Origin: a virus
Taxonomy: Duplodnaviria > Caudoviricetes
Reading direction: 5' to 3' (one strand)
Length of the DNA stretch: 53,499 nt
Virus record (IMG/VR): IMGVR_UViG_3300001041_000004
Coordinates: 1-53,499 of that record
Position 1 is the first letter of the stretch. The number at the start of each line of letters is the position of its first letter. This document shows, one piece after another, positions 1 to 53,499 of the stretch. Both the position numbers and the translations under genes were made by a program. The notes under the pieces are model-generated. The model had not been told where the DNA came from and searched no databases. It worked only from the letters and a program-made list of their open reading frames with translations.

Positions 1-80
1 GGAACAAATGTAGCAACATTTACATTAGGAACAAATGCAGGACTTGTAGCACAGGATATTCAGATTGATTATTCCTTGAT
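1..80. repeat. 80-bp direct terminal repeat (copy 1), circular assembly overlap
   Basis: Bases 1-80 are identical to 53420-53499; the repeat lies inside a continuous ORF. Confidence 0.97.
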
Positions 81-2127
81 TATGCCAGCAGGTCAACCTG
101 CATTTAGTGTGCCTACTACGACTACTTTAATGGGTGAAGCAGGGTTTAGATTACCTTATGCTAATCAGACTATTGTGAGTGATTATGCTAGTAAGATTAG
201 TGGTAGGACTTGGGAGAATCCTAATATTGCTAAGACATTAAGTGGGATTGTAGCAAATAATCCTGCTCCTAGTGCATTTTTGACTGAGTTAGATGATGTT
301 GAATATCCTAAAATTTATACTCAGAATGGTGTAGTGACTACATTTAGTACAAGTATAAATGGTGAGCAAGCATGTGTGTTATTGGGTTTTGATGCAATTA
401 AATGGGCAGAAAGGAAACTTGGTTGTAAGATTCCTGCTGTTGGAGTGACAAGTAAGGTTGCTTGGATTAAGAATAACTTGAGTGCATTAACAGGAAATGT
501 CTGGTGTAGTGGTAGTTCAACTGCTGGAAATATTGCTGCATTGAAAACTTGGAATGTTACTAATACTGCTTATTCTACAGGTAGTTACTCAAATTCTAAT
601 GCGTCTATTGCTAAAGTGTCATTTGCTTTAGGTTCTGGTTATGCAAGTTATATTACTGCTGAAGGTTATGTTTTCTTTGTGGTTTATTCGGGTACATCAA
701 ATGGCGACATACCATCCACCATCAACGTAGACTATGCTTCACTAGACATCAAATTCGCCGATAAAATCGTGAATTCATTTGGTTTAGCAACAGGTCAAAC
801 CGTTGATATTAGGGATGATTTTGCAGGGAAGATAGTAGGGAGTATTGTTGAGTGTCCTAATACTATTAGTATATCTGTAAATACATCTTTAATTACTCCT
901 TCTGATACAGTGGGCGTAGTTGAGGTATCAAATTGGGGTACGACTTACGATCAATTAACCTCTTTAAATAACACACTATGCACAGTTGCTAATAATGTTA
1001 ATTTAGCTATTGCCCAAATGCGCTTTAAATTTAATCTAATCCGCATAGTAGAAGATAAAATGGGAACTATTCCTGCAATTGATAAGGTTCAGTGGTTGAA
1101 GGATAATTTGACAAGTATTACTTGTAATTGGTGGGGATATGGAAGTTCACCGACTGGGAACAAGGCGACATTAGCTGGTTGGTATCAGGGTGCTTGGAGT
1201 TCCACATCGTCTACCTACCATACTAATTCTAGCGTGACTAAAGTGCTTAGAAAATTCGACGAAGTTGCGAGTGGATCAATTAATTTAATTGGAACTACTA
1301 ACGACGGTTTCGTTCATTTTCTTTCTTATGCAGAACCCAGTGACGGAGTAACAGCATCAACCATCTACACGGACTATTGCAACATTGAATTAACACTTAA
1401 AAAGCCAACTGGATATGATGTTTTATCTCCAAGTAATCCTAGAAGAGATTCAGGATTGAGTAATATTTTGCTTGTAAGAAAAGAGACTAAAGAAGTTCAG
1501 TCCTTGTTCCCCTACTCCAATGAGTTTATGCTGACTACGTACAGTGATTATCTTGAAGCTCCTACGCCTATAAGTGCGAATACCGATGTAACAATACTTG
1601 CTGAAGCAGATGACTTTACTTTAACTGACATTGGTTCTGCTGTTGGTAACAAAATAGGTACTCATCAATGGGGAAATATTGCAAGTAAAACCTTAAACGA
1701 CAATGATAACATGTCTGGTGAGTTTGGTTATTCGGTTGTTAAATTTGCACCAGATTCTAAAGGTATTAACATTGGGAGTAAAGTCACTGTTAATGCTACA
1801 GGGTTTGCAAATAACTATTGGAAACAGTTTGCATTAAACACAGTAAGTAAACCAATGGTTGGTATTGCAAGGTATCTAGTATTGGTTAATGGTGAATTAA
1901 AACTGTTTGTGTTTAGTAAATACTCTGCTACTGGTGGATTCACAACAGATGGTACAGGTATTGGCATTCTTATCAATCTACAAGGTAAACCACTCAGTAA
2001 AGAATCAGAGGGTATTGTTAGAAGTGGTGTTAATACACCGACAGCATGGAAGTCTGGTGAGTTGATTCCTACAGGTTATGTTGATAAGGCAACTGGTAAA
2101 CTCATCACCACCAATAACAGTATCTAA
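1..2127 (+). CDS. Tail fibre / receptor-binding protein, 3' part (continues from 51209 across the circular join; ~1445 aa in total)
   Basis: Frame of 76..2127 is continuous with the ORF starting at ATG 51209 via the 80-bp overlap; Ser/Thr/Gly/Asn-rich beta-type sequence with two tandem ~200-aa modules; follows capsid genes. Confidence 0.75.
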   Translation, partial: GTNVATFTLGTNAGLVAQDIQIDYSLIMPAGQPAFSVPTTTTLMGEAGFRLPYANQTIVSDYASKISGRTWENPNIAKTLSGIVANNPAPSAFLTELDDVEYPKIYTQNGVVTTFSTSINGEQACVLLGFDAIKWAERKLGCKIPAVGVTSKVAWIKNNLSALTGNVWCSGSSTAGNIAALKTWNVTNTAYSTGSYSNSNASIAKVSFALGSGYASYITAEGYVFFVVYSGTSNGDIPSTINVDYASLDIKFADKIVNSFGLATGQTVDIRDDFAGKIVGSIVECPNTISISVNTSLITPSDTVGVVEVSNWGTTYDQLTSLNNTLCTVANNVNLAIAQMRFKFNLIRIVEDKMGTIPAIDKVQWLKDNLTSITCNWWGYGSSPTGNKATLAGWYQGAWSSTSSTYHTNSSVTKVLRKFDEVASGSINLIGTTNDGFVHFLSYAEPSDGVTASTIYTDYCNIELTLKKPTGYDVLSPSNPRRDSGLSNILLVRKETKEVQSLFPYSNEFMLTTYSDYLEAPTPISANTDVTILAEADDFTLTDIGSAVGNKIGTHQWGNIASKTLNDNDNMSGEFGYSVVKFAPDSKGINIGSKVTVNATGFANNYWKQFALNTVSKPMVGIARYLVLVNGELKLFVFSKYSATGGFTTDGTGIGILINLQGKPLSKESEGIVRSGVNTPTAWKSGELIPTGYVDKATGKLITTNNSI

Positions 2128-2138
2128 TCTAAGCCACA

Positions 2139-2163
2139 GGAAGGGGGTTTTAAGCCCTCTTCC
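2139..2163 (+). terminator. Hairpin after the tail-fibre gene (terminator or processing site)
   Basis: GGAAGGGGGT-TTTAA-GCCCTCTTCC stem-loop followed by ATTT; weak U-tract. Confidence 0.4.
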
Positions 2164-2180
2164 ATTTAAGGAGGGGTATT

Positions 2181-2747
2181 ATGTACAACATTGTATTTAA
2201 CAGGCTTACAAGGCAAGTGTGTGGCTATGATAGGCAACCTATGCCGTTTGAATTGGAGTTGTTGATTCCTTACCCAATCAGTCTTTCCAAAACAGTTGAA
2301 GAAATTACTGGAATGGTAATTCAAAAGGTTAATGAAAATGGTGAATTGCTTTATCTTAATGGAGAGGTTGAAACCACTGAAGCACGAGTGGCAACAGAGT
2401 TTGAAACTGTGATTAACACCTACCGAATTGCCACAGATGAAGTTACTCTTGAAACGGTGGTTGATGAGTTGGGTGTTACTACAGAAGTTGAAGTACCGAT
2501 TTATGAGGAAATCTCCACATCAGTAGAAATGCCTATTTCCTTTGATGAACATGAACCTATTATGATTGATGAGGTTGTGAGCAAAACTTATACCTTTGAT
2601 CAAAACCCTTATATCTTTGTGGTGGATGAAGTAATTGAGGCTATAGCCGCTACTGTTCCTGTGAAGACAGAATTTGAATTAGCCGTTGATCGAGTCAGTG
2701 CTACAGAAGATGCTATTATGACATTGATGGATATGAACTTACTGTAA
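2181..2747 (+). CDS. Acidic tail-fibre-associated protein (assembly chaperone-like)
   Basis: AGGAGG RBS; follows the fibre gene; ends in a short helical ...TEDAIMTLM tail just before an XkdX-like gene. Confidence 0.5.
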   Translation: MYNIVFNRLTRQVCGYDRQPMPFELELLIPYPISLSKTVEEITGMVIQKVNENGELLYLNGEVETTEARVATEFETVINTYRIATDEVTLETVVDELGVTTEVEVPIYEEISTSVEMPISFDEHEPIMIDEVVSKTYTFDQNPYIFVVDEVIEAIAATVPVKTEFELAVDRVSATEDAIMTLMDMNLL

Positions 2748-2759
2748 GGGGGTTATGCT

Positions 2760-2885
2760 GTGTATAATTTCATTTTAAAAATGTTTCTCATTGGTAAAAT
2801 TGATGATGTTAAAGTCCAATCTTATTGTCCTACGTATATTACGCAAGATGATGTTGATGCTATTTTGGCAACCAAAGGAGGTTAA
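2760..2885 (+). CDS. XkdX-like small protein (41 aa, not in ORF track)
   Basis: GTG start after AAGGGGG; MYNFILKMFLIGKIDDVKVQSYCPTYITQDDVDAILATKGG has the IT.ee...I pattern of XkdX-like phage proteins. Confidence 0.55.
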   Translation: MYNFILKMFLIGKIDDVKVQSYCPTYITQDDVDAILATKGG

Positions 2886-2887
2886 TT

Positions 2888-3343
2888 ATGAGACGATTAG
2901 ATTTAATTTTACGTGTTCGATCTTATACACGTGATTTTTCTAATTCTATTTTTCGTGAAGCAGATATTGTTGATTATCTTAATGAAGGGATTGATCGGTT
3001 TAAACAGATTGTTCCTGAGTTAAAGAATCTAACGTATTTGCTTACAAGCACACAGGTTCCTGAATTGATACCAAGTGAATATCATCACTTGCTTTCGTTG
3101 TTTGCCGCTTCTCGATGCTTTGCACAAGATGAAGGTCATTATCGGGCAACAACGCTAATGAATGAGTTTGAAGTTAAGTTGCAAGAGTTCTTATCAAGAA
3201 TTGAAAGTGGTCACATCAAGATACTGGATGCTAGTACTGGATTACCTATTGTTCTTGATGAGGAATTGGATTATGTTAAGTTGGATTCGTATTGGGGTAC
3301 TGAGATTGTTGATCTTGATGATGGTGTGGAGGGAGTTGAGTAA
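2888..3343 (+). CDS. Head-tail adaptor protein (podovirus type)
   Basis: GGAGG RBS; 'DIVDYLNEG' and 'IPSEYHHLL' adaptor-like motifs; directly precedes the nozzle-like gene. Confidence 0.6.
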   Translation: MRRLDLILRVRSYTRDFSNSIFREADIVDYLNEGIDRFKQIVPELKNLTYLLTSTQVPELIPSEYHHLLSLFAASRCFAQDEGHYRATTLMNEFEVKLQEFLSRIESGHIKILDASTGLPIVLDEELDYVKLDSYWGTEIVDLDDGVEGVE

Positions 3344-3345
3344 GT

Positions 3346-5127
3346 ATGGTTTATATTCAGAAATCAACCCCTCCTCAAAATAAACTCATGACGTTTTCAA
3401 TGGCTAATTTTGTTGGTGGTCTTAACAATCGTTCTGAACAACTTGAAGCCAATGAGACGTCAAATTGTTTAAACATGATGTTTACCGATGATACGGTTAT
3501 GGAAAATCGGTATGGACAAAAGTATTATGATGAGTTAGTACTTGATGATGACATTGTGTTTATTGATGAGTTTAAGCCTTATGCTGATGACAATGTTCTT
3601 ATACGTGCTACGGTGGGTAAACTTTATATAGAGGAAAATATTCTTACAACGATTAGTGGTAAGCCTTGTGGTGTTAATCATTCTGGTAGGTACTTCTTTG
3701 TTGATGGGGAAAAGTTGTATGTCTATGGTAAGTTTGCACAAGTTACTTCAACGTATGCTAAAGTGATTGGTGTGGCGATTAATGATTATGTTTTACTTGA
3801 AGTAGTAAGTCCTACGGTTGGGCATCCTCGTCTTGATACAAGTCATGTACAAGGTGTCTTGAATGTTGATTACACTGACTTTAAAGTGTTTTATGAACCT
3901 TGTGAGAATGAGTTTGTCGATACGTACAGTGGTGCTAATGTCGTTCCTCTTGGAGTTAGTTATATCATATCTCATAATGGTCGATTGTTTGTTTCAGGGG
4001 ACGATAAGGATGATGACAATATTTTTATAACAGATGTTCAGAACCCTTTTTATTACCCGGTAGCTTTGCCTCTTCAATTACCGCCAAATTCTGATATGAT
4101 TGTTGGTATGTGTGTCTATGATAACTCAGTGATTGTTGGTCGGAATAACGATTTGTACGTTGTGTTTGGTTCTACTAATCGACTAGATATGGGGGTTGAT
4201 GTGTTTCAACTGCACCGTATTAATTCTCATACTGGATTTGCTAATCAGGATTCTGTTAAAGTGGCTCATAATTACCTCTTCTTTATGGGTAATGATGGAA
4301 ACGCTTACAGTCTTTCAAGTGCTAAAAATGATACAAAGATTCTCTCAACGACTATTTTGACTAAAGATGTTGATATTACAAAGGAACCCTTGAATCTTTT
4401 AATTACAGATATTAACACATCAACTAGTATCTTCTTTAAAGATGAATGGTATGTAAGTATCAAAGATAAGGTCTTGGTTTATTCTTATCTTCTCAAGAAG
4501 TGGACGTTTTATAATAAAATTGATGCAACATCCTTTTATGTTCTTAATCGTGAAATTATTTGGGGTAAGCCCGATGGAAGAATTGCTATGTTTGATAAGG
4601 AAGTTTTCTTAGATTTTGGATTACCGTATCAATCTCTTTGGTATTCTAAACGATTTGATATGGATAATGCCAATAATTTCAAACAGTTCAAAGAGTTCTT
4701 TTTAGTGGCTAAAACATTTGAACTATATCCATCGGATATTAATGTGTTGTTTGAGATTGATTATTCTGATGTGAAAGATCGAGTTACAATATCGAATCAA
4801 ATTTCTGTTTACGGTCGAACCAAATGGGGTGATCGTTATATCAATCGTACTATATCTGAGAGTTTACCTTTTATAATTGGTCGAAGAGGTCGTACAATAC
4901 GTTTTAAGCTTTCTTGTGGTCATTTTAAAGATGGTGAGGTTGCTAGTTATCCTGATTTGTTAATCTATGAAGGTAAAAAAGACGGATTGTTAATTTACGT
5001 TCTTGATGAAAGTGCTTACTATTTATTTATGGATAATGATTGGTCGTTAATTCCCATTGCTGAATTGAATCAACGTATGAAAATTTATCAAGTTAATGGG
5101 GATTATGAATTACGTGGAAAGAGGTGA
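3346..5127 (+). CDS. Tail nozzle / DNA-stabilisation protein (P22 gp10 / T7 gp12-like beta-propeller)
   Basis: N-terminal 'NFVGGLN' motif, beta-rich 593 aa, C-terminal 'GRTIRFKL'; position after the adaptor. Confidence 0.65.
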   Translation: MVYIQKSTPPQNKLMTFSMANFVGGLNNRSEQLEANETSNCLNMMFTDDTVMENRYGQKYYDELVLDDDIVFIDEFKPYADDNVLIRATVGKLYIEENILTTISGKPCGVNHSGRYFFVDGEKLYVYGKFAQVTSTYAKVIGVAINDYVLLEVVSPTVGHPRLDTSHVQGVLNVDYTDFKVFYEPCENEFVDTYSGANVVPLGVSYIISHNGRLFVSGDDKDDDNIFITDVQNPFYYPVALPLQLPPNSDMIVGMCVYDNSVIVGRNNDLYVVFGSTNRLDMGVDVFQLHRINSHTGFANQDSVKVAHNYLFFMGNDGNAYSLSSAKNDTKILSTTILTKDVDITKEPLNLLITDINTSTSIFFKDEWYVSIKDKVLVYSYLLKKWTFYNKIDATSFYVLNREIIWGKPDGRIAMFDKEVFLDFGLPYQSLWYSKRFDMDNANNFKQFKEFFLVAKTFELYPSDINVLFEIDYSDVKDRVTISNQISVYGRTKWGDRYINRTISESLPFIIGRRGRTIRFKLSCGHFKDGEVASYPDLLIYEGKKDGLLIYVLDESAYYLFMDNDWSLIPIAELNQRMKIYQVNGDYELRGKR

Positions 5128-6299
5128 TGATTATGGCAATGGATTATTTAGTTGTATCGTATCCTAACTTTGTTTTGGGACAGATTATTGATCCTGAAGA
5201 AGCAAATCAAAACAATACAGATATTACAAGTAAAGTCAATGAAGTTGTTGATGGTGTTAATATAAATTATAGTGCTATTGCTAATCATAAGATAAGTACC
5301 GATCATAACACCTTGTATTACACTAAAACAGAAATTGACAGCAATCTATTAGTGTTTAGTACTAATGAAAATACAAGGGTTCAAAATGAATTACTCAGAG
5401 TACAACAAGAAGCACATCGTCAATTAACGTATACTGATTTTAACGTTGCTGAGACAACAAGGATTAACAACGAAATTATAAGACAAGCAACGTATTCTGA
5501 ATTTAACGATGATGAGTTGATTCGAATTGATAATGAGGTTGCTCGTCTTGCTTCTGAGGATGCTCGTCTTGCCTCTGAAGAGATTCGTTTAAACAGTGAA
5601 GCGTTGAGGGTTTTAGCAGAAGAGAATAGGGTTTTACAGGAGGCATTAAGAATTGCCGCACTTAATGTAACAACAGCTAATGTCAATTACTATATTGACG
5701 CTGTGCTTGGTAATGATGCTAATCTTGGTACAAGTGCTGGTGCTGGTGGTGCATTTAAAACAATTGGCAAAGCACTTTCTTTAATACCTCAAATTGTAAA
5801 TCATTCAATTAATATTTGGGTTGCCGCAGGAGATTATTCAAGTGAACTTTTTATAACCGTTAAGGGTAAAATTGGGTCTGGTATAATTAGTTTTTGGGGT
5901 GACGATAATGCCATTTATAAATACATCTCACTATCTAATAATTCTATTACGATTGTATTTGATAGTGGTCGGTTAAGTGGTATTACTGGTGCAATTATAG
6001 AGGTTGCTAATTGTAAAAAAGTTGCTCTTAGATATTTGAACTTTATTGGTGCATCAGGGATTGGACATGGGATTGTATGTGATAATAGCACAGTGTACTC
6101 TTATGCTTGTGCCATATCTAATAGACTTGGCAATGCTATATGGTGTAGTTATGGTCTTGTTATTAGTGATAATAATGGTGGTACAAGTAATAACGTATGT
6201 CTTTCCGCAGGTAGTGGTGGTACTATTGTTAAAATTGGAACACAACCTACTGGAACAACAGCTGAAAGTGTTTATTATGGTGGTCAAATTCGAGCTTAA
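5124..6299 (+). CDS. Tail spike/fibre with coiled-coil stalk and C-terminal beta-helix-like domain
   Basis: E-x2-R heptad-like repeats (ARLASED x2), 'YYIDAVLGNDAN...AFKTIGKAL' motif typical of beta-helix starts, Gly/Ser/Cys-rich C-terminus. Confidence 0.6.
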   Translation: MMIMAMDYLVVSYPNFVLGQIIDPEEANQNNTDITSKVNEVVDGVNINYSAIANHKISTDHNTLYYTKTEIDSNLLVFSTNENTRVQNELLRVQQEAHRQLTYTDFNVAETTRINNEIIRQATYSEFNDDELIRIDNEVARLASEDARLASEEIRLNSEALRVLAEENRVLQEALRIAALNVTTANVNYYIDAVLGNDANLGTSAGAGGAFKTIGKALSLIPQIVNHSINIWVAAGDYSSELFITVKGKIGSGIISFWGDDNAIYKYISLSNNSITIVFDSGRLSGITGAIIEVANCKKVALRYLNFIGASGIGHGIVCDNSTVYSYACAISNRLGNAIWCSYGLVISDNNGGTSNNVCLSAGSGGTIVKIGTQPTGTTAESVYYGGQIRA

Positions 6300-6324
6300 G
6301 TCAATAGTTTAAATTAGATAATTA

Positions 6325-6333
6325 TGGTATAAT
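6325..6333 (+). promoter_or_regulatory. Extended -10 promoter (TGnTATAAT)
   Basis: TGGTATAAT in an AT-rich intergenic gap; followed by the hairpin AGGAGAAGG...CTTTCTCCT. Confidence 0.4.
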
Positions 6334-6375
6334 TCATAGGAGAAGGTTAACGCTTTCTCCTTGTTTTAATATAAG

Positions 6376-6882
6376 GTGGTGATTTTATTGGCAGATACAA
6401 ATGTTTACACTTCTTCTATGAAGAAAGCTATGGAGAGTGCTGGAACTTGGTCTTCAGATAATGATAAGGCTTATAACAATTATCATAAGGTTTCAACTCC
6501 TGTTGTTGCACCAGTTGTCAAATCAACTGTTTTATCTGAGCCTTCTTTTGATTATAATGCTGTGTTTACTCAAATGCAGAATGATTTTTCTAAACAGTTA
6601 TCTGATTTGCAATTGCAATGGAAGACGCAATCCGATGCACAACAAGCACAAGTTAATCAGGCTAACGCTTATCAAGCAAGTTATTTGAACAATAATAAAG
6701 GAGTTCTTGGAGGTACAGCTCAAGACAGTTCATCAGGTATTGGTTTGAACACATCTCAATATCAAGCAGGTGTTGGTAATTACAATCCTGTTAAGAATGT
6801 ACGTAATGATGCTACGATTAAGTCAAGTGCCATTAGTCGGTACTTGAAAAACAATCCGGATATGTGGAGTCAAAAATTGTAG
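6376..6882 (+). CDS. Gln/Asn-rich hypothetical, possible internal virion (ejection) protein
   Basis: Low-complexity Q/N/A helical composition; lies in the structural arm. Confidence 0.4.
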   Translation: MVILLADTNVYTSSMKKAMESAGTWSSDNDKAYNNYHKVSTPVVAPVVKSTVLSEPSFDYNAVFTQMQNDFSKQLSDLQLQWKTQSDAQQAQVNQANAYQASYLNNNKGVLGGTAQDSSSGIGLNTSQYQAGVGNYNPVKNVRNDATIKSSAISRYLKNNPDMWSQKL

Positions 6883-6885
6883 GAG

Positions 6886-7197
6886 GTGGTTTTGTTGGCA
6901 GAGTATGTTACGACTGAGGCTTGTGCAAGAACACGTGAATCGTTTAGTAAAGAGTTTGGTAATATTGGCTCTGAATTGTGTTCTCATGATGAGGATTTAA
7001 CGGATATTAAAATTGCCATAACCAAATTAACACTTATTCAAGAGGTGTTGCATGATAATCAAAAAACAGTTATTCAGTTTTGGCAGAGTGAAACAGGTAA
7101 GCGTTTGATTTGGGGAGTCTTTATGTTGGTTGCTGTTATTACATTTGTTGCTTTAGGTAAAGACCTTGATATAGTTAGTGCATTTTTTGGTAAATAA
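6886..7197 (+). CDS. Coiled-coil protein with C-terminal transmembrane helix (XhlA/holin-like lysis accessory)
   Basis: Hydrophobic segment LIWGVFMLVAVITFVAL; immediately upstream of the endolysin. Confidence 0.5.
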   Translation: MVLLAEYVTTEACARTRESFSKEFGNIGSELCSHDEDLTDIKIAITKLTLIQEVLHDNQKTVIQFWQSETGKRLIWGVFMLVAVITFVALGKDLDIVSAFFGK

Positions 7198-7210
7198 GGA
7201 GGTGTTTGTT

Positions 7211-7780
7211 TTGGATTTAAGAGTACGTCCGATTAAATATTTGATCATTCATCACACAGCTGGTAATGAGGCAAACACTCAAGTGATACGTAATTATCAT
7301 GTCAATGTTAATGGTTGGGGTGATATTGGATATCATGGTGTGGTTGAACGAAGTGGTGTCATTGGGGTAGGTCGTGATGTTAAATATATTGGTGCTCATA
7401 GTTTAGGTAGAGCACCGGGTGAGACATTAAATATGAATCACCTTGGTTATGGGTTAAGTTGTATTGGTAATTTTGAAACAGGGATTATGAGTCCTATTCA
7501 ATTTGATGCTTTGGTTAAAGAGGCTTGTCGTATTTGTAAATTATATAATATTCCGTTTGAAAACATTCGTCGGCATAGTGATGATGATTCTACATCGTGT
7601 CCCGGCAAACTATTTCCTTGGATGAATTTTCTTACTGAAGTTAACAAAGTGATGAAAGCAGTTGTTTCTTCTGATGTGGATGTTTACCTTTCAGTACGTG
7701 TTCGCACATCAAAGAAAAATATGGTTATTAAACAGATTATTGATATGGGGTATGCATGTAAGGAATTATCCCTAGCTTAA
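7211..7780 (+). CDS. Endolysin, N-acetylmuramoyl-L-alanine amidase (Amidase_2)
   Basis: IIHHTAG, GWGDIGYH, GAH, IGNF, H...TSCPG zinc-amidase motifs; TTG start after AGGAGG. Confidence 0.9.
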   Translation: MDLRVRPIKYLIIHHTAGNEANTQVIRNYHVNVNGWGDIGYHGVVERSGVIGVGRDVKYIGAHSLGRAPGETLNMNHLGYGLSCIGNFETGIMSPIQFDALVKEACRICKLYNIPFENIRRHSDDDSTSCPGKLFPWMNFLTEVNKVMKAVVSSDVDVYLSVRVRTSKKNMVIKQIIDMGYACKELSLA

Positions 7781-7793
7781 AGGAGGATGAATT

Positions 7794-7967
7794 ATGAAGA
7801 AATGGTATTTAAGTAAAACACTGTATGCGAATGTGTTATCTATGATTGGTGTGGTTGTTTATAACGCCTTAGGTCAGGACTATCTCACTGTAGAGGCTCA
7901 GGTAGGTCTTCTAGCCGTTATAAACGTTGTGTTGAGGGTTATTACCAAAGAAGAGATTACGTGGTAA
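7794..7967 (+). CDS. Small holin (57 aa, not in ORF track)
   Basis: AGGAGG RBS; MKKWYLSKTLYANVLSMIGVVVYNALGQDYLTVEAQVGLLAVINVVLRVITKEEITW has two hydrophobic helices; follows the amidase. Confidence 0.7.
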   Translation: MKKWYLSKTLYANVLSMIGVVVYNALGQDYLTVEAQVGLLAVINVVLRVITKEEITW

Positions 7968-7981
7968 GGGAGGTGCTTTAA

Positions 7982-9361
7982 ATGGCTAACAAACCAACTG
8001 TCATTGTTACGCAAGGGTCTGTTGATGAACAAGCCCTGCGTAAACAATATGGAGATACCATTGATTATAAATATGGTAACAATCAGTTTGTCGGTGCTGA
8101 TCGTGCGGCAACTAATACTATGTACGCTCAGTATCTCGGTAATCTTGGTGTTGGTAGGCAAAACACTGATGTTGATTTGAACTCACTTACTTCACAGCCT
8201 GTTCAACAACAAGTCGTGTCACAACCTTCACGGTATGATTCAACTCAAGCTACGGCTGATATTCAATCAAGTCTACGTCAAAATTCAGATTCTTATATGA
8301 CCAATCAAAAGGCTCAACTTGATGCCGCTCTTTCTACTCAGATTAAGATGCTTCAATCAGCGTATGAAAAAGCCATATCTGATGGTCAGATTAGTGTACG
8401 TGATGCTCAAGATAACTTTGTTAAACAAAAAGCAAGTCTTGAACAACAAGCTTATGTTAATGCAGAGAGGACAGCGTTAATCTCACAAGATATGGGGATT
8501 CAAAACTCTCAACAATCGCTTGGGTTGATACAAGGGGATCAGGCTCGAAGTGCAACTCTTAAGAATGCGAATATGACAGAACGAGATAAGGCCATTTTTG
8601 ATATTCAAACTCGACTTAAATCATTAGGAACTCAAACAGCACTTTCTGTAACCGATGCTCAAGCACAACATGACTATGGATTAGTTGCCGCTCAAGCTAC
8701 AGCTGATCAACAATATGCTCAAGGTATGCTTGGTATTCAAAGTGATGCACTGAATGCCAATCGTAATCAACAATTTGCCCTTGATAACATGAGTACAGCC
8801 AATGATTATCAACTTGGACAATTGGCAACGAATCAAGTGTATCAACAAGAGAATATGAAAACAGCACAAGAGTTTGCTGTAGAAAATATGTATACAGGTC
8901 ATAAGCTTGATTTGGAGAAACTTGATGTACAGTTTGAACGAGATGTTAAAATGGCAGAGATTCAATTTGGTTATTCTTCATCCCTTCAAGGAAGTGCTCA
9001 TGCGAATGCAATGGCTCAAGCTAAGGCAAATATGAGAGATGCTGTAGCTGAAGAACAAGCAAAGTATGATTTGTTTAATAGTCGTCTTGTGAAACAAGGT
9101 ATGGTTGATGATAATGGTAAGCCGTTAACCGTTGAAGCAGAAATCTACCAACAACAAGCGAAACAAGCAATGGATAAATCAGTTTCTGAAATTTATACTA
9201 AGAGTATTGCTGAAATAACTGTTGAGAAAATGAAGAAGACACTCATTGAACCCACAAAAAGTTTCTTTGATTGGTCTGGAACTGTTTATGACAAAGAGAT
9301 GGAAGCATATAATGCTGAAAAGAAAGCACAAGATGCTTGGCTTAAAAAGTATGGACAATAA
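7982..9361 (+). CDS. Internal virion / DNA ejection protein (Gln/Ala-rich coiled coil)
   Basis: 459 aa, Q/A-rich helical; precedes the giant virion protein as in podovirus ejectosome clusters. Confidence 0.55.
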   Translation: MANKPTVIVTQGSVDEQALRKQYGDTIDYKYGNNQFVGADRAATNTMYAQYLGNLGVGRQNTDVDLNSLTSQPVQQQVVSQPSRYDSTQATADIQSSLRQNSDSYMTNQKAQLDAALSTQIKMLQSAYEKAISDGQISVRDAQDNFVKQKASLEQQAYVNAERTALISQDMGIQNSQQSLGLIQGDQARSATLKNANMTERDKAIFDIQTRLKSLGTQTALSVTDAQAQHDYGLVAAQATADQQYAQGMLGIQSDALNANRNQQFALDNMSTANDYQLGQLATNQVYQQENMKTAQEFAVENMYTGHKLDLEKLDVQFERDVKMAEIQFGYSSSLQGSAHANAMAQAKANMRDAVAEEQAKYDLFNSRLVKQGMVDDNGKPLTVEAEIYQQQAKQAMDKSVSEIYTKSIAEITVEKMKKTLIEPTKSFFDWSGTVYDKEMEAYNAEKKAQDAWLKKYGQ

Positions 9362-9374
9362 ATGAGGTGATGAT

Positions 9375-12300
9375 TTGGCTTGGAAACCATTGACGTATAA
9401 AGCTTATATAGGTAGCAATAGTTATTCAAATCTGTACAATAACCCATTGTCTTATGGTGAACAAACGTTATCACCTGAGTTACTTGCTATTCTTCGTAGG
9501 AATGATAATCCCGATGATGATCGGTATTTGGATAAAGGCAAACGGACTACTTGGAATCGAGCTATGTCTGTGTTGATGGGAGGTGCTTACACATCAGCAG
9601 GATTTGTTAAGGGGGCTATTGATCCGAATAAGGGAGCACTTGAAGGAGCATGGGAGGGTGTTAAGGCAGGTAACCCCTTTGGTGGTGGATACAGTCGTGG
9701 TGAGACGACGTATAGTGATGTTCTTGAAGAGTTGGGTTGGAAACCAACTACCCTTGCAGGGAAGGTAGTAAGAGGAACTCTTGGTTTTGTAGCGGATGTA
9801 GCACTTGATCCCACCACATATGCAACTGGTGGATTGAGTGCTATTGTTAGAGGTACAGGTAAAGCAAGTGCTGCACTTCATGGTACTGAGTCAATTGTTA
9901 AACTTGGTGAAAGTGTTGGGGTTAAGACAACTGGTAAGGTTGAAGATATTGCAACGATTGGTTCTGCCTTAAAGGATAAGTTGATTCAGGAGAGTGTTGA
10001 TCAAGGATACCACATTACACAAGCCACAGCAGAGGCTACAAGGCGTTCAAATAAGATCATGGATGATTTGTATACTTCAAGTCGAGGTATGACCTTAGAG
10101 AAGGCTGTAGACGTTGTGAGGGGTACTGGGTTAGCTAAGACACCTGAGGAAGTGATTAAGGATGCTCATGCCTTAATGAAGAATTACAATAAAACATTAG
10201 GGTTACGCACCAATGTTGGTCACACGTTAAGTTTAGCAAATGCACCTCTTGGTAAGAAAGTCTTTGGTAAGTTAGCAGATCACGAATTAACCATTACAAG
10301 TGTTGAGACGTTGAACAAGATTGGTGATGCAACCCTTGCACCGGCTTATGCTAAGTTACGTAATTACATTTATGGGTCTAAGTTTGGTGAGTTGTTCTCC
10401 CCCGGTAGTAAACTTTATAAGGCAAGTAGAGTTAATCCTGAAGCGGTGTATCACGTGTTCAAACAAGAAGATATGGCACGTGGTCTTGGGATGGATCGGA
10501 TTAAGTCGATTGCTTTTGTTAACGAGAAAATGAAAGAGCTAGGTGATTTGGGGTTAACTCCTGCTGAAGCTAAGGAAGTGGTTGAGTTAATGCAGAACAA
10601 GACTGTGTATAGTAAGGTTGCACAGTCCTTTGATTTTCTCAAGAGTCAAGAAGCAGGGTTCATCAAAGAGACATTACATGCTAGTCAAGTTCAAAAGAAG
10701 CAAGAGATTAACGAGTTACTTCAACAAAAGAAAGATCTTGAACATTCCAGGTACATCAAAGAAGATGATGTTATAGGGTATCAACTCAACACTCATAAGG
10801 ACATTCTTTCAGATATGAAACGAGAGTATGTTCAAAAGTTACTTGATTTTGATGTGTCTCGTTTAACCGATGAAAAAGATATTGAAGCAGTTTTAAAACT
10901 GTATGAAGATCATCTGGCAAGTACTGATGAGGTGGTACGTTACACTCAAGAGGCATTGACAAGTCTTGAAAAGAGTCACAAGGATAATCTCAAAGCTCTT
11001 GAAGTGGAGTTTAAATCAAAGATTAATCCTCTTAAATCTGAGGTTAACGCTCATCAGAAAAAAATTATTGAATTACAAGATGCTGTTAAGCAGGATGTCT
11101 TACGTAAAGAAGAGGCTGAACGATTAGCGACTGAACGTATTGAGACTGAGCGGTTAACGATTCTTGATGAGTATAAAAAGTATTCTCAAATGATTGAAGA
11201 GAATAAGTTAAATCGTAACATTAAGGATGAAGCAAGGCAAGCGAAATCCAACTCTATTACTATGGGTAAGGAAGAGTTTGAACAGGTTACTGAACTTGAA
11301 GGTATTCTTCGTCCTGATGGTATGGCTTTAGCTAAGTTTAAGGCTATTATTAATGTTGCACGTAGAGATGGTTCTGTTGTTAAGAAACAGAGAAAAGCAA
11401 TCAATGATTTTGAAGCAAGCTTTCCTGATTGGAAAAAAGTAGAACATCTTGATAGTACAGAATTTTTCCCTCCTACAGTACTTAAACCCAAAACAGTTGA
11501 AGAGGTTATTGAAAAACCTGTAAGTCATGTTGGTTTTGTAGAAAAACTATCCACCTATGTTTACGGCAAATCAGATGTAATCTCTGTGGCTACTTGGAAG
11601 GCTAATTTAGATGATGTGGCAAAATTCATTGAACAAGGTATGAGTAAGGAGTTTATTCAGAATTTTATTGATGGAAGTAAAAACTTCTACAATGGTAAAG
11701 CCGGAGTTATTTATCCGTGGGTGAATGCTAAGTTAGGAATCGACAGCTGGAAAGAAGCCTATACTGATGTGGTGAAGGCTATTGAAAAAAGAGCTAAAGA
11801 TAATCCAAAACAAGTAATGCCTAATCGTGATACATTGCAAATGGCTGAACTTCAAAAGAAAGCACTTGAACGACAAGTGTTACTTGCTAAATTTGATGAT
11901 ATGACTCTTTCTCAAGTGGTTAAGTTTGTTGGACGTGAGAATGAACTTGCTAATGCTAAACTCATGGATGAGTTAGGAGATATGGCCTACTCTCAAAGTA
12001 AGAAAGCTGATGAGTTGGATGACTTTGTTAATGGGTACGACAAAAGACGTGAAGCCCTTCGTAATGATCGGTTGAATGATCTAAGTACGATTAATGAAGG
12101 TGAACGTAAGTTTGCACCTCATGATTATAGTAAGGAGATTGAGCGGTTAAGAAAGAGTATTAATCCTCCTCCTGAAGAACGAATAGCAATGGATGAACGT
12201 ATTGCTAAGTACAAGAAAGAGTTGGAAGAATTACGTGCTCAATTTGTTAAAGCGGATGCTGATGAGAAATCTAGTATCCTTCTTAAAGTTAAAGGTGGTA

Positions 12301-15300
12301 ACAATCAAAAAGGTCTTTTACAGAAAATTGCTGAATTAGAGAAGGAACGGATGCCTAAAGTTAACAAAGATATTGTTAAGATCAGACAACAGATTGCCGA
12401 GTTACAAAAGAAGATGGAAGTTCGTACTCCGGGTATTAGTAAAGATATGCGTACCAATTACACTCAAGCTGAACGTCAACGTGACTATGTTCAAGGGATT
12501 GAACGTGTTGAAGAAAAAGTTGATTACAAGAATCATTTCTTTAACAAGGCATTAGATTTTATGGCAACGGCTAAAGATGCTGAAGGTAAGCGTCTTATTC
12601 CTGATGTGAAGGCTATCTCTTCAGCTCACGTTGATTATGCTAATTTGATTGCTAATCAGATGGAATTGATTTTAAAGACGAAGCTTAAAGTTCCTTACCC
12701 TGAATTAACATCGGCTGAACAGAAGTGGTTGTTTCATATTGCCTTGAAGGATGTTGAATTACTCAAGAGTGGTAAACCAACGTTAAGCGGTTATGAAAAG
12801 GTGCTTGCCCATAAGGAAGAGATGGAACGAATCAAATGGATTAAGCGTGTTGTTAAGGAAGGATCTGAAGTACACGTTCTTAAAAGTGGTAAGCTTTATA
12901 TTGGTAAAGTACAAGACTTCCATCCTAACGCCACATATACCATCTTAACGCCTTCAGGAGTTAAAGTGGATGGAATCATACCGGGACAGATTAAGCGTGT
13001 CAACAAGACCACTTACAGCTTCTCTGATGACACTCTGATGGATGAGGTAGAGCGTGTTATTGGTGAGAGTATGATAAGTAAGCGATTTATTGATGAAATT
13101 GCTGAACATGAAGTAATGATGGATGAAGCTATGGCTAAGTTGGATGAACTGAGTATTGCTAAGAAGAGTGCTAAAAAGGAAGAGGTGCTAAAGTATAAAC
13201 AATCAGTTGAAGACGTTAAGCAGAGTAATGTAATTGATGATACTGCTTATCATATGGAAGTGGCTGAGAAGGTTGATGCGTTTGAAGCACGTGCCGCAAC
13301 ACGTGTTGCAGATCGAGAGGCTCTTGTTGAACGGTTACAAAAGCAGACAAATAATGTCAAAGCAAATATTGAAGAGTTAGAAATTAACCGATTAAGTCTT
13401 CAAGAAGAATTTAGAAGTGGTAATCTCTTTTATGACATGGATCAAATCACTGAAGATACCTTTATGATTGAGATGCATCAGAATAAATTAACAAGTCTTG
13501 AAGAACAACTTGATCACATTGGACGTGTTGATGATTCTATTGATGTGAAGTTACTTCCTGATAATCATAGAGTATTTAATGTAGATCATTTACCCAACGG
13601 TAAAGAGATTGATGAGTACTTTGATATTGCTAGGCAACATGGTTTTGATGGTGAGATTGAAAGGTTGTTTTTAGATGGGGCAAGTCGTGAAGAGGTTATA
13701 AAACGTATTAGTAATAAGGTTCCATTTAAAGATGCTGATAAATTTTATAAAACCAATCAAATGATTGATGCTGTCAAAAGAAAATATGGTCTTCAAGAAA
13801 AGGGTTCTGAAGGGTTTGATGTTTGGAAGAAGTATTATAATGATCCACTAATACGTCGTGAACAAGGTTTGTATTATGCTGAAGACATGATTAAGCGTGC
13901 TAAACGCAAACCACTCATAGAAGAACGTGATAAGTTAATTACTGAGATTGCTCGACTTCGTAAAGCCATTGAACCAGATGATGCTGTTTCTGCTATTGAT
14001 AGGAAGATTGAAGAGATTACTGCAAAGATGGCTAAGACTGAGGAATTACTTGCCAATAGTGATGCTTTTGAAACGTATATGAGGACTACGTTAGGTGAAG
14101 ATGAGTATTGGCGTGTCATTAAAGAGAATGATCCACAGATGGGTATGTTGATGTTAGACACAATGACTCATGTGGATGATAAGGTAAAGAATGCGGTTAA
14201 GTTACTTCGTGATGAGATGGATCGGATTGGTGTTGAAGAGATTAGTGTTGGTAAATTAAAACAAGAACAATTTGATGCATTCCTTGGTGAGTACCTTCCT
14301 CACATCGTAACAGCTGAAGGAAGTAAACTCTTTGAAATACTCTACAAACGTGATAAGAAAATGATTCCCTCCTTTGGTAAAGAGTTAGGGTATGGACGTA
14401 AATCGTTTAATCCTCATGGTCTTAGTAGAACAGCCGTTAATGTTTTTGATGAGTCGGGTAATCTTATTCATCACCCAACGATTGAACAAATCAATGAATA
14501 CTTTAAAAAGACTTATGCCAAAATCCTTAAAGGTAACAATGTCTTTTCAGACAACATCTTTGAAATCTATCAGACTCGGGCTATGAAGAATGTTGAGCTT
14601 ATGTATGATGTGAAGTACACCGATGAGATGTTAAACATTTTTGGTCATGAGTATAAGGGTGTTCAAGAGGCTGGGTACAAGACAGTCATGAACTATGGCA
14701 AAGTGAAAGAAGCGACACAAAATTATGCTAGGCTTAACATTGAGATGGAGATTAGTCGTGATGTGTCAGAGTGGATTATCAAAAATAACATTATGGATAA
14801 GGCTAAGATAAGTATTTCATCAACACCTCATGTGGATCGTGTAGCGTATAAGAGACATCTTAATCTTATTGTAGGTCGTCAAATATCAGAGTATACAGAG
14901 CGTACTTTTACTAAACCTGTACGTGATCAGATGTTTGAAGGTTATGCTAAATCCTTCTCAGGTCAAAGATTATCTGATTTGTCGATGCCTATGCTTGAGT
15001 TTGAAGATGAAGGTGTTTCTCTCATCAGTAAAGGATTTAGTGATGCACTTGATGATTACTTTATCCACATCAAAGAAAAACTAGGTAAGTTTGAAGTTGG
15101 GATGATGTATGAGTCTGGTATGAAAGTAACAAAAGAGGATGCTGAATTGTTAATGCAGGAGGTTAAGAGTCTCGATAAGGATGCATTTAGAAAACGTATT
15201 AATGAGTTGCTAGATGATGATTGGCTTGATGTTGTTGACAAAGAGAGAGTCACTTCCATCTTAGGTAAAGCGGATAAACTTGATGCTGTTTCCCCTCTAC

Positions 15301-16721
15301 AAATCAGACAAGTCAGTGATGCTATTACCCAAAAAGCAAATCAAGCACGTAAACTTCAAATTGCTAAGGATCAATCTCGCTTCTTACAACTCTTTGATAA
15401 GTACACTCACCTTATAAAATTGAACCAAACAACCATCCTCCCTTATTTTCACACACGTAACAAACTCTCCAACACCTTCCTCAACTGGTTAGGTACAGGA
15501 ACCGATGCTATGAACCCTGAGTTCCAAAAGCAAGCATGGCACGCTATGAGGAAAAAAGGTGATGCAGACGGTGTGTTGAAGATTACAAGTCCTGATGGTG
15601 TGGTACGTGAAATGTCATGGGGTGAGGTTTATAAGAAGGCCGAAGAGTATGGTGCAATTAACCGTGGCTTCTATGCAACTGAACTGGGTATTGATGGGAC
15701 TAAGAAGGTAAGTAATTGGAACCCTCTGGATGCAAAAGGATTTAAACCGTATCAAGTAGGTGGTAAGGTTGGTAGTTTTGTTGAAGGTCAAGATCGACTT
15801 ATTCACTTTGCCTCACAAGTAGGTCAAGGTAAGAGTTTTGAGGAAGCGGCTGAGAGTGCTAATAAGTTCCTCTTTGACTACTCAGATATTACACAGTTTG
15901 AAGCATCGGTTATGAAGCGTATAATACCTTATTACACGTGGTTAAGGAAGAATGGTGCCTTACAGTTAGAACAAATGCTTGAACAGCCTGAGAAGTACCA
16001 AATGGTGGCCAAGGTACAAAGTGGTGTTTCAAGTATGACGGCTGATGAGGATCGGGTAAACCCCTTCTTTGTCAATGACTTTGCACTGGATTGGATTCAA
16101 CTACCGTTTAGTATTACCAATCCTGAAGGTAAAGAAGAACCTGTTTTATGGAATCCTGCCATGCCGTTTATGGATGTAAGTCGCATACCCAATCCAATGC
16201 ACCCGATTGACTCATTGAAGAATCTGTTTACTCAAAGCAATCCACTTTTCAAGGTACCTCTTGAACAAATAGCCAATCGTAACGTCTTCTTTGATCAACC
16301 AATTGTTGATACAGATAAATGGAAGAGGACACAAAGTGGTCATGTAGCCGGGGAGACTAAGGGGAATCAAATCACGGATCGACTAGATCATGTAGGAAGT
16401 CAGCTTGGAGCGTATGGTGTTTTGTCAGGACTTAACAAGCGTGGTGCTGATTTAGGACTTCACGTACTCAATAGTACAACAGGCCTTAAGATGTTGAGTT
16501 ATGATTATGATAGGATTAAGTCAATGAAGATTGGTGAAATGATTAAAGAAGGTAAATGGGATAATGATACAATCTTTGATAAGATGTCTGATAAAGCGTT
16601 TCATCAGATGAGAAATGCTATTGAACGTAAATTAATGGAACTTAATCCTATACCGGGTGATTGGCAAAACGATCTAGAACAAGGTAAACCACTCGATGAT
16701 TCTTTCTTTGATGTGCCGTAA
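9375..16721 (+). CDS. Giant internal virion/ejection protein (2448 aa; large-polyvalent-protein-like C-terminus)
   Basis: N-terminal 'ADVALDPTTYATGG', long coiled coils, C-terminal 'FLFDYSDIT..E..MKRIIPYYTW' and 'NPLFKVPLEQIANRNVF' motifs typical of large podophage ejection proteins. Confidence 0.6.
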   Translation: MAWKPLTYKAYIGSNSYSNLYNNPLSYGEQTLSPELLAILRRNDNPDDDRYLDKGKRTTWNRAMSVLMGGAYTSAGFVKGAIDPNKGALEGAWEGVKAGNPFGGGYSRGETTYSDVLEELGWKPTTLAGKVVRGTLGFVADVALDPTTYATGGLSAIVRGTGKASAALHGTESIVKLGESVGVKTTGKVEDIATIGSALKDKLIQESVDQGYHITQATAEATRRSNKIMDDLYTSSRGMTLEKAVDVVRGTGLAKTPEEVIKDAHALMKNYNKTLGLRTNVGHTLSLANAPLGKKVFGKLADHELTITSVETLNKIGDATLAPAYAKLRNYIYGSKFGELFSPGSKLYKASRVNPEAVYHVFKQEDMARGLGMDRIKSIAFVNEKMKELGDLGLTPAEAKEVVELMQNKTVYSKVAQSFDFLKSQEAGFIKETLHASQVQKKQEINELLQQKKDLEHSRYIKEDDVIGYQLNTHKDILSDMKREYVQKLLDFDVSRLTDEKDIEAVLKLYEDHLASTDEVVRYTQEALTSLEKSHKDNLKALEVEFKSKINPLKSEVNAHQKKIIELQDAVKQDVLRKEEAERLATERIETERLTILDEYKKYSQMIEENKLNRNIKDEARQAKSNSITMGKEEFEQVTELEGILRPDGMALAKFKAIINVARRDGSVVKKQRKAINDFEASFPDWKKVEHLDSTEFFPPTVLKPKTVEEVIEKPVSHVGFVEKLSTYVYGKSDVISVATWKANLDDVAKFIEQGMSKEFIQNFIDGSKNFYNGKAGVIYPWVNAKLGIDSWKEAYTDVVKAIEKRAKDNPKQVMPNRDTLQMAELQKKALERQVLLAKFDDMTLSQVVKFVGRENELANAKLMDELGDMAYSQSKKADELDDFVNGYDKRREALRNDRLNDLSTINEGERKFAPHDYSKEIERLRKSINPPPEERIAMDERIAKYKKELEELRAQFVKADADEKSSILLKVKGGNNQKGLLQKIAELEKERMPKVNKDIVKIRQQIAELQKKMEVRTPGISKDMRTNYTQAERQRDYVQGIERVEEKVDYKNHFFNKALDFMATAKDAEGKRLIPDVKAISSAHVDYANLIANQMELILKTKLKVPYPELTSAEQKWLFHIALKDVELLKSGKPTLSGYEKVLAHKEEMERIKWIKRVVKEGSEVHVLKSGKLYIGKVQDFHPNATYTILTPSGVKVDGIIPGQIKRVNKTTYSFSDDTLMDEVERVIGESMISKRFIDEIAEHEVMMDEAMAKLDELSIAKKSAKKEEVLKYKQSVEDVKQSNVIDDTAYHMEVAEKVDAFEARAATRVADREALVERLQKQTNNVKANIEELEINRLSLQEEFRSGNLFYDMDQITEDTFMIEMHQNKLTSLEEQLDHIGRVDDSIDVKLLPDNHRVFNVDHLPNGKEIDEYFDIARQHGFDGEIERLFLDGASREEVIKRISNKVPFKDADKFYKTNQMIDAVKRKYGLQEKGSEGFDVWKKYYNDPLIRREQGLYYAEDMIKRAKRKPLIEERDKLITEIARLRKAIEPDDAVSAIDRKIEEITAKMAKTEELLANSDAFETYMRTTLGEDEYWRVIKENDPQMGMLMLDTMTHVDDKVKNAVKLLRDEMDRIGVEEISVGKLKQEQFDAFLGEYLPHIVTAEGSKLFEILYKRDKKMIPSFGKELGYGRKSFNPHGLSRTAVNVFDESGNLIHHPTIEQINEYFKKTYAKILKGNNVFSDNIFEIYQTRAMKNVELMYDVKYTDEMLNIFGHEYKGVQEAGYKTVMNYGKVKEATQNYARLNIEMEISRDVSEWIIKNNIMDKAKISISSTPHVDRVAYKRHLNLIVGRQISEYTERTFTKPVRDQMFEGYAKSFSGQRLSDLSMPMLEFEDEGVSLISKGFSDALDDYFIHIKEKLGKFEVGMMYESGMKVTKEDAELLMQEVKSLDKDAFRKRINELLDDDWLDVVDKERVTSILGKADKLDAVSPLQIRQVSDAITQKANQARKLQIAKDQSRFLQLFDKYTHLIKLNQTTILPYFHTRNKLSNTFLNWLGTGTDAMNPEFQKQAWHAMRKKGDADGVLKITSPDGVVREMSWGEVYKKAEEYGAINRGFYATELGIDGTKKVSNWNPLDAKGFKPYQVGGKVGSFVEGQDRLIHFASQVGQGKSFEEAAESANKFLFDYSDITQFEASVMKRIIPYYTWLRKNGALQLEQMLEQPEKYQMVAKVQSGVSSMTADEDRVNPFFVNDFALDWIQLPFSITNPEGKEEPVLWNPAMPFMDVSRIPNPMHPIDSLKNLFTQSNPLFKVPLEQIANRNVFFDQPIVDTDKWKRTQSGHVAGETKGNQITDRLDHVGSQLGAYGVLSGLNKRGADLGLHVLNSTTGLKMLSYDYDRIKSMKIGEMIKEGKWDNDTIFDKMSDKAFHQMRNAIERKLMELNPIPGDWQNDLEQGKPLDDSFFDVP

Positions 16722-16737
16722 TGTAATTAAACGAAGT

Positions 16738-16770
16738 GAAACCCCCTGCTAAGTGCAAGGGGTTCTTTGT
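16738..16770. terminator. Terminator hairpin between the convergent + and - arms
   Basis: GAAACCCCCTGC-TAAGT-GCAAGGGGTTC followed by TTTGT, in the 49-bp gap between convergent stops. Confidence 0.7.
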
Positions 16771-17229
16771 TTATCCTATCAGTTTGATCCATTTCTGACG
16801 TTCAGATTCCTTTTGTGGTGCTACATAGACAATGACTCTTGGAGAGTCAGGATCATACTCTACTGCTTGAACTCTTGGCATTATATAATAATCATTTTCA
16901 TAGACAATCCCTTCCATCATATCAAGGAGTAACTTAATGAGGTTGTGTGAGTCACGTTTCCTTCTGTCTGGAAGGTAGAAGATCAGATCAAGGTAATACC
17001 ATGTGGAGTTACGCTGTCGTATCCATTCATTCTCTTCAATGGCTACATTTACAAGTGCTTTAGCATCTCGAAGGTAGGCTTCAGCACGTGCTGTTAAACA
17101 TTTACCTCCACCTCTAAGGTGAACATACATATGATTCACACTGATGGGGAGTGGTAAAGACATTAGGAGTTTTTTATTTGGGTATTTTGGTGCATCTCTA
17201 TACAAACCAGTACCATCGTTTTTAGCCAT
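16771..17229 (-). CDS. rusA: RusA-family Holliday junction resolvase
   Basis: LPLPISVNHMY; 'DRRKRDSHNLIKLLLD' (DxxNxxKxxxD) and 'YEND' motifs; C-terminal PRV. Confidence 0.85.
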   Translation of the reverse strand: MAKNDGTGLYRDAPKYPNKKLLMSLPLPISVNHMYVHLRGGGKCLTARAEAYLRDAKALVNVAIEENEWIRQRNSTWYYLDLIFYLPDRRKRDSHNLIKLLLDMMEGIVYENDYYIMPRVQAVEYDPDSPRVIVYVAPQKESERQKWIKLIG

Positions 17230-17328
17230 CTCGTCTCCCCTCTCCTACAAAGAAGAGGGAGGTTGGGAGGTACTTTAGCTCCACCTCCTGAGCTGTTTCC
17301 CTCATAAACTAACCTCTCCCTTGTGCTT

Positions 17329-17337
17329 ATTATAGCA
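17329..17337 (-). promoter_or_regulatory. Extended -10 promoter upstream of rusA
   Basis: TGCTATAAT on the - strand in the dut-rusA gap. Confidence 0.45.
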
Positions 17338-17363
17338 TGTAGGATTGGTTTGGATAGTTTAAG

Positions 17364-17906
17364 TTAAATCCCACTTGAACCGAATCCACCAGTTCTTATT
17401 TCTGCCGCAGTTTCATCGTTATCTGTTGTCAGGTATTTGTAAAAGGTTCCTTGAGCAATTCGATCTCCTGCTTTAAGGTCTACTGTGATACCTGTAGTGT
17501 TGATGAGGTTAATTCCAATGTTTCCATCGTTACTTGGGTTTTCATAATACGATGAATCCACTTTACCAACACAGTTTCTTAACATGAGTCCATTCTTACT
17601 GGCAAGGGATGAGCGGATAAAGAGTAATAATTCCTCATCAGGAAGCATATAAGCCTTAACATCTGTCCACACAATAATTGCTTGCATGGGTAGGAGTTTT
17701 AAATCTTTAGGTAAATAGAAATCATACCCTGAAGACCTTGGATCAGAGCGTGTAGGAAGGGTGATTGCTTTTGGAAACTTGTGGATTTGTTTCTTCTCAT
17801 CCGTGAATAAATCAAACGCTGTACGATGTGCTTCGGAGACTTGTTCAAATCCTCTAATCTTTGGTATTTCTGAACTCTTTTTATTAATAACACTCATTTG
17901 CATCAC
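17364..17906 (-). CDS. dut: Trimeric dUTPase
   Basis: SSGYDF, IRSS, VGKVDSSY, DRIAQG and RTGGFGSSG motifs I-V. Confidence 0.95.
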   Translation of the reverse strand: MMQMSVINKKSSEIPKIRGFEQVSEAHRTAFDLFTDEKKQIHKFPKAITLPTRSDPRSSGYDFYLPKDLKLLPMQAIIVWTDVKAYMLPDEELLLFIRSSLASKNGLMLRNCVGKVDSSYYENPSNDGNIGINLINTTGITVDLKAGDRIAQGTFYKYLTTDNDETAAEIRTGGFGSSGI

Positions 17907-18120
17907 CTTTTACTAAGGTCAAATCAGCACGACTTGCTTCGATTTGATCCGCTCTTTCTTCAAGTTTAAATTCCAACATCATGAATAACATGGGGATTAC
18001 GAAGTCAGCTATTCCTACTTCATCGTTTTTCTTTTTGCCGATTTCTTGTAGGGTTTTAATTTCCTCATTGATAACCTCTTTGATTTGATCCATGGTTAAA
18101 CTTTTCATTATTATTGCCAC
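17884..18120 (-). CDS. Hypothetical protein
   Basis: Overlapping-coupled ORF between prp and dut. Confidence 0.6.
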   Translation of the reverse strand: MAIIMKSLTMDQIKEVINEEIKTLQEIGKKKNDEVGIADFVIPMLFMMLEFKLEERADQIEASRADLTLVKGDANECY

Positions 18121-18404
18121 CTCTCCTCAATACTTAAATGCTTAGGGTATTGTTTCTCAATTTCTCTGAGTCCAATCACCATAGCCCCAATTAAAATAGT
18201 ACTCTTTCCTGACTTACTCTTAAGGTAAACATAGACATCACCTTGATCAACTTCAATGTTGACATGGCAGTAGGTTTTGAGGGCAAGTGCAGTTGTTTGG
18301 ACAAGGGTGGAAATAGCAGAGCAGACAATGTCTTGTCCAATGGGTGCATACTCTGCATGTCCAATTGCTGAGAAACCGTCTGGATAAATATTGATTTTAA
18401 CCAT
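18111..18404 (-). CDS. prp: Ribosomal-processing cysteine protease Prp (DUF464 family)
   Basis: GHA...GQDIVCSAISTL His/Cys dyad motif; C-terminal GLREIEKQYP. Confidence 0.9.
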   Translation of the reverse strand: MVKINIYPDGFSAIGHAEYAPIGQDIVCSAISTLVQTTALALKTYCHVNIEVDQGDVYVYLKSKSGKSTILIGAMVIGLREIEKQYPKHLSIEERWQ

Positions 18405-18414
18405 AATCTATCCC

Positions 18415-20523
18415 CTATCTGATTGGACACTGACCACCCTCACAACCGTCTGCACCATCCAACGAAGTTTCATCAAGTCCATCTCGTTCTAATTGTCTAA
18501 GCAATTCCAAGTCAAATGGTTTCATTTTGGCAACTAAAGCATTGTATGCTTCTTCAGTAATGTCTTCATAGGGTGCTAATTTGTACCCTCCACCATCGTA
18601 AGGCATAAAAGAGACACCAATGAAGTTATCCCAATTATTCCAAATCACCTCTTCTACAGCATCCCACTCATCCTCTTTCACTGATATGGTATTGCTTGAA
18701 TTGTGTGCTGTGTACTCTTCTTGAAACTTGAAGTACGTCTCAAGTTGTTCTACAGCTGTCTGACGGGGTCTAGAAGGTGTTGAAACACAATTGATGGGGA
18801 AATCTATCACTAATGTGTTTGCATTGCTTAGACGCTCTTGTAGTGTCTCTCCTGAGGTATTGTTCTCAGGATGAATTGTCCAATTAAGAAGAATGGCTAC
18901 TTTAGCCAGTGGATCACTAGCGTTAATACGGATACGCCTTATATGCCATGTGTTACGTCCATCGTGAAGTCCATTACTTACACCGTTAGCAACTTGTGAT
19001 AATGTCCCTTCAGGTTTAATGGTGGTGTCAAGAAGAGGTGTAGGAATCCGTAATATATAACTGTACTTGATACACGTTTCCTCTACAATTTCTCTTAATA
19101 GATTTCGTAGATTCGATTCTTGATCCTCATCATAATCTAGTGCATTCATTGCATCACGCCAACCGGTCATAGAACAACCAATGAGACGGTCACGTTTTTG
19201 TACCTTATCCCAATGAGGTAGTTCTAGGTCAAGACAGGTCATTCGTATTCCTGCACGTGCTGATAGAGCCTGAGCTTGCATTAACCCTTGGTAATCAAGT
19301 TGACCATCCACAACAAAACCCATAATGTTAACAGTGGTGAGATTACATACTCCATAACTATCCAAAAGAACTTCTCCACAAGGGTTAACACCTTTTGCAT
19401 TAGGTCGTCTCTTTCTAGCCGCTTCCATATTAACAAAGGCCGGTTCACCTGTTGTACGCATCATCTCAAAGATGTTGTGTAAATACTCACGTGTTGGTTT
19501 AGTGTTAAATGCAATGGAGTTATTACTCATACACCTGTGAGAGATGGAAGGATTTGTGTTGATGTGTTGTTTAGCAGCAATACATTCCTCGTCATCCTCA
19601 TCACAAAGGAACATCAAGGCTGTTCTGCGTACTCCACCTACAACAACGTTATTACCAATGAGAGTACCCATATCCAAAATATGGATAGGCCGAACATGAT
19701 TATCCACCATGGGTCGCAAGGTTTCATCAAGTGTGTTTTTAAGGACTTTTTCAAATCCTTCAAACATTGATTGAAGTGATGTGTGTCCACTGGCTGTCCC
19801 TCCAAACGTTACAAGTCGTTCACCTTTAGGTCGGATTGAATTGTAACTTATCTTGATGTGTTTAATAGATGCGAAGTGATCTTCCGTAAGAATGCGTAAA
19901 AACATCTTGAGTGCCGTTACCCAACCTTCTTTTGAATCACCAATATAAATCTTGGCATAACCATTACCTAAGTCATTCAGACTTGTGTGTTCTAATCGTT
20001 CTTTCTTAGGTAATGGTTCGTAGACTGAATGTGTGAGTTCAAAATCTGTTCGTATCGGTGGTAGTTTGGCAATGGCTTCTTTACTTCCTTTAAATCCATC
20101 ACCTGTACCAATGAGGAGTAGGTAGAACAAGTCGCACAAATCATCCCAACAAGTAACGTCAATAAAAGCACAATTGAAATTAGAAAGAGGGAATTTATCA
20201 GCAACACCTGATTCTGCACCTCCTACCCAATGTGTTCTTCCTGAAAGGAATTGTCTAAGGTTAAAGATGTTGTCAAAGAGTATTTCTGCTTCCTTGATGA
20301 TCGAGTCAATGGGTGGTGGAAAATTGTTACGCTTGAATTGTAACAAGGTAATACCCACATTGTATTCCACAGCACGTGTAATAGCTTCCTTAAAGGTTTC
20401 CCTTCTCTTTTGATCTGGAAGCCACCTTGAGTACGTTCTGTGGAAGACAAAGGATGCTAGTGCATTCATGTGTTCTGGCATATCAGGATAATTGGATAAG
20501 AAGTCTGTGCTTAATAGAGTCAA
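18415..20523 (-). CDS. nrdJ: Class II (adenosylcobalamin-dependent) ribonucleoside-triphosphate reductase
   Basis: RTYSR, NCAF, DSKEGW, VVVGGVRR, NPCGE, CNL, TIKPEGT and C-terminal CEGGQCPIR. Confidence 0.93.
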   Translation of the reverse strand: MTLLSTDFLSNYPDMPEHMNALASFVFHRTYSRWLPDQKRRETFKEAITRAVEYNVGITLLQFKRNNFPPPIDSIIKEAEILFDNIFNLRQFLSGRTHWVGGAESGVADKFPLSNFNCAFIDVTCWDDLCDLFYLLLIGTGDGFKGSKEAIAKLPPIRTDFELTHSVYEPLPKKERLEHTSLNDLGNGYAKIYIGDSKEGWVTALKMFLRILTEDHFASIKHIKISYNSIRPKGERLVTFGGTASGHTSLQSMFEGFEKVLKNTLDETLRPMVDNHVRPIHILDMGTLIGNNVVVGGVRRTALMFLCDEDDEECIAAKQHINTNPSISHRCMSNNSIAFNTKPTREYLHNIFEMMRTTGEPAFVNMEAARKRRPNAKGVNPCGEVLLDSYGVCNLTTVNIMGFVVDGQLDYQGLMQAQALSARAGIRMTCLDLELPHWDKVQKRDRLIGCSMTGWRDAMNALDYDEDQESNLRNLLREIVEETCIKYSYILRIPTPLLDTTIKPEGTLSQVANGVSNGLHDGRNTWHIRRIRINASDPLAKVAILLNWTIHPENNTSGETLQERLSNANTLVIDFPINCVSTPSRPRQTAVEQLETYFKFQEEYTAHNSSNTISVKEDEWDAVEEVIWNNWDNFIGVSFMPYDGGGYKLAPYEDITEEAYNALVAKMKPFDLELLRQLERDGLDETSLDGADGCEGGQCPIR

Positions 20524-20536
20524 TGAGTCTCCTCCT

Positions 20537-20863
20537 CTAATTGCACTCCTCCAATATCTGTTTGATTTGGTCTTTGTGGATTGAAATATGGAAAAGTATT
20601 ATATTGTTTCCATTTCTAATAATGAGTCTGTGTTCATTATCATAGAGATAAGCATAATTTACAGTGATTACTTTTGTTGAACGTTTAATCATTTTACATT
20701 GAAGCAATAAATCACGCATTCGATTGTTGTCAAAGTACTTAGCAATGATTAACATATCCATTAATCCGCTGACAAATTGTTTCCCAAATGTTTGAACGAT
20801 GGTTGAGGTCATTGTGAAGACCTCCTCTCTAGTTGAACTGCTTCCATGCTTGGATGTCTGCAC
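20537..20863 (-). CDS. Hypothetical protein
   Basis: ORF in operon; GAGAGGAGG precedes the internal Met (MTSTIV). Confidence 0.55.
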   Translation of the reverse strand: MQTSKHGSSSTREEVFTMTSTIVQTFGKQFVSGLMDMLIIAKYFDNNRMRDLLLQCKMIKRSTKVITVNYAYLYDNEHRLIIRNGNNIILFHISIHKDQIKQILEECN

Positions 20864-21812
20864 CCTTACATACGCCTAAATCTTGAAGGTGACACAGTTT
20901 ACATGTGAAGTACATTCCTTTGATGTTGTTTGGAATGTTAAAGTTTCCTCGTTTGATGTGTGAAAATAAGCTTTGTACTTCTCGTATAGCATCGGTGATG
21001 TTGATGTAGTACTCACGTTTACCGACAGTACAAACATATTCATCGTTGTTAGTACGTGTGAAGATGCGAGTCTTATTCTCATCAAGGTAATGAAAGGTGA
21101 ATTTACGAATTGGTATGCCATACTTTTCACGTACTCCATGAATATAAAGAGGTGCTTGCAAATCAGTGGAAATCTTTTGTCCAACCATAACCTTGCCTGT
21201 TTTCCAATCAAGCATTTCTAACTCGCCATCAATTAAATCAATTCTATCAGATGTTGTTTGTACCAATGGTAATCCTTCACCAATAGAGAATTGAATAGTC
21301 TCTTCAGTAGCAAATGGTTTTTGAGGCAAACCAGCTAGAACATTATAGAAGTTAACAATGGAGTTGAGTCCCTTATGATCCATTTTGTCTTGCTTAATGT
21401 CCCACGGCACATCATACAGTGTTGAATCGTATCCATTGATGAGTGTTCCAAAATCTATAAGCATGTTGCGTTGAACATATCCTTTGTCTTGACAGGCTTT
21501 ATCAAATAATGTGTGTAAATCAATACCCATTTGAGAGTAGATGTTTTTAGGTGATTCCATACCTAAGATGATTTCATTGTAAAACTTAAAAGGACAAGCT
21601 TTATACAGTTCGATGTAAGACCTTCGTATAACAGATGGTACTTCAAACTGTAGTGTAGGTGCCTCTTCTGTCTTTGTAATGTAACACCCATCACAGAAGG
21701 AGGCACCATCGTTGATGGCACACTCCTTATGAAGTGGTTGATTGCATGTTACACATTGTACAGTACTATGCCCATCGGCAATTGGTTGATCACAGTTTTT
21801 GCAATAAGCCAT
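20829..21812 (-). CDS. PD-(D/E)XK (Cas4/RecB-like) nuclease with N-terminal C4HC3 zinc finger
   Basis: CP.KF, G...H, 'DRID..LDWKTG', Q...Y and C-terminal CxxC...C; N-terminal C-x2-C-x12-C-x2-C-x4-H-x2-C-x8-C-x2-C. Confidence 0.85.
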   Translation of the reverse strand: MAYCKNCDQPIADGHSTVQCVTCNQPLHKECAINDGASFCDGCYITKTEEAPTLQFEVPSVIRRSYIELYKACPFKFYNEIILGMESPKNIYSQMGIDLHTLFDKACQDKGYVQRNMLIDFGTLINGYDSTLYDVPWDIKQDKMDHKGLNSIVNFYNVLAGLPQKPFATEETIQFSIGEGLPLVQTTSDRIDLIDGELEMLDWKTGKVMVGQKISTDLQAPLYIHGVREKYGIPIRKFTFHYLDENKTRIFTRTNNDEYVCTVGKREYYINITDAIREVQSLFSHIKRGNFNIPNNIKGMYFTCKLCHLQDLGVCKGADIQAWKQFN

Positions 21813-21815
21813 AGG

Positions 21816-21980
21816 TTAAACTTCTTCAGTAGGTTTTGGTTCTTTGGTTGATGTTCCACCATTAGCAATGATGAGATTTTTAGCAACCTCTAAAACACCA
21901 ATTGCAAGGAAGGTTTGCATTTTTGGATCAACATCCACACTTAATGATCCATCGTCTCCAATGGTAAGTTTTATTTCCAT
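21816..21980 (-). CDS. Hypothetical protein (54 aa, not in ORF track)
   Basis: GAGGAGG RBS; MEIKLTIGDDGSLSVDVDPKMQTFLAIGVLEVAKNLII... fills the gap between neighbours. Confidence 0.6.
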   Translation of the reverse strand: MEIKLTIGDDGSLSVDVDPKMQTFLAIGVLEVAKNLIIANGGTSTKEPKPTEEV

Positions 21981-22543
21981 TGGTTAATTCCTCCTCTGTA
22001 TTTTTCTAATGCTTCTTGATATTCAGGTGTTAAATGATATCCACAAGACTTGTATTCATAACACCATCCGCGATAAATACAATCTGGAACACACACATCG
22101 AAGAGTTCACGTTCATGGGCTGTTGTTAAGATATGAGCTAATACGTGTTTCCAAGCATCACGTGTTTCATCACTTGCTTGAGCACACAAGCGTTTACGTG
22201 AAATGTAAATGATAGATTGTGGTGTACCATCACACTCATGATCAACAAGTGCTCCTTGAGGGATAAGATTACGGTTATCACCAGTGCGGTCTGTACGTTG
22301 AGTCTTGACATAATGTTCTATGCCGTATTTGTGACGTACAAAATGAGTGCTAATCCAATACATTAACCCTGTCCACTTCCAACTGATGTGGAGACGACGT
22401 ATAGGGGAATGTTCAGAAAGTAGCATCCGTCTCTTCCAACTAGATGAGACTATTCCAAATCCTGCTTCTTCACCAATCGTAGTACGTGCAGAGTTTGCAA
22501 CATCACGCCACGTACCTAAGACTTTAAGAAATTCTACTCTCAT
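21971..22543 (-). CDS. thyX: ThyX-like flavin-dependent thymidylate synthase (divergent)
   Basis: HSP, 'HFVRHK..TQR', 'RKRLCAQAS.ETR', 'VPDCIYRGWCYE..CG'. Confidence 0.7.
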   Translation of the reverse strand: MRVEFLKVLGTWRDVANSARTTIGEEAGFGIVSSSWKRRMLLSEHSPIRRLHISWKWTGLMYWISTHFVRHKYGIEHYVKTQRTDRTGDNRNLIPQGALVDHECDGTPQSIIYISRKRLCAQASDETRDAWKHVLAHILTTAHERELFDVCVPDCIYRGWCYEYKSCGYHLTPEYQEALEKYRGGINQWK

Positions 22544-22767
22544 AGGCAGAACTCCTTGAGTTTAGAAATCATACCTGAGTTAGATTCAATGGTTGATTTT
22601 GCACTAGCAATTTGTGATGTGCGTCTGGCAATAACAAGTTCTGCATCATCAATCACATCAACTAAAATACTATTGGATCGTTGTAACTCATCAATGGTTG
22701 ATGTGAAGACATTGATTGCCTTATTAGCAATACCTTGTGCTTTTTCTAGGTTTGGTTTAAAGAACAT
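22540..22767 (-). CDS. Small coiled-coil hypothetical protein
   Basis: Purine-rich RBS; ATGA overlap with the thyX-like gene. Confidence 0.6.
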   Translation of the reverse strand: MFFKPNLEKAQGIANKAINVFTSTIDELQRSNSILVDVIDDAELVIARRTSQIASAKSTIESNSGMISKLKEFCL

Positions 22768-22784
22768 CTATTTTCCCTTCCTCT

Positions 22785-25700
22785 CTACGTTAATATCTCA
22801 ATCTCATTCAGGATGATCGCATCACCGCTACGTCGTCCCTTTACTAAGATGAGGTTTCCAATATCCATTAAAGCTTGAACTTTATGGTTCCTCCAAGTAC
22901 TAGCAAAGACAAGGATTTTGACGTTTCCAAAGAGGGTGTTGATGAAAACAAAGGCCATATCTTTTTTGTTTTTATCTTGGAAGATTCGTACATCGTAAAT
23001 TTCACCTCCTTGTAAACAATTTTCCCCATCTTTAAAATCAGAGAGTGGTTTAAAACCGTACTTTTCCATGGGGTGAGTTGATAAATACATTCCAAGCACT
23101 TCCATTTCCCACTTGGCTTTGACTTGATCATTCCAAGTGTACGTAGGACATTGGTGGTTTTGCTTGATTTGTGTTTTGGTACGGTTTTCCATATCTACTT
23201 GCCATAATAATTCGGCACGATTTGGATTGTCAAAGTCGAAACAACCTGCTTTAACGAGATTAACGATCACATTGTTTCTTATGTGTCGTTTTTCACGTCG
23301 TTTAACAAAATCTTCAAAGTTTTCAATTGGTCTGAGGTTAAGGATTGAATGAATTGCAGAATCACCAACATGTTTGATGGTTGTGATGCGGTAGTTAATA
23401 CCTTGATCTGTGACTGTAAAAGATTCTCCTGATCGATTAATGTCAGGAGGTAACGTCTTAATTCCTCTTGCTTTTGTTTCCACAAGGTATCCTGAGATTT
23501 CACTTTGACCATCTCCATCTGTTTTTGCTGAAGACATAAGACTTGCATAAAAGTGTGCTGGATAATACGTTTTTAACCATGCGGTTTGATACGAGATGAC
23601 AGCATACGATGCACTATGACTCTTGTTGAAAGAGTAACCACCGTCCACAGCATCCATGATCTCATTCCAAATAGAAATGGCAACTTCTTTGTCATATGAT
23701 CTTTCGTGAGAGTCATATATGAATTTATTGCCCAAATCTGTATCTTCTCTGATGTGCTTATTTTTTCTGACGTGCTTATCCGCATACGCAATATCCCACC
23801 CTGCAAATGTTTTACAGTCTAATAAAAATTGTTCCTGATAGGTCATCGTACCTACAGTTTCCTGCATGTACGGTAATCGGTTAGGATGGGTTTGCCATTC
23901 TTTACCCTTACGACGTGCAATGTATTCTTGCCAATCACCCACGCCCGGTCTGATGATGGCATTGATTGCAATGAGGTCACGGAAGTTCCGTGGTTGTTGT
24001 TCAATGATCTTAGAAGCTTGAGCTGATAATTGAAAAACACCGGACACGTCTCCTCGACAGAGCATGTCATACACTTGTGTATCTTCCATGTCGATGATGT
24101 GCAGGTCAATGACTTCACCTGTACTTTCAAAGATAGAATCTAAGCAACGTTTAATAATGGGTAAGGTTTCAAGACCAAGTATATCAAACTTAAAGTGTCC
24201 CAATTCTTCAAGCATATATTTATCAAATGCCACGATACGCTTTGTACGGTCTTCTCCACGTGTCTTAACAGGTAAGTGGGAGGATAACCCCTTACAGATG
24301 ATTACGCCCCCTGCGTGCTGACTCTCATGGCTTACAACACCTTCTAGGCGTTCAATAATGTTAAACTCTTTAGGGTATTGCTTAATGAAGTCCAATAACA
24401 TAGGTGAAGCTTTACATGCGTCGTCAAGGGAATGACACAAATCAGGAATAAGTTTACTGATGGAGTTGATGAGTGATACTTCATGTCCAAAACAACTAAA
24501 CACCTTACGGCAGACGGCTTTAGGTGTCATGGTTCCAAAAGCAATGATACGTGCCACATTCTCTTCACCATACTTTTGCTGTAAATCAAGGAAGACAGCA
24601 TCTTGATCTGAGAAGTCTACATCAAAATCAGGCTCCCGACCATCAGCAAGAAAACGTTCAAACAACAAATCATATTTGTGAGGTGGGATTTTGGTTATTC
24701 CTGTAAGCCAAGCGACCTTGCTACCTGCACCTGAACCACGCCCATCACCGACAATGTTCCCACGCTGACGAGCCGTATTAACAAAATCACTGACGATAAG
24801 AAAATAACCTGAGTACCCATTACGATCAATAACATCGACTTCATTTTGTACATCCCTCAAAAAATTATTTTCAGTAATTTTTTCTCTAGAGATTCCATTT
24901 TTTACCTGTTTAACTAATAACGTTCTGGGTGTTTCACCTTCAGGAATGTCATAGTATTCAGGTAACCAATTTCCCTTAGTAAGACGTGCAGTACACTTAT
25001 CCACAATCTCTGTTGTGTTTAATAAGCATTGACGTTTTTCCACATCAGTAAGACCATGAAGTGTATCAAACATTTCTTCTTCTGATTTGAGCCAGAAGTC
25101 TTGAGTGCTAAAACTGAATCGTTTTGGATCAGACATTTTCTTGTTCACTTGAAGTGCAAGGAGTACTTCATGAGGGTAGGAGTCAGATTCAAGTGTATAG
25201 TGAACATCATTAGTGGCAATCACTTTAATACCTAACTGCTTCGCAATCCTCATAGTCTCTTTATTCACCATGGCTTGCACATCAATAGAATTAGCTTGAA
25301 CTTCAAGGTAGAAATCATCACCAAATTCATGTTTGAATTTACCTGCCCATTGTAATGCTTCAACAAATTGTGCATTCATAAGATATTGAGAGAAAGTCGA
25401 TGCAAGACAAGCAGAGGATACAATAAGTCCCTCTTTATGTTTTAGGAGGGCTTCCCAATTAATACGAGGCTTCTTATAGAAGTTGTGAACATAGGCGTAC
25501 TCTTGAAGTTTGAAAAGGTTTTCAAGTCCTACATCATTTTTAGCTAAGACGATGAGATGACCATTCTCATCGTCGTTTTCACGTTCCCAATAAAATTCTG
25601 AACCATGAATGATTTTAACTCCAATTTCATCACCGATTTTTTGTGATTCCCACAAACCAGAAGTACTTCCATGATCGGTGATGCCGATTGCTTCTTGTCC

Positions 25701-25799
25701 TAATGATTTAGCACGAAGAAGTAATTCTCGAATTTTGCTCATTCCGTCAAGTATTGAATAAGTTGTGTGGCAATGTAGGTGAACGAACTTTGAACACAT
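22785..25799 (-). CDS. dnaE: DNA polymerase III alpha subunit (family C)
   Basis: PHP domain HLHCHT..SILDG, TDHG, ATNDVHY; GRGSGAGS; PDFDVD catalytic motif; HAGGV; KFDILGL; YSFNKSH; C-terminal OB fold. Confidence 0.97.
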   Translation of the reverse strand: MCSKFVHLHCHTTYSILDGMSKIRELLLRAKSLGQEAIGITDHGSTSGLWESQKIGDEIGVKIIHGSEFYWERENDDENGHLIVLAKNDVGLENLFKLQEYAYVHNFYKKPRINWEALLKHKEGLIVSSACLASTFSQYLMNAQFVEALQWAGKFKHEFGDDFYLEVQANSIDVQAMVNKETMRIAKQLGIKVIATNDVHYTLESDSYPHEVLLALQVNKKMSDPKRFSFSTQDFWLKSEEEMFDTLHGLTDVEKRQCLLNTTEIVDKCTARLTKGNWLPEYYDIPEGETPRTLLVKQVKNGISREKITENNFLRDVQNEVDVIDRNGYSGYFLIVSDFVNTARQRGNIVGDGRGSGAGSKVAWLTGITKIPPHKYDLLFERFLADGREPDFDVDFSDQDAVFLDLQQKYGEENVARIIAFGTMTPKAVCRKVFSCFGHEVSLINSISKLIPDLCHSLDDACKASPMLLDFIKQYPKEFNIIERLEGVVSHESQHAGGVIICKGLSSHLPVKTRGEDRTKRIVAFDKYMLEELGHFKFDILGLETLPIIKRCLDSIFESTGEVIDLHIIDMEDTQVYDMLCRGDVSGVFQLSAQASKIIEQQPRNFRDLIAINAIIRPGVGDWQEYIARRKGKEWQTHPNRLPYMQETVGTMTYQEQFLLDCKTFAGWDIAYADKHVRKNKHIREDTDLGNKFIYDSHERSYDKEVAISIWNEIMDAVDGGYSFNKSHSASYAVISYQTAWLKTYYPAHFYASLMSSAKTDGDGQSEISGYLVETKARGIKTLPPDINRSGESFTVTDQGINYRITTIKHVGDSAIHSILNLRPIENFEDFVKRREKRHIRNNVIVNLVKAGCFDFDNPNRAELLWQVDMENRTKTQIKQNHQCPTYTWNDQVKAKWEMEVLGMYLSTHPMEKYGFKPLSDFKDGENCLQGGEIYDVRIFQDKNKKDMAFVFINTLFGNVKILVFASTWRNHKVQALMDIGNLILVKGRRSGDAIILNEIEILT

Positions 25800-25809
25800 A
25801 GGATTCCTC

Positions 25810-26031
25810 CTAATCTAGCCGCAAGGATGTTTCTTTATGCTCAATAGCATAGTCAATGGCATTCTTGATGAGTTCCACTTCTTGCTTGTCGTTGGATTCT
25901 TTAACGATCATGGTTTTACCATTAGGACGTGTTGCCCAAAGTTGGTGCATGTTGCTATCTTTAATGCTGGTACAGATATTGCACCCAACAATGACATCAG
26001 ATGTGTCTGTGTTTCTAATCAACCAAAGCAT
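25810..26031 (-). CDS. Hypothetical protein
   Basis: AAGGGAG RBS; fills the gap in the operon. Confidence 0.6.
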   Translation of the reverse strand: MLWLIRNTDTSDVIVGCNICTSIKDSNMHQLWATRPNGKTMIVKESNDKQEVELIKNAIDYAIEHKETSLRLD

Positions 26032-26035
26032 TGTG

Positions 26036-26524
26036 TCATTCTCCCTTCTGTTGTCTTAGTTTGCTTACAAGGGTTAAGATGCAGTAACCAGCTATATCCA
26101 TATAGACGTCTTCAATTGGTTCCTTCACTTCCATTGTAAGCCCTTGTGATAGGGTTTTAAGCCTTCCTACTTTATCGGTAAGGCGAATACATGTCCCCAT
26201 GTCTCCAAACGTCTTGTAGGTATCAAAGAAGCTATCTCCATAGTCATGGTTCTTCTTAGATAATACCTCTGCAATATCAGTGGCTACTTGATGAAATAGG
26301 TTATTCTTTTCATCTTGAGTTTTAATGTGTTTTACAAACTCTGTGATATGCGGTGGTGATACAATAGGTCGCCACTCTTTCCAATGGTTTATAGCATGAC
26401 AATTCGTCATAGGGCACAGAAACCCTGTGTACCCTCTACCAAGTCCACACGTACTACATTCTCTTTCTGTGTGCATACCTTCCACATAACTCCTCCCTTT
26501 CAATAGACTCTGGGTCTTCACCAT
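26036..26524 (-). CDS. Nucleotide-modification-associated domain protein (DUF1599/Nmad1-like) with Cys-rich N-terminus
   Basis: KKNHDYGDSF, IRLTDKVGRL, 'EDVYMDIAGYCIL' motifs; the real start is probably downstream of the listed one. Confidence 0.75.
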   Translation of the reverse strand: MVKTQSLLKGRSYVEGMHTERECSTCGLGRGYTGFLCPMTNCHAINHWKEWRPIVSPPHITEFVKHIKTQDEKNNLFHQVATDIAEVLSKKNHDYGDSFFDTYKTFGDMGTCIRLTDKVGRLKTLSQGLTMEVKEPIEDVYMDIAGYCILTLVSKLRQQKGE

Positions 26525-27431
26525 CCTTCAAAGACACAACAGATAAGTTTGCCTTATTCTTAAACATGGCAATGGCTTTATCTGTAGCAAGTTGTCCTGC
26601 TTCATCCCCATCAAAACTAAATACAAGGTCTGCTCCTGTCTTTAGTAGGAGTTTGTATTGTTCATGAGTGATGTGTGCTCCAAAAGTGGCTACTGCTGTA
26701 ACACCTATCTCGTAGTAAGCCCATACATCAGTAATACCTTCTACAACTACAACAACGCATTCACCATTACAAGCATCATAATTGTAAAGAAGGTTACTTG
26801 TGTTGATGTGAGCTGGTTGGTGTGACCACTTTGGTACATCGGTGTTTTTAACTCGACGAAACGATAAACCAACCTGTATACCGTTGAATAAAATGGGAAA
26901 GACTAAACGGTGAGACAACGTGTAAGGTTCCCCCGTCCTCCTCTTTAAGCCAACACGCTCAACATAACCTAAGTCAAAAGTCCTTAACGTTGTCTCATTA
27001 AATTTACGAAATTTGGTAACAGGACGTATTTCCTCATCAATAAAATAAGGTATGAGTTCAAGGGTTTTACGTTTTTGCATAGCTTTAAGGAATTTATCAT
27101 TGTCTTTAAGATATGATGGTTTGTGTTCTACAATGGTAAGTCCATCAATACTGATTCCAAAAAAGGATGCAAGCCACTGTACTGTTTCTTCCCACTCTAA
27201 TTTTTCAAAGTGACGTACTAACGTGAAAACATCCCCACCACCACAATTACCTGTGTGACAAAACCACAATCCATTGTCGCGGTTAATGGCAAAGCCAGTA
27301 GGATTTGATCCGCCATGTAATTTACAGGCTGATCTGATAATAGTGCTGTCAGTAGACGACACATCAAATTGGTAATGATTCAGTAGCTTATCAATATCTA
27401 GATGTTCGTTAATCTTACTGACAGCATCCAT
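26454..27431 (-). CDS. dnaG: DNA primase (zinc finger + TOPRIM)
   Basis: CKLH...CHTGNC zinc finger; VVEGITD; FDGDEAG; EDP. Confidence 0.93.
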   Translation of the reverse strand: MDAVSKINEHLDIDKLLNHYQFDVSSTDSTIIRSACKLHGGSNPTGFAINRDNGLWFCHTGNCGGGDVFTLVRHFEKLEWEETVQWLASFFGISIDGLTIVEHKPSYLKDNDKFLKAMQKRKTLELIPYFIDEEIRPVTKFRKFNETTLRTFDLGYVERVGLKRRTGEPYTLSHRLVFPILFNGIQVGLSFRRVKNTDVPKWSHQPAHINTSNLLYNYDACNGECVVVVVEGITDVWAYYEIGVTAVATFGAHITHEQYKLLLKTGADLVFSFDGDEAGQLATDKAIAMFKNKANLSVVSLKDGEDPESIEREELCGRYAHRKRM

Positions 27432-27444
27432 TAATTAATCCTCC

Positions 27445-27513
27445 TTAAAAACTAAAACAAAATGCAAAGACAACTACTACGACAATTACTAACGTAACTA
27501 TCAATATTTCCAT
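27445..27513 (-). CDS. 22-aa hydrophobic micro-peptide
   Basis: ATG overlaps the dnaB stop (TAATG) with GAGGTG upstream; MEILIVTLVIVVVVVFAFCFSF. Confidence 0.4.
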   Translation of the reverse strand: MEILIVTLVIVVVVVFAFCFSF

Positions 27514-28880
27514 TACACCTCATCCATTCTGCAAATATGCTTCGTGAACATGATGTTAATCGGATCACAATCACTGGCACCGTTGCGTTGATATTTTACC
27601 CAGAGTTGTTGATTACCATTGTTGAATCCATCCTTAGCTATTTTCTCATCGGACTTATTGGTGAGGAAGATGAGTTTACTAGCTAATTGAAGAATGCGGT
27701 ATGATCCACCGATGTTACTAGCATCCGGTGAATCAGTATCTAAGTCATTACGATTGGTTTGACAAGCAGAAAACACCGGTATCTTTAGAAGGCCGGCAAG
27801 GTCTTTTAGTCCTGATGTGAAGAATCCAAGGGCTTGATACTCTTGAGTTGACTTAAAATCTCCCTGATTTGAGGGGATTTTGATGTAGTCAAAGAAGAGT
27901 GCTTTAATCCCCATCTGCATAACGAATTTACGTGCTAAGGCTGTAACCTTTTCAATGGTGAAGTGCGGCATATAGATGTGGTAATAGTTACCCATACCTA
28001 AAGATTCACGTGCTACCTTTAGTTTAGCAATCTTATCTTCAGCCTTCCCATTGACAGTATCCAGCACATAGAGTCCTGAGATGATTTCTGAATGAGGTAT
28101 TCCAGTGAGGTTTGCAAGTATCCTGTCTTCCTGTTCACGTTCATTCATTTCTGTGTCAACATAAAGAATTGGCAATTGATCCTTAATGCCAATCTTCGTT
28201 CCCCAATTGGTGAGGACAATCGACTTACCAACCTTAGAGGGAGCACATACGATAATTAAATCACCATCGGATGCACCATTCGTTACACGGTCAAACTCTT
28301 CCCATCCAACTTCGAGTCCCGGTACTTGTGCAGGTGTCTCTGCTCTCTGTGCAAGTACCTCTTCCGTTTTGTTGCCCATTTTGTAGACTTCGTCGGTGGT
28401 TGTGGTGTTAACGGCAAGATCAGTAATCTTTGTGGTGACGAAGTTAATGAGTTCTGTAGGGTTGAGTACCTCTGCCCGATCCGATAAAACAAAATCACGT
28501 ACATTATCGGAAATTGACAGTAACATTCGTCGAGTATAACTTTGTTTAATCTTCTCAATAAAGATAGAAAGATTATCTGTAGGAATAATTGATTCCTCAA
28601 GAATGGTGAGATATTCTAACCCTCCTAACTCATCAACACTTTTTTTGGCTTGGTCATTGCTTAAAACTTCAAGGATTGCCATGGGTGTTGGTTTTATTTT
28701 TTTACCGTACAAATACATCATTGCCATAAAGATGAACTTGTGTCCCGGGATTCCAAAGTGTTCAGCGTAGATTTCATCGGCTTCTACGTCAATAATCTTA
28801 TCACTGTTCTTTAAACAGATCGAGATAACGTTTCTCTCGCTGCCCGGGTTAAAAACAAGGTCTTTTACATCATTAGCCAT
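27513..28880 (-). CDS. dnaB: Replicative DnaB-family helicase
   Basis: Walker A APSKVGKS, DTEM, FFDYI, CQTNR, KYQRNG; start placed at MANDVK. Confidence 0.93.
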   Translation of the reverse strand: MANDVKDLVFNPGSERNVISICLKNSDKIIDVEADEIYAEHFGIPGHKFIFMAMMYLYGKKIKPTPMAILEVLSNDQAKKSVDELGGLEYLTILEESIIPTDNLSIFIEKIKQSYTRRMLLSISDNVRDFVLSDRAEVLNPTELINFVTTKITDLAVNTTTTDEVYKMGNKTEEVLAQRAETPAQVPGLEVGWEEFDRVTNGASDGDLIIVCAPSKVGKSIVLTNWGTKIGIKDQLPILYVDTEMNEREQEDRILANLTGIPHSEIISGLYVLDTVNGKAEDKIAKLKVARESLGMGNYYHIYMPHFTIEKVTALARKFVMQMGIKALFFDYIKIPSNQGDFKSTQEYQALGFFTSGLKDLAGLLKIPVFSACQTNRNDLDTDSPDASNIGGSYRILQLASKLIFLTNKSDEKIAKDGFNNGNQQLWVKYQRNGASDCDPINIMFTKHICRMDEV

Positions 28881-29370
28881 AATATTGTACCTCTGCTTCT
28901 TTACGAGCTTGTAATGCACTTTCATATGATTCAAAACAACCTAATGAAATATCCTTATCATCAATATTAATGCGTGCTCTCCATTTTTTTAATTGTTTAG
29001 AGAAATTAACACCATATTGTTTTTTAGGATTTCTTCGGTTTTCTTTATGCGTACAAATTCGTAAATTATCATCGGTATTATCTAATTTATCATGGTTAAT
29101 GTGATCTACATCCATACCATCAGGTGCATTGGTAATTAGTCGATGTGAACGAATTTTACACTTTCCAATACGTCCAATGGCATAACCTTGAATTGTCAAA
29201 TTCCATGTCACATTAAGCAATTTATCTTTGTGAATTACACTTGCTTTCATGATACCTACACGTTGTCCATCTTTGTTTTTTAACTCGATGAACAAAATGT
29301 CACCACAGATGAACCACCTATTCTTTGTTGAATAGTTCATCAAATCGTTTTGAGTTTGGTTGAAGACCAA
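28873..29370 (-). CDS. HNH homing endonuclease with C-terminal AP2-like domain
   Basis: HR...VDHINHDKLDN...NLR...N; 'KWRARI...LGCF...A..AR..AE'; AT-rich insert between replication genes. Confidence 0.9.
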   Translation of the reverse strand: MVFNQTQNDLMNYSTKNRWFICGDILFIELKNKDGQRVGIMKASVIHKDKLLNVTWNLTIQGYAIGRIGKCKIRSHRLITNAPDGMDVDHINHDKLDNTDDNLRICTHKENRRNPKKQYGVNFSKQLKKWRARINIDDKDISLGCFESYESALQARKEAEVQYYG

Positions 29371-29779
29371 GTCTTGAACTTCGGTCTTGGTTACGTTTCT
29401 TGGATTCGTCGTTGTAGACCACCTCTTTTTGCTTCACTTCTGCAAATGAGGTTTCATGGTCTTTTCTGATTTGGTTTGCTCTTTGCCGAGTGCTTTCTTT
29501 GTTAATCTCCTTCAGTATGGAATTAATACAGACTGATACATAACCTAACGAGTACATTGGCACCTTCTTGATGTCAAGTACATAGTCTATGACACTTATG
29601 ACCTCTTCTTTGCTGTAACCGCTTAGAAGTACCTCCTTGGCTGTCAGAATGGATCGTGCAATAATTGATGGAGTTGCCCTACCATCTGTTCGCTTAATGA
29701 AGTGTAGGGCAATCTCCTTAGCATCAAGATTAACTGATTTCGATGACTTCATCTTTAGCCTCTGGTGTAGTGTCTTCAC
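29318..29779 (-). CDS. Putative replication initiator / helicase-loader-like (DnaD-like) protein
   Basis: Helical 'GYSKEEVISVIDY...SLGYV' pattern; lies between SSB and helicase; the likely start is downstream of the listed one. Confidence 0.4.
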   Translation of the reverse strand: MKTLHQRLKMKSSKSVNLDAKEIALHFIKRTDGRATPSIIARSILTAKEVLLSGYSKEEVISVIDYVLDIKKVPMYSLGYVSVCINSILKEINKESTRQRANQIRKDHETSFAEVKQKEVVYNDESKKRNQDRSSRLGLQPNSKRFDELFNKE

Positions 29780-30356
29780 GCTTCATAACGTCGTCCCATG
29801 TTTCACCTTGTACTAATCGTAGGATTTGATCAAAGGTGTGTGGTTTAAGGTATTCAGCAAGATCAACCTTACCTTTGATGAGTTCTACGTCTGTATTGTT
29901 AAGAGGTGATTCCACATCAAGATCAATGCGATACGTTGTATCATCCTTACCTGTACCACGACGACGTACTTTGAGATCTACATCAATGAGTTTTTTACCC
30001 TCACCACGTAAATCCATCATAATGTCACGTAAGTCTTGATAAAAGCCGGTTCCTTGTTCCATGACTTCTACCTTACCTGTTTCACGGTTAATGATTCCCA
30101 TGGCAAGACGTTTACCTACTTGGTAGGTGTAGGGTTGTGAGTTGAGTTTTTGCTGTGCTCGTACTTCACAAATGGCACACCCTTTACCCGGGCAATTGAC
30201 ACTTCTTTTCCATTGTGGTAACCAATGTACCCAACGGACATAGGGTTCTTCATCAATTACACGAATCTTGGTAATGCCTACGGGGAATTTGGTGAACTCT
30301 ACTTTGGTTCCAGAAGAACCATCTTTTGAATCAAAGTCCCAACCCATATTAAACAC
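29730..30356 (-). CDS. Single-stranded DNA-binding protein (gp32-like)
   Basis: IRVI, H, CP..CAIC zinc motif, 'DLKVRRRGTGKDDTTY', acidic tail; replication cluster. Confidence 0.7.
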   Translation of the reverse strand: MFNMGWDFDSKDGSSGTKVEFTKFPVGITKIRVIDEEPYVRWVHWLPQWKRSVNCPGKGCAICEVRAQQKLNSQPYTYQVGKRLAMGIINRETGKVEVMEQGTGFYQDLRDIMMDLRGEGKKLIDVDLKVRRRGTGKDDTTYRIDLDVESPLNNTDVELIKGKVDLAEYLKPHTFDQILRLVQGETWDDVMKREDTTPEAKDEVIEIS

Positions 30357-30633
30357 CTACCTTTCCGTAGGTGACAACAATGTGTTTTGGTTCCATACCA
30401 CTGATGTCAAGGAGTGTTGAGTCTTCACAATTTGTGCAGCACGTTTCGTCAAAGAGATTTGACGTATCTGCTTCCATCATTTCAAGATGTGCTTTCATGT
30501 TGGTGAGTTCACCTTTTTGCAAATAGGTGAAAAGGATAAGCTCATTAATTGAGGATTTTTCATTAAGCTTTGTGATGATCTTGTTAAGACAATCCGCATA
30601 CCCTTGGATGTAGTCATGTGTTAAGTTTGTCAT
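30349..30633 (-). CDS. Hypothetical protein
   Basis: GGAGG RBS; overlaps both neighbours. Confidence 0.6.
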   Translation of the reverse strand: MTNLTHDYIQGYADCLNKIITKLNEKSSINELILFTYLQKGELTNMKAHLEMMEADTSNLFDETCCTNCEDSTLLDISGMEPKHIVVTYGKVGV

Positions 30634-31141
30634 TAGTTACCTCCCAAAATAGTTTCTTGTAATTCACAACATCTAATCCATCAAGGATTCGATACTGTGG
30701 CTTCAATAACCTTTGGGATATTTTGGGATGATTTGGATTACCCACATAGGTTTGTACGGTGAATGGTTCAGTTTCTCTGTACTGTAACCTCTCTAACTCT
30801 TCAAGAGTTTTAAAATGAATGGGTGTTACGTTAACGTTGATTCTGTGATGAAGATCACACATATGGTTGCGAAGCATATTACTCATTGAACATGCATAAT
30901 AAGCATCCAATATACGTGAATAGAAATCAAAATCAGCACATTGGAATAACGCACCGTAAACAACAGAATTACCCCATGTCTTGCCGGGGTATTTGCACAT
31001 CAGGAAAACTGACTTGTTTTGATAATGGTGGTATAGATTACCTTTAACTATCCCAAAAGCGACGAATTGGATTGGTAATTGCATCGAGGAAATCAGAGTT
31101 GGGTCTAGGAGTTCATTCGTCAGAAACAGCAAGTTGTTCAT
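30614..31141 (-). CDS. Gamma-glutamylcyclotransferase (GGCT/AIG2)-like fold protein
   Basis: 'VVYGALF', 'ILDAYY', 'HHRINVNV', 'QTYV' follow GGCT-family spacing; the usual catalytic Glu is not seen. Confidence 0.5.
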   Translation of the reverse strand: MNNLLFLTNELLDPTLISSMQLPIQFVAFGIVKGNLYHHYQNKSVFLMCKYPGKTWGNSVVYGALFQCADFDFYSRILDAYYACSMSNMLRNHMCDLHHRINVNVTPIHFKTLEELERLQYRETEPFTVQTYVGNPNHPKISQRLLKPQYRILDGLDVVNYKKLFWEVTNDKLNT

Positions 31142-31304
31142 TAGTACCTTCTTCTAACTTTTCTAAGTTTCGAGTGGCACGTTTGATGATGACTAGTTTT
31201 GCTTTCATCTTGGCAATCTCTGCTTCCTTTACTTTAATCTCAGCATCGAGTACATCCCACTGTTGAGTGAGGGTTATGATTTGGTCTTGAAACATTGTTT
31301 TCAC
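31113..31304 (-). CDS. Small coiled-coil hypothetical protein
   Basis: AGGAGGTG RBS; heptad pattern. Confidence 0.6.
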   Translation of the reverse strand: MKTMFQDQIITLTQQWDVLDAEIKVKEAEIAKMKAKLVIIKRATRNLEKLEEGTNEQLAVSDE

Positions 31305-31320
31305 CTCCTAAAGTTTTTGC

Positions 31321-31463
31321 TGATGTGGGTAAGGATTTACACCTTACATAGTAGCTATCACTTTACCGTCACAACGTCTTATCAAATGATAATCGTGGAT
31401 TTGAACCACAATGGCTACCTACTATATGTTGCACCTAGCGTCTACTTATTCCGCCACCACATC
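31321..31463 (-). ncRNA. tRNA-like RNA (143 nt) with the anticodon/variable region replaced by a larger domain
   Basis: Perfect acceptor stem GATGTGG/CCACATC plus discriminator A; class II D-arm GCGG-AATAAGTAG-ACGC; T-arm GTAAGG-TGTAAAT-CCTTAC; second T-loop hairpin GTGG-TTCAAAT-CCAC inside. Confidence 0.7.
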
Positions 31464-31496
31464 GTAAAGAGATAAAAAAACAAAGAATTCTTTAAA

Positions 31497-31703
31497 TCAA
31501 AGAATCCTCAGTCGTCGTGAGTAAATACCTGAAAGTTGTAAATACTTCCAAGTGGTTGCATACGAAAGGTGTAATTCTTCAGCAATTTGTTTTGTTGGTA
31601 AATGGTCGTCAACATACATTCTGCGTAGTAATTCTTCAATCTTTTCGTTATGTTTTACTTCAAGATGTTGAATTAAAACGGATTTATTTGGTATTGTTTT
31701 CAC
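31497..31703 (-). CDS. Small helix-turn-helix DNA-binding protein
   Basis: 'LRRMYVDDHLPTKQIAEELHLSYATTWKYLQLSGI' HTH pattern. Confidence 0.75.
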   Translation of the reverse strand: MKTIPNKSVLIQHLEVKHNEKIEELLRRMYVDDHLPTKQIAEELHLSYATTWKYLQLSGIYSRRLRIL

Positions 31704-31717
31704 AGTATACCATACCG

Positions 31718-32827
31718 TTAAGAGTTTGCAATAGAATCCATGATACGTTTTCTGTAAGCATCATCATAAATTTCTCGATTTACAATTCGTAATTTACGAT
31801 TAATGATTTTGAAGTCAAGTATCCCTTCATTAATTCCTTCAATAATTGATTCCTCATCACCATTGTTGAACATATATCCTGTTACTGTAACACTTGGTGA
31901 ATCAACAAGTAGTATTTGTCTCTCTTTAAGACGTAACGAGTTACCGTTATCAAACCTTACATAAACAATAGCATCACCTTTGCTTTTAAGTGTTTTCCAT
32001 CGAGTTAAGTTTAAATTACTCGTTCCCAATTGATAAACATAACCGGCAGTTCCCTTTGCCGTTTCGTTAAGGTCTTTAAAAATACTTGATTCTGGGTCAA
32101 GGCAAACACGCATTCCAATAAGTATTGGCATTGCGTATCGATCATCTTGTGTAAATGGTATTGGTGATTTGATAATATCCTCTCCTTTCTCGATGATATT
32201 TAACATTCCCTTTCGGTAGATGTTATTGTGTCCATTACTCCACCTTACCCTAACCCATCCTTCTGTTTCAATTTCTGTGACGGTTCCATTATCACCCTTG
32301 TGTTGGTATTTGAATTGATTATAATCTTTATGATTTCGGTTTGGTGATACTTTATCACCTACATTAAAATCATCAAATGATTCCATAGGTAATTCTTCCT
32401 TTCTAAATTTCTCAATAGCATCTTTAAGATTTTCATGGGTGAAGGCACCTGTTTGATGGTTGTTAAATAATGGTACTTCAGCACATGGATTTGGTGCAAA
32501 AATCCAATCGTTATTTGGATTTTTTATATACAAACCCATGTCTTCTTCTAGTTTTTCGAATTGTTCACGTGTTTGTACATTTGGTCCAACACCGGATGTC
32601 ATGGGTATATGATTACGTCCTGCATGTATTACTTCCAACGCATCACATTTGTAATTACGTGAATCATCACCATCATCCCAACACACTTTAACCCACTCAT
32701 CAGGCCCTAAATTTATTGGATATTGTTCAATTACCGTACCCTGTTGATTTGTTTGTGATGGTTCATTATAAAGACCACGCATTGGATGGTCTTGTTTAAA
32801 CCTTACACGTGTACCGATAGTTAGCAT
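31718..32827 (-). CDS. Protein with three SH3-like (MIB/HERC2-like) repeats
   Basis: Three copies of G(T/D/M)(R/K)V...G(T/Y)V...(W/Y)V.V.(W/F)..G; starts 1 nt after the E1 stop. Confidence 0.6.
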   Translation of the reverse strand: MLTIGTRVRFKQDHPMRGLYNEPSQTNQQGTVIEQYPINLGPDEWVKVCWDDGDDSRNYKCDALEVIHAGRNHIPMTSGVGPNVQTREQFEKLEEDMGLYIKNPNNDWIFAPNPCAEVPLFNNHQTGAFTHENLKDAIEKFRKEELPMESFDDFNVGDKVSPNRNHKDYNQFKYQHKGDNGTVTEIETEGWVRVRWSNGHNNIYRKGMLNIIEKGEDIIKSPIPFTQDDRYAMPILIGMRVCLDPESSIFKDLNETAKGTAGYVYQLGTSNLNLTRWKTLKSKGDAIVYVRFDNGNSLRLKERQILLVDSPSVTVTGYMFNNGDEESIIEGINEGILDFKIINRKLRIVNREIYDDAYRKRIMDSIANS

Positions 32828-32828
32828 T

Positions 32829-33500
32829 TTACCACCTCTGTGTAATTAAATTGTTGAACTTGAAATCAATGAGGATTTCGTTATCCAATTCCACTTTGTT
32901 GTGGAAATTGATGAGTTGGCGTACACACCAAGAGACAACACCAAAAGATGATGAGATGACACTGAGTGATGTTCCACAGGCACTCACCTCAGTACCTTCA
33001 TCCGAGTAATAGGTTTTCTCATATTCTCTGATGTGAGTTAAGTCCATCGGGTCAACGTTATACACTCGTCCCACATCAAGTCCAAGTCTTGGTTCAATAA
33101 GGTGTTTGACAGCTGATTTCATTTTAATGCTGCCTTCCCAAATACGTTTGCGTTCAGCCATACTGTCCACCATGAGAAAGACAATACCTGATAATTTCTC
33201 ATCAACATAAGCTTCATCTTTAATTCTAATGCGTGTTCCTGTTGCTCTGAGTACTTCTTCTGCAATTGCATGTGCCTTTGTTTCGTTGATATTTAATAAT
33301 GCAAATGCTTGATTTGGGATGTTGTGTTCCTCCACGGTATCAAAGTCCCACACAGTAATATCCGTAATGCCAAGTTTGGCTAAGGCCAATGCTAACCATG
33401 AGCCAGTACTACCAGCACCAATGATCGTTACTGGATGCTTAAAATCATGGGGTTCAAATAAATCTTGATGGCGTGAGATGTTTAGGTTGTGTTGTGCCAT
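32829..33500 (-). CDS. ThiF/E1-like adenylyltransferase (ubiquitin-like activating enzyme)
   Basis: N-terminal SRHQD arginine, IIGAGSTGS, DFDTVEEHNIPNQ, VDSMAER, candidate catalytic Cys in SACG; no Zn-binding CxxC pairs. Confidence 0.92.
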   Translation of the reverse strand: MAQHNLNISRHQDLFEPHDFKHPVTIIGAGSTGSWLALALAKLGITDITVWDFDTVEEHNIPNQAFALLNINETKAHAIAEEVLRATGTRIRIKDEAYVDEKLSGIVFLMVDSMAERKRIWEGSIKMKSAVKHLIEPRLGLDVGRVYNVDPMDLTHIREYEKTYYSDEGTEVSACGTSLSVISSSFGVVSWCVRQLINFHNKVELDNEILIDFKFNNLITQRW

Positions 33501-33512
33501 AATGTATTCCTC

Positions 33513-34574
33513 CTATTTCATTTCTTTTCCTGAGTAAATTGCAAACAGATAACGTTTGCCAAAATCCCATACTAATCCAAGATCACGTTGGTTGAAGTAG
33601 TTGTAATAACCAAATCCAACCAATGTTCTTTCTACCTCAATTAGTGTAGTACATTCACCTATTTCAAGCAAGATGTCTTGATCAAGGATTTCTACAATGG
33701 ATTGATCATCTGTGAAGATGTTGCCAAAACTACTGTCACCTTTTCTTCTTTGATTGATTTTTGTTTCGGCATCCTTTCTTAGTTTCCATGCTTTTTCATC
33801 CAGTTCATCCCACGATTTATTAGGTTTAATAGTCTGTGTAACCGTAGTCGAGGTCGTCCCAGATTGCTTGTTGTGCTGATGGTTTCCAACGTTGGTTCCT
33901 TTGGTTAAGGTTTTGGGGATGGTTGTAAGTGGTAATTGTTGTTTTTTTTTTACCTTTAACAACAGCTCTGTTTTGATGGCTGTTTCATAGTGAGCTAACC
34001 GATTCTTTTGATAGGTTTCCAATTGAAGTTCAAGATCAAAGATAGCTTGTGTAATCTTTTCCTCATCAGGCGAGATAACTTCATCCCATGGTAAGTCAGA
34101 CCAAATGATTCCATGTTCATAATCATAGAGATCAACACGTAATGAACCACTTTTGTTGGCAATGATACGGACAAACCAATCATGTCCAGTGGTTGCAAAA
34201 AATTCCATTTGGTTATCGTCTTGACCACTTGGGCCGGTGGGCATGTTAACGTGGCTATGTCCCCATACCTTTAGGTTATTCCAAATCTCCATACCATTTG
34301 GATTGGCTAGAATTGCTTCACCAAAAGTACTGAGTCCTTCGGGTGTTATCTCTGTGGTTGTGGAGTGAACTTCTTGATCAAACAAGTACATATCAACGAT
34401 CTTAATAACGTTACCTTGTTTATAGGCAGTACCTAACCAACCGACTTCATCGGTGGAGTTGGCAACATAGAGTTGCATTTTATCAACCGCATCAGCATTG
34501 ATCATGATTTCAGGCATACATCGTTCCAAAACCTTCACAGTCGCTTTCGTTTTAGATTCTTTAAAATAAGCCAT
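33513..34574 (-). CDS. JAB/MPN+ (JAMM) metallopeptidase with long C-terminal extension
   Basis: DEVGW...WGHSHVNMPTGPSGQD matches the E...HxH-x7-S-x2-D JAMM motif. Confidence 0.88.
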   Translation of the reverse strand: MAYFKESKTKATVKVLERCMPEIMINADAVDKMQLYVANSTDEVGWLGTAYKQGNVIKIVDMYLFDQEVHSTTTEITPEGLSTFGEAILANPNGMEIWNNLKVWGHSHVNMPTGPSGQDDNQMEFFATTGHDWFVRIIANKSGSLRVDLYDYEHGIIWSDLPWDEVISPDEEKITQAIFDLELQLETYQKNRLAHYETAIKTELLLKVKKKQQLPLTTIPKTLTKGTNVGNHQHNKQSGTTSTTVTQTIKPNKSWDELDEKAWKLRKDAETKINQRRKGDSSFGNIFTDDQSIVEILDQDILLEIGECTTLIEVERTLVGFGYYNYFNQRDLGLVWDFGKRYLFAIYSGKEMK

Positions 34575-34585
34575 TACTTTCCCTC

Positions 34586-35911
34586 CTAATCTTTGTAAAC
34601 ATCTTTGATGTATTCTTCAATATCATCATCCCAATGATATGCATCATCCCTACAATTTTGGCAAACACTGTGTTCACCTTGTAAGTCATCGTTTTCATCA
34701 ATATAATTGAAGACAGTATACAAATTTTCAACAGATTCACTACAATCGTCACACGTGTATAATTGTATTTGATCCTTTGGAATTGGGATGTTGTTTTCAT
34801 CCACTTCATCCCAACGAATAACGTTTTCTCCGGCAGAGTCGTCCGTATTAGCTGATTCTAAGAAGTCAATACCAATGAGTGCCAAGGCATAGATTTGCAT
34901 TTGACTCGATAATTCGGCAATGGTTGATGAGACATTGCCAAGGCAAGCATGACCATCGCTTCCATTAACATGTGGGTGGGGATCGTTATGTGTCCAAAGT
35001 CCACGACGTGTGTTGTTGCCAAAGAAACGAATGTCTGATTGATCTGGGTCAAGTTCAAATCGATACTCACCACCGTAATAACGTTTACCTTTGGTAGATG
35101 TTATTATTAGTGGATAGGTATAGACAATGAATTTACCGCTCTTGATCTTGAGGTCTTTGACTTTTGGATGATTGATAATTAAGTCCAAATCTTGAATAAG
35201 TCCAAGAGAAACATTCTTCAGATTTTCAGTTTCTACTTGAACAAATCGTCGCTTGACACCGATTGAGTCAGAATTTGTCTTAATGGAACGTGCATAATCA
35301 CGAATTTGATTTTCAAGAGTTTGAATTGCTTCCTTAGCTTGTCTCAATTCTCGTTCCTTTTGTTCCTCTAATTTTTTAGTAAACGAACGAGTAAGAGCAT
35401 CTTTATCAGATGTGAACTTCCATGAATCTTGGAGTGATTTTACATACCAAACTTGTTCATTCCACTTCTGCATAATGTGGGTGAACGCATCAATGGATTG
35501 TTGGTTGTACTCTTTGAAGATGTTAAAAAGGATGTTGAGTTCATGAGTTTTTTCACTCCATTCAGCAATTGGTAACCCACCTTCAGAAGTTATGATGAGG
35601 GTATCTTTATTGATGGGTTCTATGAACCGAGTGAATCCAAAGTATTCATCATCTTCTACATTATTAACAACCATCGGTGCTTCACCAGTAAATGTGGCAT
35701 TAGCAAAGATACAGACTCGACGTCCTATTGATCCTGCACCATTGTTATGGACTTCTTCCCTCAGATTATAAAGATCAACGTCTTGAATGTTGAGTTCTGC
35801 AACTTGATTGCGTATGATTTGTGGAAGTTCATTTCTGAATTGATTGTGTTCACCTCGGTTGGCACCTAAAAACGTTTTGTAATCATGGATGCTGATTGTG
35901 TTTATTGGCAT
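34586..35911 (-). CDS. Multidomain prokaryotic E2-like (Ubl-conjugating) protein
   Basis: 'PHPHVNGSDGHACLGN' parallels the UBC HPN...ICL active site; central coiled coil; C-terminal CxxC...CxxC and acidic tail. Confidence 0.75.
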   Translation of the reverse strand: MPINTISIHDYKTFLGANRGEHNQFRNELPQIIRNQVAELNIQDVDLYNLREEVHNNGAGSIGRRVCIFANATFTGEAPMVVNNVEDDEYFGFTRFIEPINKDTLIITSEGGLPIAEWSEKTHELNILFNIFKEYNQQSIDAFTHIMQKWNEQVWYVKSLQDSWKFTSDKDALTRSFTKKLEEQKERELRQAKEAIQTLENQIRDYARSIKTNSDSIGVKRRFVQVETENLKNVSLGLIQDLDLIINHPKVKDLKIKSGKFIVYTYPLIITSTKGKRYYGGEYRFELDPDQSDIRFFGNNTRRGLWTHNDPHPHVNGSDGHACLGNVSSTIAELSSQMQIYALALIGIDFLESANTDDSAGENVIRWDEVDENNIPIPKDQIQLYTCDDCSESVENLYTVFNYIDENDDLQGEHSVCQNCRDDAYHWDDDIEEYIKDVYKD

Positions 35912-36081
35912 TGTATTGCCTCCTTAGTTTAGTTTGGTGTAGGTTTATGCTCTACGTGATGCACACTTACTTCATCAAAGTTACCACGTCTAGTAACTCA
36001 GCTTTTCTTTGTGCATCACGTAAAGCACACCTCATAAGTGTGCTTTACATTTAGTATATTATTAAGAATGATTATTAAATA

Positions 36082-36306
36082 CTAATTGCTATTCCCTTTT
36101 ACCTGTTTGGCAAGAATGATCAGATTGGTATTCTGTGTAACATACGTGCCGTTCAAATCAGTGACAGCATTACCATCCACTTTGACGTCAAACCCTTGGG
36201 CAGAAAGTCCTGCTAATTCGATAACTTGAGCAATGCTTGCACCAACCTCAACGACATACTCACTGATTTTACCCGGCATTTGACCTACGCGAATTGTTTT
36301 TTCCAT
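36082..36306 (-). CDS. Ubiquitin-like (beta-grasp) protein, 74 aa
   Basis: MEKTIRVGQMPG...GASIAQVIELAGLS...VKVDG...LIILAKQVKGNSN has beta-grasp spacing; KG followed by a 3-aa tail; GAAGGA RBS. Confidence 0.78.
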   Translation of the reverse strand: MEKTIRVGQMPGKISEYVVEVGASIAQVIELAGLSAQGFDVKVDGNAVTDLNGTYVTQNTNLIILAKQVKGNSN

Positions 36307-36403
36307 GTGATTGTTTCCTTCTTTCATCATTCATTTTATTAGGGATAAGGCATTGAGATGGCACCTCGCAGGATACCACTTATCTCATAAGCCATAGTTT
36401 AAT

Positions 36404-37435
36404 TTACTTCATGAGTAACATTAGCATCAATGGATCAATTGCACCGGCAGTTGCCGCTCCACCTAATCCACCACCCAGTAACATAAGAGGTAATAAATCT
36501 TTCATTGAGGAGTTGCCGCTTTCCTTATCACCCAACAGAGACATTAAGAGTAGTGGATTGTTTGCAATGCCACCAGAAGCCCCTGCTTGGCCTCCTAAGC
36601 CACCAGACAGCATGAGTAAGGGTAACATGTCGCCGAAGTCACTTGAACCGTCCTTAGACAGCATCATAAGCATCATAGGATTGATGGCAGGAGGTGTTGC
36701 AACAATAACTGGGTTGCCATCTTTGTCGAACAGTTCAGCCATAGCAGGAGCGGTTTGTGCAGAAAATAGAGATTGAACTTTGTAATAAAAGTTGATCCCG
36801 AAGAGGTTGGTTTCTTTGCAGATGGTGGATTTTGTTCCTTTGTTCAAATTGATACCAGAGATGGAACCATTCGTGTTGATATCGAGGACTTGGTAGTAGT
36901 CACCTTTGAATTTGATGACATCAGTAGGGACAACAGCCGTTACAGGCAAGATGAAAATCATATCCGATGCCTCTTTGATGACGAGAGACATTTGATTCAC
37001 GATTTGTCCAAGAGCGGCATCATAGGAGGCATACTCATCAGCTGAGCGGCGAATCGCAATTTGACCACCAAAGGTTAAAGCAACCTCACCGTTTTTCACT
37101 TTGCCAAACTCTCCAAATAATTTGCTAACATTCATGCTAATTCCTTCTTTCTTTTCATTTTTAGGTTGTGTTGATGATGAAACCTTCCCAACAAAATCAT
37201 CTCTCACGTATTCACAATTGGGAGTTTGTGGTACGCGTGGTACACTGGCACAGTTTATGGTTTGGTATTTTGGCTTACTTACTGGGACAACGGGCTCTAT
37301 TTCGAGCAGATCAGAACTTGGCACATCATAGTAACCAACCTTCCCATACACTGTAAATGTGGTAGGTGTTACTTGATCTGCAATGACGACGTTTTCATTG
37401 GTTGAAATGCAATAGACTTTTTCTCCAACTTTCAT
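36404..37435 (-). CDS. Hypothetical protein with C-terminal Gly-rich (N/D/L)P-L/M-rich repeats
   Basis: AGGAGG RBS; repeats NPMMLMML, MLPLLML, NPLLLMSL, LLPLMLL, DPLMLMLL. Confidence 0.75.
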   Translation of the reverse strand: MKVGEKVYCISTNENVVIADQVTPTTFTVYGKVGYYDVPSSDLLEIEPVVPVSKPKYQTINCASVPRVPQTPNCEYVRDDFVGKVSSSTQPKNEKKEGISMNVSKLFGEFGKVKNGEVALTFGGQIAIRRSADEYASYDAALGQIVNQMSLVIKEASDMIFILPVTAVVPTDVIKFKGDYYQVLDINTNGSISGINLNKGTKSTICKETNLFGINFYYKVQSLFSAQTAPAMAELFDKDGNPVIVATPPAINPMMLMMLSKDGSSDFGDMLPLLMLSGGLGGQAGASGGIANNPLLLMSLLGDKESGNSSMKDLLPLMLLGGGLGGAATAGAIDPLMLMLLMK

Positions 37436-37498
37436 GTTTTTCCTCCTAATAATGTTTTATTTTAGTCTTAGCTTTAAGCTAAGTAACTAACATAATAA

Positions 37499-37998
37499 AC
37501 AACGCAGTCTGTAGTTTAAAATTTATTCAATTGAGTAGGGATTGACTTAATTTACATATAAATCAACTCCTCAACTAAACTTGATGACAAACTTAACAAC
37601 GCATTCTTTAGTTTAAAACCCTTTAAACACAATAGCTTTTTTACCATTCTCAATATACCATTTGACACTTGATCGTGTAAGTCCAGTATTTACCTTTTTT
37701 CTTACACATTCTCCTGAACTGAGTGAAAGATTTTGCTTACCATTTTCATCCAGTAGTTTTGTACCACTTTCCCATTTGAAATCTCTTTCGTGTAAGAAGG
37801 TAATAAATTCAAGTTGAAGTTTACTTGGAAGACTGATAACCAATTGATCTTTCAAAAATAAATGCCAATGTTTAAAGTAGTTAAATTCTTCTAAATCCAT
37901 AACTCACCTCCTTACATAATTTACAACGCATTCTTTAGTGCAAACCTTTAAAGGGAAAATAACTTAACACCCAATACAACGCATTCATCATTTTCAAA
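37499..37998. repeat. Four dispersed copies of an ACAACGCATTCTTTAGT-like motif
   Basis: Copies begin at 37499, 37596, 37923 and 37976; all share ACAACGCA(T/G)TC, and copies 2 and 3 are identical over 17 bp. Confidence 0.8.
37613..37900 (-). CDS. Hypothetical protein (95 aa)
   Basis: AAGGAGGTG RBS; 'GxKWxSG'-like phage motif (DFKWESG); flanked by the repeat motif. Confidence 0.7.
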   Translation of the reverse strand: MDLEEFNYFKHWHLFLKDQLVISLPSKLQLEFITFLHERDFKWESGTKLLDENGKQNLSLSSGECVRKKVNTGLTRSSVKWYIENGKKAIVFKGF

Positions 37999-38236
37999 TT
38001 CTAAACATCTTCAGTGTCAATTCCGTTGCTTCTACACACACCCAAGAACAAATAAGAACTGCCCTGCTTGGCGTAATCTTTTAGTAACGGTGTCATATCT
38101 CCGTTAGAAATAGAAAAGGGCATACCCCTCAATTAAGAGAGATACGCCCGTGTTGAATTAGGATTTTCGTTTTTTCATTGTTTTTAACAATAAGTATATT
38201 ATTGCTAAATTTTGTAATACATCTGTTCCTGTCATC

Positions 38237-39592
38237 TTAAAACCTCCCGATTAAGCAATGTATAGCTACACTTGAATCTTTGCATAGTTCAGCCATGCCC
38301 TCAAAGGTGATTGCACCACTATCAATGACAGCAAGCATGGAGTCTTTGATACGTGCTTTAGCATTGTATAATACTCCGTCTTTATCTGTGTTATCTACAA
38401 GAAGTGATGTAATCATTTCATGGAGTTCCTCATCATGAAATCCTTGGATACTTTCAATGGAGTAAGCAATGTTTTGTATTTCTTCAAACTCTTTTTCAAA
38501 ACGATTGGTTTCAGTTTTTACATGTCGCAATTCTTCAAAGGTTTGATTATACTCAATCGTATGTTTTACAAGGCTTGTGTTCTTGCTGTCTGCAAGAAGT
38601 ATGTCAATGTAGTGAGAGGCTTCTTCCTCTGAAAACATCATAAGTTCCATTTCACCTATCGGATTAAAGGAATCTGGATTATATCCTTTGTCACGATTAA
38701 CAGCCACTACTGGTTTCATGACTTGATTCATAAATAAGTCCGTTGCCCATTCAACAGTTGGTGGAGCACCGATCTTCATTTGCCTCTTTTCTAATTCTCT
38801 GATGTGGTTCATTTGTCCAATCTTGATTCTGGTTTGTTTCCATTTATGGAAAGCTGCACGTGAATCATCGATGAATTTGGACGCTTCATGTTGTTTCATC
38901 TTAGTTATAATGTCTTGTGCAAATTCATCGGGCGTTGGTCTTCGCCATTCACCATCTTCAAGTTCTATGCGACGTGCAATATCAAAATTTTCAAACGGCA
39001 CATCAGGACAAAGATACATATTAACGAGAAGTTCTAGTTGACGTTCAGTGGGTGGTTGCTTTTGCTTATTGGCTTTTTCAAGTTCAATTAATTCACCAAT
39101 GAGTTTACTTGCTGTACCGTCACGTCCTCCTGTTAAGGCTGAGTAACGCTCTGGTGTCATCGGTACGTCAACACCGAGTGTTGCAAGGTTGGCTAGTTTA
39201 TCACCAATCATTTGAAGTTGCTGAGGGGATGGTGGGTAATAGGCACGTACAACCTTGATGGCTGTGTCTAAGTCTGTGTAAGACATTGTAGTGATGTCTA
39301 AAGGCGTGTAATTACGTTCAAGGCATAGTTTATAGTAGAAATCAATCTGAGGCTGTGTAGGCATCCTTACGCCTGTCTGGTGAGATGTTTGTGTTGCTGC
39401 ACCGTGTGTTCCTGTATCTGAAGTCATACCAGTGTTACTAAAGGAGAAGGAGAAACGTGAAGCAGGTGGAGTTGGTGTAACTTGTGGTGCTTGTTCAACC
39501 AGTGTAGTTTGTGAAGCTAAGAACTCTTGAAAGAGTCTGAATTGTTCCTCAGTTGATAATGGTGTATTGATTGTTGGTATTGCTACTGTCAT
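38237..39592 (-). CDS. Hypothetical protein with four tandem small helical repeats
   Basis: PTQPQIDF, PSPQQLQM, PTERQLEL, KIGQMNHI each followed by an AS.(L/F/Y)I(D/G)-like helix. Confidence 0.8.
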   Translation of the reverse strand: MTVAIPTINTPLSTEEQFRLFQEFLASQTTLVEQAPQVTPTPPASRFSFSFSNTGMTSDTGTHGAATQTSHQTGVRMPTQPQIDFYYKLCLERNYTPLDITTMSYTDLDTAIKVVRAYYPPSPQQLQMIGDKLANLATLGVDVPMTPERYSALTGGRDGTASKLIGELIELEKANKQKQPPTERQLELLVNMYLCPDVPFENFDIARRIELEDGEWRRPTPDEFAQDIITKMKQHEASKFIDDSRAAFHKWKQTRIKIGQMNHIRELEKRQMKIGAPPTVEWATDLFMNQVMKPVVAVNRDKGYNPDSFNPIGEMELMMFSEEEASHYIDILLADSKNTSLVKHTIEYNQTFEELRHVKTETNRFEKEFEEIQNIAYSIESIQGFHDEELHEMITSLLVDNTDKDGVLYNAKARIKDSMLAVIDSGAITFEGMAELCKDSSVAIHCLIGRF

Positions 39593-39650
39593 GATTTTGT
39601 TCCTTCTTTCTTTATGTTTGATTTGTTTTTGATATAAAGAATCAAAACCT

Positions 39651-39721
39651 ACTACGGACTCTAACGTGTCCTAAGTAAAGAGTGCAAAGTGTCATTCAGT
39701 TAGAACAACACTTTGCGTAGT
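39651..39721 (-). ncRNA. Putative three-way-junction leader RNA
   Basis: P1 ACTAC/GTAGT, 14-bp P2 with two G-U pairs (only on the - strand), P3 GGAC/GTCC, complementary loops. Confidence 0.4.
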
Positions 39722-39902
39722 GTGAATTACTTCAGAAAGTTAAATGTGAACTTATCGAATGATTTCCTTGGTATAAAGCAACTCGATTTAACCCACATGA
39801 TTACTTCGTCCTCCTTTAAATGATCTGTAAATATGTCTTGCACCAACAAACACACCTGTCCAAAAACAGACTGTAATAACTATACCAATAATTAAATCCA
39901 TG

Positions 39903-40388
39903 TTAAACACCTCCTTTCATATTGTTTGGGTTGATGAAAATGATACGTTTACCTTTTGTCTTAGCGTACCTTACGCAATTCCATGTCCCACCTTGCTCAA
40001 CACCATCCCATACTGCAATGAGTACGTCACATTCATCCACCATATACTCATTACGTGCTTGCATACAACGTGGTGTGAAGTATGATTTGGTGACTTGAGT
40101 AATGATGTGTGCTTTATTTAATATGTGATGATAGAGTTTGATGCTTTCGTTGTACCATCTCTTTTCGTGGTCAAAGCAGGGAATAGCACACTCAAGCTTA
40201 ATATCAAGCTGTAAAACAACGAGAGCAAAGATAGTGTCTACTCCAAGTGCCATACCTGAGATGGCGTAATCGCATTCAAGTTCTAGTAAATGAGAACCAA
40301 GCACATTGCCTAGCTCTTTGTACTTCGGGTGATTGTAATCATACCCCCATAGTTTACCGGGACGGTGACCTGTTACTGCAACGATCAC
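39903..40388 (-). CDS. YspA/SLOG-family protein (DUF1273-like)
   Basis: VAVTGHRP, ISGMALGVD, RNEYMVD, AVWDG...GGTWNCVRYA. Confidence 0.9.
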   Translation of the reverse strand: MIVAVTGHRPGKLWGYDYNHPKYKELGNVLGSHLLELECDYAISGMALGVDTIFALVVLQLDIKLECAIPCFDHEKRWYNESIKLYHHILNKAHIITQVTKSYFTPRCMQARNEYMVDECDVLIAVWDGVEQGGTWNCVRYAKTKGKRIIFINPNNMKGGV

Positions 40389-40524
40389 TTACATTGTCCT
40401 CCTTTTTTTCCTCTTCTTCTCTGTATGATTGGATTGTTTCTAAGATTTCATAGAGTTTTGAAATGTTATTTTTAATTTCTTTGATAAGTTCATCTGACTT
40501 TTTGTATAAATCAGATTGAGACAT
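40354..40524 (-). CDS. Small coiled-coil hypothetical (56 aa, not in ORF track)
   Basis: AAAGGAGGTG RBS; MSQSDLYKKSDELIKEIKNNISKLYEIL... Confidence 0.55.
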   Translation of the reverse strand: MSQSDLYKKSDELIKEIKNNISKLYEILETIQSYREEEEKKEDNVSDRCSNRSPSR

Positions 40525-40680
40525 TTATTCACCTCCTTTAAATTTAACGTAATTAATGTGATTTAATGGTAATAATGAGTTCCGTTGACGAATATAATGA
40601 GTCGCGTTGCTTCACCTTTAGTCATCCAAGTAAAAAATAGGGTTTTGGGGTACATTTCTGCACCCCTGTATTCTTGTTCT

Positions 40681-41280
40681 TTACCTTGCTCGACCTGATC
40701 CTTTACGTGGAGTAGGAGGTAGTTCAACGGTTTCATCCATGTTAGGGTGAAAACTGTACTCTGGAATGTATGGGTCTTCGTCTGGAATAGGTGGGGTAGG
40801 AGGTTGTGTTAATGTTTTGCGTGTATCCCATTTGTGCCAACCGAAGGCACTTATACCAAAGAAGTAGTAGTTCTCATCGTTTTTGAAGAAGCGTACATAC
40901 TTGTTGTTGATGAGAGAATCAAGGGTTGCACTGATCCCTTCGTTGGATACTTCAAGGTTGCGTACTTGTTTGAGATAATCACGAATGTCATAAACACGGG
41001 TCATTTTGGTGCGTTCACCTTTGCCTTCGATGATGGCAATCATAGCTTTGAGTACATCGCTACGCATACGGTCAGATACTGGGATATTACCAACCATTTG
41101 TCTACCTTGATTGGTGCGGATCATTGGATCAGCTTTAGGTTGTTGCATTCCTGTACCTTGACATGTGAAGCATTTACCGGTTGTACCTCTTGGTGATGTG
41201 TAGATACCTGAACCATCGCATTTGATACATACTACCTCGGTTGTTTGTTGTTGGTTAGCATTGATTGTCATTGTTAACAC
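40681..41280 (-). CDS. Early protein with CxxCxGxG zinc finger and winged-helix-like domain
   Basis: CIKCDGSG and CFTCQGTG repeats; 'ISATLDSLINNKYV' wHTH-like; Pro-rich tail. Confidence 0.65.
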   Translation of the reverse strand: MLTMTINANQQQTTEVVCIKCDGSGIYTSPRGTTGKCFTCQGTGMQQPKADPMIRTNQGRQMVGNIPVSDRMRSDVLKAMIAIIEGKGERTKMTRVYDIRDYLKQVRNLEVSNEGISATLDSLINNKYVRFFKNDENYYFFGISAFGWHKWDTRKTLTQPPTPPIPDEDPYIPEYSFHPNMDETVELPPTPRKGSGRAR

Positions 41281-41355
41281 ACTCCTTAGTTTTAATTTCG
41301 TTGCTTCTTCTTAATTGGGCATATTTAAAAATAGGGGTGTATACCCCTATTGTTG

Positions 41356-41511
41356 TTAACACTGTTTAATATTTGTTTTGCGGAAATCAAAGGTGAACAC
41401 TGGTTTTTGCTTAACTTCATTTTCTTGCTTAATGTAATTTATAAGTTCTTCCTTGATGTAATCTAATTCCATATTTAGTTCTTTGATCCGTTGTAGTAAG
41501 TAATCAGGCAT
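41356..41511 (-). CDS. Small hypothetical (51 aa, not in ORF track)
   Basis: AAGGAG RBS; MPDYLLQRIKELNMELDYIKEEL... Confidence 0.55.
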   Translation of the reverse strand: MPDYLLQRIKELNMELDYIKEELINYIKQENEVKQKPVFTFDFRKTNIKQC

Positions 41512-41609
41512 AATTAACACACACTCCTTATTTGTTTTAGTTTATAGTGAGAGGGGCTTTAACCCCTCATCAACTCAATAAATTATGTTTATAAGGTAAC
41601 AGGGTGCTG

Positions 41610-41801
41610 TTACCAATTACATTTGTCGTCTAGGTCAGTAATTTCGTTTTTCTCCCACTCAGCAGGTTCATCAACATAGTCTTGATGATTGTGACATGTT
41701 ATATCGTTGCACTTATCACATTCACCATTGCATGATAAGCTGAATTGAACACAATAGTCTGCGTGTTCACAATTTGGGCAATCACTGTTACATTTGTTCA
41801 T
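41610..41801 (-). CDS. Small Cys-rich protein
   Basis: GAGGAG RBS; two C-x3-C-x2-C clusters. Confidence 0.6.
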   Translation of the reverse strand: MNKCNSDCPNCEHADYCVQFSLSCNGECDKCNDITCHNHQDYVDEPAEWEKNEITDLDDKCNW

Positions 41802-42132
41802 CAGTCAATCTCTCCTCTCATTACTTTGTTAAAGATGATAATTTGTCGTTCTAATTCTTGTTTACCCATGTTAACACGTTCCCTTCCGTCGAAGATAAAA
41901 TAAAATATACCATCCTTGCGTACATCATAATCATTCCATGCAAAATCATTTCCTCCTACTAATTTAGAGTAAATCTTCCCAACTTGAAGGAAAGGATTTG
42001 CATAGAATGATTTGATGTAACACTTATGAAAAAGAACACAAACTAATGAATAGAATGTGTACTGTACGTATAGTAGAGTGAACAGCCGATGTATTTTTCC
42101 TGATGAGGATGTACTTGTAAATTACATTTAAC

Positions 42133-42197
42133 GTTCGAGCGTAGCGAAGCGAAGCGAAGAACAAGGCGTCCTTAGACGCCTTAACGATGACCTGTAC
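42133..42197 (-). repeat. Structured element, copy A (inverted relative to copy B)
   Basis: - strand GTACAGGTCATCGTT-AAGGCGTC-TAAG-GACGCCTT-GTTCT-TCGCTTCGCTTCGCTACGCTCGAAC. Confidence 0.8.
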
Positions 42198-42965
42198 TGT
42201 ATTAACGTTTATAAACGTTACGTAGATAAGGTATTGTACTAACGTCTTAGACGTTTTGTAGGAACATATTGCTATATGTACTGGTATGAGTGGCTGATGT
42301 GTAGGGAATGTGTGCTGTATGCCTACAGCCACGCGGTGTACATGGGTGTGAACGTGTAGTGAACGTGTTATAATACAGTTGATACTGTTATAGTGCACAG
42401 TACTTAATGTGTTGCTGAAAGTCTGCTGAAAGCTGGTTGCTATACCTATTAGTACTCAAAACCACACATGTGGGTGTGATGTACTTGTGTTGTATTTGTG
42501 TGCTGTTAGTGGTGTAACTTACGTTTTATGTATGTGGTATAAGTTATCAATTAGGTATGCCCCGGGAGGGGCAAAGTGGTAACGTGGAACCTTTCGTTCT
42601 TCCTCTTCGATATAATGTTTCTGTCCACAGAGGTGTTTATATATAAACTACGTTGTGTAAAAAAAGTTGTGTGTGAAGGTGCAGAGACATAAAATTCATT
42701 GTGTAAATACATTGTGACTACATTGTAAAAATATACTGTGTGTATTTTTTTTAGGATGAAATAATCAGAAAAACGGAAAGAACGTGTTCTCTAGGTACTC
42801 TTCCACATCAGCCCGTCAGTTATGTATAGACTACGTAGTACTTTAGTACTTACTCCATTTGAAGGTGGCTAATGTACTATACGTAGTGCTTATAAGCACT
42901 TTGTTAAGATTATGTTAAGAAAATATAAGTTTTCTAAAAACTTGTTAAGATTGTGTCAAGACGTA

Positions 42966-42994
42966 TTGACAAGTTCTAAAAGTACAGTTATAAT
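42966..42994 (+). promoter_or_regulatory. Consensus sigma-A/sigma-70 promoter for the rightward arm
   Basis: TTGACA-17 nt-TATAAT perfect match. Confidence 0.85.
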
Positions 42995-43103
42995 TAGTTA
43001 ACCCCCGTTTACGAATGAAATGAGTAAACGAAAATTAAGAGCGAAGCGATTTAATTTTGAACACTCTAAGTACGTGTGTAGTAAACCGTTAGGTTTACGT
43101 TAT

Positions 43104-43156
43104 GTAGAGGTCATCGTAACTTTGCTAAGGCAAAGTTGTTCTCGCTTCGCTCGAAC
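43104..43156 (+). repeat. Structured element, copy B
   Basis: + strand GTAGAGGTCATCGT-AACTTTGC-TAAG-GCAAAGTT-GTTCT-CGCTTCGCTCGAAC. Confidence 0.8.
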
Positions 43157-43240
43157 ATTTAACAAATCAATAAAAATAACTATACGTATAAGTTTGTGTG
43201 TAGTGGGCGTTTAGCCCACGTTACGTAAGGAGGAAATAGA

Positions 43241-43612
43241 TTGAGTTTTCTTAAAGTAGCTAATCTTATTATATCCAGTGCAACATTATTTATACTTGTC
43301 AAAGATAAATTACCTTGTTTAGCCGATATACCTCAGGTACCTCCACCACCTCAAGTACCTCCGCAATCTCAAGTATCCGAAGTACCCGATATTTCTCCTG
43401 ATGTGGACGTTCCTTCTTTACACCTCTCACGTAACGAACAAGAACGGGTATTTGATGCACGTATTGCACGTTTGAAGAGTGAAGTGTCAAGTAGACAGTC
43501 TGCCCCAATCCACACCCCTACAGTTGCCGCTATACTTGATCCTAATGTGTATAACCTCCCTCATGACGTAATTCCAAGTGATCATTTCCCTGATGAGGAG
43601 GTGTCGGAATAA
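43241..43612 (+). CDS. Pro-rich hypothetical protein with hydrophobic N-terminus
   Basis: AAGGAGG RBS with TTG start; PQVPPPPQVPP repeats. Confidence 0.6.
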   Translation: MSFLKVANLIISSATLFILVKDKLPCLADIPQVPPPPQVPPQSQVSEVPDISPDVDVPSLHLSRNEQERVFDARIARLKSEVSSRQSAPIHTPTVAAILDPNVYNLPHDVIPSDHFPDEEVSE

Positions 43613-43615
43613 AAT

Positions 43616-43828
43616 ATGGATAAAACATTACTAAAGTTCTTTGCCGACGTACTGTACCTTAAAGGTCTTCTCTGTTCAGAGGAGATTGGTGCTATATACG
43701 AGGTGAGAACTTTTTCTGATTTGGATGTTCTTTTTGAAAGGATGATGCGTGGTGAGTTTAACACCTACAAAAAAGGAGAGTCCTACCACACAATTACTCC
43801 CCATACCAAATTCTTTGAAGGAGGATGA
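43616..43828 (+). CDS. Hypothetical protein (70 aa)
   Basis: ORF between the Pro-rich gene and the terminase small subunit. Confidence 0.55.
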   Translation: MDKTLLKFFADVLYLKGLLCSEEIGAIYEVRTFSDLDVLFERMMRGEFNTYKKGESYHTITPHTKFFEGG

Positions 43829-44252
43829 TTGTGAAGAAGGGGATTTAATCCTTACGTTAGAACCAAAGGTTCAACGATTTATCCATTTGTACACTACAGG
43901 TCAATACACTCTAGCAAAGTTAGCTCAATTGCTTGATGTAGGTCATAACACACCCACACGTTGGATGAAGAATCCAGTGGTGAAACAGGTTATTGAGGAA
44001 ATGCAGTTAGGTACTCATGACATTGTTACAACACAATTAAAAGCCCTTACGCTGAAAGCGGTGAATAAGTTATCCGACTTAACGCAATCTCCCATTGATG
44101 GGGTTGCACTTCAAGCAGTTAAAGATATTTTGGATAGAGCAGGACACAAAGCTAAACAAGAAATTAAGATTGATAAAACGGTTCACACATTTGAGGAAAA
44201 GATGAGCCGCCTAATTGATGAAACGATACTTGATGGGGAGGTAATTGAATAA
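43749..44252 (+). CDS. Terminase small subunit (HTH type)
   Basis: HTH 'LAKLAQLLDV...TRWMKNP'; 'ALQAVKDILDRAG' TerS-like motif; upstream of TerL. Confidence 0.7.
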   Translation: MVSLTPTKKESPTTQLLPIPNSLKEDDCEEGDLILTLEPKVQRFIHLYTTGQYTLAKLAQLLDVGHNTPTRWMKNPVVKQVIEEMQLGTHDIVTTQLKALTLKAVNKLSDLTQSPIDGVALQAVKDILDRAGHKAKQEIKIDKTVHTFEEKMSRLIDETILDGEVIE

Positions 44253-44476
44253 TGGGATTTGGTTATGCGTTAGATTGGTTAAAAGATGGTATGTCAGTTT
44301 ATCGTGAAGGTTGGAACGGTAAGGGTATGTGGTTAAAACTTCAAAATCCCGATGCACACTCCAAAATGACGTTACCGTATATTTACATGCGTACTGCTGA
44401 TGGGAACCTTGTGCCTTGGTTAGCATCACAGACCGATATACTGGCAAGTGATTGGCGTATTAGGTATGCAGACTAA
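44252..44476 (+). CDS. tad2: DUF2829 / Thoeris anti-defence Tad2-family protein
   Basis: FG.AL..LK.G..V.R.GWNGKGM...PYI...VPWLASQTDILA.DW signature. Confidence 0.8.
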   Translation: MGFGYALDWLKDGMSVYREGWNGKGMWLKLQNPDAHSKMTLPYIYMRTADGNLVPWLASQTDILASDWRIRYAD

Positions 44477-44539
44477 CACATAATTAACAATATATACTAA
44501 TTGTAACCCTCATGTTATAATATACGTGGGGGTGATTTT

Positions 44540-45061
44540 ATGGCAATACCATATGAGCAACGTGTTGGTGAAAAAATTAATAAGCTCAAAATTTTGGAAC
44601 TTATTGGTAAACGTCATAATGGTCATAGAGTTAAGATAATGTGTTTGGTTGAATGTGAATGTGGTACAAAGTTTGAAACTTTAATTGAAAGTGTTGTTAG
44701 TGGTCAAACAACTAGTTGTGGATGTAATCGTAAAAAACACGGTAATTCTGCTCAAAGAAAAATGTATAATAATTATAAAAATGGTGCTAAAAGTAGAGGG
44801 TATTCTTTTGAATTAACTCAAGAAGAGTTTGTTTTTATTTCATCGTCTTATTGTCATTATTGTGGTGCCGAACCATCTAATGTTAAAGAAATGTATGGTG
44901 ATACTTTTGTTATAAATGGTATTGATCGTATGGATAATACAATTGGTTACACAATAGGTAATTCTTTACCTTGTTGTTCTATTTGTAATCGTGCTAAGGG
45001 TATTCTTTCTTATGATGATTTTTTAGGTTGGATTGAGGCGATAAAAGAATGGCAAAGTTAA
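44540..45061 (+). CDS. HNH endonuclease (Cys-rich, homing type)
   Basis: CECG, SCGC, CHYCG, GIDRMDNTIGY..GN..PCCSICN.AK; AT-rich; own TGTTATAAT extended -10 just upstream. Confidence 0.85.
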   Translation: MAIPYEQRVGEKINKLKILELIGKRHNGHRVKIMCLVECECGTKFETLIESVVSGQTTSCGCNRKKHGNSAQRKMYNNYKNGAKSRGYSFELTQEEFVFISSSYCHYCGAEPSNVKEMYGDTFVINGIDRMDNTIGYTIGNSLPCCSICNRAKGILSYDDFLGWIEAIKEWQS

Positions 45062-46800
45062 CAAAAGAACAACTTTTTTTTTATAAATTAAGAAACGATA
45101 GATGTTGGTATATTGAAACTTTTCTTCGTATTAAAAATAAATCGGCTGTTATTGTTCCTTTCAAGTTAAATGTTGCTCAAAAAATTGTTATGAAAATTGT
45201 TGAAAGCGATATTAAACAAGGTAAACCCTTGCGTTATATTGTATTAAAGGCTCGTCAAATGGGTTTATCAACATTGTTTGAAGGGTTAATTTTTCAAGAT
45301 ACTGCTAATAACGATAACAAAGCTTCTTTAATTATTGCACATGAAGAATCTGCATCGTCTAACTTATTTCAAATATCGAAATTGTTTTATGAGGAAATGC
45401 CTGAACTAATTCGTCCGATGAAAAAGTACTCCAATGGTAAAATCCTTAGCTTTGAGAATCCTGAAAGTGATGAAAACGTTAAACAGAGTAATCCGGGGTT
45501 GAGAAGTAAGATTACCATTGCTACAGCCGGTACTGGTGAGGTGGCACGTAGTGCTACCTATCACAATGTACACGCCTCAGAGGTGGCATTCTTTCCCGAT
45601 GCAAAGACAACCATGTTAGGACTCATGCAATGTGTACCAGATTTACCGAATACGTTGGTGGTGTGGGAAAGTACCGCCAATGGAGTGGGGGACTTTTTTC
45701 ACGATCAGTGGCAAAAGGCTGTACGCGGTGAAAATGAACTTACGCCGATCTTTCTAGCATGGTTCGTTGACCCAACGTACTCTCGTCCCTTCACATCAGA
45801 CACAGAACGAGATCAATTTCTATCAGAAATTAATGCTGTATCAAGGGATAGTAGTGGTGTAACAATGCACACCTATGAATATGAGTTAATGAAGGCTAAA
45901 AGCCTTACGTTAGAGCAAATGAATTGGCGTAAATACACCATTGCTAACAAGTGTCAAGGTGATGAGATGTTGTTTATGCAGGAATATCCCTCAACACCTG
46001 AAGAAGCCTTCATTTCAACAGGACGTCCTAAATTTAGCATTAAATCCCTTAAAAAGTACCAAACGATTAGTAAAAAACCCTTATTTGTGGGGTATTTAGT
46101 GGAAAATGATCAAGGAGTCTTCTTTCAAGACGATCCCAAAGGGTATATTGCTATTTGGAAGAAACCTGAAGAGGGAGTTTCTTATTCGATTGGTGCTGAC
46201 GTGGCAGAAGGTCTTGTACAAGGTGACTATTCTTGTGGTGTGGTTGGTAATAGTGATACGTTTAACGTGGATGCTATGTGGCATGGTAAGATTGATCCTG
46301 ATTTGTTTGGACTTGAACTGGTTAAACTTGCCAAGTATTACAATCAAGCGTATCTTGGCGTAGAGAATAACAATCATGGTGGCACAACATTAAACACGAT
46401 TAAGAAGGCTGAATATTGGAACCTCTTTTTTAGTAAGAGTTACGATAAGATTAATGATGTGCAAACCACAAAGGTCGGTTGGACAACCTCTCCACGAACA
46501 AAACCGTTTATGATTGATAAATTAGCCGAGTTCCTTCGAGAGTGTTATTTAGGGATTTATTCTGATGTGATTATCTCTGAGGCCTTCACTTATATTATTG
46601 AGGATAATGGTAAAACAAATGCCCAAGGTGGCTGTAATGACGATACTATCATGGCACTTGCCATTATGTTACAATTATTATTGGAAGGAAAAGGAGAAGA
46701 TTACACACCGGAAGTTCCCATTGAACAAAGAGAAAGTAAGCCTAGAGATATACTTGATCCTTTGTTTGAAAGTGAAGAAGTACACGAAGTAGCAGAATAG
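45049..46800 (+). CDS. terL: Terminase large subunit
   Basis: LKARQMGLST Walker A, HASEVAF Walker B, ESTANG, GADVAEG..GDYS, VENN, DD.IMA nuclease motifs. Confidence 0.96.
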   Translation: MAKLTKEQLFFYKLRNDRCWYIETFLRIKNKSAVIVPFKLNVAQKIVMKIVESDIKQGKPLRYIVLKARQMGLSTLFEGLIFQDTANNDNKASLIIAHEESASSNLFQISKLFYEEMPELIRPMKKYSNGKILSFENPESDENVKQSNPGLRSKITIATAGTGEVARSATYHNVHASEVAFFPDAKTTMLGLMQCVPDLPNTLVVWESTANGVGDFFHDQWQKAVRGENELTPIFLAWFVDPTYSRPFTSDTERDQFLSEINAVSRDSSGVTMHTYEYELMKAKSLTLEQMNWRKYTIANKCQGDEMLFMQEYPSTPEEAFISTGRPKFSIKSLKKYQTISKKPLFVGYLVENDQGVFFQDDPKGYIAIWKKPEEGVSYSIGADVAEGLVQGDYSCGVVGNSDTFNVDAMWHGKIDPDLFGLELVKLAKYYNQAYLGVENNNHGGTTLNTIKKAEYWNLFFSKSYDKINDVQTTKVGWTTSPRTKPFMIDKLAEFLRECYLGIYSDVIISEAFTYIIEDNGKTNAQGGCNDDTIMALAIMLQLLLEGKGEDYTPEVPIEQRESKPRDILDPLFESEEVHEVAE

Positions 46801-46811
46801 GAGGTGTTAAC

Positions 46812-48812
46812 TTGTATGATTTGATCGACAACGATGCTGATGAAGTAACACTGGCAAGTGATTGGAACTTTAAGTTTAAAGATGCTATGGTTCACAAAGC
46901 ACCTTATACCAGAAAATGGTTAATGTATATGGATGCTTATATGGGTGATTACTTTAAGAATGCTGCGTTACCGGATTATAAATCGGATTTGGTTAGTAAT
47001 TACATTTTCTCCGTTGTGGAAACGATACGACCCATTATGTTAGACAATAACCCGAAATTTCTTTCAATGCCTAGGCAACCAGAAGGTATGAAGTTTGCTA
47101 ACGATCAACAAGAAGCCTTTATGTATGAATGGGATCGAGAGGATATGTCTGCCAAACTATATAAGGAATTGGTTAATACACTAGTGTTAGGGACAAGTGT
47201 ATGGTTTATTCCTTGGGATAGTGATGAAAAACAAATCAAAGGAATACCTGTCAACATCTATAACATTTTCCCTGATCCACTAGCAACCAGTTTTGATGAT
47301 GCTGAATATATTATTTATGCCTCATATCGTAATGTGAACAAACTTAAGAAAATGTTTCCTACTAAGGCAAAAAAGTTAACTGGTGGTCAAATTAATTATA
47401 CGGAATTGGTACAGGATAATTCACGGAATGCTCGGATTGATAATCAAGTGTTGGTACTTGAAGTATGGACAAGGGACTATGATACCTATGAAGAAGTGTC
47501 TGAAAAGGAAAAGACGGTTAAGCTTAAATACCCTCATGGTCGTGTGATTACACTTTGTCCTGAACTTGGTACTGTTCTTTCAGATAAGGCCAATCCTTAT
47601 AATGATGGTGAATTTCCCTTTGAAATGATTAAGGATTATGATTTGCCGGGTAAGTTTTGGGGTGAAGGGGAAGTTGCACAATTATTGTCTCCACAGAAGT
47701 ATTTAAACCAGATGAACAATGCAATCTTAGATAATGCCAAGTCAACGGCGAATATGCCATGGATCATTGATAAGAACTCCGGTGTAAAGATTGGAGGAAT
47801 TACAGCAAGGCCGGGACTTGTTATTCGCAAGAACCCGGGTAGTGAGGTAAAAAGAGATCAACCACCTAGTATGCCTAACTATGTTATTAATGCTGTAGAA
47901 ACGTACAAGGCAGATATAGAACAAATCAGTGGCGTTTATTCTTCGTTGAAAGGTGAAAACTCAACCGGTGTTTACACCGCTCAAGGAATCTTAGCACTTA
48001 AGGAAAGTGGTCAAGTTCGTATTCGTCTTAAAGTAAAATTGATGGAAGACAGTCTTGGTAAGATTGCTATGAAGTGGAATTCACGTATGAAACAGTTTTG
48101 GAAAGAGGATCGTTGGATTATGATTACTCGTCAAGACGGTTCGTATGATATGAAGAATTTCACAAAGAATGTTTTAAAATATGACTATGATACAAAGGTA
48201 TCGTCTGGATCAACGATGCCTGTAAATAGGGGTGCAATGCTTGACCTTATGATACGTTTGGCACAAACTCAAATGCCGGATGGTCAACCTTTGGTTGATA
48301 GGGAAGCGGTAGTTGAATATTTACCTGAAGAGATTAAAGGAGCACTCCTACGTCGGATGGGTGATAAACAACAAATTGTTGAACAACAATTGCAAGAAAT
48401 GCAACAAGCGTTAGAACAATTGGGTCAACAGTTACAGCAGTTTGCGAAACAAGATCAGCAAGATGATAAGGCCACACTAAGTACTCTTGATCAACTCACA
48501 TCAGCTATTGAGTCGATAAATGCAAAAATTATACAATTGCAAGAAGAGTATGATACGATGCAACAAGAGAAGAAAAAAATGGAAGAAACAGAGAAGATTA
48601 AAACAATGTCTTACAATCAAGGGTATACGGATTCTGAAAAATTGTACGATCCTTCTCAACAAAGTAATCCGATGATGGGACAAGAAAAAACTCAAGTGGG
48701 TGGACTTGATTCATTACCGGATGATTTGTTAAAGGGGATTAACGGTATGAATGATGAAGAGTTTAAACTTTTGATGAGTCAAAACCCACAGTTAATGGAT
48801 TTGATTAAGTAA
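46812..48812 (+). CDS. Portal protein (podovirus type with C-terminal coiled-coil barrel)
   Basis: Follows TerL; 'FWGEGEV..L..PQ..LN', 'EQISGV', 'TAQGI'; Q-rich coiled-coil C-terminus. Confidence 0.88.
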   Translation: MYDLIDNDADEVTLASDWNFKFKDAMVHKAPYTRKWLMYMDAYMGDYFKNAALPDYKSDLVSNYIFSVVETIRPIMLDNNPKFLSMPRQPEGMKFANDQQEAFMYEWDREDMSAKLYKELVNTLVLGTSVWFIPWDSDEKQIKGIPVNIYNIFPDPLATSFDDAEYIIYASYRNVNKLKKMFPTKAKKLTGGQINYTELVQDNSRNARIDNQVLVLEVWTRDYDTYEEVSEKEKTVKLKYPHGRVITLCPELGTVLSDKANPYNDGEFPFEMIKDYDLPGKFWGEGEVAQLLSPQKYLNQMNNAILDNAKSTANMPWIIDKNSGVKIGGITARPGLVIRKNPGSEVKRDQPPSMPNYVINAVETYKADIEQISGVYSSLKGENSTGVYTAQGILALKESGQVRIRLKVKLMEDSLGKIAMKWNSRMKQFWKEDRWIMITRQDGSYDMKNFTKNVLKYDYDTKVSSGSTMPVNRGAMLDLMIRLAQTQMPDGQPLVDREAVVEYLPEEIKGALLRRMGDKQQIVEQQLQEMQQALEQLGQQLQQFAKQDQQDDKATLSTLDQLTSAIESINAKIIQLQEEYDTMQQEKKKMEETEKIKTMSYNQGYTDSEKLYDPSQQSNPMMGQEKTQVGGLDSLPDDLLKGINGMNDEEFKLLMSQNPQLMDLIK

Positions 48813-48866
48813 ATTAAAATTGGAACAAAGTTACTGCAAGGTAACATTCCAGAGGAGAGTGTTGAA

Positions 48867-49625
48867 TTGAATATTACTCAATATCGTGAATTAGTGGCAC
48901 AGGAAGCCCTACAAGCTGCTAATCCTGCTGTAGAAGTTAAACCTGAAGTGATTGCACCAGTAGTAACGGAAGAACCCATTAAAACCCCTCCTGTGGCTCC
49001 TGAGAAGATTACAGTTGATGGTGAAGAGTTTACCATTGAAGAGTTAAAGAATGGTTATCTTCGCCAAAAGGATTATACTCAGAAAACCCAAGAGGTTGCA
49101 AGACAACGTGAAGAGAGTAAAGAAGCGATTGCTTTTTATGAGCATTTGAAACAAAACCCTCAGTTGGCAGAACAAATCAAACAAGTGGCACCGGTTCCAA
49201 CTCAGCTTGATCCAGCAATGGCTAGAGTTGCTGACCTTGAAGCAAAGTTGTACGACATGAAGTTGGAACGAGATATTGAGGTATTGCAAAATAAATACCC
49301 TGACTTTGAAATTCGTGAAGTCATTAAAATGGCTCAAGAGAAACAGATTGTCAATTTGGAAGATGCCTATCATTTGATTAAGTCAAGCAAACCAGTAACA
49401 CCTGTTGATACAGAGGCACTTAAACGAAGCATAAGGCAAGAAATCTTAGCTGAGTTAAAACAGGAAGGTATTAGCACTCAAACACTTATTTCTTCAAATG
49501 ATGGAACAGCACATATTCCTGATAACAAACCAAGTATTTCTCCTGATGAGCAAAAGGTTGCTCGTATGATGGGATTAACTGAAGCAGTCTACGTCAAGTG
49601 GCGTGATGCTTCAACTAGAAAGTGA
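48867..49625 (+). CDS. Capsid scaffolding protein
   Basis: 'VDGEEFTIEELKNGYLRQKDYTQKTQEVA' scaffold motif; between portal and capsid. Confidence 0.85.
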   Translation: MNITQYRELVAQEALQAANPAVEVKPEVIAPVVTEEPIKTPPVAPEKITVDGEEFTIEELKNGYLRQKDYTQKTQEVARQREESKEAIAFYEHLKQNPQLAEQIKQVAPVPTQLDPAMARVADLEAKLYDMKLERDIEVLQNKYPDFEIREVIKMAQEKQIVNLEDAYHLIKSSKPVTPVDTEALKRSIRQEILAELKQEGISTQTLISSNDGTAHIPDNKPSISPDEQKVARMMGLTEAVYVKWRDASTRK

Positions 49626-49645
49626 TAGAAAAGAGGGTGATACGT

Positions 49646-50641
49646 ATGGATTTTATATTTGATCTTCAACGGTTTGCTGTCCCTGTACAACCAACTGTTG
49701 ATAATGCGTTTAACTACACTACGGATGATGTAAAAAACAAGACCAATTTTGGTATGTTGCTTGAACCCGGTCTTCGTAAGATTTTCTTTGAAACGTATGA
49801 TGAATTGCCGGAACAGTTTGCCAAGGTTTACAATGTGGCTGATTCTACAAAAGCTATGGAACACGATTGGGGCATGGGTGCCTTTGGTGATTGGGATAAG
49901 CGTGGAAGTCAGTTTGATGTGGTTTCCTACAAGAAACTGTCTCCCGGTTTGAAACGTGACTATATTCACGAAGCATTTACCCAAGGATTCATGATTACTC
50001 GGGAAATGTACGATGATGAACAATACCGTCAAATGGAGAAAATGCCAAAAGCAATGGCACGATCTGGTCGTGCTAAGGTAGAGAAAGATGCTATGGTTCC
50101 CTTGCTTACTGGCTTTGTTACAGACATTTACGATGGTAAGAAGTTGTTTGCTGCGGATCATCCATTACTTGATAACGCTGCTAAGGTTGGTAAGAACTTG
50201 GCAACGGGTGCCTTGACGGATGTAAATCTTAAGAAGGCTTTGCAACTAATGAGAGAGACATTGGATGAAGCAGGGAACTTGGTTCAGTTCAAAGCAACTC
50301 GCCTTATCATCCCTCCGGCTCTTGAGGATACAGCCATTCGTATCTTGAAAACCGTACAAGTTCCGGGTGGAAACCTGAATGATACAAACACCTTCCTTAA
50401 CTCCTATGGGATTGAAATTGTTGTCTTGGATTACCTTGGTCTTGCATCGGGTGGATCGGATACTGCATGGTTCTTACAGGATGCTTCTAGACATGAACTT
50501 AACTTCTTCTGGCGTGTACGTCCTGAGTTCAAATGGGAAGAAACTTTCGATGACTTCATGAGTAAATATCGTGGTTATATGCGTTACAGCATGGGAGTAT
50601 CGGATTGGCGTGGACTCATGGGTAGCACAGGAATTGGCTAA
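49646..50641 (+). CDS. Major capsid protein (Mu gpT-like family) with N-terminal Prp-type leader
   Basis: ITREMYDD.QY, DGKKLFAADHP, LIIPPALE, SDTAWFL, DWRG..GS; starts MDFIFDLQRFA after GAGGGTG. Confidence 0.92.
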   Translation: MDFIFDLQRFAVPVQPTVDNAFNYTTDDVKNKTNFGMLLEPGLRKIFFETYDELPEQFAKVYNVADSTKAMEHDWGMGAFGDWDKRGSQFDVVSYKKLSPGLKRDYIHEAFTQGFMITREMYDDEQYRQMEKMPKAMARSGRAKVEKDAMVPLLTGFVTDIYDGKKLFAADHPLLDNAAKVGKNLATGALTDVNLKKALQLMRETLDEAGNLVQFKATRLIIPPALEDTAIRILKTVQVPGGNLNDTNTFLNSYGIEIVVLDYLGLASGGSDTAWFLQDASRHELNFFWRVRPEFKWEETFDDFMSKYRGYMRYSMGVSDWRGLMGSTGIG

Positions 50642-50661
50642 TTCAGCTAACTAAATAGGAG

Positions 50662-50925
50662 GTGGTTTATATGGCAGATCGTTTTGTAGCTATGGAGAAG
50701 TTTGCTAAAGTTGCAAGTGCGGCTGAGGGTACAGCAAATGCTGTTGTGTTTTCTTGTCCACTTTATGCTCCTGTAGGGATGATTCCCACAGTGCTTAAAG
50801 TGACATCAGGTGCTTTGTATGTAACAGGGGTTACGTGTTTGTACGATGCAACAGCTAAGACAATTACAGTAGCCGGTACTGATATTACAGAAGGTGATAA
50901 AGTATCCGTTCTAGCGTTTGCGTAA
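50662..50925 (+). CDS. Small beta-rich virion protein (capsid decoration-like)
   Basis: AGGAGGTG RBS; follows the capsid gene, precedes a terminator. Confidence 0.5.
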   Translation: MVYMADRFVAMEKFAKVASAAEGTANAVVFSCPLYAPVGMIPTVLKVTSGALYVTGVTCLYDATAKTITVAGTDITEGDKVSVLAFA

Positions 50926-50936
50926 ATTAAATAAAT

Positions 50937-50970
50937 AAGGGGGTGGTGAAAAATCCACCCCTTTTTGTTT
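50937..50970 (+). terminator. Rho-independent terminator after the capsid genes
   Basis: AAGGGGGTGG-TGAAAAAT-CCACCCCTT followed by TTTGTTT. Confidence 0.8.
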
Positions 50971-50987
50971 GGATAGGAGTGATAAAA

Positions 50988-51209
50988 ATGGCAAATAGAA
51001 CAACAGATATAAATGGTCATCCGATTAAGTTAGTTGATTTGGGTGATGGTACCTTTGGTATTGCAACATCTGAAGTTGCCATGGAAGGGTTTGGTGCAAC
51101 GGTTGCAACAAGACCTGCCGCAACAACGGTACCGATTGGGTTTGCTTGGATGAGTGTAGCGACACAAGAAGTGTGGCAAAGTGATGGAACGAATTGGGTG
51201 GTGGTATAA
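50988..51209 (+). CDS. Small virion fibre-associated protein
   Basis: AGGAG RBS; 'G..ATRPAA..V.IG...WQSDGTNWV' motif; TAATG-coupled to the fibre gene. Confidence 0.55.
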   Translation: MANRTTDINGHPIKLVDLGDGTFGIATSEVAMEGFGATVATRPAATTVPIGFAWMSVATQEVWQSDGTNWVVV

Positions 51210-53499
51210 TGGGTATTATTGATTTAAAGTTTGCAAAGAAATACATTGATTCAAAAGTTAGTTCGTTTATTGATCCTTCAGCTATTGATGTTGCTAGAGC
51301 TGGATTAGTTCGTTCACAACGTCATTCTGGGGTTATCGATTATAAACCTATTGTCACAGGATCAACAACGAATTTGAATAGTATTACCATTCCTGAAACA
51401 ACGTATTCTGTGAATGGGTATGAAATTACTATGCCTTTGACGGTTATTACATTACCTATTGCTCCTGCAAATGTTGGAGAGAAGTGGGAAGATTTTGTTC
51501 TTTTTGAATCATGGTTTCCTTCAACCGGAAATGGATATGCGATAAGTGGTCGATACAGAACGGTATCAAATGTTAACTTTACTACCTATCCTGATGGTGT
51601 AAATGATACGGTTAATGTAAAAGCATGGGGTGGTAATGTTGCCAATACTGCATTGACGTATGCAATGGGTAGTGTTGATAAAGGAGTTTATGTTTCTGGA
51701 AGTGGGAGTGCAGGAGATAAAGCTACTCTCTTAACCTATGATGGCTACTCCTACGCAATTCCATTATTTAGGGTTAAAAGACGGAATTCATCGGGTTTCA
51801 GTCCTGCTAATCCGAATGGGGGTAGGAATTATTTTTCACTTACACCTACAGCACAATCTCCTAATCCTGTAAATAGGAATAGCGTAACAACAATCACCGT
51901 AAGTTCTGGTGCCTCTACACTTCAAATAGGAGACATAGTTACACTGGCTAACTACACATATCTTACACTCAAAGTAGAAAGCATTGTGTCAGACACGCAA
52001 TTTACTGCAACTTATTTAGGCATTGATTCCACATGTGTTGTATTGGGTAATCAAATTATCAAATCTAGTTTGTTAAATATGCACCCCCAATCCCTCTACT
52101 CCAACGTCATCGACCAAAGAGACATCACAGACTTGAGACACGAAACAAAAGCTCAATATAATTATGATTACATCCTCAAAAAAGCAGATGATCAATTCAA
52201 GCGTGGAGAACTTTCGCCTAAGAAAATGCTGACTGAGCATCATGGTATACCTAAGACAGAGATAGATGGGAACACTGTGTTTTATGCTAGTTTGGATGGG
52301 ACGTTAGTACCCGAATTTCCTTTAGGCAGTAGTGCTATGAATCTTGGTACAGGGTCATTTAAACCTATGCCTACTGGGAGTGGGTATAAGTTTAATGGGG
52401 ATAGTGCCTTACTTCTAGACGTTAGTGGAATAAGCGTGAATGATGGTTCGATTGGGTTTGAAGTGAACACGGTAGATTTAAAAAATGAAACTGCAAGTTT
52501 TCCTATAGCAGTTTCAATTAGAGATTCAAGCGATACGCAAGTGTTTTCTGTAATCTATGGAAAATCTGTTAATGTCTTATATTTGGAAGAGAAGTATACT
52601 GATAGCACAACGGTTTCTACCCCTAGTAATTATACTTTGTCAAATATGCCCTATCTTAATATTTGTGCATCATGGGATAGCATTAATTTATATTTACGTG
52701 TAAACGGTAATTTAATAGGTACTGTTGCAAGAAAATCGAATACTCTATGGAAAATTCCCGCCAAGGTACGCTTTGGTTCCTCAAATCTTAAATCTACCCT
52801 CTCAAACATCTCAATCTCCAACATCGACCGTGGCTCACTATTCCCCAATCTCCCTCCCGACTTCATCTCAGGTGACGCTATCATAATGCCAGCATACACC
52901 GACCAAAGACGCATTTTATCGGAAGCTCAAATGAGTCAAACAGTCAATTCTATTGTAAAATCGACAAATTTGTTAAATAGTCATGGAATTAATCGTGTAG
53001 TAATTGGTACTCCTAATACTTGGAGTGCTAGTGATACTATTACTGTAACAGGTATGGCAGGAGAATTGATTTCTGGAGTGTTTGATGAGGGTACTGCTTT
53101 GGCTAAGGTCACTTATATTAGTGGTGAAGGAACAACGAGTCTCTCATATAAAGCAGAGAGCGTATCTGGAATCTCTGTAGGTGACATTGTAGTCCCTGTA
53201 TATGGTGATACTTGGGCTCCATCAAGTGCCGTTTTTACAATCACTAGTGTTGATACGGCAACTAAAATAATTAACGTTACATCAAGTGTAACCATTATTG
53301 TAGGCTACGGTATAAGAATCGCTTATCTAGTTGAAACAACAACTGCATCCTCAGTCCCATTGGCCTACCACATGGTAGCAGGAGTCAAAACAGCAGTAGT
53401 AGGAACATGGGCAACACTTGGAACAAATGTAGCAACATTTACATTAGGAACAAATGCAGGACTTGTAGCACAGGATATTCAGATTGATTATTCCTTGAT
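51209..53499 (+). CDS. Tail fibre / receptor-binding protein, 5' part (open to window end; includes a LamG-like segment)
   Basis: ATG overlaps the upstream stop; MGIIDLKFAKKYIDSK...YAIPLFRVKRRNS...; LamG-like 'ICASWDSINLYLRVNGNLIG'; in frame with 1..2127. Confidence 0.75.
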   Translation, partial: MGIIDLKFAKKYIDSKVSSFIDPSAIDVARAGLVRSQRHSGVIDYKPIVTGSTTNLNSITIPETTYSVNGYEITMPLTVITLPIAPANVGEKWEDFVLFESWFPSTGNGYAISGRYRTVSNVNFTTYPDGVNDTVNVKAWGGNVANTALTYAMGSVDKGVYVSGSGSAGDKATLLTYDGYSYAIPLFRVKRRNSSGFSPANPNGGRNYFSLTPTAQSPNPVNRNSVTTITVSSGASTLQIGDIVTLANYTYLTLKVESIVSDTQFTATYLGIDSTCVVLGNQIIKSSLLNMHPQSLYSNVIDQRDITDLRHETKAQYNYDYILKKADDQFKRGELSPKKMLTEHHGIPKTEIDGNTVFYASLDGTLVPEFPLGSSAMNLGTGSFKPMPTGSGYKFNGDSALLLDVSGISVNDGSIGFEVNTVDLKNETASFPIAVSIRDSSDTQVFSVIYGKSVNVLYLEEKYTDSTTVSTPSNYTLSNMPYLNICASWDSINLYLRVNGNLIGTVARKSNTLWKIPAKVRFGSSNLKSTLSNISISNIDRGSLFPNLPPDFISGDAIIMPAYTDQRRILSEAQMSQTVNSIVKSTNLLNSHGINRVVIGTPNTWSASDTITVTGMAGELISGVFDEGTALAKVTYISGEGTTSLSYKAESVSGISVGDIVVPVYGDTWAPSSAVFTITSVDTATKIINVTSSVTIIVGYGIRIAYLVETTTASSVPLAYHMVAGVKTAVVGTWATLGTNVATFTLGTNAGLVAQDIQIDYSL
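53420..53499. repeat. 80-bp direct terminal repeat (copy 2)
   Basis: Identical to bases 1-80. Confidence 0.97.

Follow-up and report, generated by a model that had tools for sequence, protein, structure and literature searches.

Among the described prokaryotic systems, Bil and Bub each use a JAB peptidase that trims a ubiquitin-like (Ubl) precursor ahead of E1/E2 conjugation (as outlined in PMC10557695, PMC11601596), and Ubl, E1 and JAB genes are also reported together in gene neighbourhoods of sulfur transfer and sulfur assimilation (Iyer 2006). BilABCD (Bacterial ISG15-like; Type I and II; operon types 6d/6c of Iyer et al. 2006) is described with separate Ubl, E2, JAB/JAMM and E1 genes, a conserved near-terminal Gly in the Ubl, trailing residues that JAB removes, and a Cys in both E1 and E2 (PMC10557695). 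In Bub operons (6E/DUF6527), the JAB peptidase cuts the Ubl precursor and frees the tag (BubAB by BubCD), and multi-beta-grasp tags are common. Cap2/Cap3 of Type II CBASS provide E1-like and E2-like activity and a JAB. No paper describing such a cascade in a phage came up in a full-text literature search.

The window analysed here, a stretch of 53,499 bp, is a complete phage genome with direct terminal repeats at its ends. It carries five co-oriented minus-strand ORFs, in the order Ubl, E2-like protein (E2L), JAB, E1 and SH3/MIB-HERC2-like protein (Table 1), with 170 bp between Ubl and E2L and 11, 12 and 1 bp between the last four genes. An earlier note on this DNA had proposed a Ubl-E2-JAB-E1 operon with an SH3-repeat adaptor in the early/middle arm of a lytic phage. 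The ORF list confirms the five genes and the short gaps, all motifs quoted in that note are found in the translations, the genes fall in the replication arm, and the Ubl, E2, JAB and E1 set holds up in all four parts. We give slightly more than even weight to the reading that the cassette is a phage-encoded ubiquitin-type protein conjugation system, retained as a core module by a large, uncultured lineage of phages with ~50-kb genomes and Clostridia-type hosts.

Table 1. Features of the cassette in the 53,499-bp window
Feature	Position	Strand	Remarks
SH3/MIB-HERC2-like beta-barrel protein, 369 aa	31718..32827	-	two domains supported, third possible
E1, 223 aa, single domain	32829..33500	-	Pfam ThiF 1.9e-12, 47.3 bits (cut-off 28.1)
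JAB, 353 aa	33513..34574	-	JAMM domain aa 1-165, then helical stretch, variable C-terminal part
E2L, 441 aa	34586..35911	-	model pLDDT 88.3; AAGGAGG ribosome-binding site upstream
Zinc ribbon of E2L (C387, C390, C417, C420)	34604..34759	-	Cys conservation, model
UBC-like domain of E2L	34802..35164	-	VIA matches and invariant motif
E2L invariant motif (W306, D310-P-H312-P313-H314, C323-x-G325)	34934..34984	-	alignment columns
Hairpin, 11-bp stem and 7-nt loop	36020..36048	-	34 nt past Ubl stop, ahead of E2L gene
Ubl, 74 aa, ubiquitin-like beta-grasp protein in one copy	36082..36306	-	ends ...QVK-G71-N72-SN

Comparison with described conjugation systems

Bil, Bub, CBASS and the sulfur-carrier set were each rejected as the identity of the cassette, on the grounds of E1 architecture, Cys residues, gene fusions and missing partners. 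Bil E1 is described as a multidomain IAD-AAD-CYS protein (PMC11601596), whereas the phage E1 is a single adenylation domain. The Cys of Bil E2 is followed by a conserved His (CEHH), whereas E2L has HPH before the Cys and no invariant His after it; residues past the Gly are unconserved in Bil but include an invariant Asn in the phage Ubl. Furthermore, Bil is a bacterial defence system, whereas the cassette is built into phage genomes as a fixed module, with no PADLOC match for Ubl, E2L or JAB. BubA ranks high among the structures that match the Ubl (Z 8.3) and BubCD is among the profile matches of E1 (1.4e-5), but Bub E1 and E2 are characterized as lacking a catalytic Cys, forming Tyr/Ser oxyesters and having a peptidase-E1 fusion (PMC11601596), whereas both phage enzymes contain an invariant Cys and are encoded by separate genes. 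The Cap2 adenylation domain is significantly related to the phage E1 (PDB 7tsx, 2.8e-6); however, Cap2 is an E2-E1 fusion, and the 'Ubl' of CBASS is the C-terminus of a CD-NTase, in contrast to the separate genes and true beta-grasp tag of the phage. The genome contains no match to CD-NTase (SMODS).

The eukaryotic system differs in that no sequence relation of E2L to UQ_con is detectable, the second Gly of ubiquitin is replaced with Asn in the phage Ubl, the phage E1 is minimal and ThiF-like, and the E2-like domain is embedded in a multidomain protein.

Among cultured phages, unannotated cassettes occur in gp49-gp53 of Flavobacterium phage FpV4 and in jumbo phages of Xanthomonas and Erwinia (e.g. 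PhiXhv-12). The E1 profile aligns almost from end to end, with the Cys included, to the protein labelled 'thiamine biosynthesis protein ThiF' in these phages (scores of 112.9 and 98.4 bits; 28-32% identity in tblastn of E1). In FpV4, the gene for a protein with ...KQVKSGG and a long tail is followed by those for a protein of 420 aa, a JAMM protein (HSH-x7-S-x2-D), E1 and a protein of 362 aa, in this order; the Xanthomonas phage encodes an 892-aa protein with IHPHM...GSLCLGS adjoining E1, as well as a protein of 140 aa with GG at its C-terminus. The tags of these phages, which have other genome sizes and other hosts, end in G-G, whereas those of the window lineage have G-N, and their E2-like, JAB and Ubl proteins gave no significant match to the window profiles (2.9 bits, 10.3 bits and none, respectively).

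Putative tag, enzymes and partner protein

From its first ATG, the Ubl ORF spans 36082..36330 (82 aa), but homologues begin with MEKT..., and an AAGGA is located ~9 nt upstream of that start, which places the start at 36306 and upholds the 74-aa length assumed earlier. The AlphaFold model (pLDDT 90.2) shows the bb-a-bbb order; Foldseek returned 11 matches at E<=0.001, every one of the Ub/SUMO/ISG15 type, and the best VIA wide matches included MoaD (Z 9.1, rmsd 2.1, 70 aligned), BubA (8.3), ThiS (7.7) and SAMP1 (7.6), in agreement with the proposed beta-grasp identity. Among eight homologues scanned, one, P0077 (62% identical to Ubl), passes Pfam SAMP2 (31.5 bits, cut-off 27).

The Ubl of the window is a single copy ending in ...AKQVKGNSN, whereas 122 of the 126 relatives examined, a list skewed to multi-copy proteins, contain two or three complete head-to-tail copies; some of these precursors are Ubl-Ubl-X fusions. 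As in eukaryotic polyubiquitin, the C-terminal motif is complete in every copy and the last copy is frequently capped by a short extension. Multiple copies fit a reagent that is consumed, like polyubiquitin, rather than a catalytic sulfur carrier. All 310 copy ends carry K-G-N with the Asn invariant, and this Asn is the final residue of 63 of the 126 proteins, whereas none ends on Gly. The suggestion that JAB would expose the Gly is not supported by this pattern; instead, the mature C-terminus may be Asn. An invariant Asn after the Gly would not be expected in a Gly-terminated Ubl and counts against the conjugation reading. The window, L003, L004, L006, L007, L008 and L012 contain a stable hairpin 0-55 nt after the Ubl stop (dG of -15 to -22 kcal/mol, for native sequences only, in a 50-nt window), a possible attenuator or RNA end between Ubl and E2L.

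E2L consists of an N-terminal a/b domain (aa 1-160), a long coiled coil (aa 170-246), the UBC/E2-like domain (aa ~250-370) and, at the C-terminus, a zinc ribbon with four Cys (aa 385-436); both terminal parts differ from locus to locus. The best 50 matches listed when the model was compared with the PDB by VIA are all E2 entries (model residues 228-381, ~117 aligned), with Z of 6.8-7.6, "middling" by the tool's own scale. In VIA wide, an unbiased search covering 48,161 chains, E2S (Z 7.2) and UbcH10 (Z 7.0) rank first and second; among the best 50 matches, all 10 that cover aa 226-378 are E2s, and 39 of the other 40 align to the long helix only. Thus, in the model, the UBC-like fold is the sole globular match for this region among the VIA wide matches listed. 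The motif HPH-x8-C-x-G (HPHVNGSDGHACLGN in the window, that is, HP[H]-x8-C-L-G) is invariant in all 36 aligned sequences. The active-site stretch of eukaryotic E2s is HPN-x8-C(-L), which it resembles; Cys323 is the candidate catalytic Cys. The model retains the helices after the Cys, of which Cap2 and BubB are described as lacking the last two (PMC11601596).

Foldseek of the E2L model yielded no PDB match at E<=0.001, profiles of the family matched no E2 in the PDB, and E2L matched no Pfam family, including UQ_con and other E2 families, even at E<=10. The models of Pfam, PHROG, NCBIfam and PADLOC likewise gave no match to the window protein, and none of its 72 homologous clusters contains a Pfam domain; the E2-like domain family numbers 2,977 representatives at E<=0.001. 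Hence it is from the modelled fold and the motif, not from sequence profiles, that we assign the 441-aa protein as E2-like, as the earlier note had done. In the zinc ribbon, three of the Cys (C387, C390 and C420) are invariant, and the fourth, C417, is conserved in 90% or more of the 36 sequences; helix 418-424 of the model begins at the second CxxC, which makes the ribbon treble-clef-like. It is missing in L005 and multiplied in L006 and L008, and Pfam DZR gave two sub-threshold matches among 113 relatives.

The JAMM peptidase assignment of JAB is borne out by the catalytic residues E43, H106-S-H108, S116 and D119 (HSH-x7-S-x2-D; EVGWLG...HSHVNMPTGPSGQDD in the window), which are invariant in all eight sequences, five of which match Pfam Prok-JAB below the threshold (best E 0.013). 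The JAB profile matched no JAMM protein among solved structures. The closest clusters in the ESM Atlas are of viral origin, and one of them is named 'JAB domain-containing' (PF14464 in 23% of its members, score 0.95, TM 0.78).

E1, which passes the Pfam ThiF cut-off, contains the invariant columns R10, G28-A-G-x-T-G33, D52-F-D54, N60, N63-Q64, D112 and R117, and an invariant Cys175 within ...E-x-S-A-C-G... (GAGSTG, DFDTVEEHNIPNQ and SACG in the window), consistent with the ThiF/E1 identity put forward before. The E1 profile matched 46 PDB sequences at E<=0.001, including ThiF, MoeB, UBA3, UBA5, Cap2, BubCD, MccB, PaaA and TcdA, all within the shared Rossmann part (query 16-106); PADLOC CBASS E1-E2 models match the same part only (up to 5e-11). 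The best NCBIfam matches are ThiF models, all well under their cut-offs.

The triple repeat claimed for the fifth gene product stands in part. Repeat 2 (aa ~153-214) is solid (Pfam MIB_HERC2 4.7e-8, 33.3 bits with a cut-off of 33.5; phrog_9469 2.8e-12) and repeat 1 (aa 4-56) is supported (phrog_2827, 2e-5 in the whole-protein search; cross-matches via the L002 and L003 homologues), whereas repeat 3 is a visual pattern only, with no profile match or self-match. Homologues occur at the same position in only three of the 11 related loci, the closest ones (L002-L004); the protein, put forward earlier as an SH3-repeat adaptor, is a candidate partner for target recognition. L012 has a small SH3-patterned ORF directly after E1, and L006, L008, L010 and L011 have an SH3-patterned domain at the front end of E2L, which is weakly similar to the domains of the window protein (blastp E 0.003) and matches different PHROGs.

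Conservation of the cassette and alternative explanations

The order Ubl-E2L-JAB-E1 is the same in all 11 related loci (10 viral contigs and one MAG contig), at E2L identities as low as 27%, which fits vertical inheritance as one functional unit; chance is ruled out by a wide margin as the source of this arrangement. A search of 185,579 species genomes turned up a single real relative, which lies on a contig of 49 kb that belongs to the same type of phage. The phage may be lytic, as described earlier, in that no integrase or resolvase was found in the window. However, its close Dehalobacter-type relatives L002 and L004 lie in IMG/VR 'provirus' records that carry a tyrosine integrase. These provirus relatives, the multi-copy tag genes and the invariant K-G-N copy ends are points beyond the earlier note.

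The same conjugation chemistry could serve as an inter-phage weapon that tags structural proteins of competitors, in superinfection exclusion or in lysogen defence by a prophage. Bil is reported to tag the central tail fibre of phages and to block assembly (10.1101/2023.09.04.556158), prophage-carried defence is plausible for L002 and L004, and the variation of the E2L termini between loci would be expected of a target-recognition module in an arms race. We nevertheless consider this explanation unlikely, given that the cassette occupies a fixed site among the replication genes in all 11 loci, some of them in genomes with direct terminal repeats and no integrase, and that no PADLOC model matches Ubl, E2L or JAB. 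Defence cargo is usually patchy and located at variable sites.

If the adenylated Ubl were converted to a thiocarboxylate, with JAB as the trimmer and another role for the 441-aa protein, it could donate sulfur to a cofactor, a nucleotide or a DNA/tRNA modification. ThiS/MoaD with ThiF/MoeB, like MccB, involve a ThiF-fold enzyme that adenylates a C-terminal carboxylate, the former with a beta-grasp carrier; MoaD is the best structural match of the Ubl and ThiS also scores high, several Ubl homologues are labelled 'sulfur carrier protein ThiS' by JGI, the top NCBIfam matches of E1 are ThiF models, although far below cut-off, and sets of JAB, E1 and ThiS/MoaD-like genes are listed in sulfur assimilation neighbourhoods (Iyer 2006). 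However, MoaE, ThiG, rhodanese, Aminotran_5 (cysteine desulfurase) and PALP each gave no match in the whole genome, as the earlier note had held for thiamine, Moco and cysteine genes, whereas each of these families was recovered in 11 to 14 of the 14 genomes used as controls. The tag ends in G-N, not G-G, poly-Ubl genes are ill-suited to a recycled carrier, and a UBC-like protein with an invariant Cys always adjoins, making sulfur transfer very improbable.

The substrate of MccB is a peptide with a C-terminal Asn. Least probable of all is MccB-like chemistry, in which E1 would adenylate the C-terminal Asn and yield, via a succinimide, a Ubl or peptide product that carries a nucleotide or some other modification (a toxin or signal), with no protein tagging: the invariant terminal Asn and the rank of MccB (1.5e-7) and PaaA (6.6e-9) among the best solved relatives of E1 are in its favour, but ThiF, UBA3, UBA5 and Cap2 score alike over the Rossmann part, the 223-aa E1 is too short for the N-terminal peptide-clamp domain of MccB (the match begins at MccB residue 112-115), the invariant Cys of E1 and E2L would be purposeless, and the substrate is a folded 70-aa beta-grasp rather than a short peptide.

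Proposed function in the infected cell

Under the favoured reading, ubiquitin-type conjugation, the Ubl would be translated separately, with a ribosome-binding site of its own, and made in most relatives as a 2- or 3-copy precursor, which the JAMM peptidase would cleave at K-G-N into monomers with a free C-terminus. The mini-E1 would adenylate this C-terminus and load the Ubl on Cys175, at the place of the crossover loop, from where it would pass to Cys323 in the UBC-like domain of E2L. E2L, with its coiled coil, variable N-terminal domain and zinc ribbon, here possibly together with the SH3/MIB-HERC2-like partner, would then attach the Ubl to lysines of the target, and the JAMM enzyme may double as a tag remover. 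One or a few proteins would be modified, in the replication phase of infection; our guess is that a host factor is a somewhat more likely target than the phage's own proteins. Such tagging may serve host takeover or counter-defence, the two purposes suggested in the earlier note. With genes for a Ubl tag and for its activation, transfer and trimming, the phage probably tags other proteins during infection.

Genomic setting of the Ubl-E2L-JAB-E1 cassette

Five co-oriented open reading frames were found on the minus strand at the positions reported in the earlier note, with gaps of 170, 11, 12 and 1 bp between them, and all the motifs quoted there are present in the encoded proteins. These are the tag (Ubl, 74 aa), the E2-like protein (E2L, 441 aa), the putative JAMM peptidase (JAB, 353 aa), the activating enzyme (E1, 223 aa) and a fifth protein of 369 aa. 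The start of the Ubl gene was placed at 36306, not at the first ATG at 36330 (the homologues begin MEKT..., and AAGGA lies about 9 nt upstream).

The genome (53,499 bp, with direct terminal repeats and an estimated completeness of 100%) consists of plus-strand arms, in which PHROG scans detected terminase, portal, capsid and lysis genes, and a minus-strand stretch of approximately 16.7-42.4 kb encoding a DnaB-like helicase, primase, DNA polymerase, ribonucleotide reductase, dUTPase, exonuclease, RusA and an SSB-like protein. The cassette is located in this replication arm. Only 4 DNA sequencing runs, all from one study labelled groundwater metagenome, contain the window, and these may be its source; the listing includes no RNA run that contains it.

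The earlier description of this phage as lytic is tentative: neither a tyrosine integrase nor a resolvase was found in the window genome itself, but not all of its relatives lack an integrase. Among the related loci (L002-L012; ten viral contigs and one genome (MAG) contig), L002 and L004 come from provirus records with an integrase. Because these two proviruses carry an integrase and the records of L006 and L011 contain none, some members of the lineage are temperate and others apparently not, and the cassette is fixed in both groups.

Other genes in or near the cassette region, along with the features discussed below, are listed in the table. The protein encoded directly upstream of Ubl in the window is found in the same place in L002 and L003, with 42% identity, and its C-terminal third consists of Gly/Leu/Met-rich repeats (LPLLMLSGGLGG...).

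Coordinates of features in the window and in related loci
Sequence	Position	Strand	Feature
Window	9375-16721	+	ORF of 2,448 aa in the structural arm, without PHROG matches at E≤1e-5; possibly a giant protein of the virion or an internal one
Window	28873-29370	-	HNH-type endonuclease gene, between helicase and SSB-region genes
Window	30614-31141	-	175-aa protein; no Pfam or PHROG match
Window	31718-32827	-	369-aa protein, fifth gene
Window	35432-35911	-	E2L, aa 1-160 (N-terminal domain)
Window	36404-37435	-	343-aa protein, directly upstream of Ubl; no family match
Window	44540-45061	+	HNH-type endonuclease gene, before the large terminase
L002	1641-2123		160-aa ORF between Ubl and E2L, in this provirus only; sequence looks homing-endonuclease-like
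L005	5076-6151		Three tandem paralogous ORFs of ~100 aa (phrog_7488), directly upstream of the Ubl gene
L006	5952-6323		Extension fused after the second Ubl copy
L008	5649-6059		Extension fused after the second Ubl copy

Predicted folds and invariant residues of the encoded proteins

E1 passes the Pfam ThiF model (47.3 bits against a cut-off of 28.1) and is a single adenylation domain of 223 aa that lacks a separate Cys domain, a rhodanese domain and an N-terminal clamp. Across eight sequences, down to 38% identity, R10, GAGxTG, DFD, N60, N63-Q64, D112 and R117 are invariant, as is C175 within the motif E-x-S-A-C-G. The E1 profile retrieved 46 solved relatives from the PDB at E≤0.001, including 9egb (ThiF-type, the best match), PaaA, TcdA, MccB, ThiF, UBA3, UBA5, Cap2, BubCD, MoeB, Uba4 and SAE2; these matches do not tell the branch to which E1 belongs because all of them align over the Rossmann half only. 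Complex prediction for E1 with E2L aa 228-380 gave ipSAE values of 0.02 and 0.03, well short of the 0.32 mark, which speaks neither for nor against an interaction.

The 74-aa Ubl itself matched nothing in Pfam, PHROGs, PADLOC or NCBIfam; its homologue P0077 (62% identical) was the only one of the eight sequences scanned to exceed the cut-off of Pfam SAMP2 (31.5 bits; cut-off 27). The beta-grasp fold proposed for this protein was confirmed by modeling and structure comparison. The AlphaFold model, built on a 17-row alignment (pLDDT 90.2), shows the order strand-strand-helix-strand-strand-strand followed by a loose tail (aa 68-74) of low pLDDT, with a mean of 51 in the last block. Foldseek matched 11 PDB chains at E≤0.001, the top rows all being ubiquitin, SUMO, ISG15 or NEDD8, and an unbiased structural search ranked MoaD first (Z 9.1, rmsd 2.1, 70 residues aligned), followed by BubA (Z 8.3), ThiS (7.7), SAMP1 (7.6) and a Bil Ubl (7.2).

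Sequence searches with E2L gave no match in Pfam (E≤0.01), PHROG, PADLOC or NCBIfam, nothing with phmmer and no PDB sequence, and neither megablast with the locus nor tblastn with E2L matched any of 50,697 GenBank phage records. Homologs of E2L form 72 clusters, mostly on short or ~50 kb contigs, with two in Dehalobacter assemblies; none of these clusters has a Pfam domain, and none of the 113 scanned E2L representatives contains a Pfam family above the cut-off. Nine sequences of the UBC-like domain matched no Pfam family even at E≤10. The E2L profile found no E2 among PDB sequences, where the E2L, JAB and Ubl profiles gave coiled-coil or chance matches only.

All 36 E2L sequences aligned share W306, D310, H312, P313, H314, C323 and G325 and a further stretch of residues behind these; H312-P313-H314 and C323 are also invariant in a set of nine (9/9). 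In the same 36 sequences, C387, C390 and C420 are invariant, and C417 is kept in at least 90%. The active-site stretch of eukaryotic E2s reads HPN...C-L, which the E2L stretch HPHVNGSDGHACLGN resembles in sequence. In the structural model (pLDDT 88.3), an alpha/beta domain spans aa 1-160 and a domain built of a sheet and helices spans aa 250-370; a helix of 77 residues lies between them, and a zinc ribbon follows. Foldseek produced no PDB match at E≤0.001 and weak rows for E2s (for example, 2bf8_A, with probability 0.96 and a TM by target of 0.51). On realignment with VIA-align, all 50 rows shown were E2 entries (Z 6.8-7.6, middling by the tool's own standard; rmsd 3.1-4.6; 95-152 residues aligned), spanning model positions 228-381 and nearly the whole E2 chain. 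A Foldseek-independent search of 48,161 chains placed E2S and UbcH10 at ranks 1 and 2; all ten rows spanning aa 226-378 were E2s, and 39 of the other 40 matched the long helix only. E2L very probably adopts the UBC fold with a putative active-site Cys, and we class it as E2-like without assigning it to any named E2 family. The earlier assignment of the 441-aa protein as an E2 is retained with respect to the modeled fold and the invariant HPH and C323, but no E2 sequence profile matches it. For the N-terminal domain of E2L, class I glutamine amidotransferases were the only Foldseek matches, all of them weak (E 0.012-0.03), and we assign no fold to it; in L006-L009 it is replaced with other domains.

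Within aa 1-165 of JAB, E43 and the motif H106-S-H108-x7-S116-x2-D119 are invariant in eight of eight sequences. Pfam Prok-JAB is sub-threshold in five of the eight members (best E 0.013; 14 bits for the window JAB against a cut-off of 25), the JAB profile matched no solved JAMM structure in the PDB, and tblastn with the JAMM domain matched no GenBank phage record. The neighbors of JAB in the ESM Atlas are viral clusters, one of them named JAB domain-containing (PF14464 in 23% of members, score 0.95, TM 0.78), and are taken as a lead only. We accept the 353-aa protein as a putative JAMM enzyme on its motif, outside any profile membership. The C-terminal part of JAB is variable; in L002-L004, a portion of it is encoded by a small ORF of its own.

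The 369-aa product of the fifth gene had been described as a triple-repeat protein; two of the three units are supported. Repeat 2 matches Pfam MIB_HERC2 (aa 177-208; 4.7e-8, 33.3 bits, just under the cut-off of 33.5) and phrog_9469 (aa 153-214; 2.8e-12), and repeat 1 matches phrog_2827 (aa 4-56; 2e-5) and is linked to repeat 2 by a cross-match via the homologues in L002 and L003; the third unit is without support, and blastp self-comparison found no internal repeat. The Atlas model of this protein is poor (pLDDT 0.53) and its matches to the Mind-bomb ligase have TM <0.3; this modeled likeness is at most a lead. Homologues of the 369-aa protein follow E1 in L002-L004 only; in L012, a 69-aa SH3-patterned ORF follows E1. 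An SH3-patterned domain heads E2L in L006, L008, L010 and L011, with a weak link to the domains of the window protein (blastp E 0.003). The apparent fusion in L006 and L008 was rejected as proof of an SH3-E2L link: these heads match phrog_4317, not the PHROGs of the window protein. Because the MIB_HERC2-type domain is used in eukaryotic E3 ligases, we infer by analogy that the 369-aa protein may choose the targets.

Conservation, spread and comparison with known systems

A survey of synteny found the order Ubl-E2L-JAB-E1 in all ten related viral loci and in one related genome contig, with identities as low as 27% for E2L and 40% for E1. Downstream of the cassette, the same small HTH protein is encoded in 6 of the 11 loci, and the 175-aa protein (32-58% identity) and an SSB-like protein in 10 of the 11 each. 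These loci were found with an alignment as the query; a single E2L sequence as the query found none. Among one genome each of 185,579 species, there is one real relative, a Romboutsia MAG with a 49-kb contig of the same phage gene order. A second candidate, in an Ilumatobacteraceae MAG (L013), was rejected as a chance match: the 22-aa motif falls in an out-of-frame ORF of 66 aa, and the genome is GC-rich. At E≤0.001, the profile of the UBC-like domain retrieved 2,977 representatives, a number that falls to 1,326 at E≤1e-10 and to 225 at E≤1e-30; BFVD contains similar viral proteins, all 'uncharacterized'. No description of a phage-encoded Ubl-E1-E2-JAB cascade was found in the literature searched, which lay mostly outside subscription journals; the only phage case in the excerpted text of Iyer et al. 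2006 (PMC1779556) is a Ubl-JAB pair of tail-assembly genes.

The excerpted reports on Bil, Bub and type II CBASS (PMC10557695, 10.1101/2023.09.04.556158, PMC11601596, 10.1101/2024.11.21.623966) present all three as systems of the host, with Bil and CBASS directed against phages. The window E1, with 223 aa and one adenylation domain, lacks the feature by which the excerpt of PMC11601596 defines the Bil E1. According to the excerpt of PMC10557695, the Cys of Bil E2s is followed by a conserved His, whereas the invariant columns after C323 of E2L include G325, A332, E333 and L334, and no His; by the same account, the residues after Gly are not conserved in Bil, whereas Asn is invariant in the window lineage. 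The available descriptions of Bub (6E/DUF6527) give E1 and E2 without a catalytic Cys and a JAB fused to E1, whereas here E1 and E2L each have an invariant Cys (C175 and C323) and every protein has its own gene. Type II CBASS combines a CD-NTase with the E2-E1 fusion Cap2; in the window, E1 and E2L are separate genes, and SMODS, the sole CD-NTase family tried, had 0 matches in the genome. In NCBIfam, PRTRC_ThiF reached 35.2 bits against a cut-off of 144.75, and no PRTRC model matched Ubl, E2L or JAB. Identity with Bil, Bub, CBASS or PRTRC was rejected, as at least one defining feature is missing in each case.

With E1 as the tblastn query, 41 GenBank phage records were matched at 28-32% identity, annotated as 'thiamine biosynthesis protein (ThiF)' and belonging mostly to Flavobacterium psychrophilum phages (FpV4 group) and to Xanthomonas/Erwinia jumbo phages; none of them stems from a Salmonella or Vibrio phage. 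The E1 profile aligns with these ThiF proteins along almost the whole of the profile (112.9 and 98.4 bits). In FpV4, a protein with ...KQVKSGG and a long tail is followed by one of 420 aa, one with a JAMM motif, E1 and finally one of 362 aa; Xanthomonas phage PhiXhv-12 encodes an 892-aa protein with IHPHM...GSLCLGS before E1, and a 140-aa protein ending in GG. Profile comparison of these neighbors with the proteins of the window detected no significant relation, so both cassettes are treated as analogues and leads only.

Taken together, the cassette is a real system that is conserved and lacks annotation. It belongs to the known E1/E2/JAB/Ubl kind but differs from the other members in four respects: it is viral, its E1 is minimal, its E2-like proteins form a family of their own, and its complete tandem tags end in Gly-Asn. 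We are inclined to read it as a working conjugation cascade, with every chemical step putative, that the phage uses in its own cycle. The main rival explanation has the same chemistry aimed at other phages, the kind of use described for Bil and CBASS, by a cassette that here sits in a phage replication arm; we consider it unlikely. That Ubl, with MoaD as its closest structural match, serves as a sulfur carrier is very unlikely: ThiS/MoaD systems have neighboring sulfur donor or acceptor enzymes, whereas the complete window genome, as had been noted earlier, lacks sulfur-pathway genes (MoaE, ThiG, rhodanese, cysteine desulfurase and PALP gave 0 matches each, and in the control each of the five families was matched in 11 to 14 of 14 genomes).

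Tag copies, their Gly-Asn ends and the meaning of the cassette

The profile search found 450 relatives of Ubl at E≤0.001, and the ends of the tag were counted in 126 proteins (117 of the 120 listed profile matches plus 9 other homologues). Among these 126, 62 proteins contain three Ubl copies, 60 contain two and four contain one; the list of profile matches favors multi-copy proteins because the scores of the copies add up. All 310 copy ends in these 126 proteins read [KR]-G-N, mostly QVKGN; G71 of Ubl is invariant and always followed by N72. Of the 126 proteins, 63 end exactly at Asn and none at Gly; the others continue for 1 to 5 residues past Asn, except for one with a 14-residue tail, and the residue after Asn at the 182 internal junctions is A in 92, S in 50 and G in 17 (159/182 together). 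Ubl-Ubl-X fusions are encoded in L006, L008, L010 and L011, and a triple Ubl in L012. Every Ubl copy is complete, as in polyubiquitin, and therefore a protease must cut the copies apart. A hairpin lies directly 3' of the Ubl gene in seven loci (counted without a control); along with the poly-Ubl genes, it suggests that more of the tag is produced than of the enzymes, which fits a consumed tag.

In L006 and L008, the second copy continues directly behind K-G-N for another ~130 residues, the end of which is coiled-coil-like; this extension is a candidate cargo that the JAMM cut would free.

Ubiquitin-like modifiers are activated at a C-terminal Gly, usually as part of Gly-Gly. Here, the invariant Asn may be the C-terminus of the mature tag, or else the JAMM enzyme may strictly require it at P1'. 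Tentatively, Asn and not Gly would end the mature tag, with the JAMM enzyme cutting behind K-G-N and the mini-E1 activating the Asn carboxylate; the tag would then pass from Cys175 to Cys323 and on to the targets, making it a phage 'polyubiquitin' at the core of the infection cycle. MccB, one of the solved relatives of E1, activates the C-terminal Asn carboxylate of its peptide; MccB-like chemistry as the function of a cassette in which E1 stands beside E2L and JAB is the least probable of the explanations considered.

If the Asn-ended tag is real, it would be the first E1/E2-type modifier joined via a non-glycine residue. Trypsin cleavage after the invariant Lys would leave a Gly-Asn (~+171 Da) or Gly (~+57 Da) remnant on target lysines, which provides a proteomic handle for the targets, and cultured phages with analogous mis-annotated cassettes (FpV4 group, Xanthomonas jumbo phages) make bench tests possible.

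For the conjugation cascade itself, the significance is that the virus carries the complete set as a conserved core module, with Bil, Bub and type II CBASS being host systems in the excerpted accounts. The lineage is large: metagenomes contain thousands of members of its E2-like family, which matched no model of the profile libraries tried and hardly occurs in bacterial genomes. The polyubiquitin-like genes in which every copy is complete, and an active-site stretch closer to those of eukaryotic E2s than the excerpted descriptions of Bil, Bub and Cap2, bear on the origin and the chemical limits of ubiquitin-type systems. The finding raises the question of whether the tag is attached to host factors, to proteins of the phage itself or to rival phages.

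Follow-up and report, generated by a model that had tools for sequence, protein, structure and literature searches.

A MIB/HERC2-like tandem-barrel protein encoded directly after the E1 gene of a bacteriophage ubiquitin-like operon

Introduction

Can a bacteriophage that carries its own ubiquitin-like (Ubl) conjugation cascade also encode a partner that chooses the targets of this cascade? The question is raised by a gene that directly follows that of an E1-like enzyme in a viral sequence of 53,499 nucleotides (hereafter the window, meaning the whole stretch of DNA that was analysed). A preliminary description of this DNA had recognized three SH3-like repeats in the gene product and had likened the second to the MIB/HERC2 domain of eukaryotic ubiquitin ligases. 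One such ligase, MIB1, uses its Mib-Herc2/ZZ/Mib-Herc2 (MZM) unit to bind Notch ligands at their N-box, according to the available part of the source (PMC11887331).

Prokaryotic precedents exist for the cascade itself. The bacterial Bil and Bub pathways carry out real protein conjugation, and the available part of their account names E1, E2, Ubl and peptidase genes in the operons, describes most targets as unknown and names no E3-like specificity factor for bacterial or phage Ubl systems (PMC11601603). In the portion at hand of an earlier genomic survey, genes for Ub-like, E1-like, E2-like and JAB proteins are linked in predicted operons of sporadic distribution, and E3-like adaptors are considered among the neighbouring genes (Iyer, Burroughs and Aravind 2006; PMC1779556). 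A search of full-text literature, which excludes supplements and covers few of the subscription journals, returned no paper joining MIB/HERC2 with phage or with prokaryotic, and none mentioning DUF4314.

The gene and its junction with E1

The gene (31718..32827, minus strand; stop codon at 31718-31720) is an open reading frame of 369 codons for three MIB/HERC2-like barrels and a C-terminal subdomain, and its translation contains every sequence string quoted in the preliminary description. The same description placed the start 1 nt after the E1 stop, which the sequence bears out: the ATG (32825-32827) lies exactly 1 nt past the TAA of E1 (32829-32831), and the coupling junction (32825..32838, minus strand) reads GAGGTGG-TAA-A-ATG on the coding strand. 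Its GAGGTGG (32832-32838), which resembles a ribosome-binding site, is situated within the 3' end of E1. The corresponding junction is an ATGA overlap in the related provirus contig L002 and TGA-t-GTG in the related provirus contig L006. From 37435 to 31718, the minus strand showed no strong terminator. Close packing is usual in this early region, where neighbouring junctions are spaced by 11-14 nt. With a pI of 5.5, the protein as a whole is acidic, and of its barrels only the third is mildly basic (pI 8.8).

The neighbouring Ubl cascade

Upstream of the gene lie the candidate components of a complete cascade, all encoded on the minus strand. The E1-like adenylating enzyme (32829..33500; 223 aa) matches Pfam ThiF at E 1.9e-12, and a profile built from 30 E1 sequences matches UBA5 (E 3e-19), ThiF, MoeB, UBA6/UBA1 and BubCD (E 1.5e-10). 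PADLOC matches are limited to the ThiF part of E1, which CBASS E1-E2 models pick up, and none falls on the 369-residue protein. The adjoining JAB/JAMM-like peptidase (33513..34574; 353 aa) has a long C-terminal extension and a weak match to Pfam Prok-JAB (E 0.046); it contains an H-S-H followed by an S-x-x-D stretch, which is presumably the JAMM signature, and a homologue adjoins E1 in 41 of 46 viral loci.

The next protein (34586..35911; 441 aa), whose N-terminal part is a coiled coil and whose tail is Cys-rich, is probably an E2-like enzyme. It carries the motif HPH[VI]...G..C[LF], also kept in 11 of the 24 distinct homologues scanned, and this motif is taken here to resemble the HPN...Cys motif of E2 enzymes. 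Its structure matches in the atlas include Prok-E2_D and UQ_con clusters (TM 0.52-0.54, serving as a lead only), while searches against Pfam and PDB sequences gave no E2 match. A putative co-occurrence of its Cys-rich tail with the MIB-like gene was dropped: locus L007 is without both, but in locus L008 the tail is present and the gene absent. The first gene encodes a small Ubl (36082..36330) whose true start is likely the ATG at 36306, yielding 74 aa. Among nine aligned homologues the C-terminal glycine is invariant and is followed by 0-3 extra residues; the L002 homologue is 59-60% identical. The Ubl has no Pfam match, and its beta-grasp fold is therefore inferred.

This arrangement resembles the bacterial Bil and Bub operons in placing separate genes for E1, E2-like, Ubl and JAB-type proteins in one operon, a likeness extended for Bub by the BubCD match of the E1 profile. 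It differs in that Bil and Bub are bacterial defence or stress systems, whereas here the operon is carried by the phage itself, and in its SH3-type partner: the available part of the Bil/Bub account mentions no SH3 or MIB-type partner, and the term 'SH3' occurs zero times in that account (PMC11601603). The same gene linkage is seen in the neighbourhoods of Iyer, Burroughs and Aravind (2006), but neither 'SH3' nor 'HERC2' occurs in that paper (PMC1779556), and the phage case given there, a lambda/T1 tail-assembly Ubl with JAB-NlpC, is different from the operon described here.

Domain architecture

A single-sequence AF2 model reached a pLDDT of only 29.5 and was replaced by one based on a 52-sequence alignment (mean pLDDT 82.9). 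In this model, repeat 1 (residues 1-70; 32618..32827, minus strand) is predicted to form an SH3-like barrel (block pLDDT 74-93) and is followed by a low-confidence, poorly conserved linker (residues 71-150; 32378..32617, minus strand; pLDDT 36-74, falling below 50 at residues 72-85 and 111-129), over which few homologues extend. Repeat 2 (residues 151-216; 32180..32377, minus strand; pLDDT 93-96) is the best MIB/HERC2-like barrel. Repeat 3 (residues 228-310; 31898..32146, minus strand; pLDDT 93-98) is a divergent barrel and leads into a C-terminal alpha/beta subdomain without a named family (residues 311-369; 31721..31897, minus strand; pLDDT 94-98), which is predicted to run strand-strand-helix-strand-helix.

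The three barrels are confirmed by profile comparison as mutually homologous, their likeness going beyond chance. Repeats 1 and 2 are recognizable to each other by pairwise blastp (E 2e-4), and repeat 3 is weak by this method (E 0.03-0.7); with hhalign of family-member profiles, repeat 1 aligns to repeat 2 at 99.5% and repeat 3 to repeat 2 at 98.7%, compared with 0.1% for the C-terminal subdomain used as negative control. The three repeats of the preliminary description thus stand as homologues, but the third is not free-standing. Instead, it is the N-terminal half of a module of ~140 residues (228-369) that is kept as a unit in 52/52 family members, with the subdomain always joined to repeat 3. 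G238 of repeat 3 is invariant across the 52 members and P234, V241 and P245 occur in at least 90%; D338, I342, D355 and R359 are the conserved residues of the subdomain. Scans with Pfam and PHROG found no family that covers this module.

Relationship to MIB/HERC2 domains

MIB_HERC2 is the top Pfam family of the whole protein (PF06701.19; E 4.7e-8), with residues 177-208 aligned to profile positions 19-56 of 66 at 33.3 bits, 0.2 bits below the curated gathering cut-off of 33.5 bits; in the collection's precomputed annotation table the protein is assigned to PF06701.20. The family is matched at E <= 0.01 by 10 of the 52 relatives, none of which outscores the 369-residue protein. The best match among PDB sequences is the MIB domain of HECTD1 (E 0.6 for the single sequence, 0.006 for the family profile), and the top PDB matches of the family profile are HECTD1 and MIB1. 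Though hmmscan covers only positions 19-56, homology spans the whole domain by hhalign: a 32-sequence profile of repeat 2 aligned at 99.0% (E 6.9e-18; 54 columns, 2-59 of 67, with one 4-residue insertion) to 43 repeats of Pfam-verified MIB_HERC2 proteins (Pfam scores 86-433 bits), which had been chosen because the phage profile found them. Against eukaryote-type MIB_HERC2 repeats, the values are 97.8% for repeat 1 and 94.9% for repeat 3.

KOW, Tudor and YorP families are absent from the Pfam matches of the protein at E <= 1, and other SH3-like families (SH3_12 and NdhS) are matched by single family members. A match to DUF4314 (PF14192; 20.1 bits against a cut-off of 27, E 6.3e-4), found in 4 of the 52 members at E <= 0.01, covers residues 176-201 and so coincides with the stronger MIB_HERC2 match. 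The Pfam-verified MIB_HERC2 protein P0050 also matches DUF4314 (E 2.4e-12), indicating that the two Pfam families are close relatives. For residues 226-369, the ESM Atlas yielded motB, DUF4314 and MIB_HERC2-containing clusters, all scoring <0.9, which is below the bar and makes them leads only.

Structural comparison is less discriminating. The AF2 barrel of repeat 2 superimposes on HECTD1 (3dkm) with an rmsd of 2.5 A over 61 columns at 28% identity; the alignment to a MIB1 chain (4xi6; 26% identity, Z 8.5) spans both repeat 2 and repeat 3, and HECTD1 2dk3 matches at Z 7.0. Spt5/NusG KOW domains (Z 8.7, 8.0 and 7.3), YorP (Z 7.7), UBE2O (Z 6.4), Tudor domains and ribosomal SH3-like proteins are matched as well. 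A Z of about 6-9 is the level given by unrelated small barrels and shows a common barrel, not membership. Because KOW and YorP fit as well as MIB, the fold alone singles out no family. In the comparison of MIB_HERC2 with generic SH3 and KOW families that the preliminary description proposed, the sequence profiles favour the MIB_HERC2/DUF4314 group, and the fold favours none; the resemblance that this description saw in repeat 2 holds. On the profile evidence, the 369-residue protein is a genuine member of the MIB/HERC2 superfamily.

In common with the domains of MIB1/2, HERC2 and HECTD1 (PF06701), the phage repeats are SH3-like barrels of ~65 residues and occur in tandem, as in MIB1, and repeat 2 shares the second-half motif G-T-V ... 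G-W-V-x-V-x-W-x-x-G-x-x-N-x-Y-R-x-G with HECTD1 and the Pfam family. The first half differs: the Trp/Gly-rich stretch 'rGpdWkWg.Qdg', whose status as a signature is the analyst's own reading of the alignment consensus line, is of eukaryote type, whereas the phage family has P164, H166, Y169 and Q175 with a 4-residue insertion. Further, the ligases are eukaryotic, while the phage protein is without a RING, HECT, ZZ or ankyrin part and fuses its barrels to a new C-terminal subdomain.

Family and distribution

The family is rare, comprising 52 clusters in which the C-terminal module is constant and 0-3 repeats precede it; repeat 1 is present in 13 of the 52. Among the members, P0007, P0018 and P0020 are encoded on contigs of 51.9, 32.7 and 253 kb, and the close relatives P0011 and P0012 map to Dehalobacter strains. 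In PHROG, matches are confined to repeats 1 and 2 (residues 4-56 and 153-217), to profiles of 63-186 positions; phrog_9469 matches repeat 2 at E 2.8e-12 and is matched by 26/52 members, and phrog_11307 by 28/52. DUF4314, phrog_9469, phrog_11307, phrog_7871 and YorP (from the SPbeta prophage of B. subtilis) share the barrel and the phage setting, but none covers the C-terminal module. None of the phage small-barrel PHROG families similar to repeats 1 and 2 has an assigned function. A search of BFVD gave 79 matches at E <= 0.001. In phages that have no E1, similar repeats are located within modules for replication or early functions; Pseudomonas phage UAVern carries a MIB-like repeat and its complete genome gave no ThiF match while positive controls were matched.

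Among 50,697 GenBank phage records, megablast and tblastn with the gene and protein found no relative, nor did tblastn with the module-only relative P0010. A word-indexed protein search with the 369-residue protein matched only itself. No related loci were found in viral contigs with this protein, alignment A2, P0008, P0020, P0019 or the E2-like protein, in metagenome contigs with alignment A2 or P0020, or in genome contigs with P0011 or the E1 alignment. Family profile A1 had no match in the records behind L007-L011, four of which are fragments.

Across the 52 members there is no column with a conserved cysteine, and a HECT-like or other catalytic E3 role was rejected for this reason. All 10 sequences of alignment A2 have C242; read by eye, the L002 and L006 homologues appear to have M and A at this position.

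Synteny and evolution of the locus

The order Ubl, E2-like, JAB, E1 and MIB-like gene recurs, with its tight E1 junction, in three provirus contigs (L002, L003 and L006). The order of nine genes is common to the window, L002 and L006, and eight of the nine are found in L003, whose contig begins at the Ubl gene. Co-occurrence was counted over the window and 46 viral E1 loci, a sample that covers the genomic setting of all but 48 of the 52 family clusters. The MIB-like gene follows E1 in 3 of the 46, all in one clade, and is missing from 43. Synteny with the operon elsewhere was thus seen in three other viral contigs, but among these loci it does not extend beyond one small clade.

The slot after E1 is variable even among close relatives. 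In L007 (E1 61% identical), E1 is followed directly by the HTH gene, and in L008 (E1 53% identical) the slot holds five unrelated small ORFs; the cascade therefore does not need the MIB-like gene. In L009, seven genes for single SH3-like barrels flank E1, located in the stretch that separates it from a JAB remnant and immediately behind it, their products resembling MIB repeats weakly (hhalign 63.5%).

At the DNA level, identity between L002 and L006 is 100% until the Ubl gene is reached and 81% over the genes from Ubl to E1 inclusive; the MIB-like gene is unalignable, and from its stop codon onward identity is 93%. The divergent block hence begins at Ubl and ends at the MIB-like gene. The MIB-like proteins of this pair are 40% identical, compared with 74-100% for their neighbours, making this gene the most diverged of the locus, a pattern expected of a specificity determinant. 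Conversely, L002 and L003 share the same MIB-like allele (96%) while E1, E2 and Ubl are 84-89% identical, indicating that parts are exchanged independently.

Possible roles

The reading tentatively preferred is that the MIB-like protein serves as an optional, fast-evolving adaptor or accessory of the phage Ubl cascade, acting in the manner of an E3 scaffold. Its gene would be the last, translationally coupled cistron of an operon for Ubl, E2-like enzyme, JAB and E1. Docking on the conjugation machinery would fall to the constant C-terminal module. The N-terminal barrels, which vary in number, may bind either a target peptide or the Ubl for tagging by the E2-like enzyme. Several features point to such a role: the kinship of the barrels with a module by which ubiquitin ligases bind substrates, operon membership with a 1-nt gap and conserved order, an adaptor-like architecture of a constant module with 0-3 N-terminal repeats, and a divergent block that runs from Ubl to the MIB-like gene. 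The SH3-like singletons around E1 in L009 provide a parallel in another relative, though being weakly MIB-like they also count on the other side. A four-chain complex prediction (E1; E2-like residues 255-441; Ubl 1-71; MIB-like 150-369) scored 0.00, which counts neither for nor against binding.

About as likely is that the gene is an unrelated accessory gene of the early region, for instance in host takeover or anti-defence, that occupies a hypervariable post-E1 slot and is co-transcribed with the cascade without a functional tie; its barrels would then bind a host or phage protein. Much of what weighs against the adaptor reading is accounted for in this way: the rarity of the gene among E1 loci and its dispensability to the cascade in L007 and L008, the emptiness or foreign content of the slot in these relatives, and the exchange of the gene independently of E1, E2 and Ubl between L002 and L003. 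The singletons of L009 and the exceptional divergence of the gene also suit this reading. Tight spacing is general in this region, MIB-like repeats are common in phage proteins without assigned function, multi-SH3 proteins of this sort are widespread in phages, and repeats similar to those here are located in early or replication modules of phages that, like UAVern, have no E1. An untied gene would be harder to reconcile with an E1 junction that is preserved across alleles just 30-40% identical, with a divergent block in L002/L006 that starts at Ubl and stops at the MIB-like gene, and with a best-matching named family that occurs in ubiquitin ligases.

A third candidate role, in place of that of an adaptor, is a regulator that binds the Ubl, a 'reader', or a preferred acceptor. 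The barrels would bind the Ubl non-covalently, in the way that ubiquitin is bound by some domains of SH3 type, or the protein would itself be tagged; in both cases it would modulate what the cascade delivers or be its recipient. Operon position and coupling to E1 suit this role, as do the UBE2O fold match and a weak Pfam match (E 0.0042) to SH3-C, the domain of UBE2O that binds ubiquitin. The Pfam match scores 17.4 bits against a cut-off of 21, on residues that MIB_HERC2 matches more strongly, and most operons of this type are without the gene, making this explanation unlikely. A KOW/Tudor-type factor associated with nucleic acids or transcription, acting with the HTH protein and replication genes that lie just downstream, is very improbable: its best fold matches (Spt5/NusG KOW, Tudor and ribosomal SH3-like proteins) are at a Z typical of unrelated small barrels, the Pfam scan shows MIB_HERC2 and no KOW or Tudor family, and the protein is acidic except for its third barrel.

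Significance

To return to the adaptor reading, a more far-reaching form of it is rather doubtful but has clear consequences. The phage's own complete Ubl system may, in one lineage, have recruited a tandem-barrel protein of MIB/HERC2 type as an exchangeable, rapidly diversifying target selector, and the proteins of the host or of rival phages to which the Ubl is directed would differ from allele to allele. Such a protein would correspond, in a virus of prokaryotes, to the unit with which ubiquitin ligases of the Mind bomb/HERC2 class recognize substrates, and it may be an evolutionary precursor of that unit. If true, a domain known from eukaryotic ubiquitin ligases would be located, in a bacterial virus, next to a Ubl cascade, and the exchangeable MIB/HERC2-like partner would offer a testable handle on target choice by such Ubl systems. 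Even without a link to the cascade, a new module of ~140 residues is defined, and MIB/HERC2-like barrels are seen to recur in the early proteins of phages as an uncharacterised building block.

The operon around the E1 gene

The viral record is complete (53,499 bp) and bounded by direct terminal repeats, with structural genes (terminase, portal, major head protein and others) on the plus strand and replication genes (DNA polymerase, ribonucleotide reductase, DnaB-like helicase and primase) on the minus strand. The repeat-protein gene (31718-32827; 369-aa translation) lies upstream of this replication module, among closely spaced genes that form a run on the minus strand. The run comprises genes for a 343-aa protein without a family match (36404-37435), a small Ubl (36082-36330) that probably starts at an internal ATG at 36306, a 441-aa protein that is probably E2-like (34586-35911), a JAB-like peptidase with a weak Prok-JAB match (33513-34574) and a ThiF-type E1 (32829-33500; Pfam E 1.9e-12), followed by the repeat-protein gene and that of a 68-aa HTH protein (31497-31703). 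Identification of the E1 is judged solid because a 30-sequence profile matches UBA5, ThiF, MoeB, UBA1/6 and BubCD. On the coding strand, the junction between the E1 and repeat-protein genes reads GAGGTGG-TAA-A-ATG, bearing out the 1-nt spacing noted in the preliminary description.

Architecture of the repeat protein and its family

The sequence strings quoted in the preliminary description for three repeats are all present in the translation. HMMER, run in full against 1.84 billion representatives, returned 68 matches, which were split into a family of 52 short proteins (138-374 aa) and 14 long proteins matching only residues ~173-227 (~153-206 in one, P0050). The remaining two, the oddly repetitive P0037 and the 76-aa P0063, a single repeat lacking any Pfam match, were set aside. 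Across the 52 aligned members, the constant part corresponds to residues ~228-369, in which G238 never varies and P234, V241 and P245 are kept in at least 90%; zero to three repeats precede this module, for which Pfam and PHROG scans show no covering family. An AF2 model built with this alignment (pLDDT 82.9) places barrels at residues 1-70, 155-215 and 235-310 and an alpha/beta subdomain at 311-369, with a low-confidence linker at 72-150. Pairwise alignment relates repeats 1 and 2 (E 2e-4) and aligns repeat 3 weakly. Local profiles compared by hhalign confirm the homology of the three barrels (99.5% for repeat 1 and 98.7% for repeat 3, each against repeat 2) and mark the C-terminal subdomain as unrelated (0.1%). 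Repeat 3 is therefore a real repeat, as first described, but is welded to a further subdomain rather than free-standing.

Relationship to MIB/HERC2 domains

The top Pfam family for the protein is MIB_HERC2 (E 4.7e-8; 33.3 bits, cut-off 33.5), with DUF4314 next (E 6e-4) and then the SH3-C domain of UBE2O (E 4e-3). Nine of the long proteins were tested in Pfam; eight are MIB_HERC2 above cut-off (86-433 bits) and the ninth, P0061, falls just below (31.7 bits). The best sequence match among solved structures is the HECTD1 MIB domain, whether single sequence or family profile is used. Compared by hhalign, the repeat-2 profile and MIB_HERC2 repeats of eukaryote type align at 99.0% across 54 columns, a figure somewhat inflated because the phage profile had served to pick out those repeats. 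In its first half, the domain departs from the consensus of the eukaryote-type repeats. At the sequence level, the protein is thus assigned to MIB/HERC2 as a divergent branch. Judged from the model, the barrels are generic in fold, matching Spt5 KOW (Z 8.7), MIB1 (8.5), YorP (7.7), HECTD1 and PARC CPH (both 7.0) and UBE2O (6.4). The initial likening of repeat 2 to MIB/HERC2 therefore holds at the profile level, where matches extend beyond generic SH3/YorP-like domains, whereas the fold, which does not separate the barrels from KOW/YorP, would also suit a generic SH3/YorP-like identity. Full-text searches of main articles brought up no publication dealing with MIB/HERC2-like domains of phages or prokaryotes, nor any on DUF4314.

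Conservation and exchange of the gene

A relative, P0076, pointed to two IMG/VR contigs; an E1-based scan then yielded 46 viral loci, whose ORFs were labelled with the window's proteins. A JAB-like gene adjoins E1 in 41 of the 46, while E2-like and Ubl homologues were detected in 22 and 17, counts limited by search sensitivity. The repeat-protein family follows E1 in only three (L004, L005 and L006), the first two sharing contigs with L003 and L002, respectively. In contigs carrying the gene, the window's order is kept over nine genes (eight in L003, whose contig begins at the Ubl gene), and the E1 junction is equally tight, the two genes overlapping in an ATGA in L002 and lying 1 nt apart in L006. 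Synteny with the operon is thus borne out in these loci but fails in the other 43. Among the next-closest relatives, L007 passes directly from E1 to the HTH gene. In L008 the slot holds five unrelated small ORFs; a 66-aa Cys-rich protein there (5908-6108) weakly matches an FCS-type zinc finger (E 0.0032) and precedes an XRE-like HTH gene. In L009 five tandem SH3-like genes (72-81 aa) occupy the slot and two more lie between a JAB remnant and E1, with weak similarity to MIB repeats (hhalign 63.5%; Pfam SH3_13 E 0.0025). These seven single-domain genes (710-3170; 72-111 aa) mostly share an E-x-x-F-W-x-E-V tail.

The repeat-protein gene is the most diverged of the locus: when the window is compared with L002, L003 or L006, it reaches 30-35% identity and its neighbours 39-65%. 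For L002 and L006, which are near-identical proviruses, the corresponding values are 40% for this gene and 74-100% for the neighbours. Their DNA matches completely (100%) as far as the Ubl gene and at 81% over the stretch from Ubl to E1 inclusive; the repeat-protein gene itself cannot be aligned, and identity is 93% from its stop onward. L002 and L003, by comparison, share the gene at 96%, with E1, E2 and Ubl differing (84-89%). The gene thus lies where a divergent Ubl-cascade block ends, but can also be exchanged separately from it.

Other genes of the run

The 343-aa protein (36404-37435), encoded first in the run, has an N-terminus resembling another small barrel and a C-terminal third of Gly/Leu/Met-rich repeats; L002 and L006 encode identical copies (100%), although their adjacent Ubl genes stand at 74%. 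Nine Ubl homologues share an invariant C-terminal Gly followed by zero to three residues (NSN in the window), as expected if the JAB peptidase trims Ubl; in L013, L015-L017 and L032 the homologue is double-length (136-164 aa). A hairpin with an 11-bp stem (36020-36048), between the Ubl and E2-like genes, might lower read-through and leave Ubl in excess. The 441-aa protein and 11 of 24 distinct homologues scanned carry the motif HPH[VI]...G..C[LF], which we take to resemble the HPN...Cys active site of E2 enzymes. Among the structure neighbours of the 441-aa protein in the Atlas are Prok-E2_D and UQ_con clusters (TM 0.52-0.54). Its middle part is coiled-coil, and it ends in a Cys-rich tail with two C-x-x-C pairs, the tail being absent from L007 and L011. 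The distant loci L010 (6540-11326) and L013 (4002-7113) encode two or three tandem E2-like paralogues.

Possible roles in the Ubl cascade

E1/E2/JAB/Ubl neighbourhoods have been described and E3-like adaptors raised, with mention of neither SH3 nor HERC2 (PMC1779556); a summary of Bil and Bub operons gives most targets as unknown (PMC11601603). A thioester-forming E3 is excluded here, since no cysteine is conserved in the family. The proposed role as substrate adaptor is a tentative reading, favoured by a constant module joined to a variable number of peptide-binding-type barrels, by operon position, by extreme divergence and by homology to the unit through which Mind bomb binds its substrates; a substrate-binding role is ascribed to the MIB1 MZM unit in PMC11887331. 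Absence of the gene from most related operons, its exchange independently of the cascade genes and the presence of the repeat in phages without E1 count against an adaptor. The same pattern fits equally well with an unrelated, independent accessory gene in a variable slot, an equally tentative reading. A Ubl-binding regulator or acceptor is unlikely, and a KOW/Tudor-like nucleic-acid factor, against which the protein's acidity argues, very improbable.

MIB-like repeats in other phages

PHROG 11307 is matched by 28 of the 52 family members and PHROG 9469 by 26, and a BFVD search returned 79 matching viral proteins (E <= 0.001), the majority of them uncharacterised; BFVD fold matches include the RIIB protein of a Pectobacterium phage. 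Searching with repeat 2 (tblastn) recovered a hypothetical protein (E 7e-4) encoded within the replication module of Pseudomonas phage UAVern, whose complete genome gave no ThiF match while the positive-control records of L002 and L006 did. The same search recovered a 'putative rIIB' lysis inhibitor gene of Hafnia phage vB_HpaM_SarahDanielle (MW749010.1); the MIB-like repeat inside it, at 35078-35272, shows 37% identity across 93% of repeat 2 (E 3e-3). As judged from such matches, the MIB-like repeat is a common building block of phage proteins, most of them uncharacterised.
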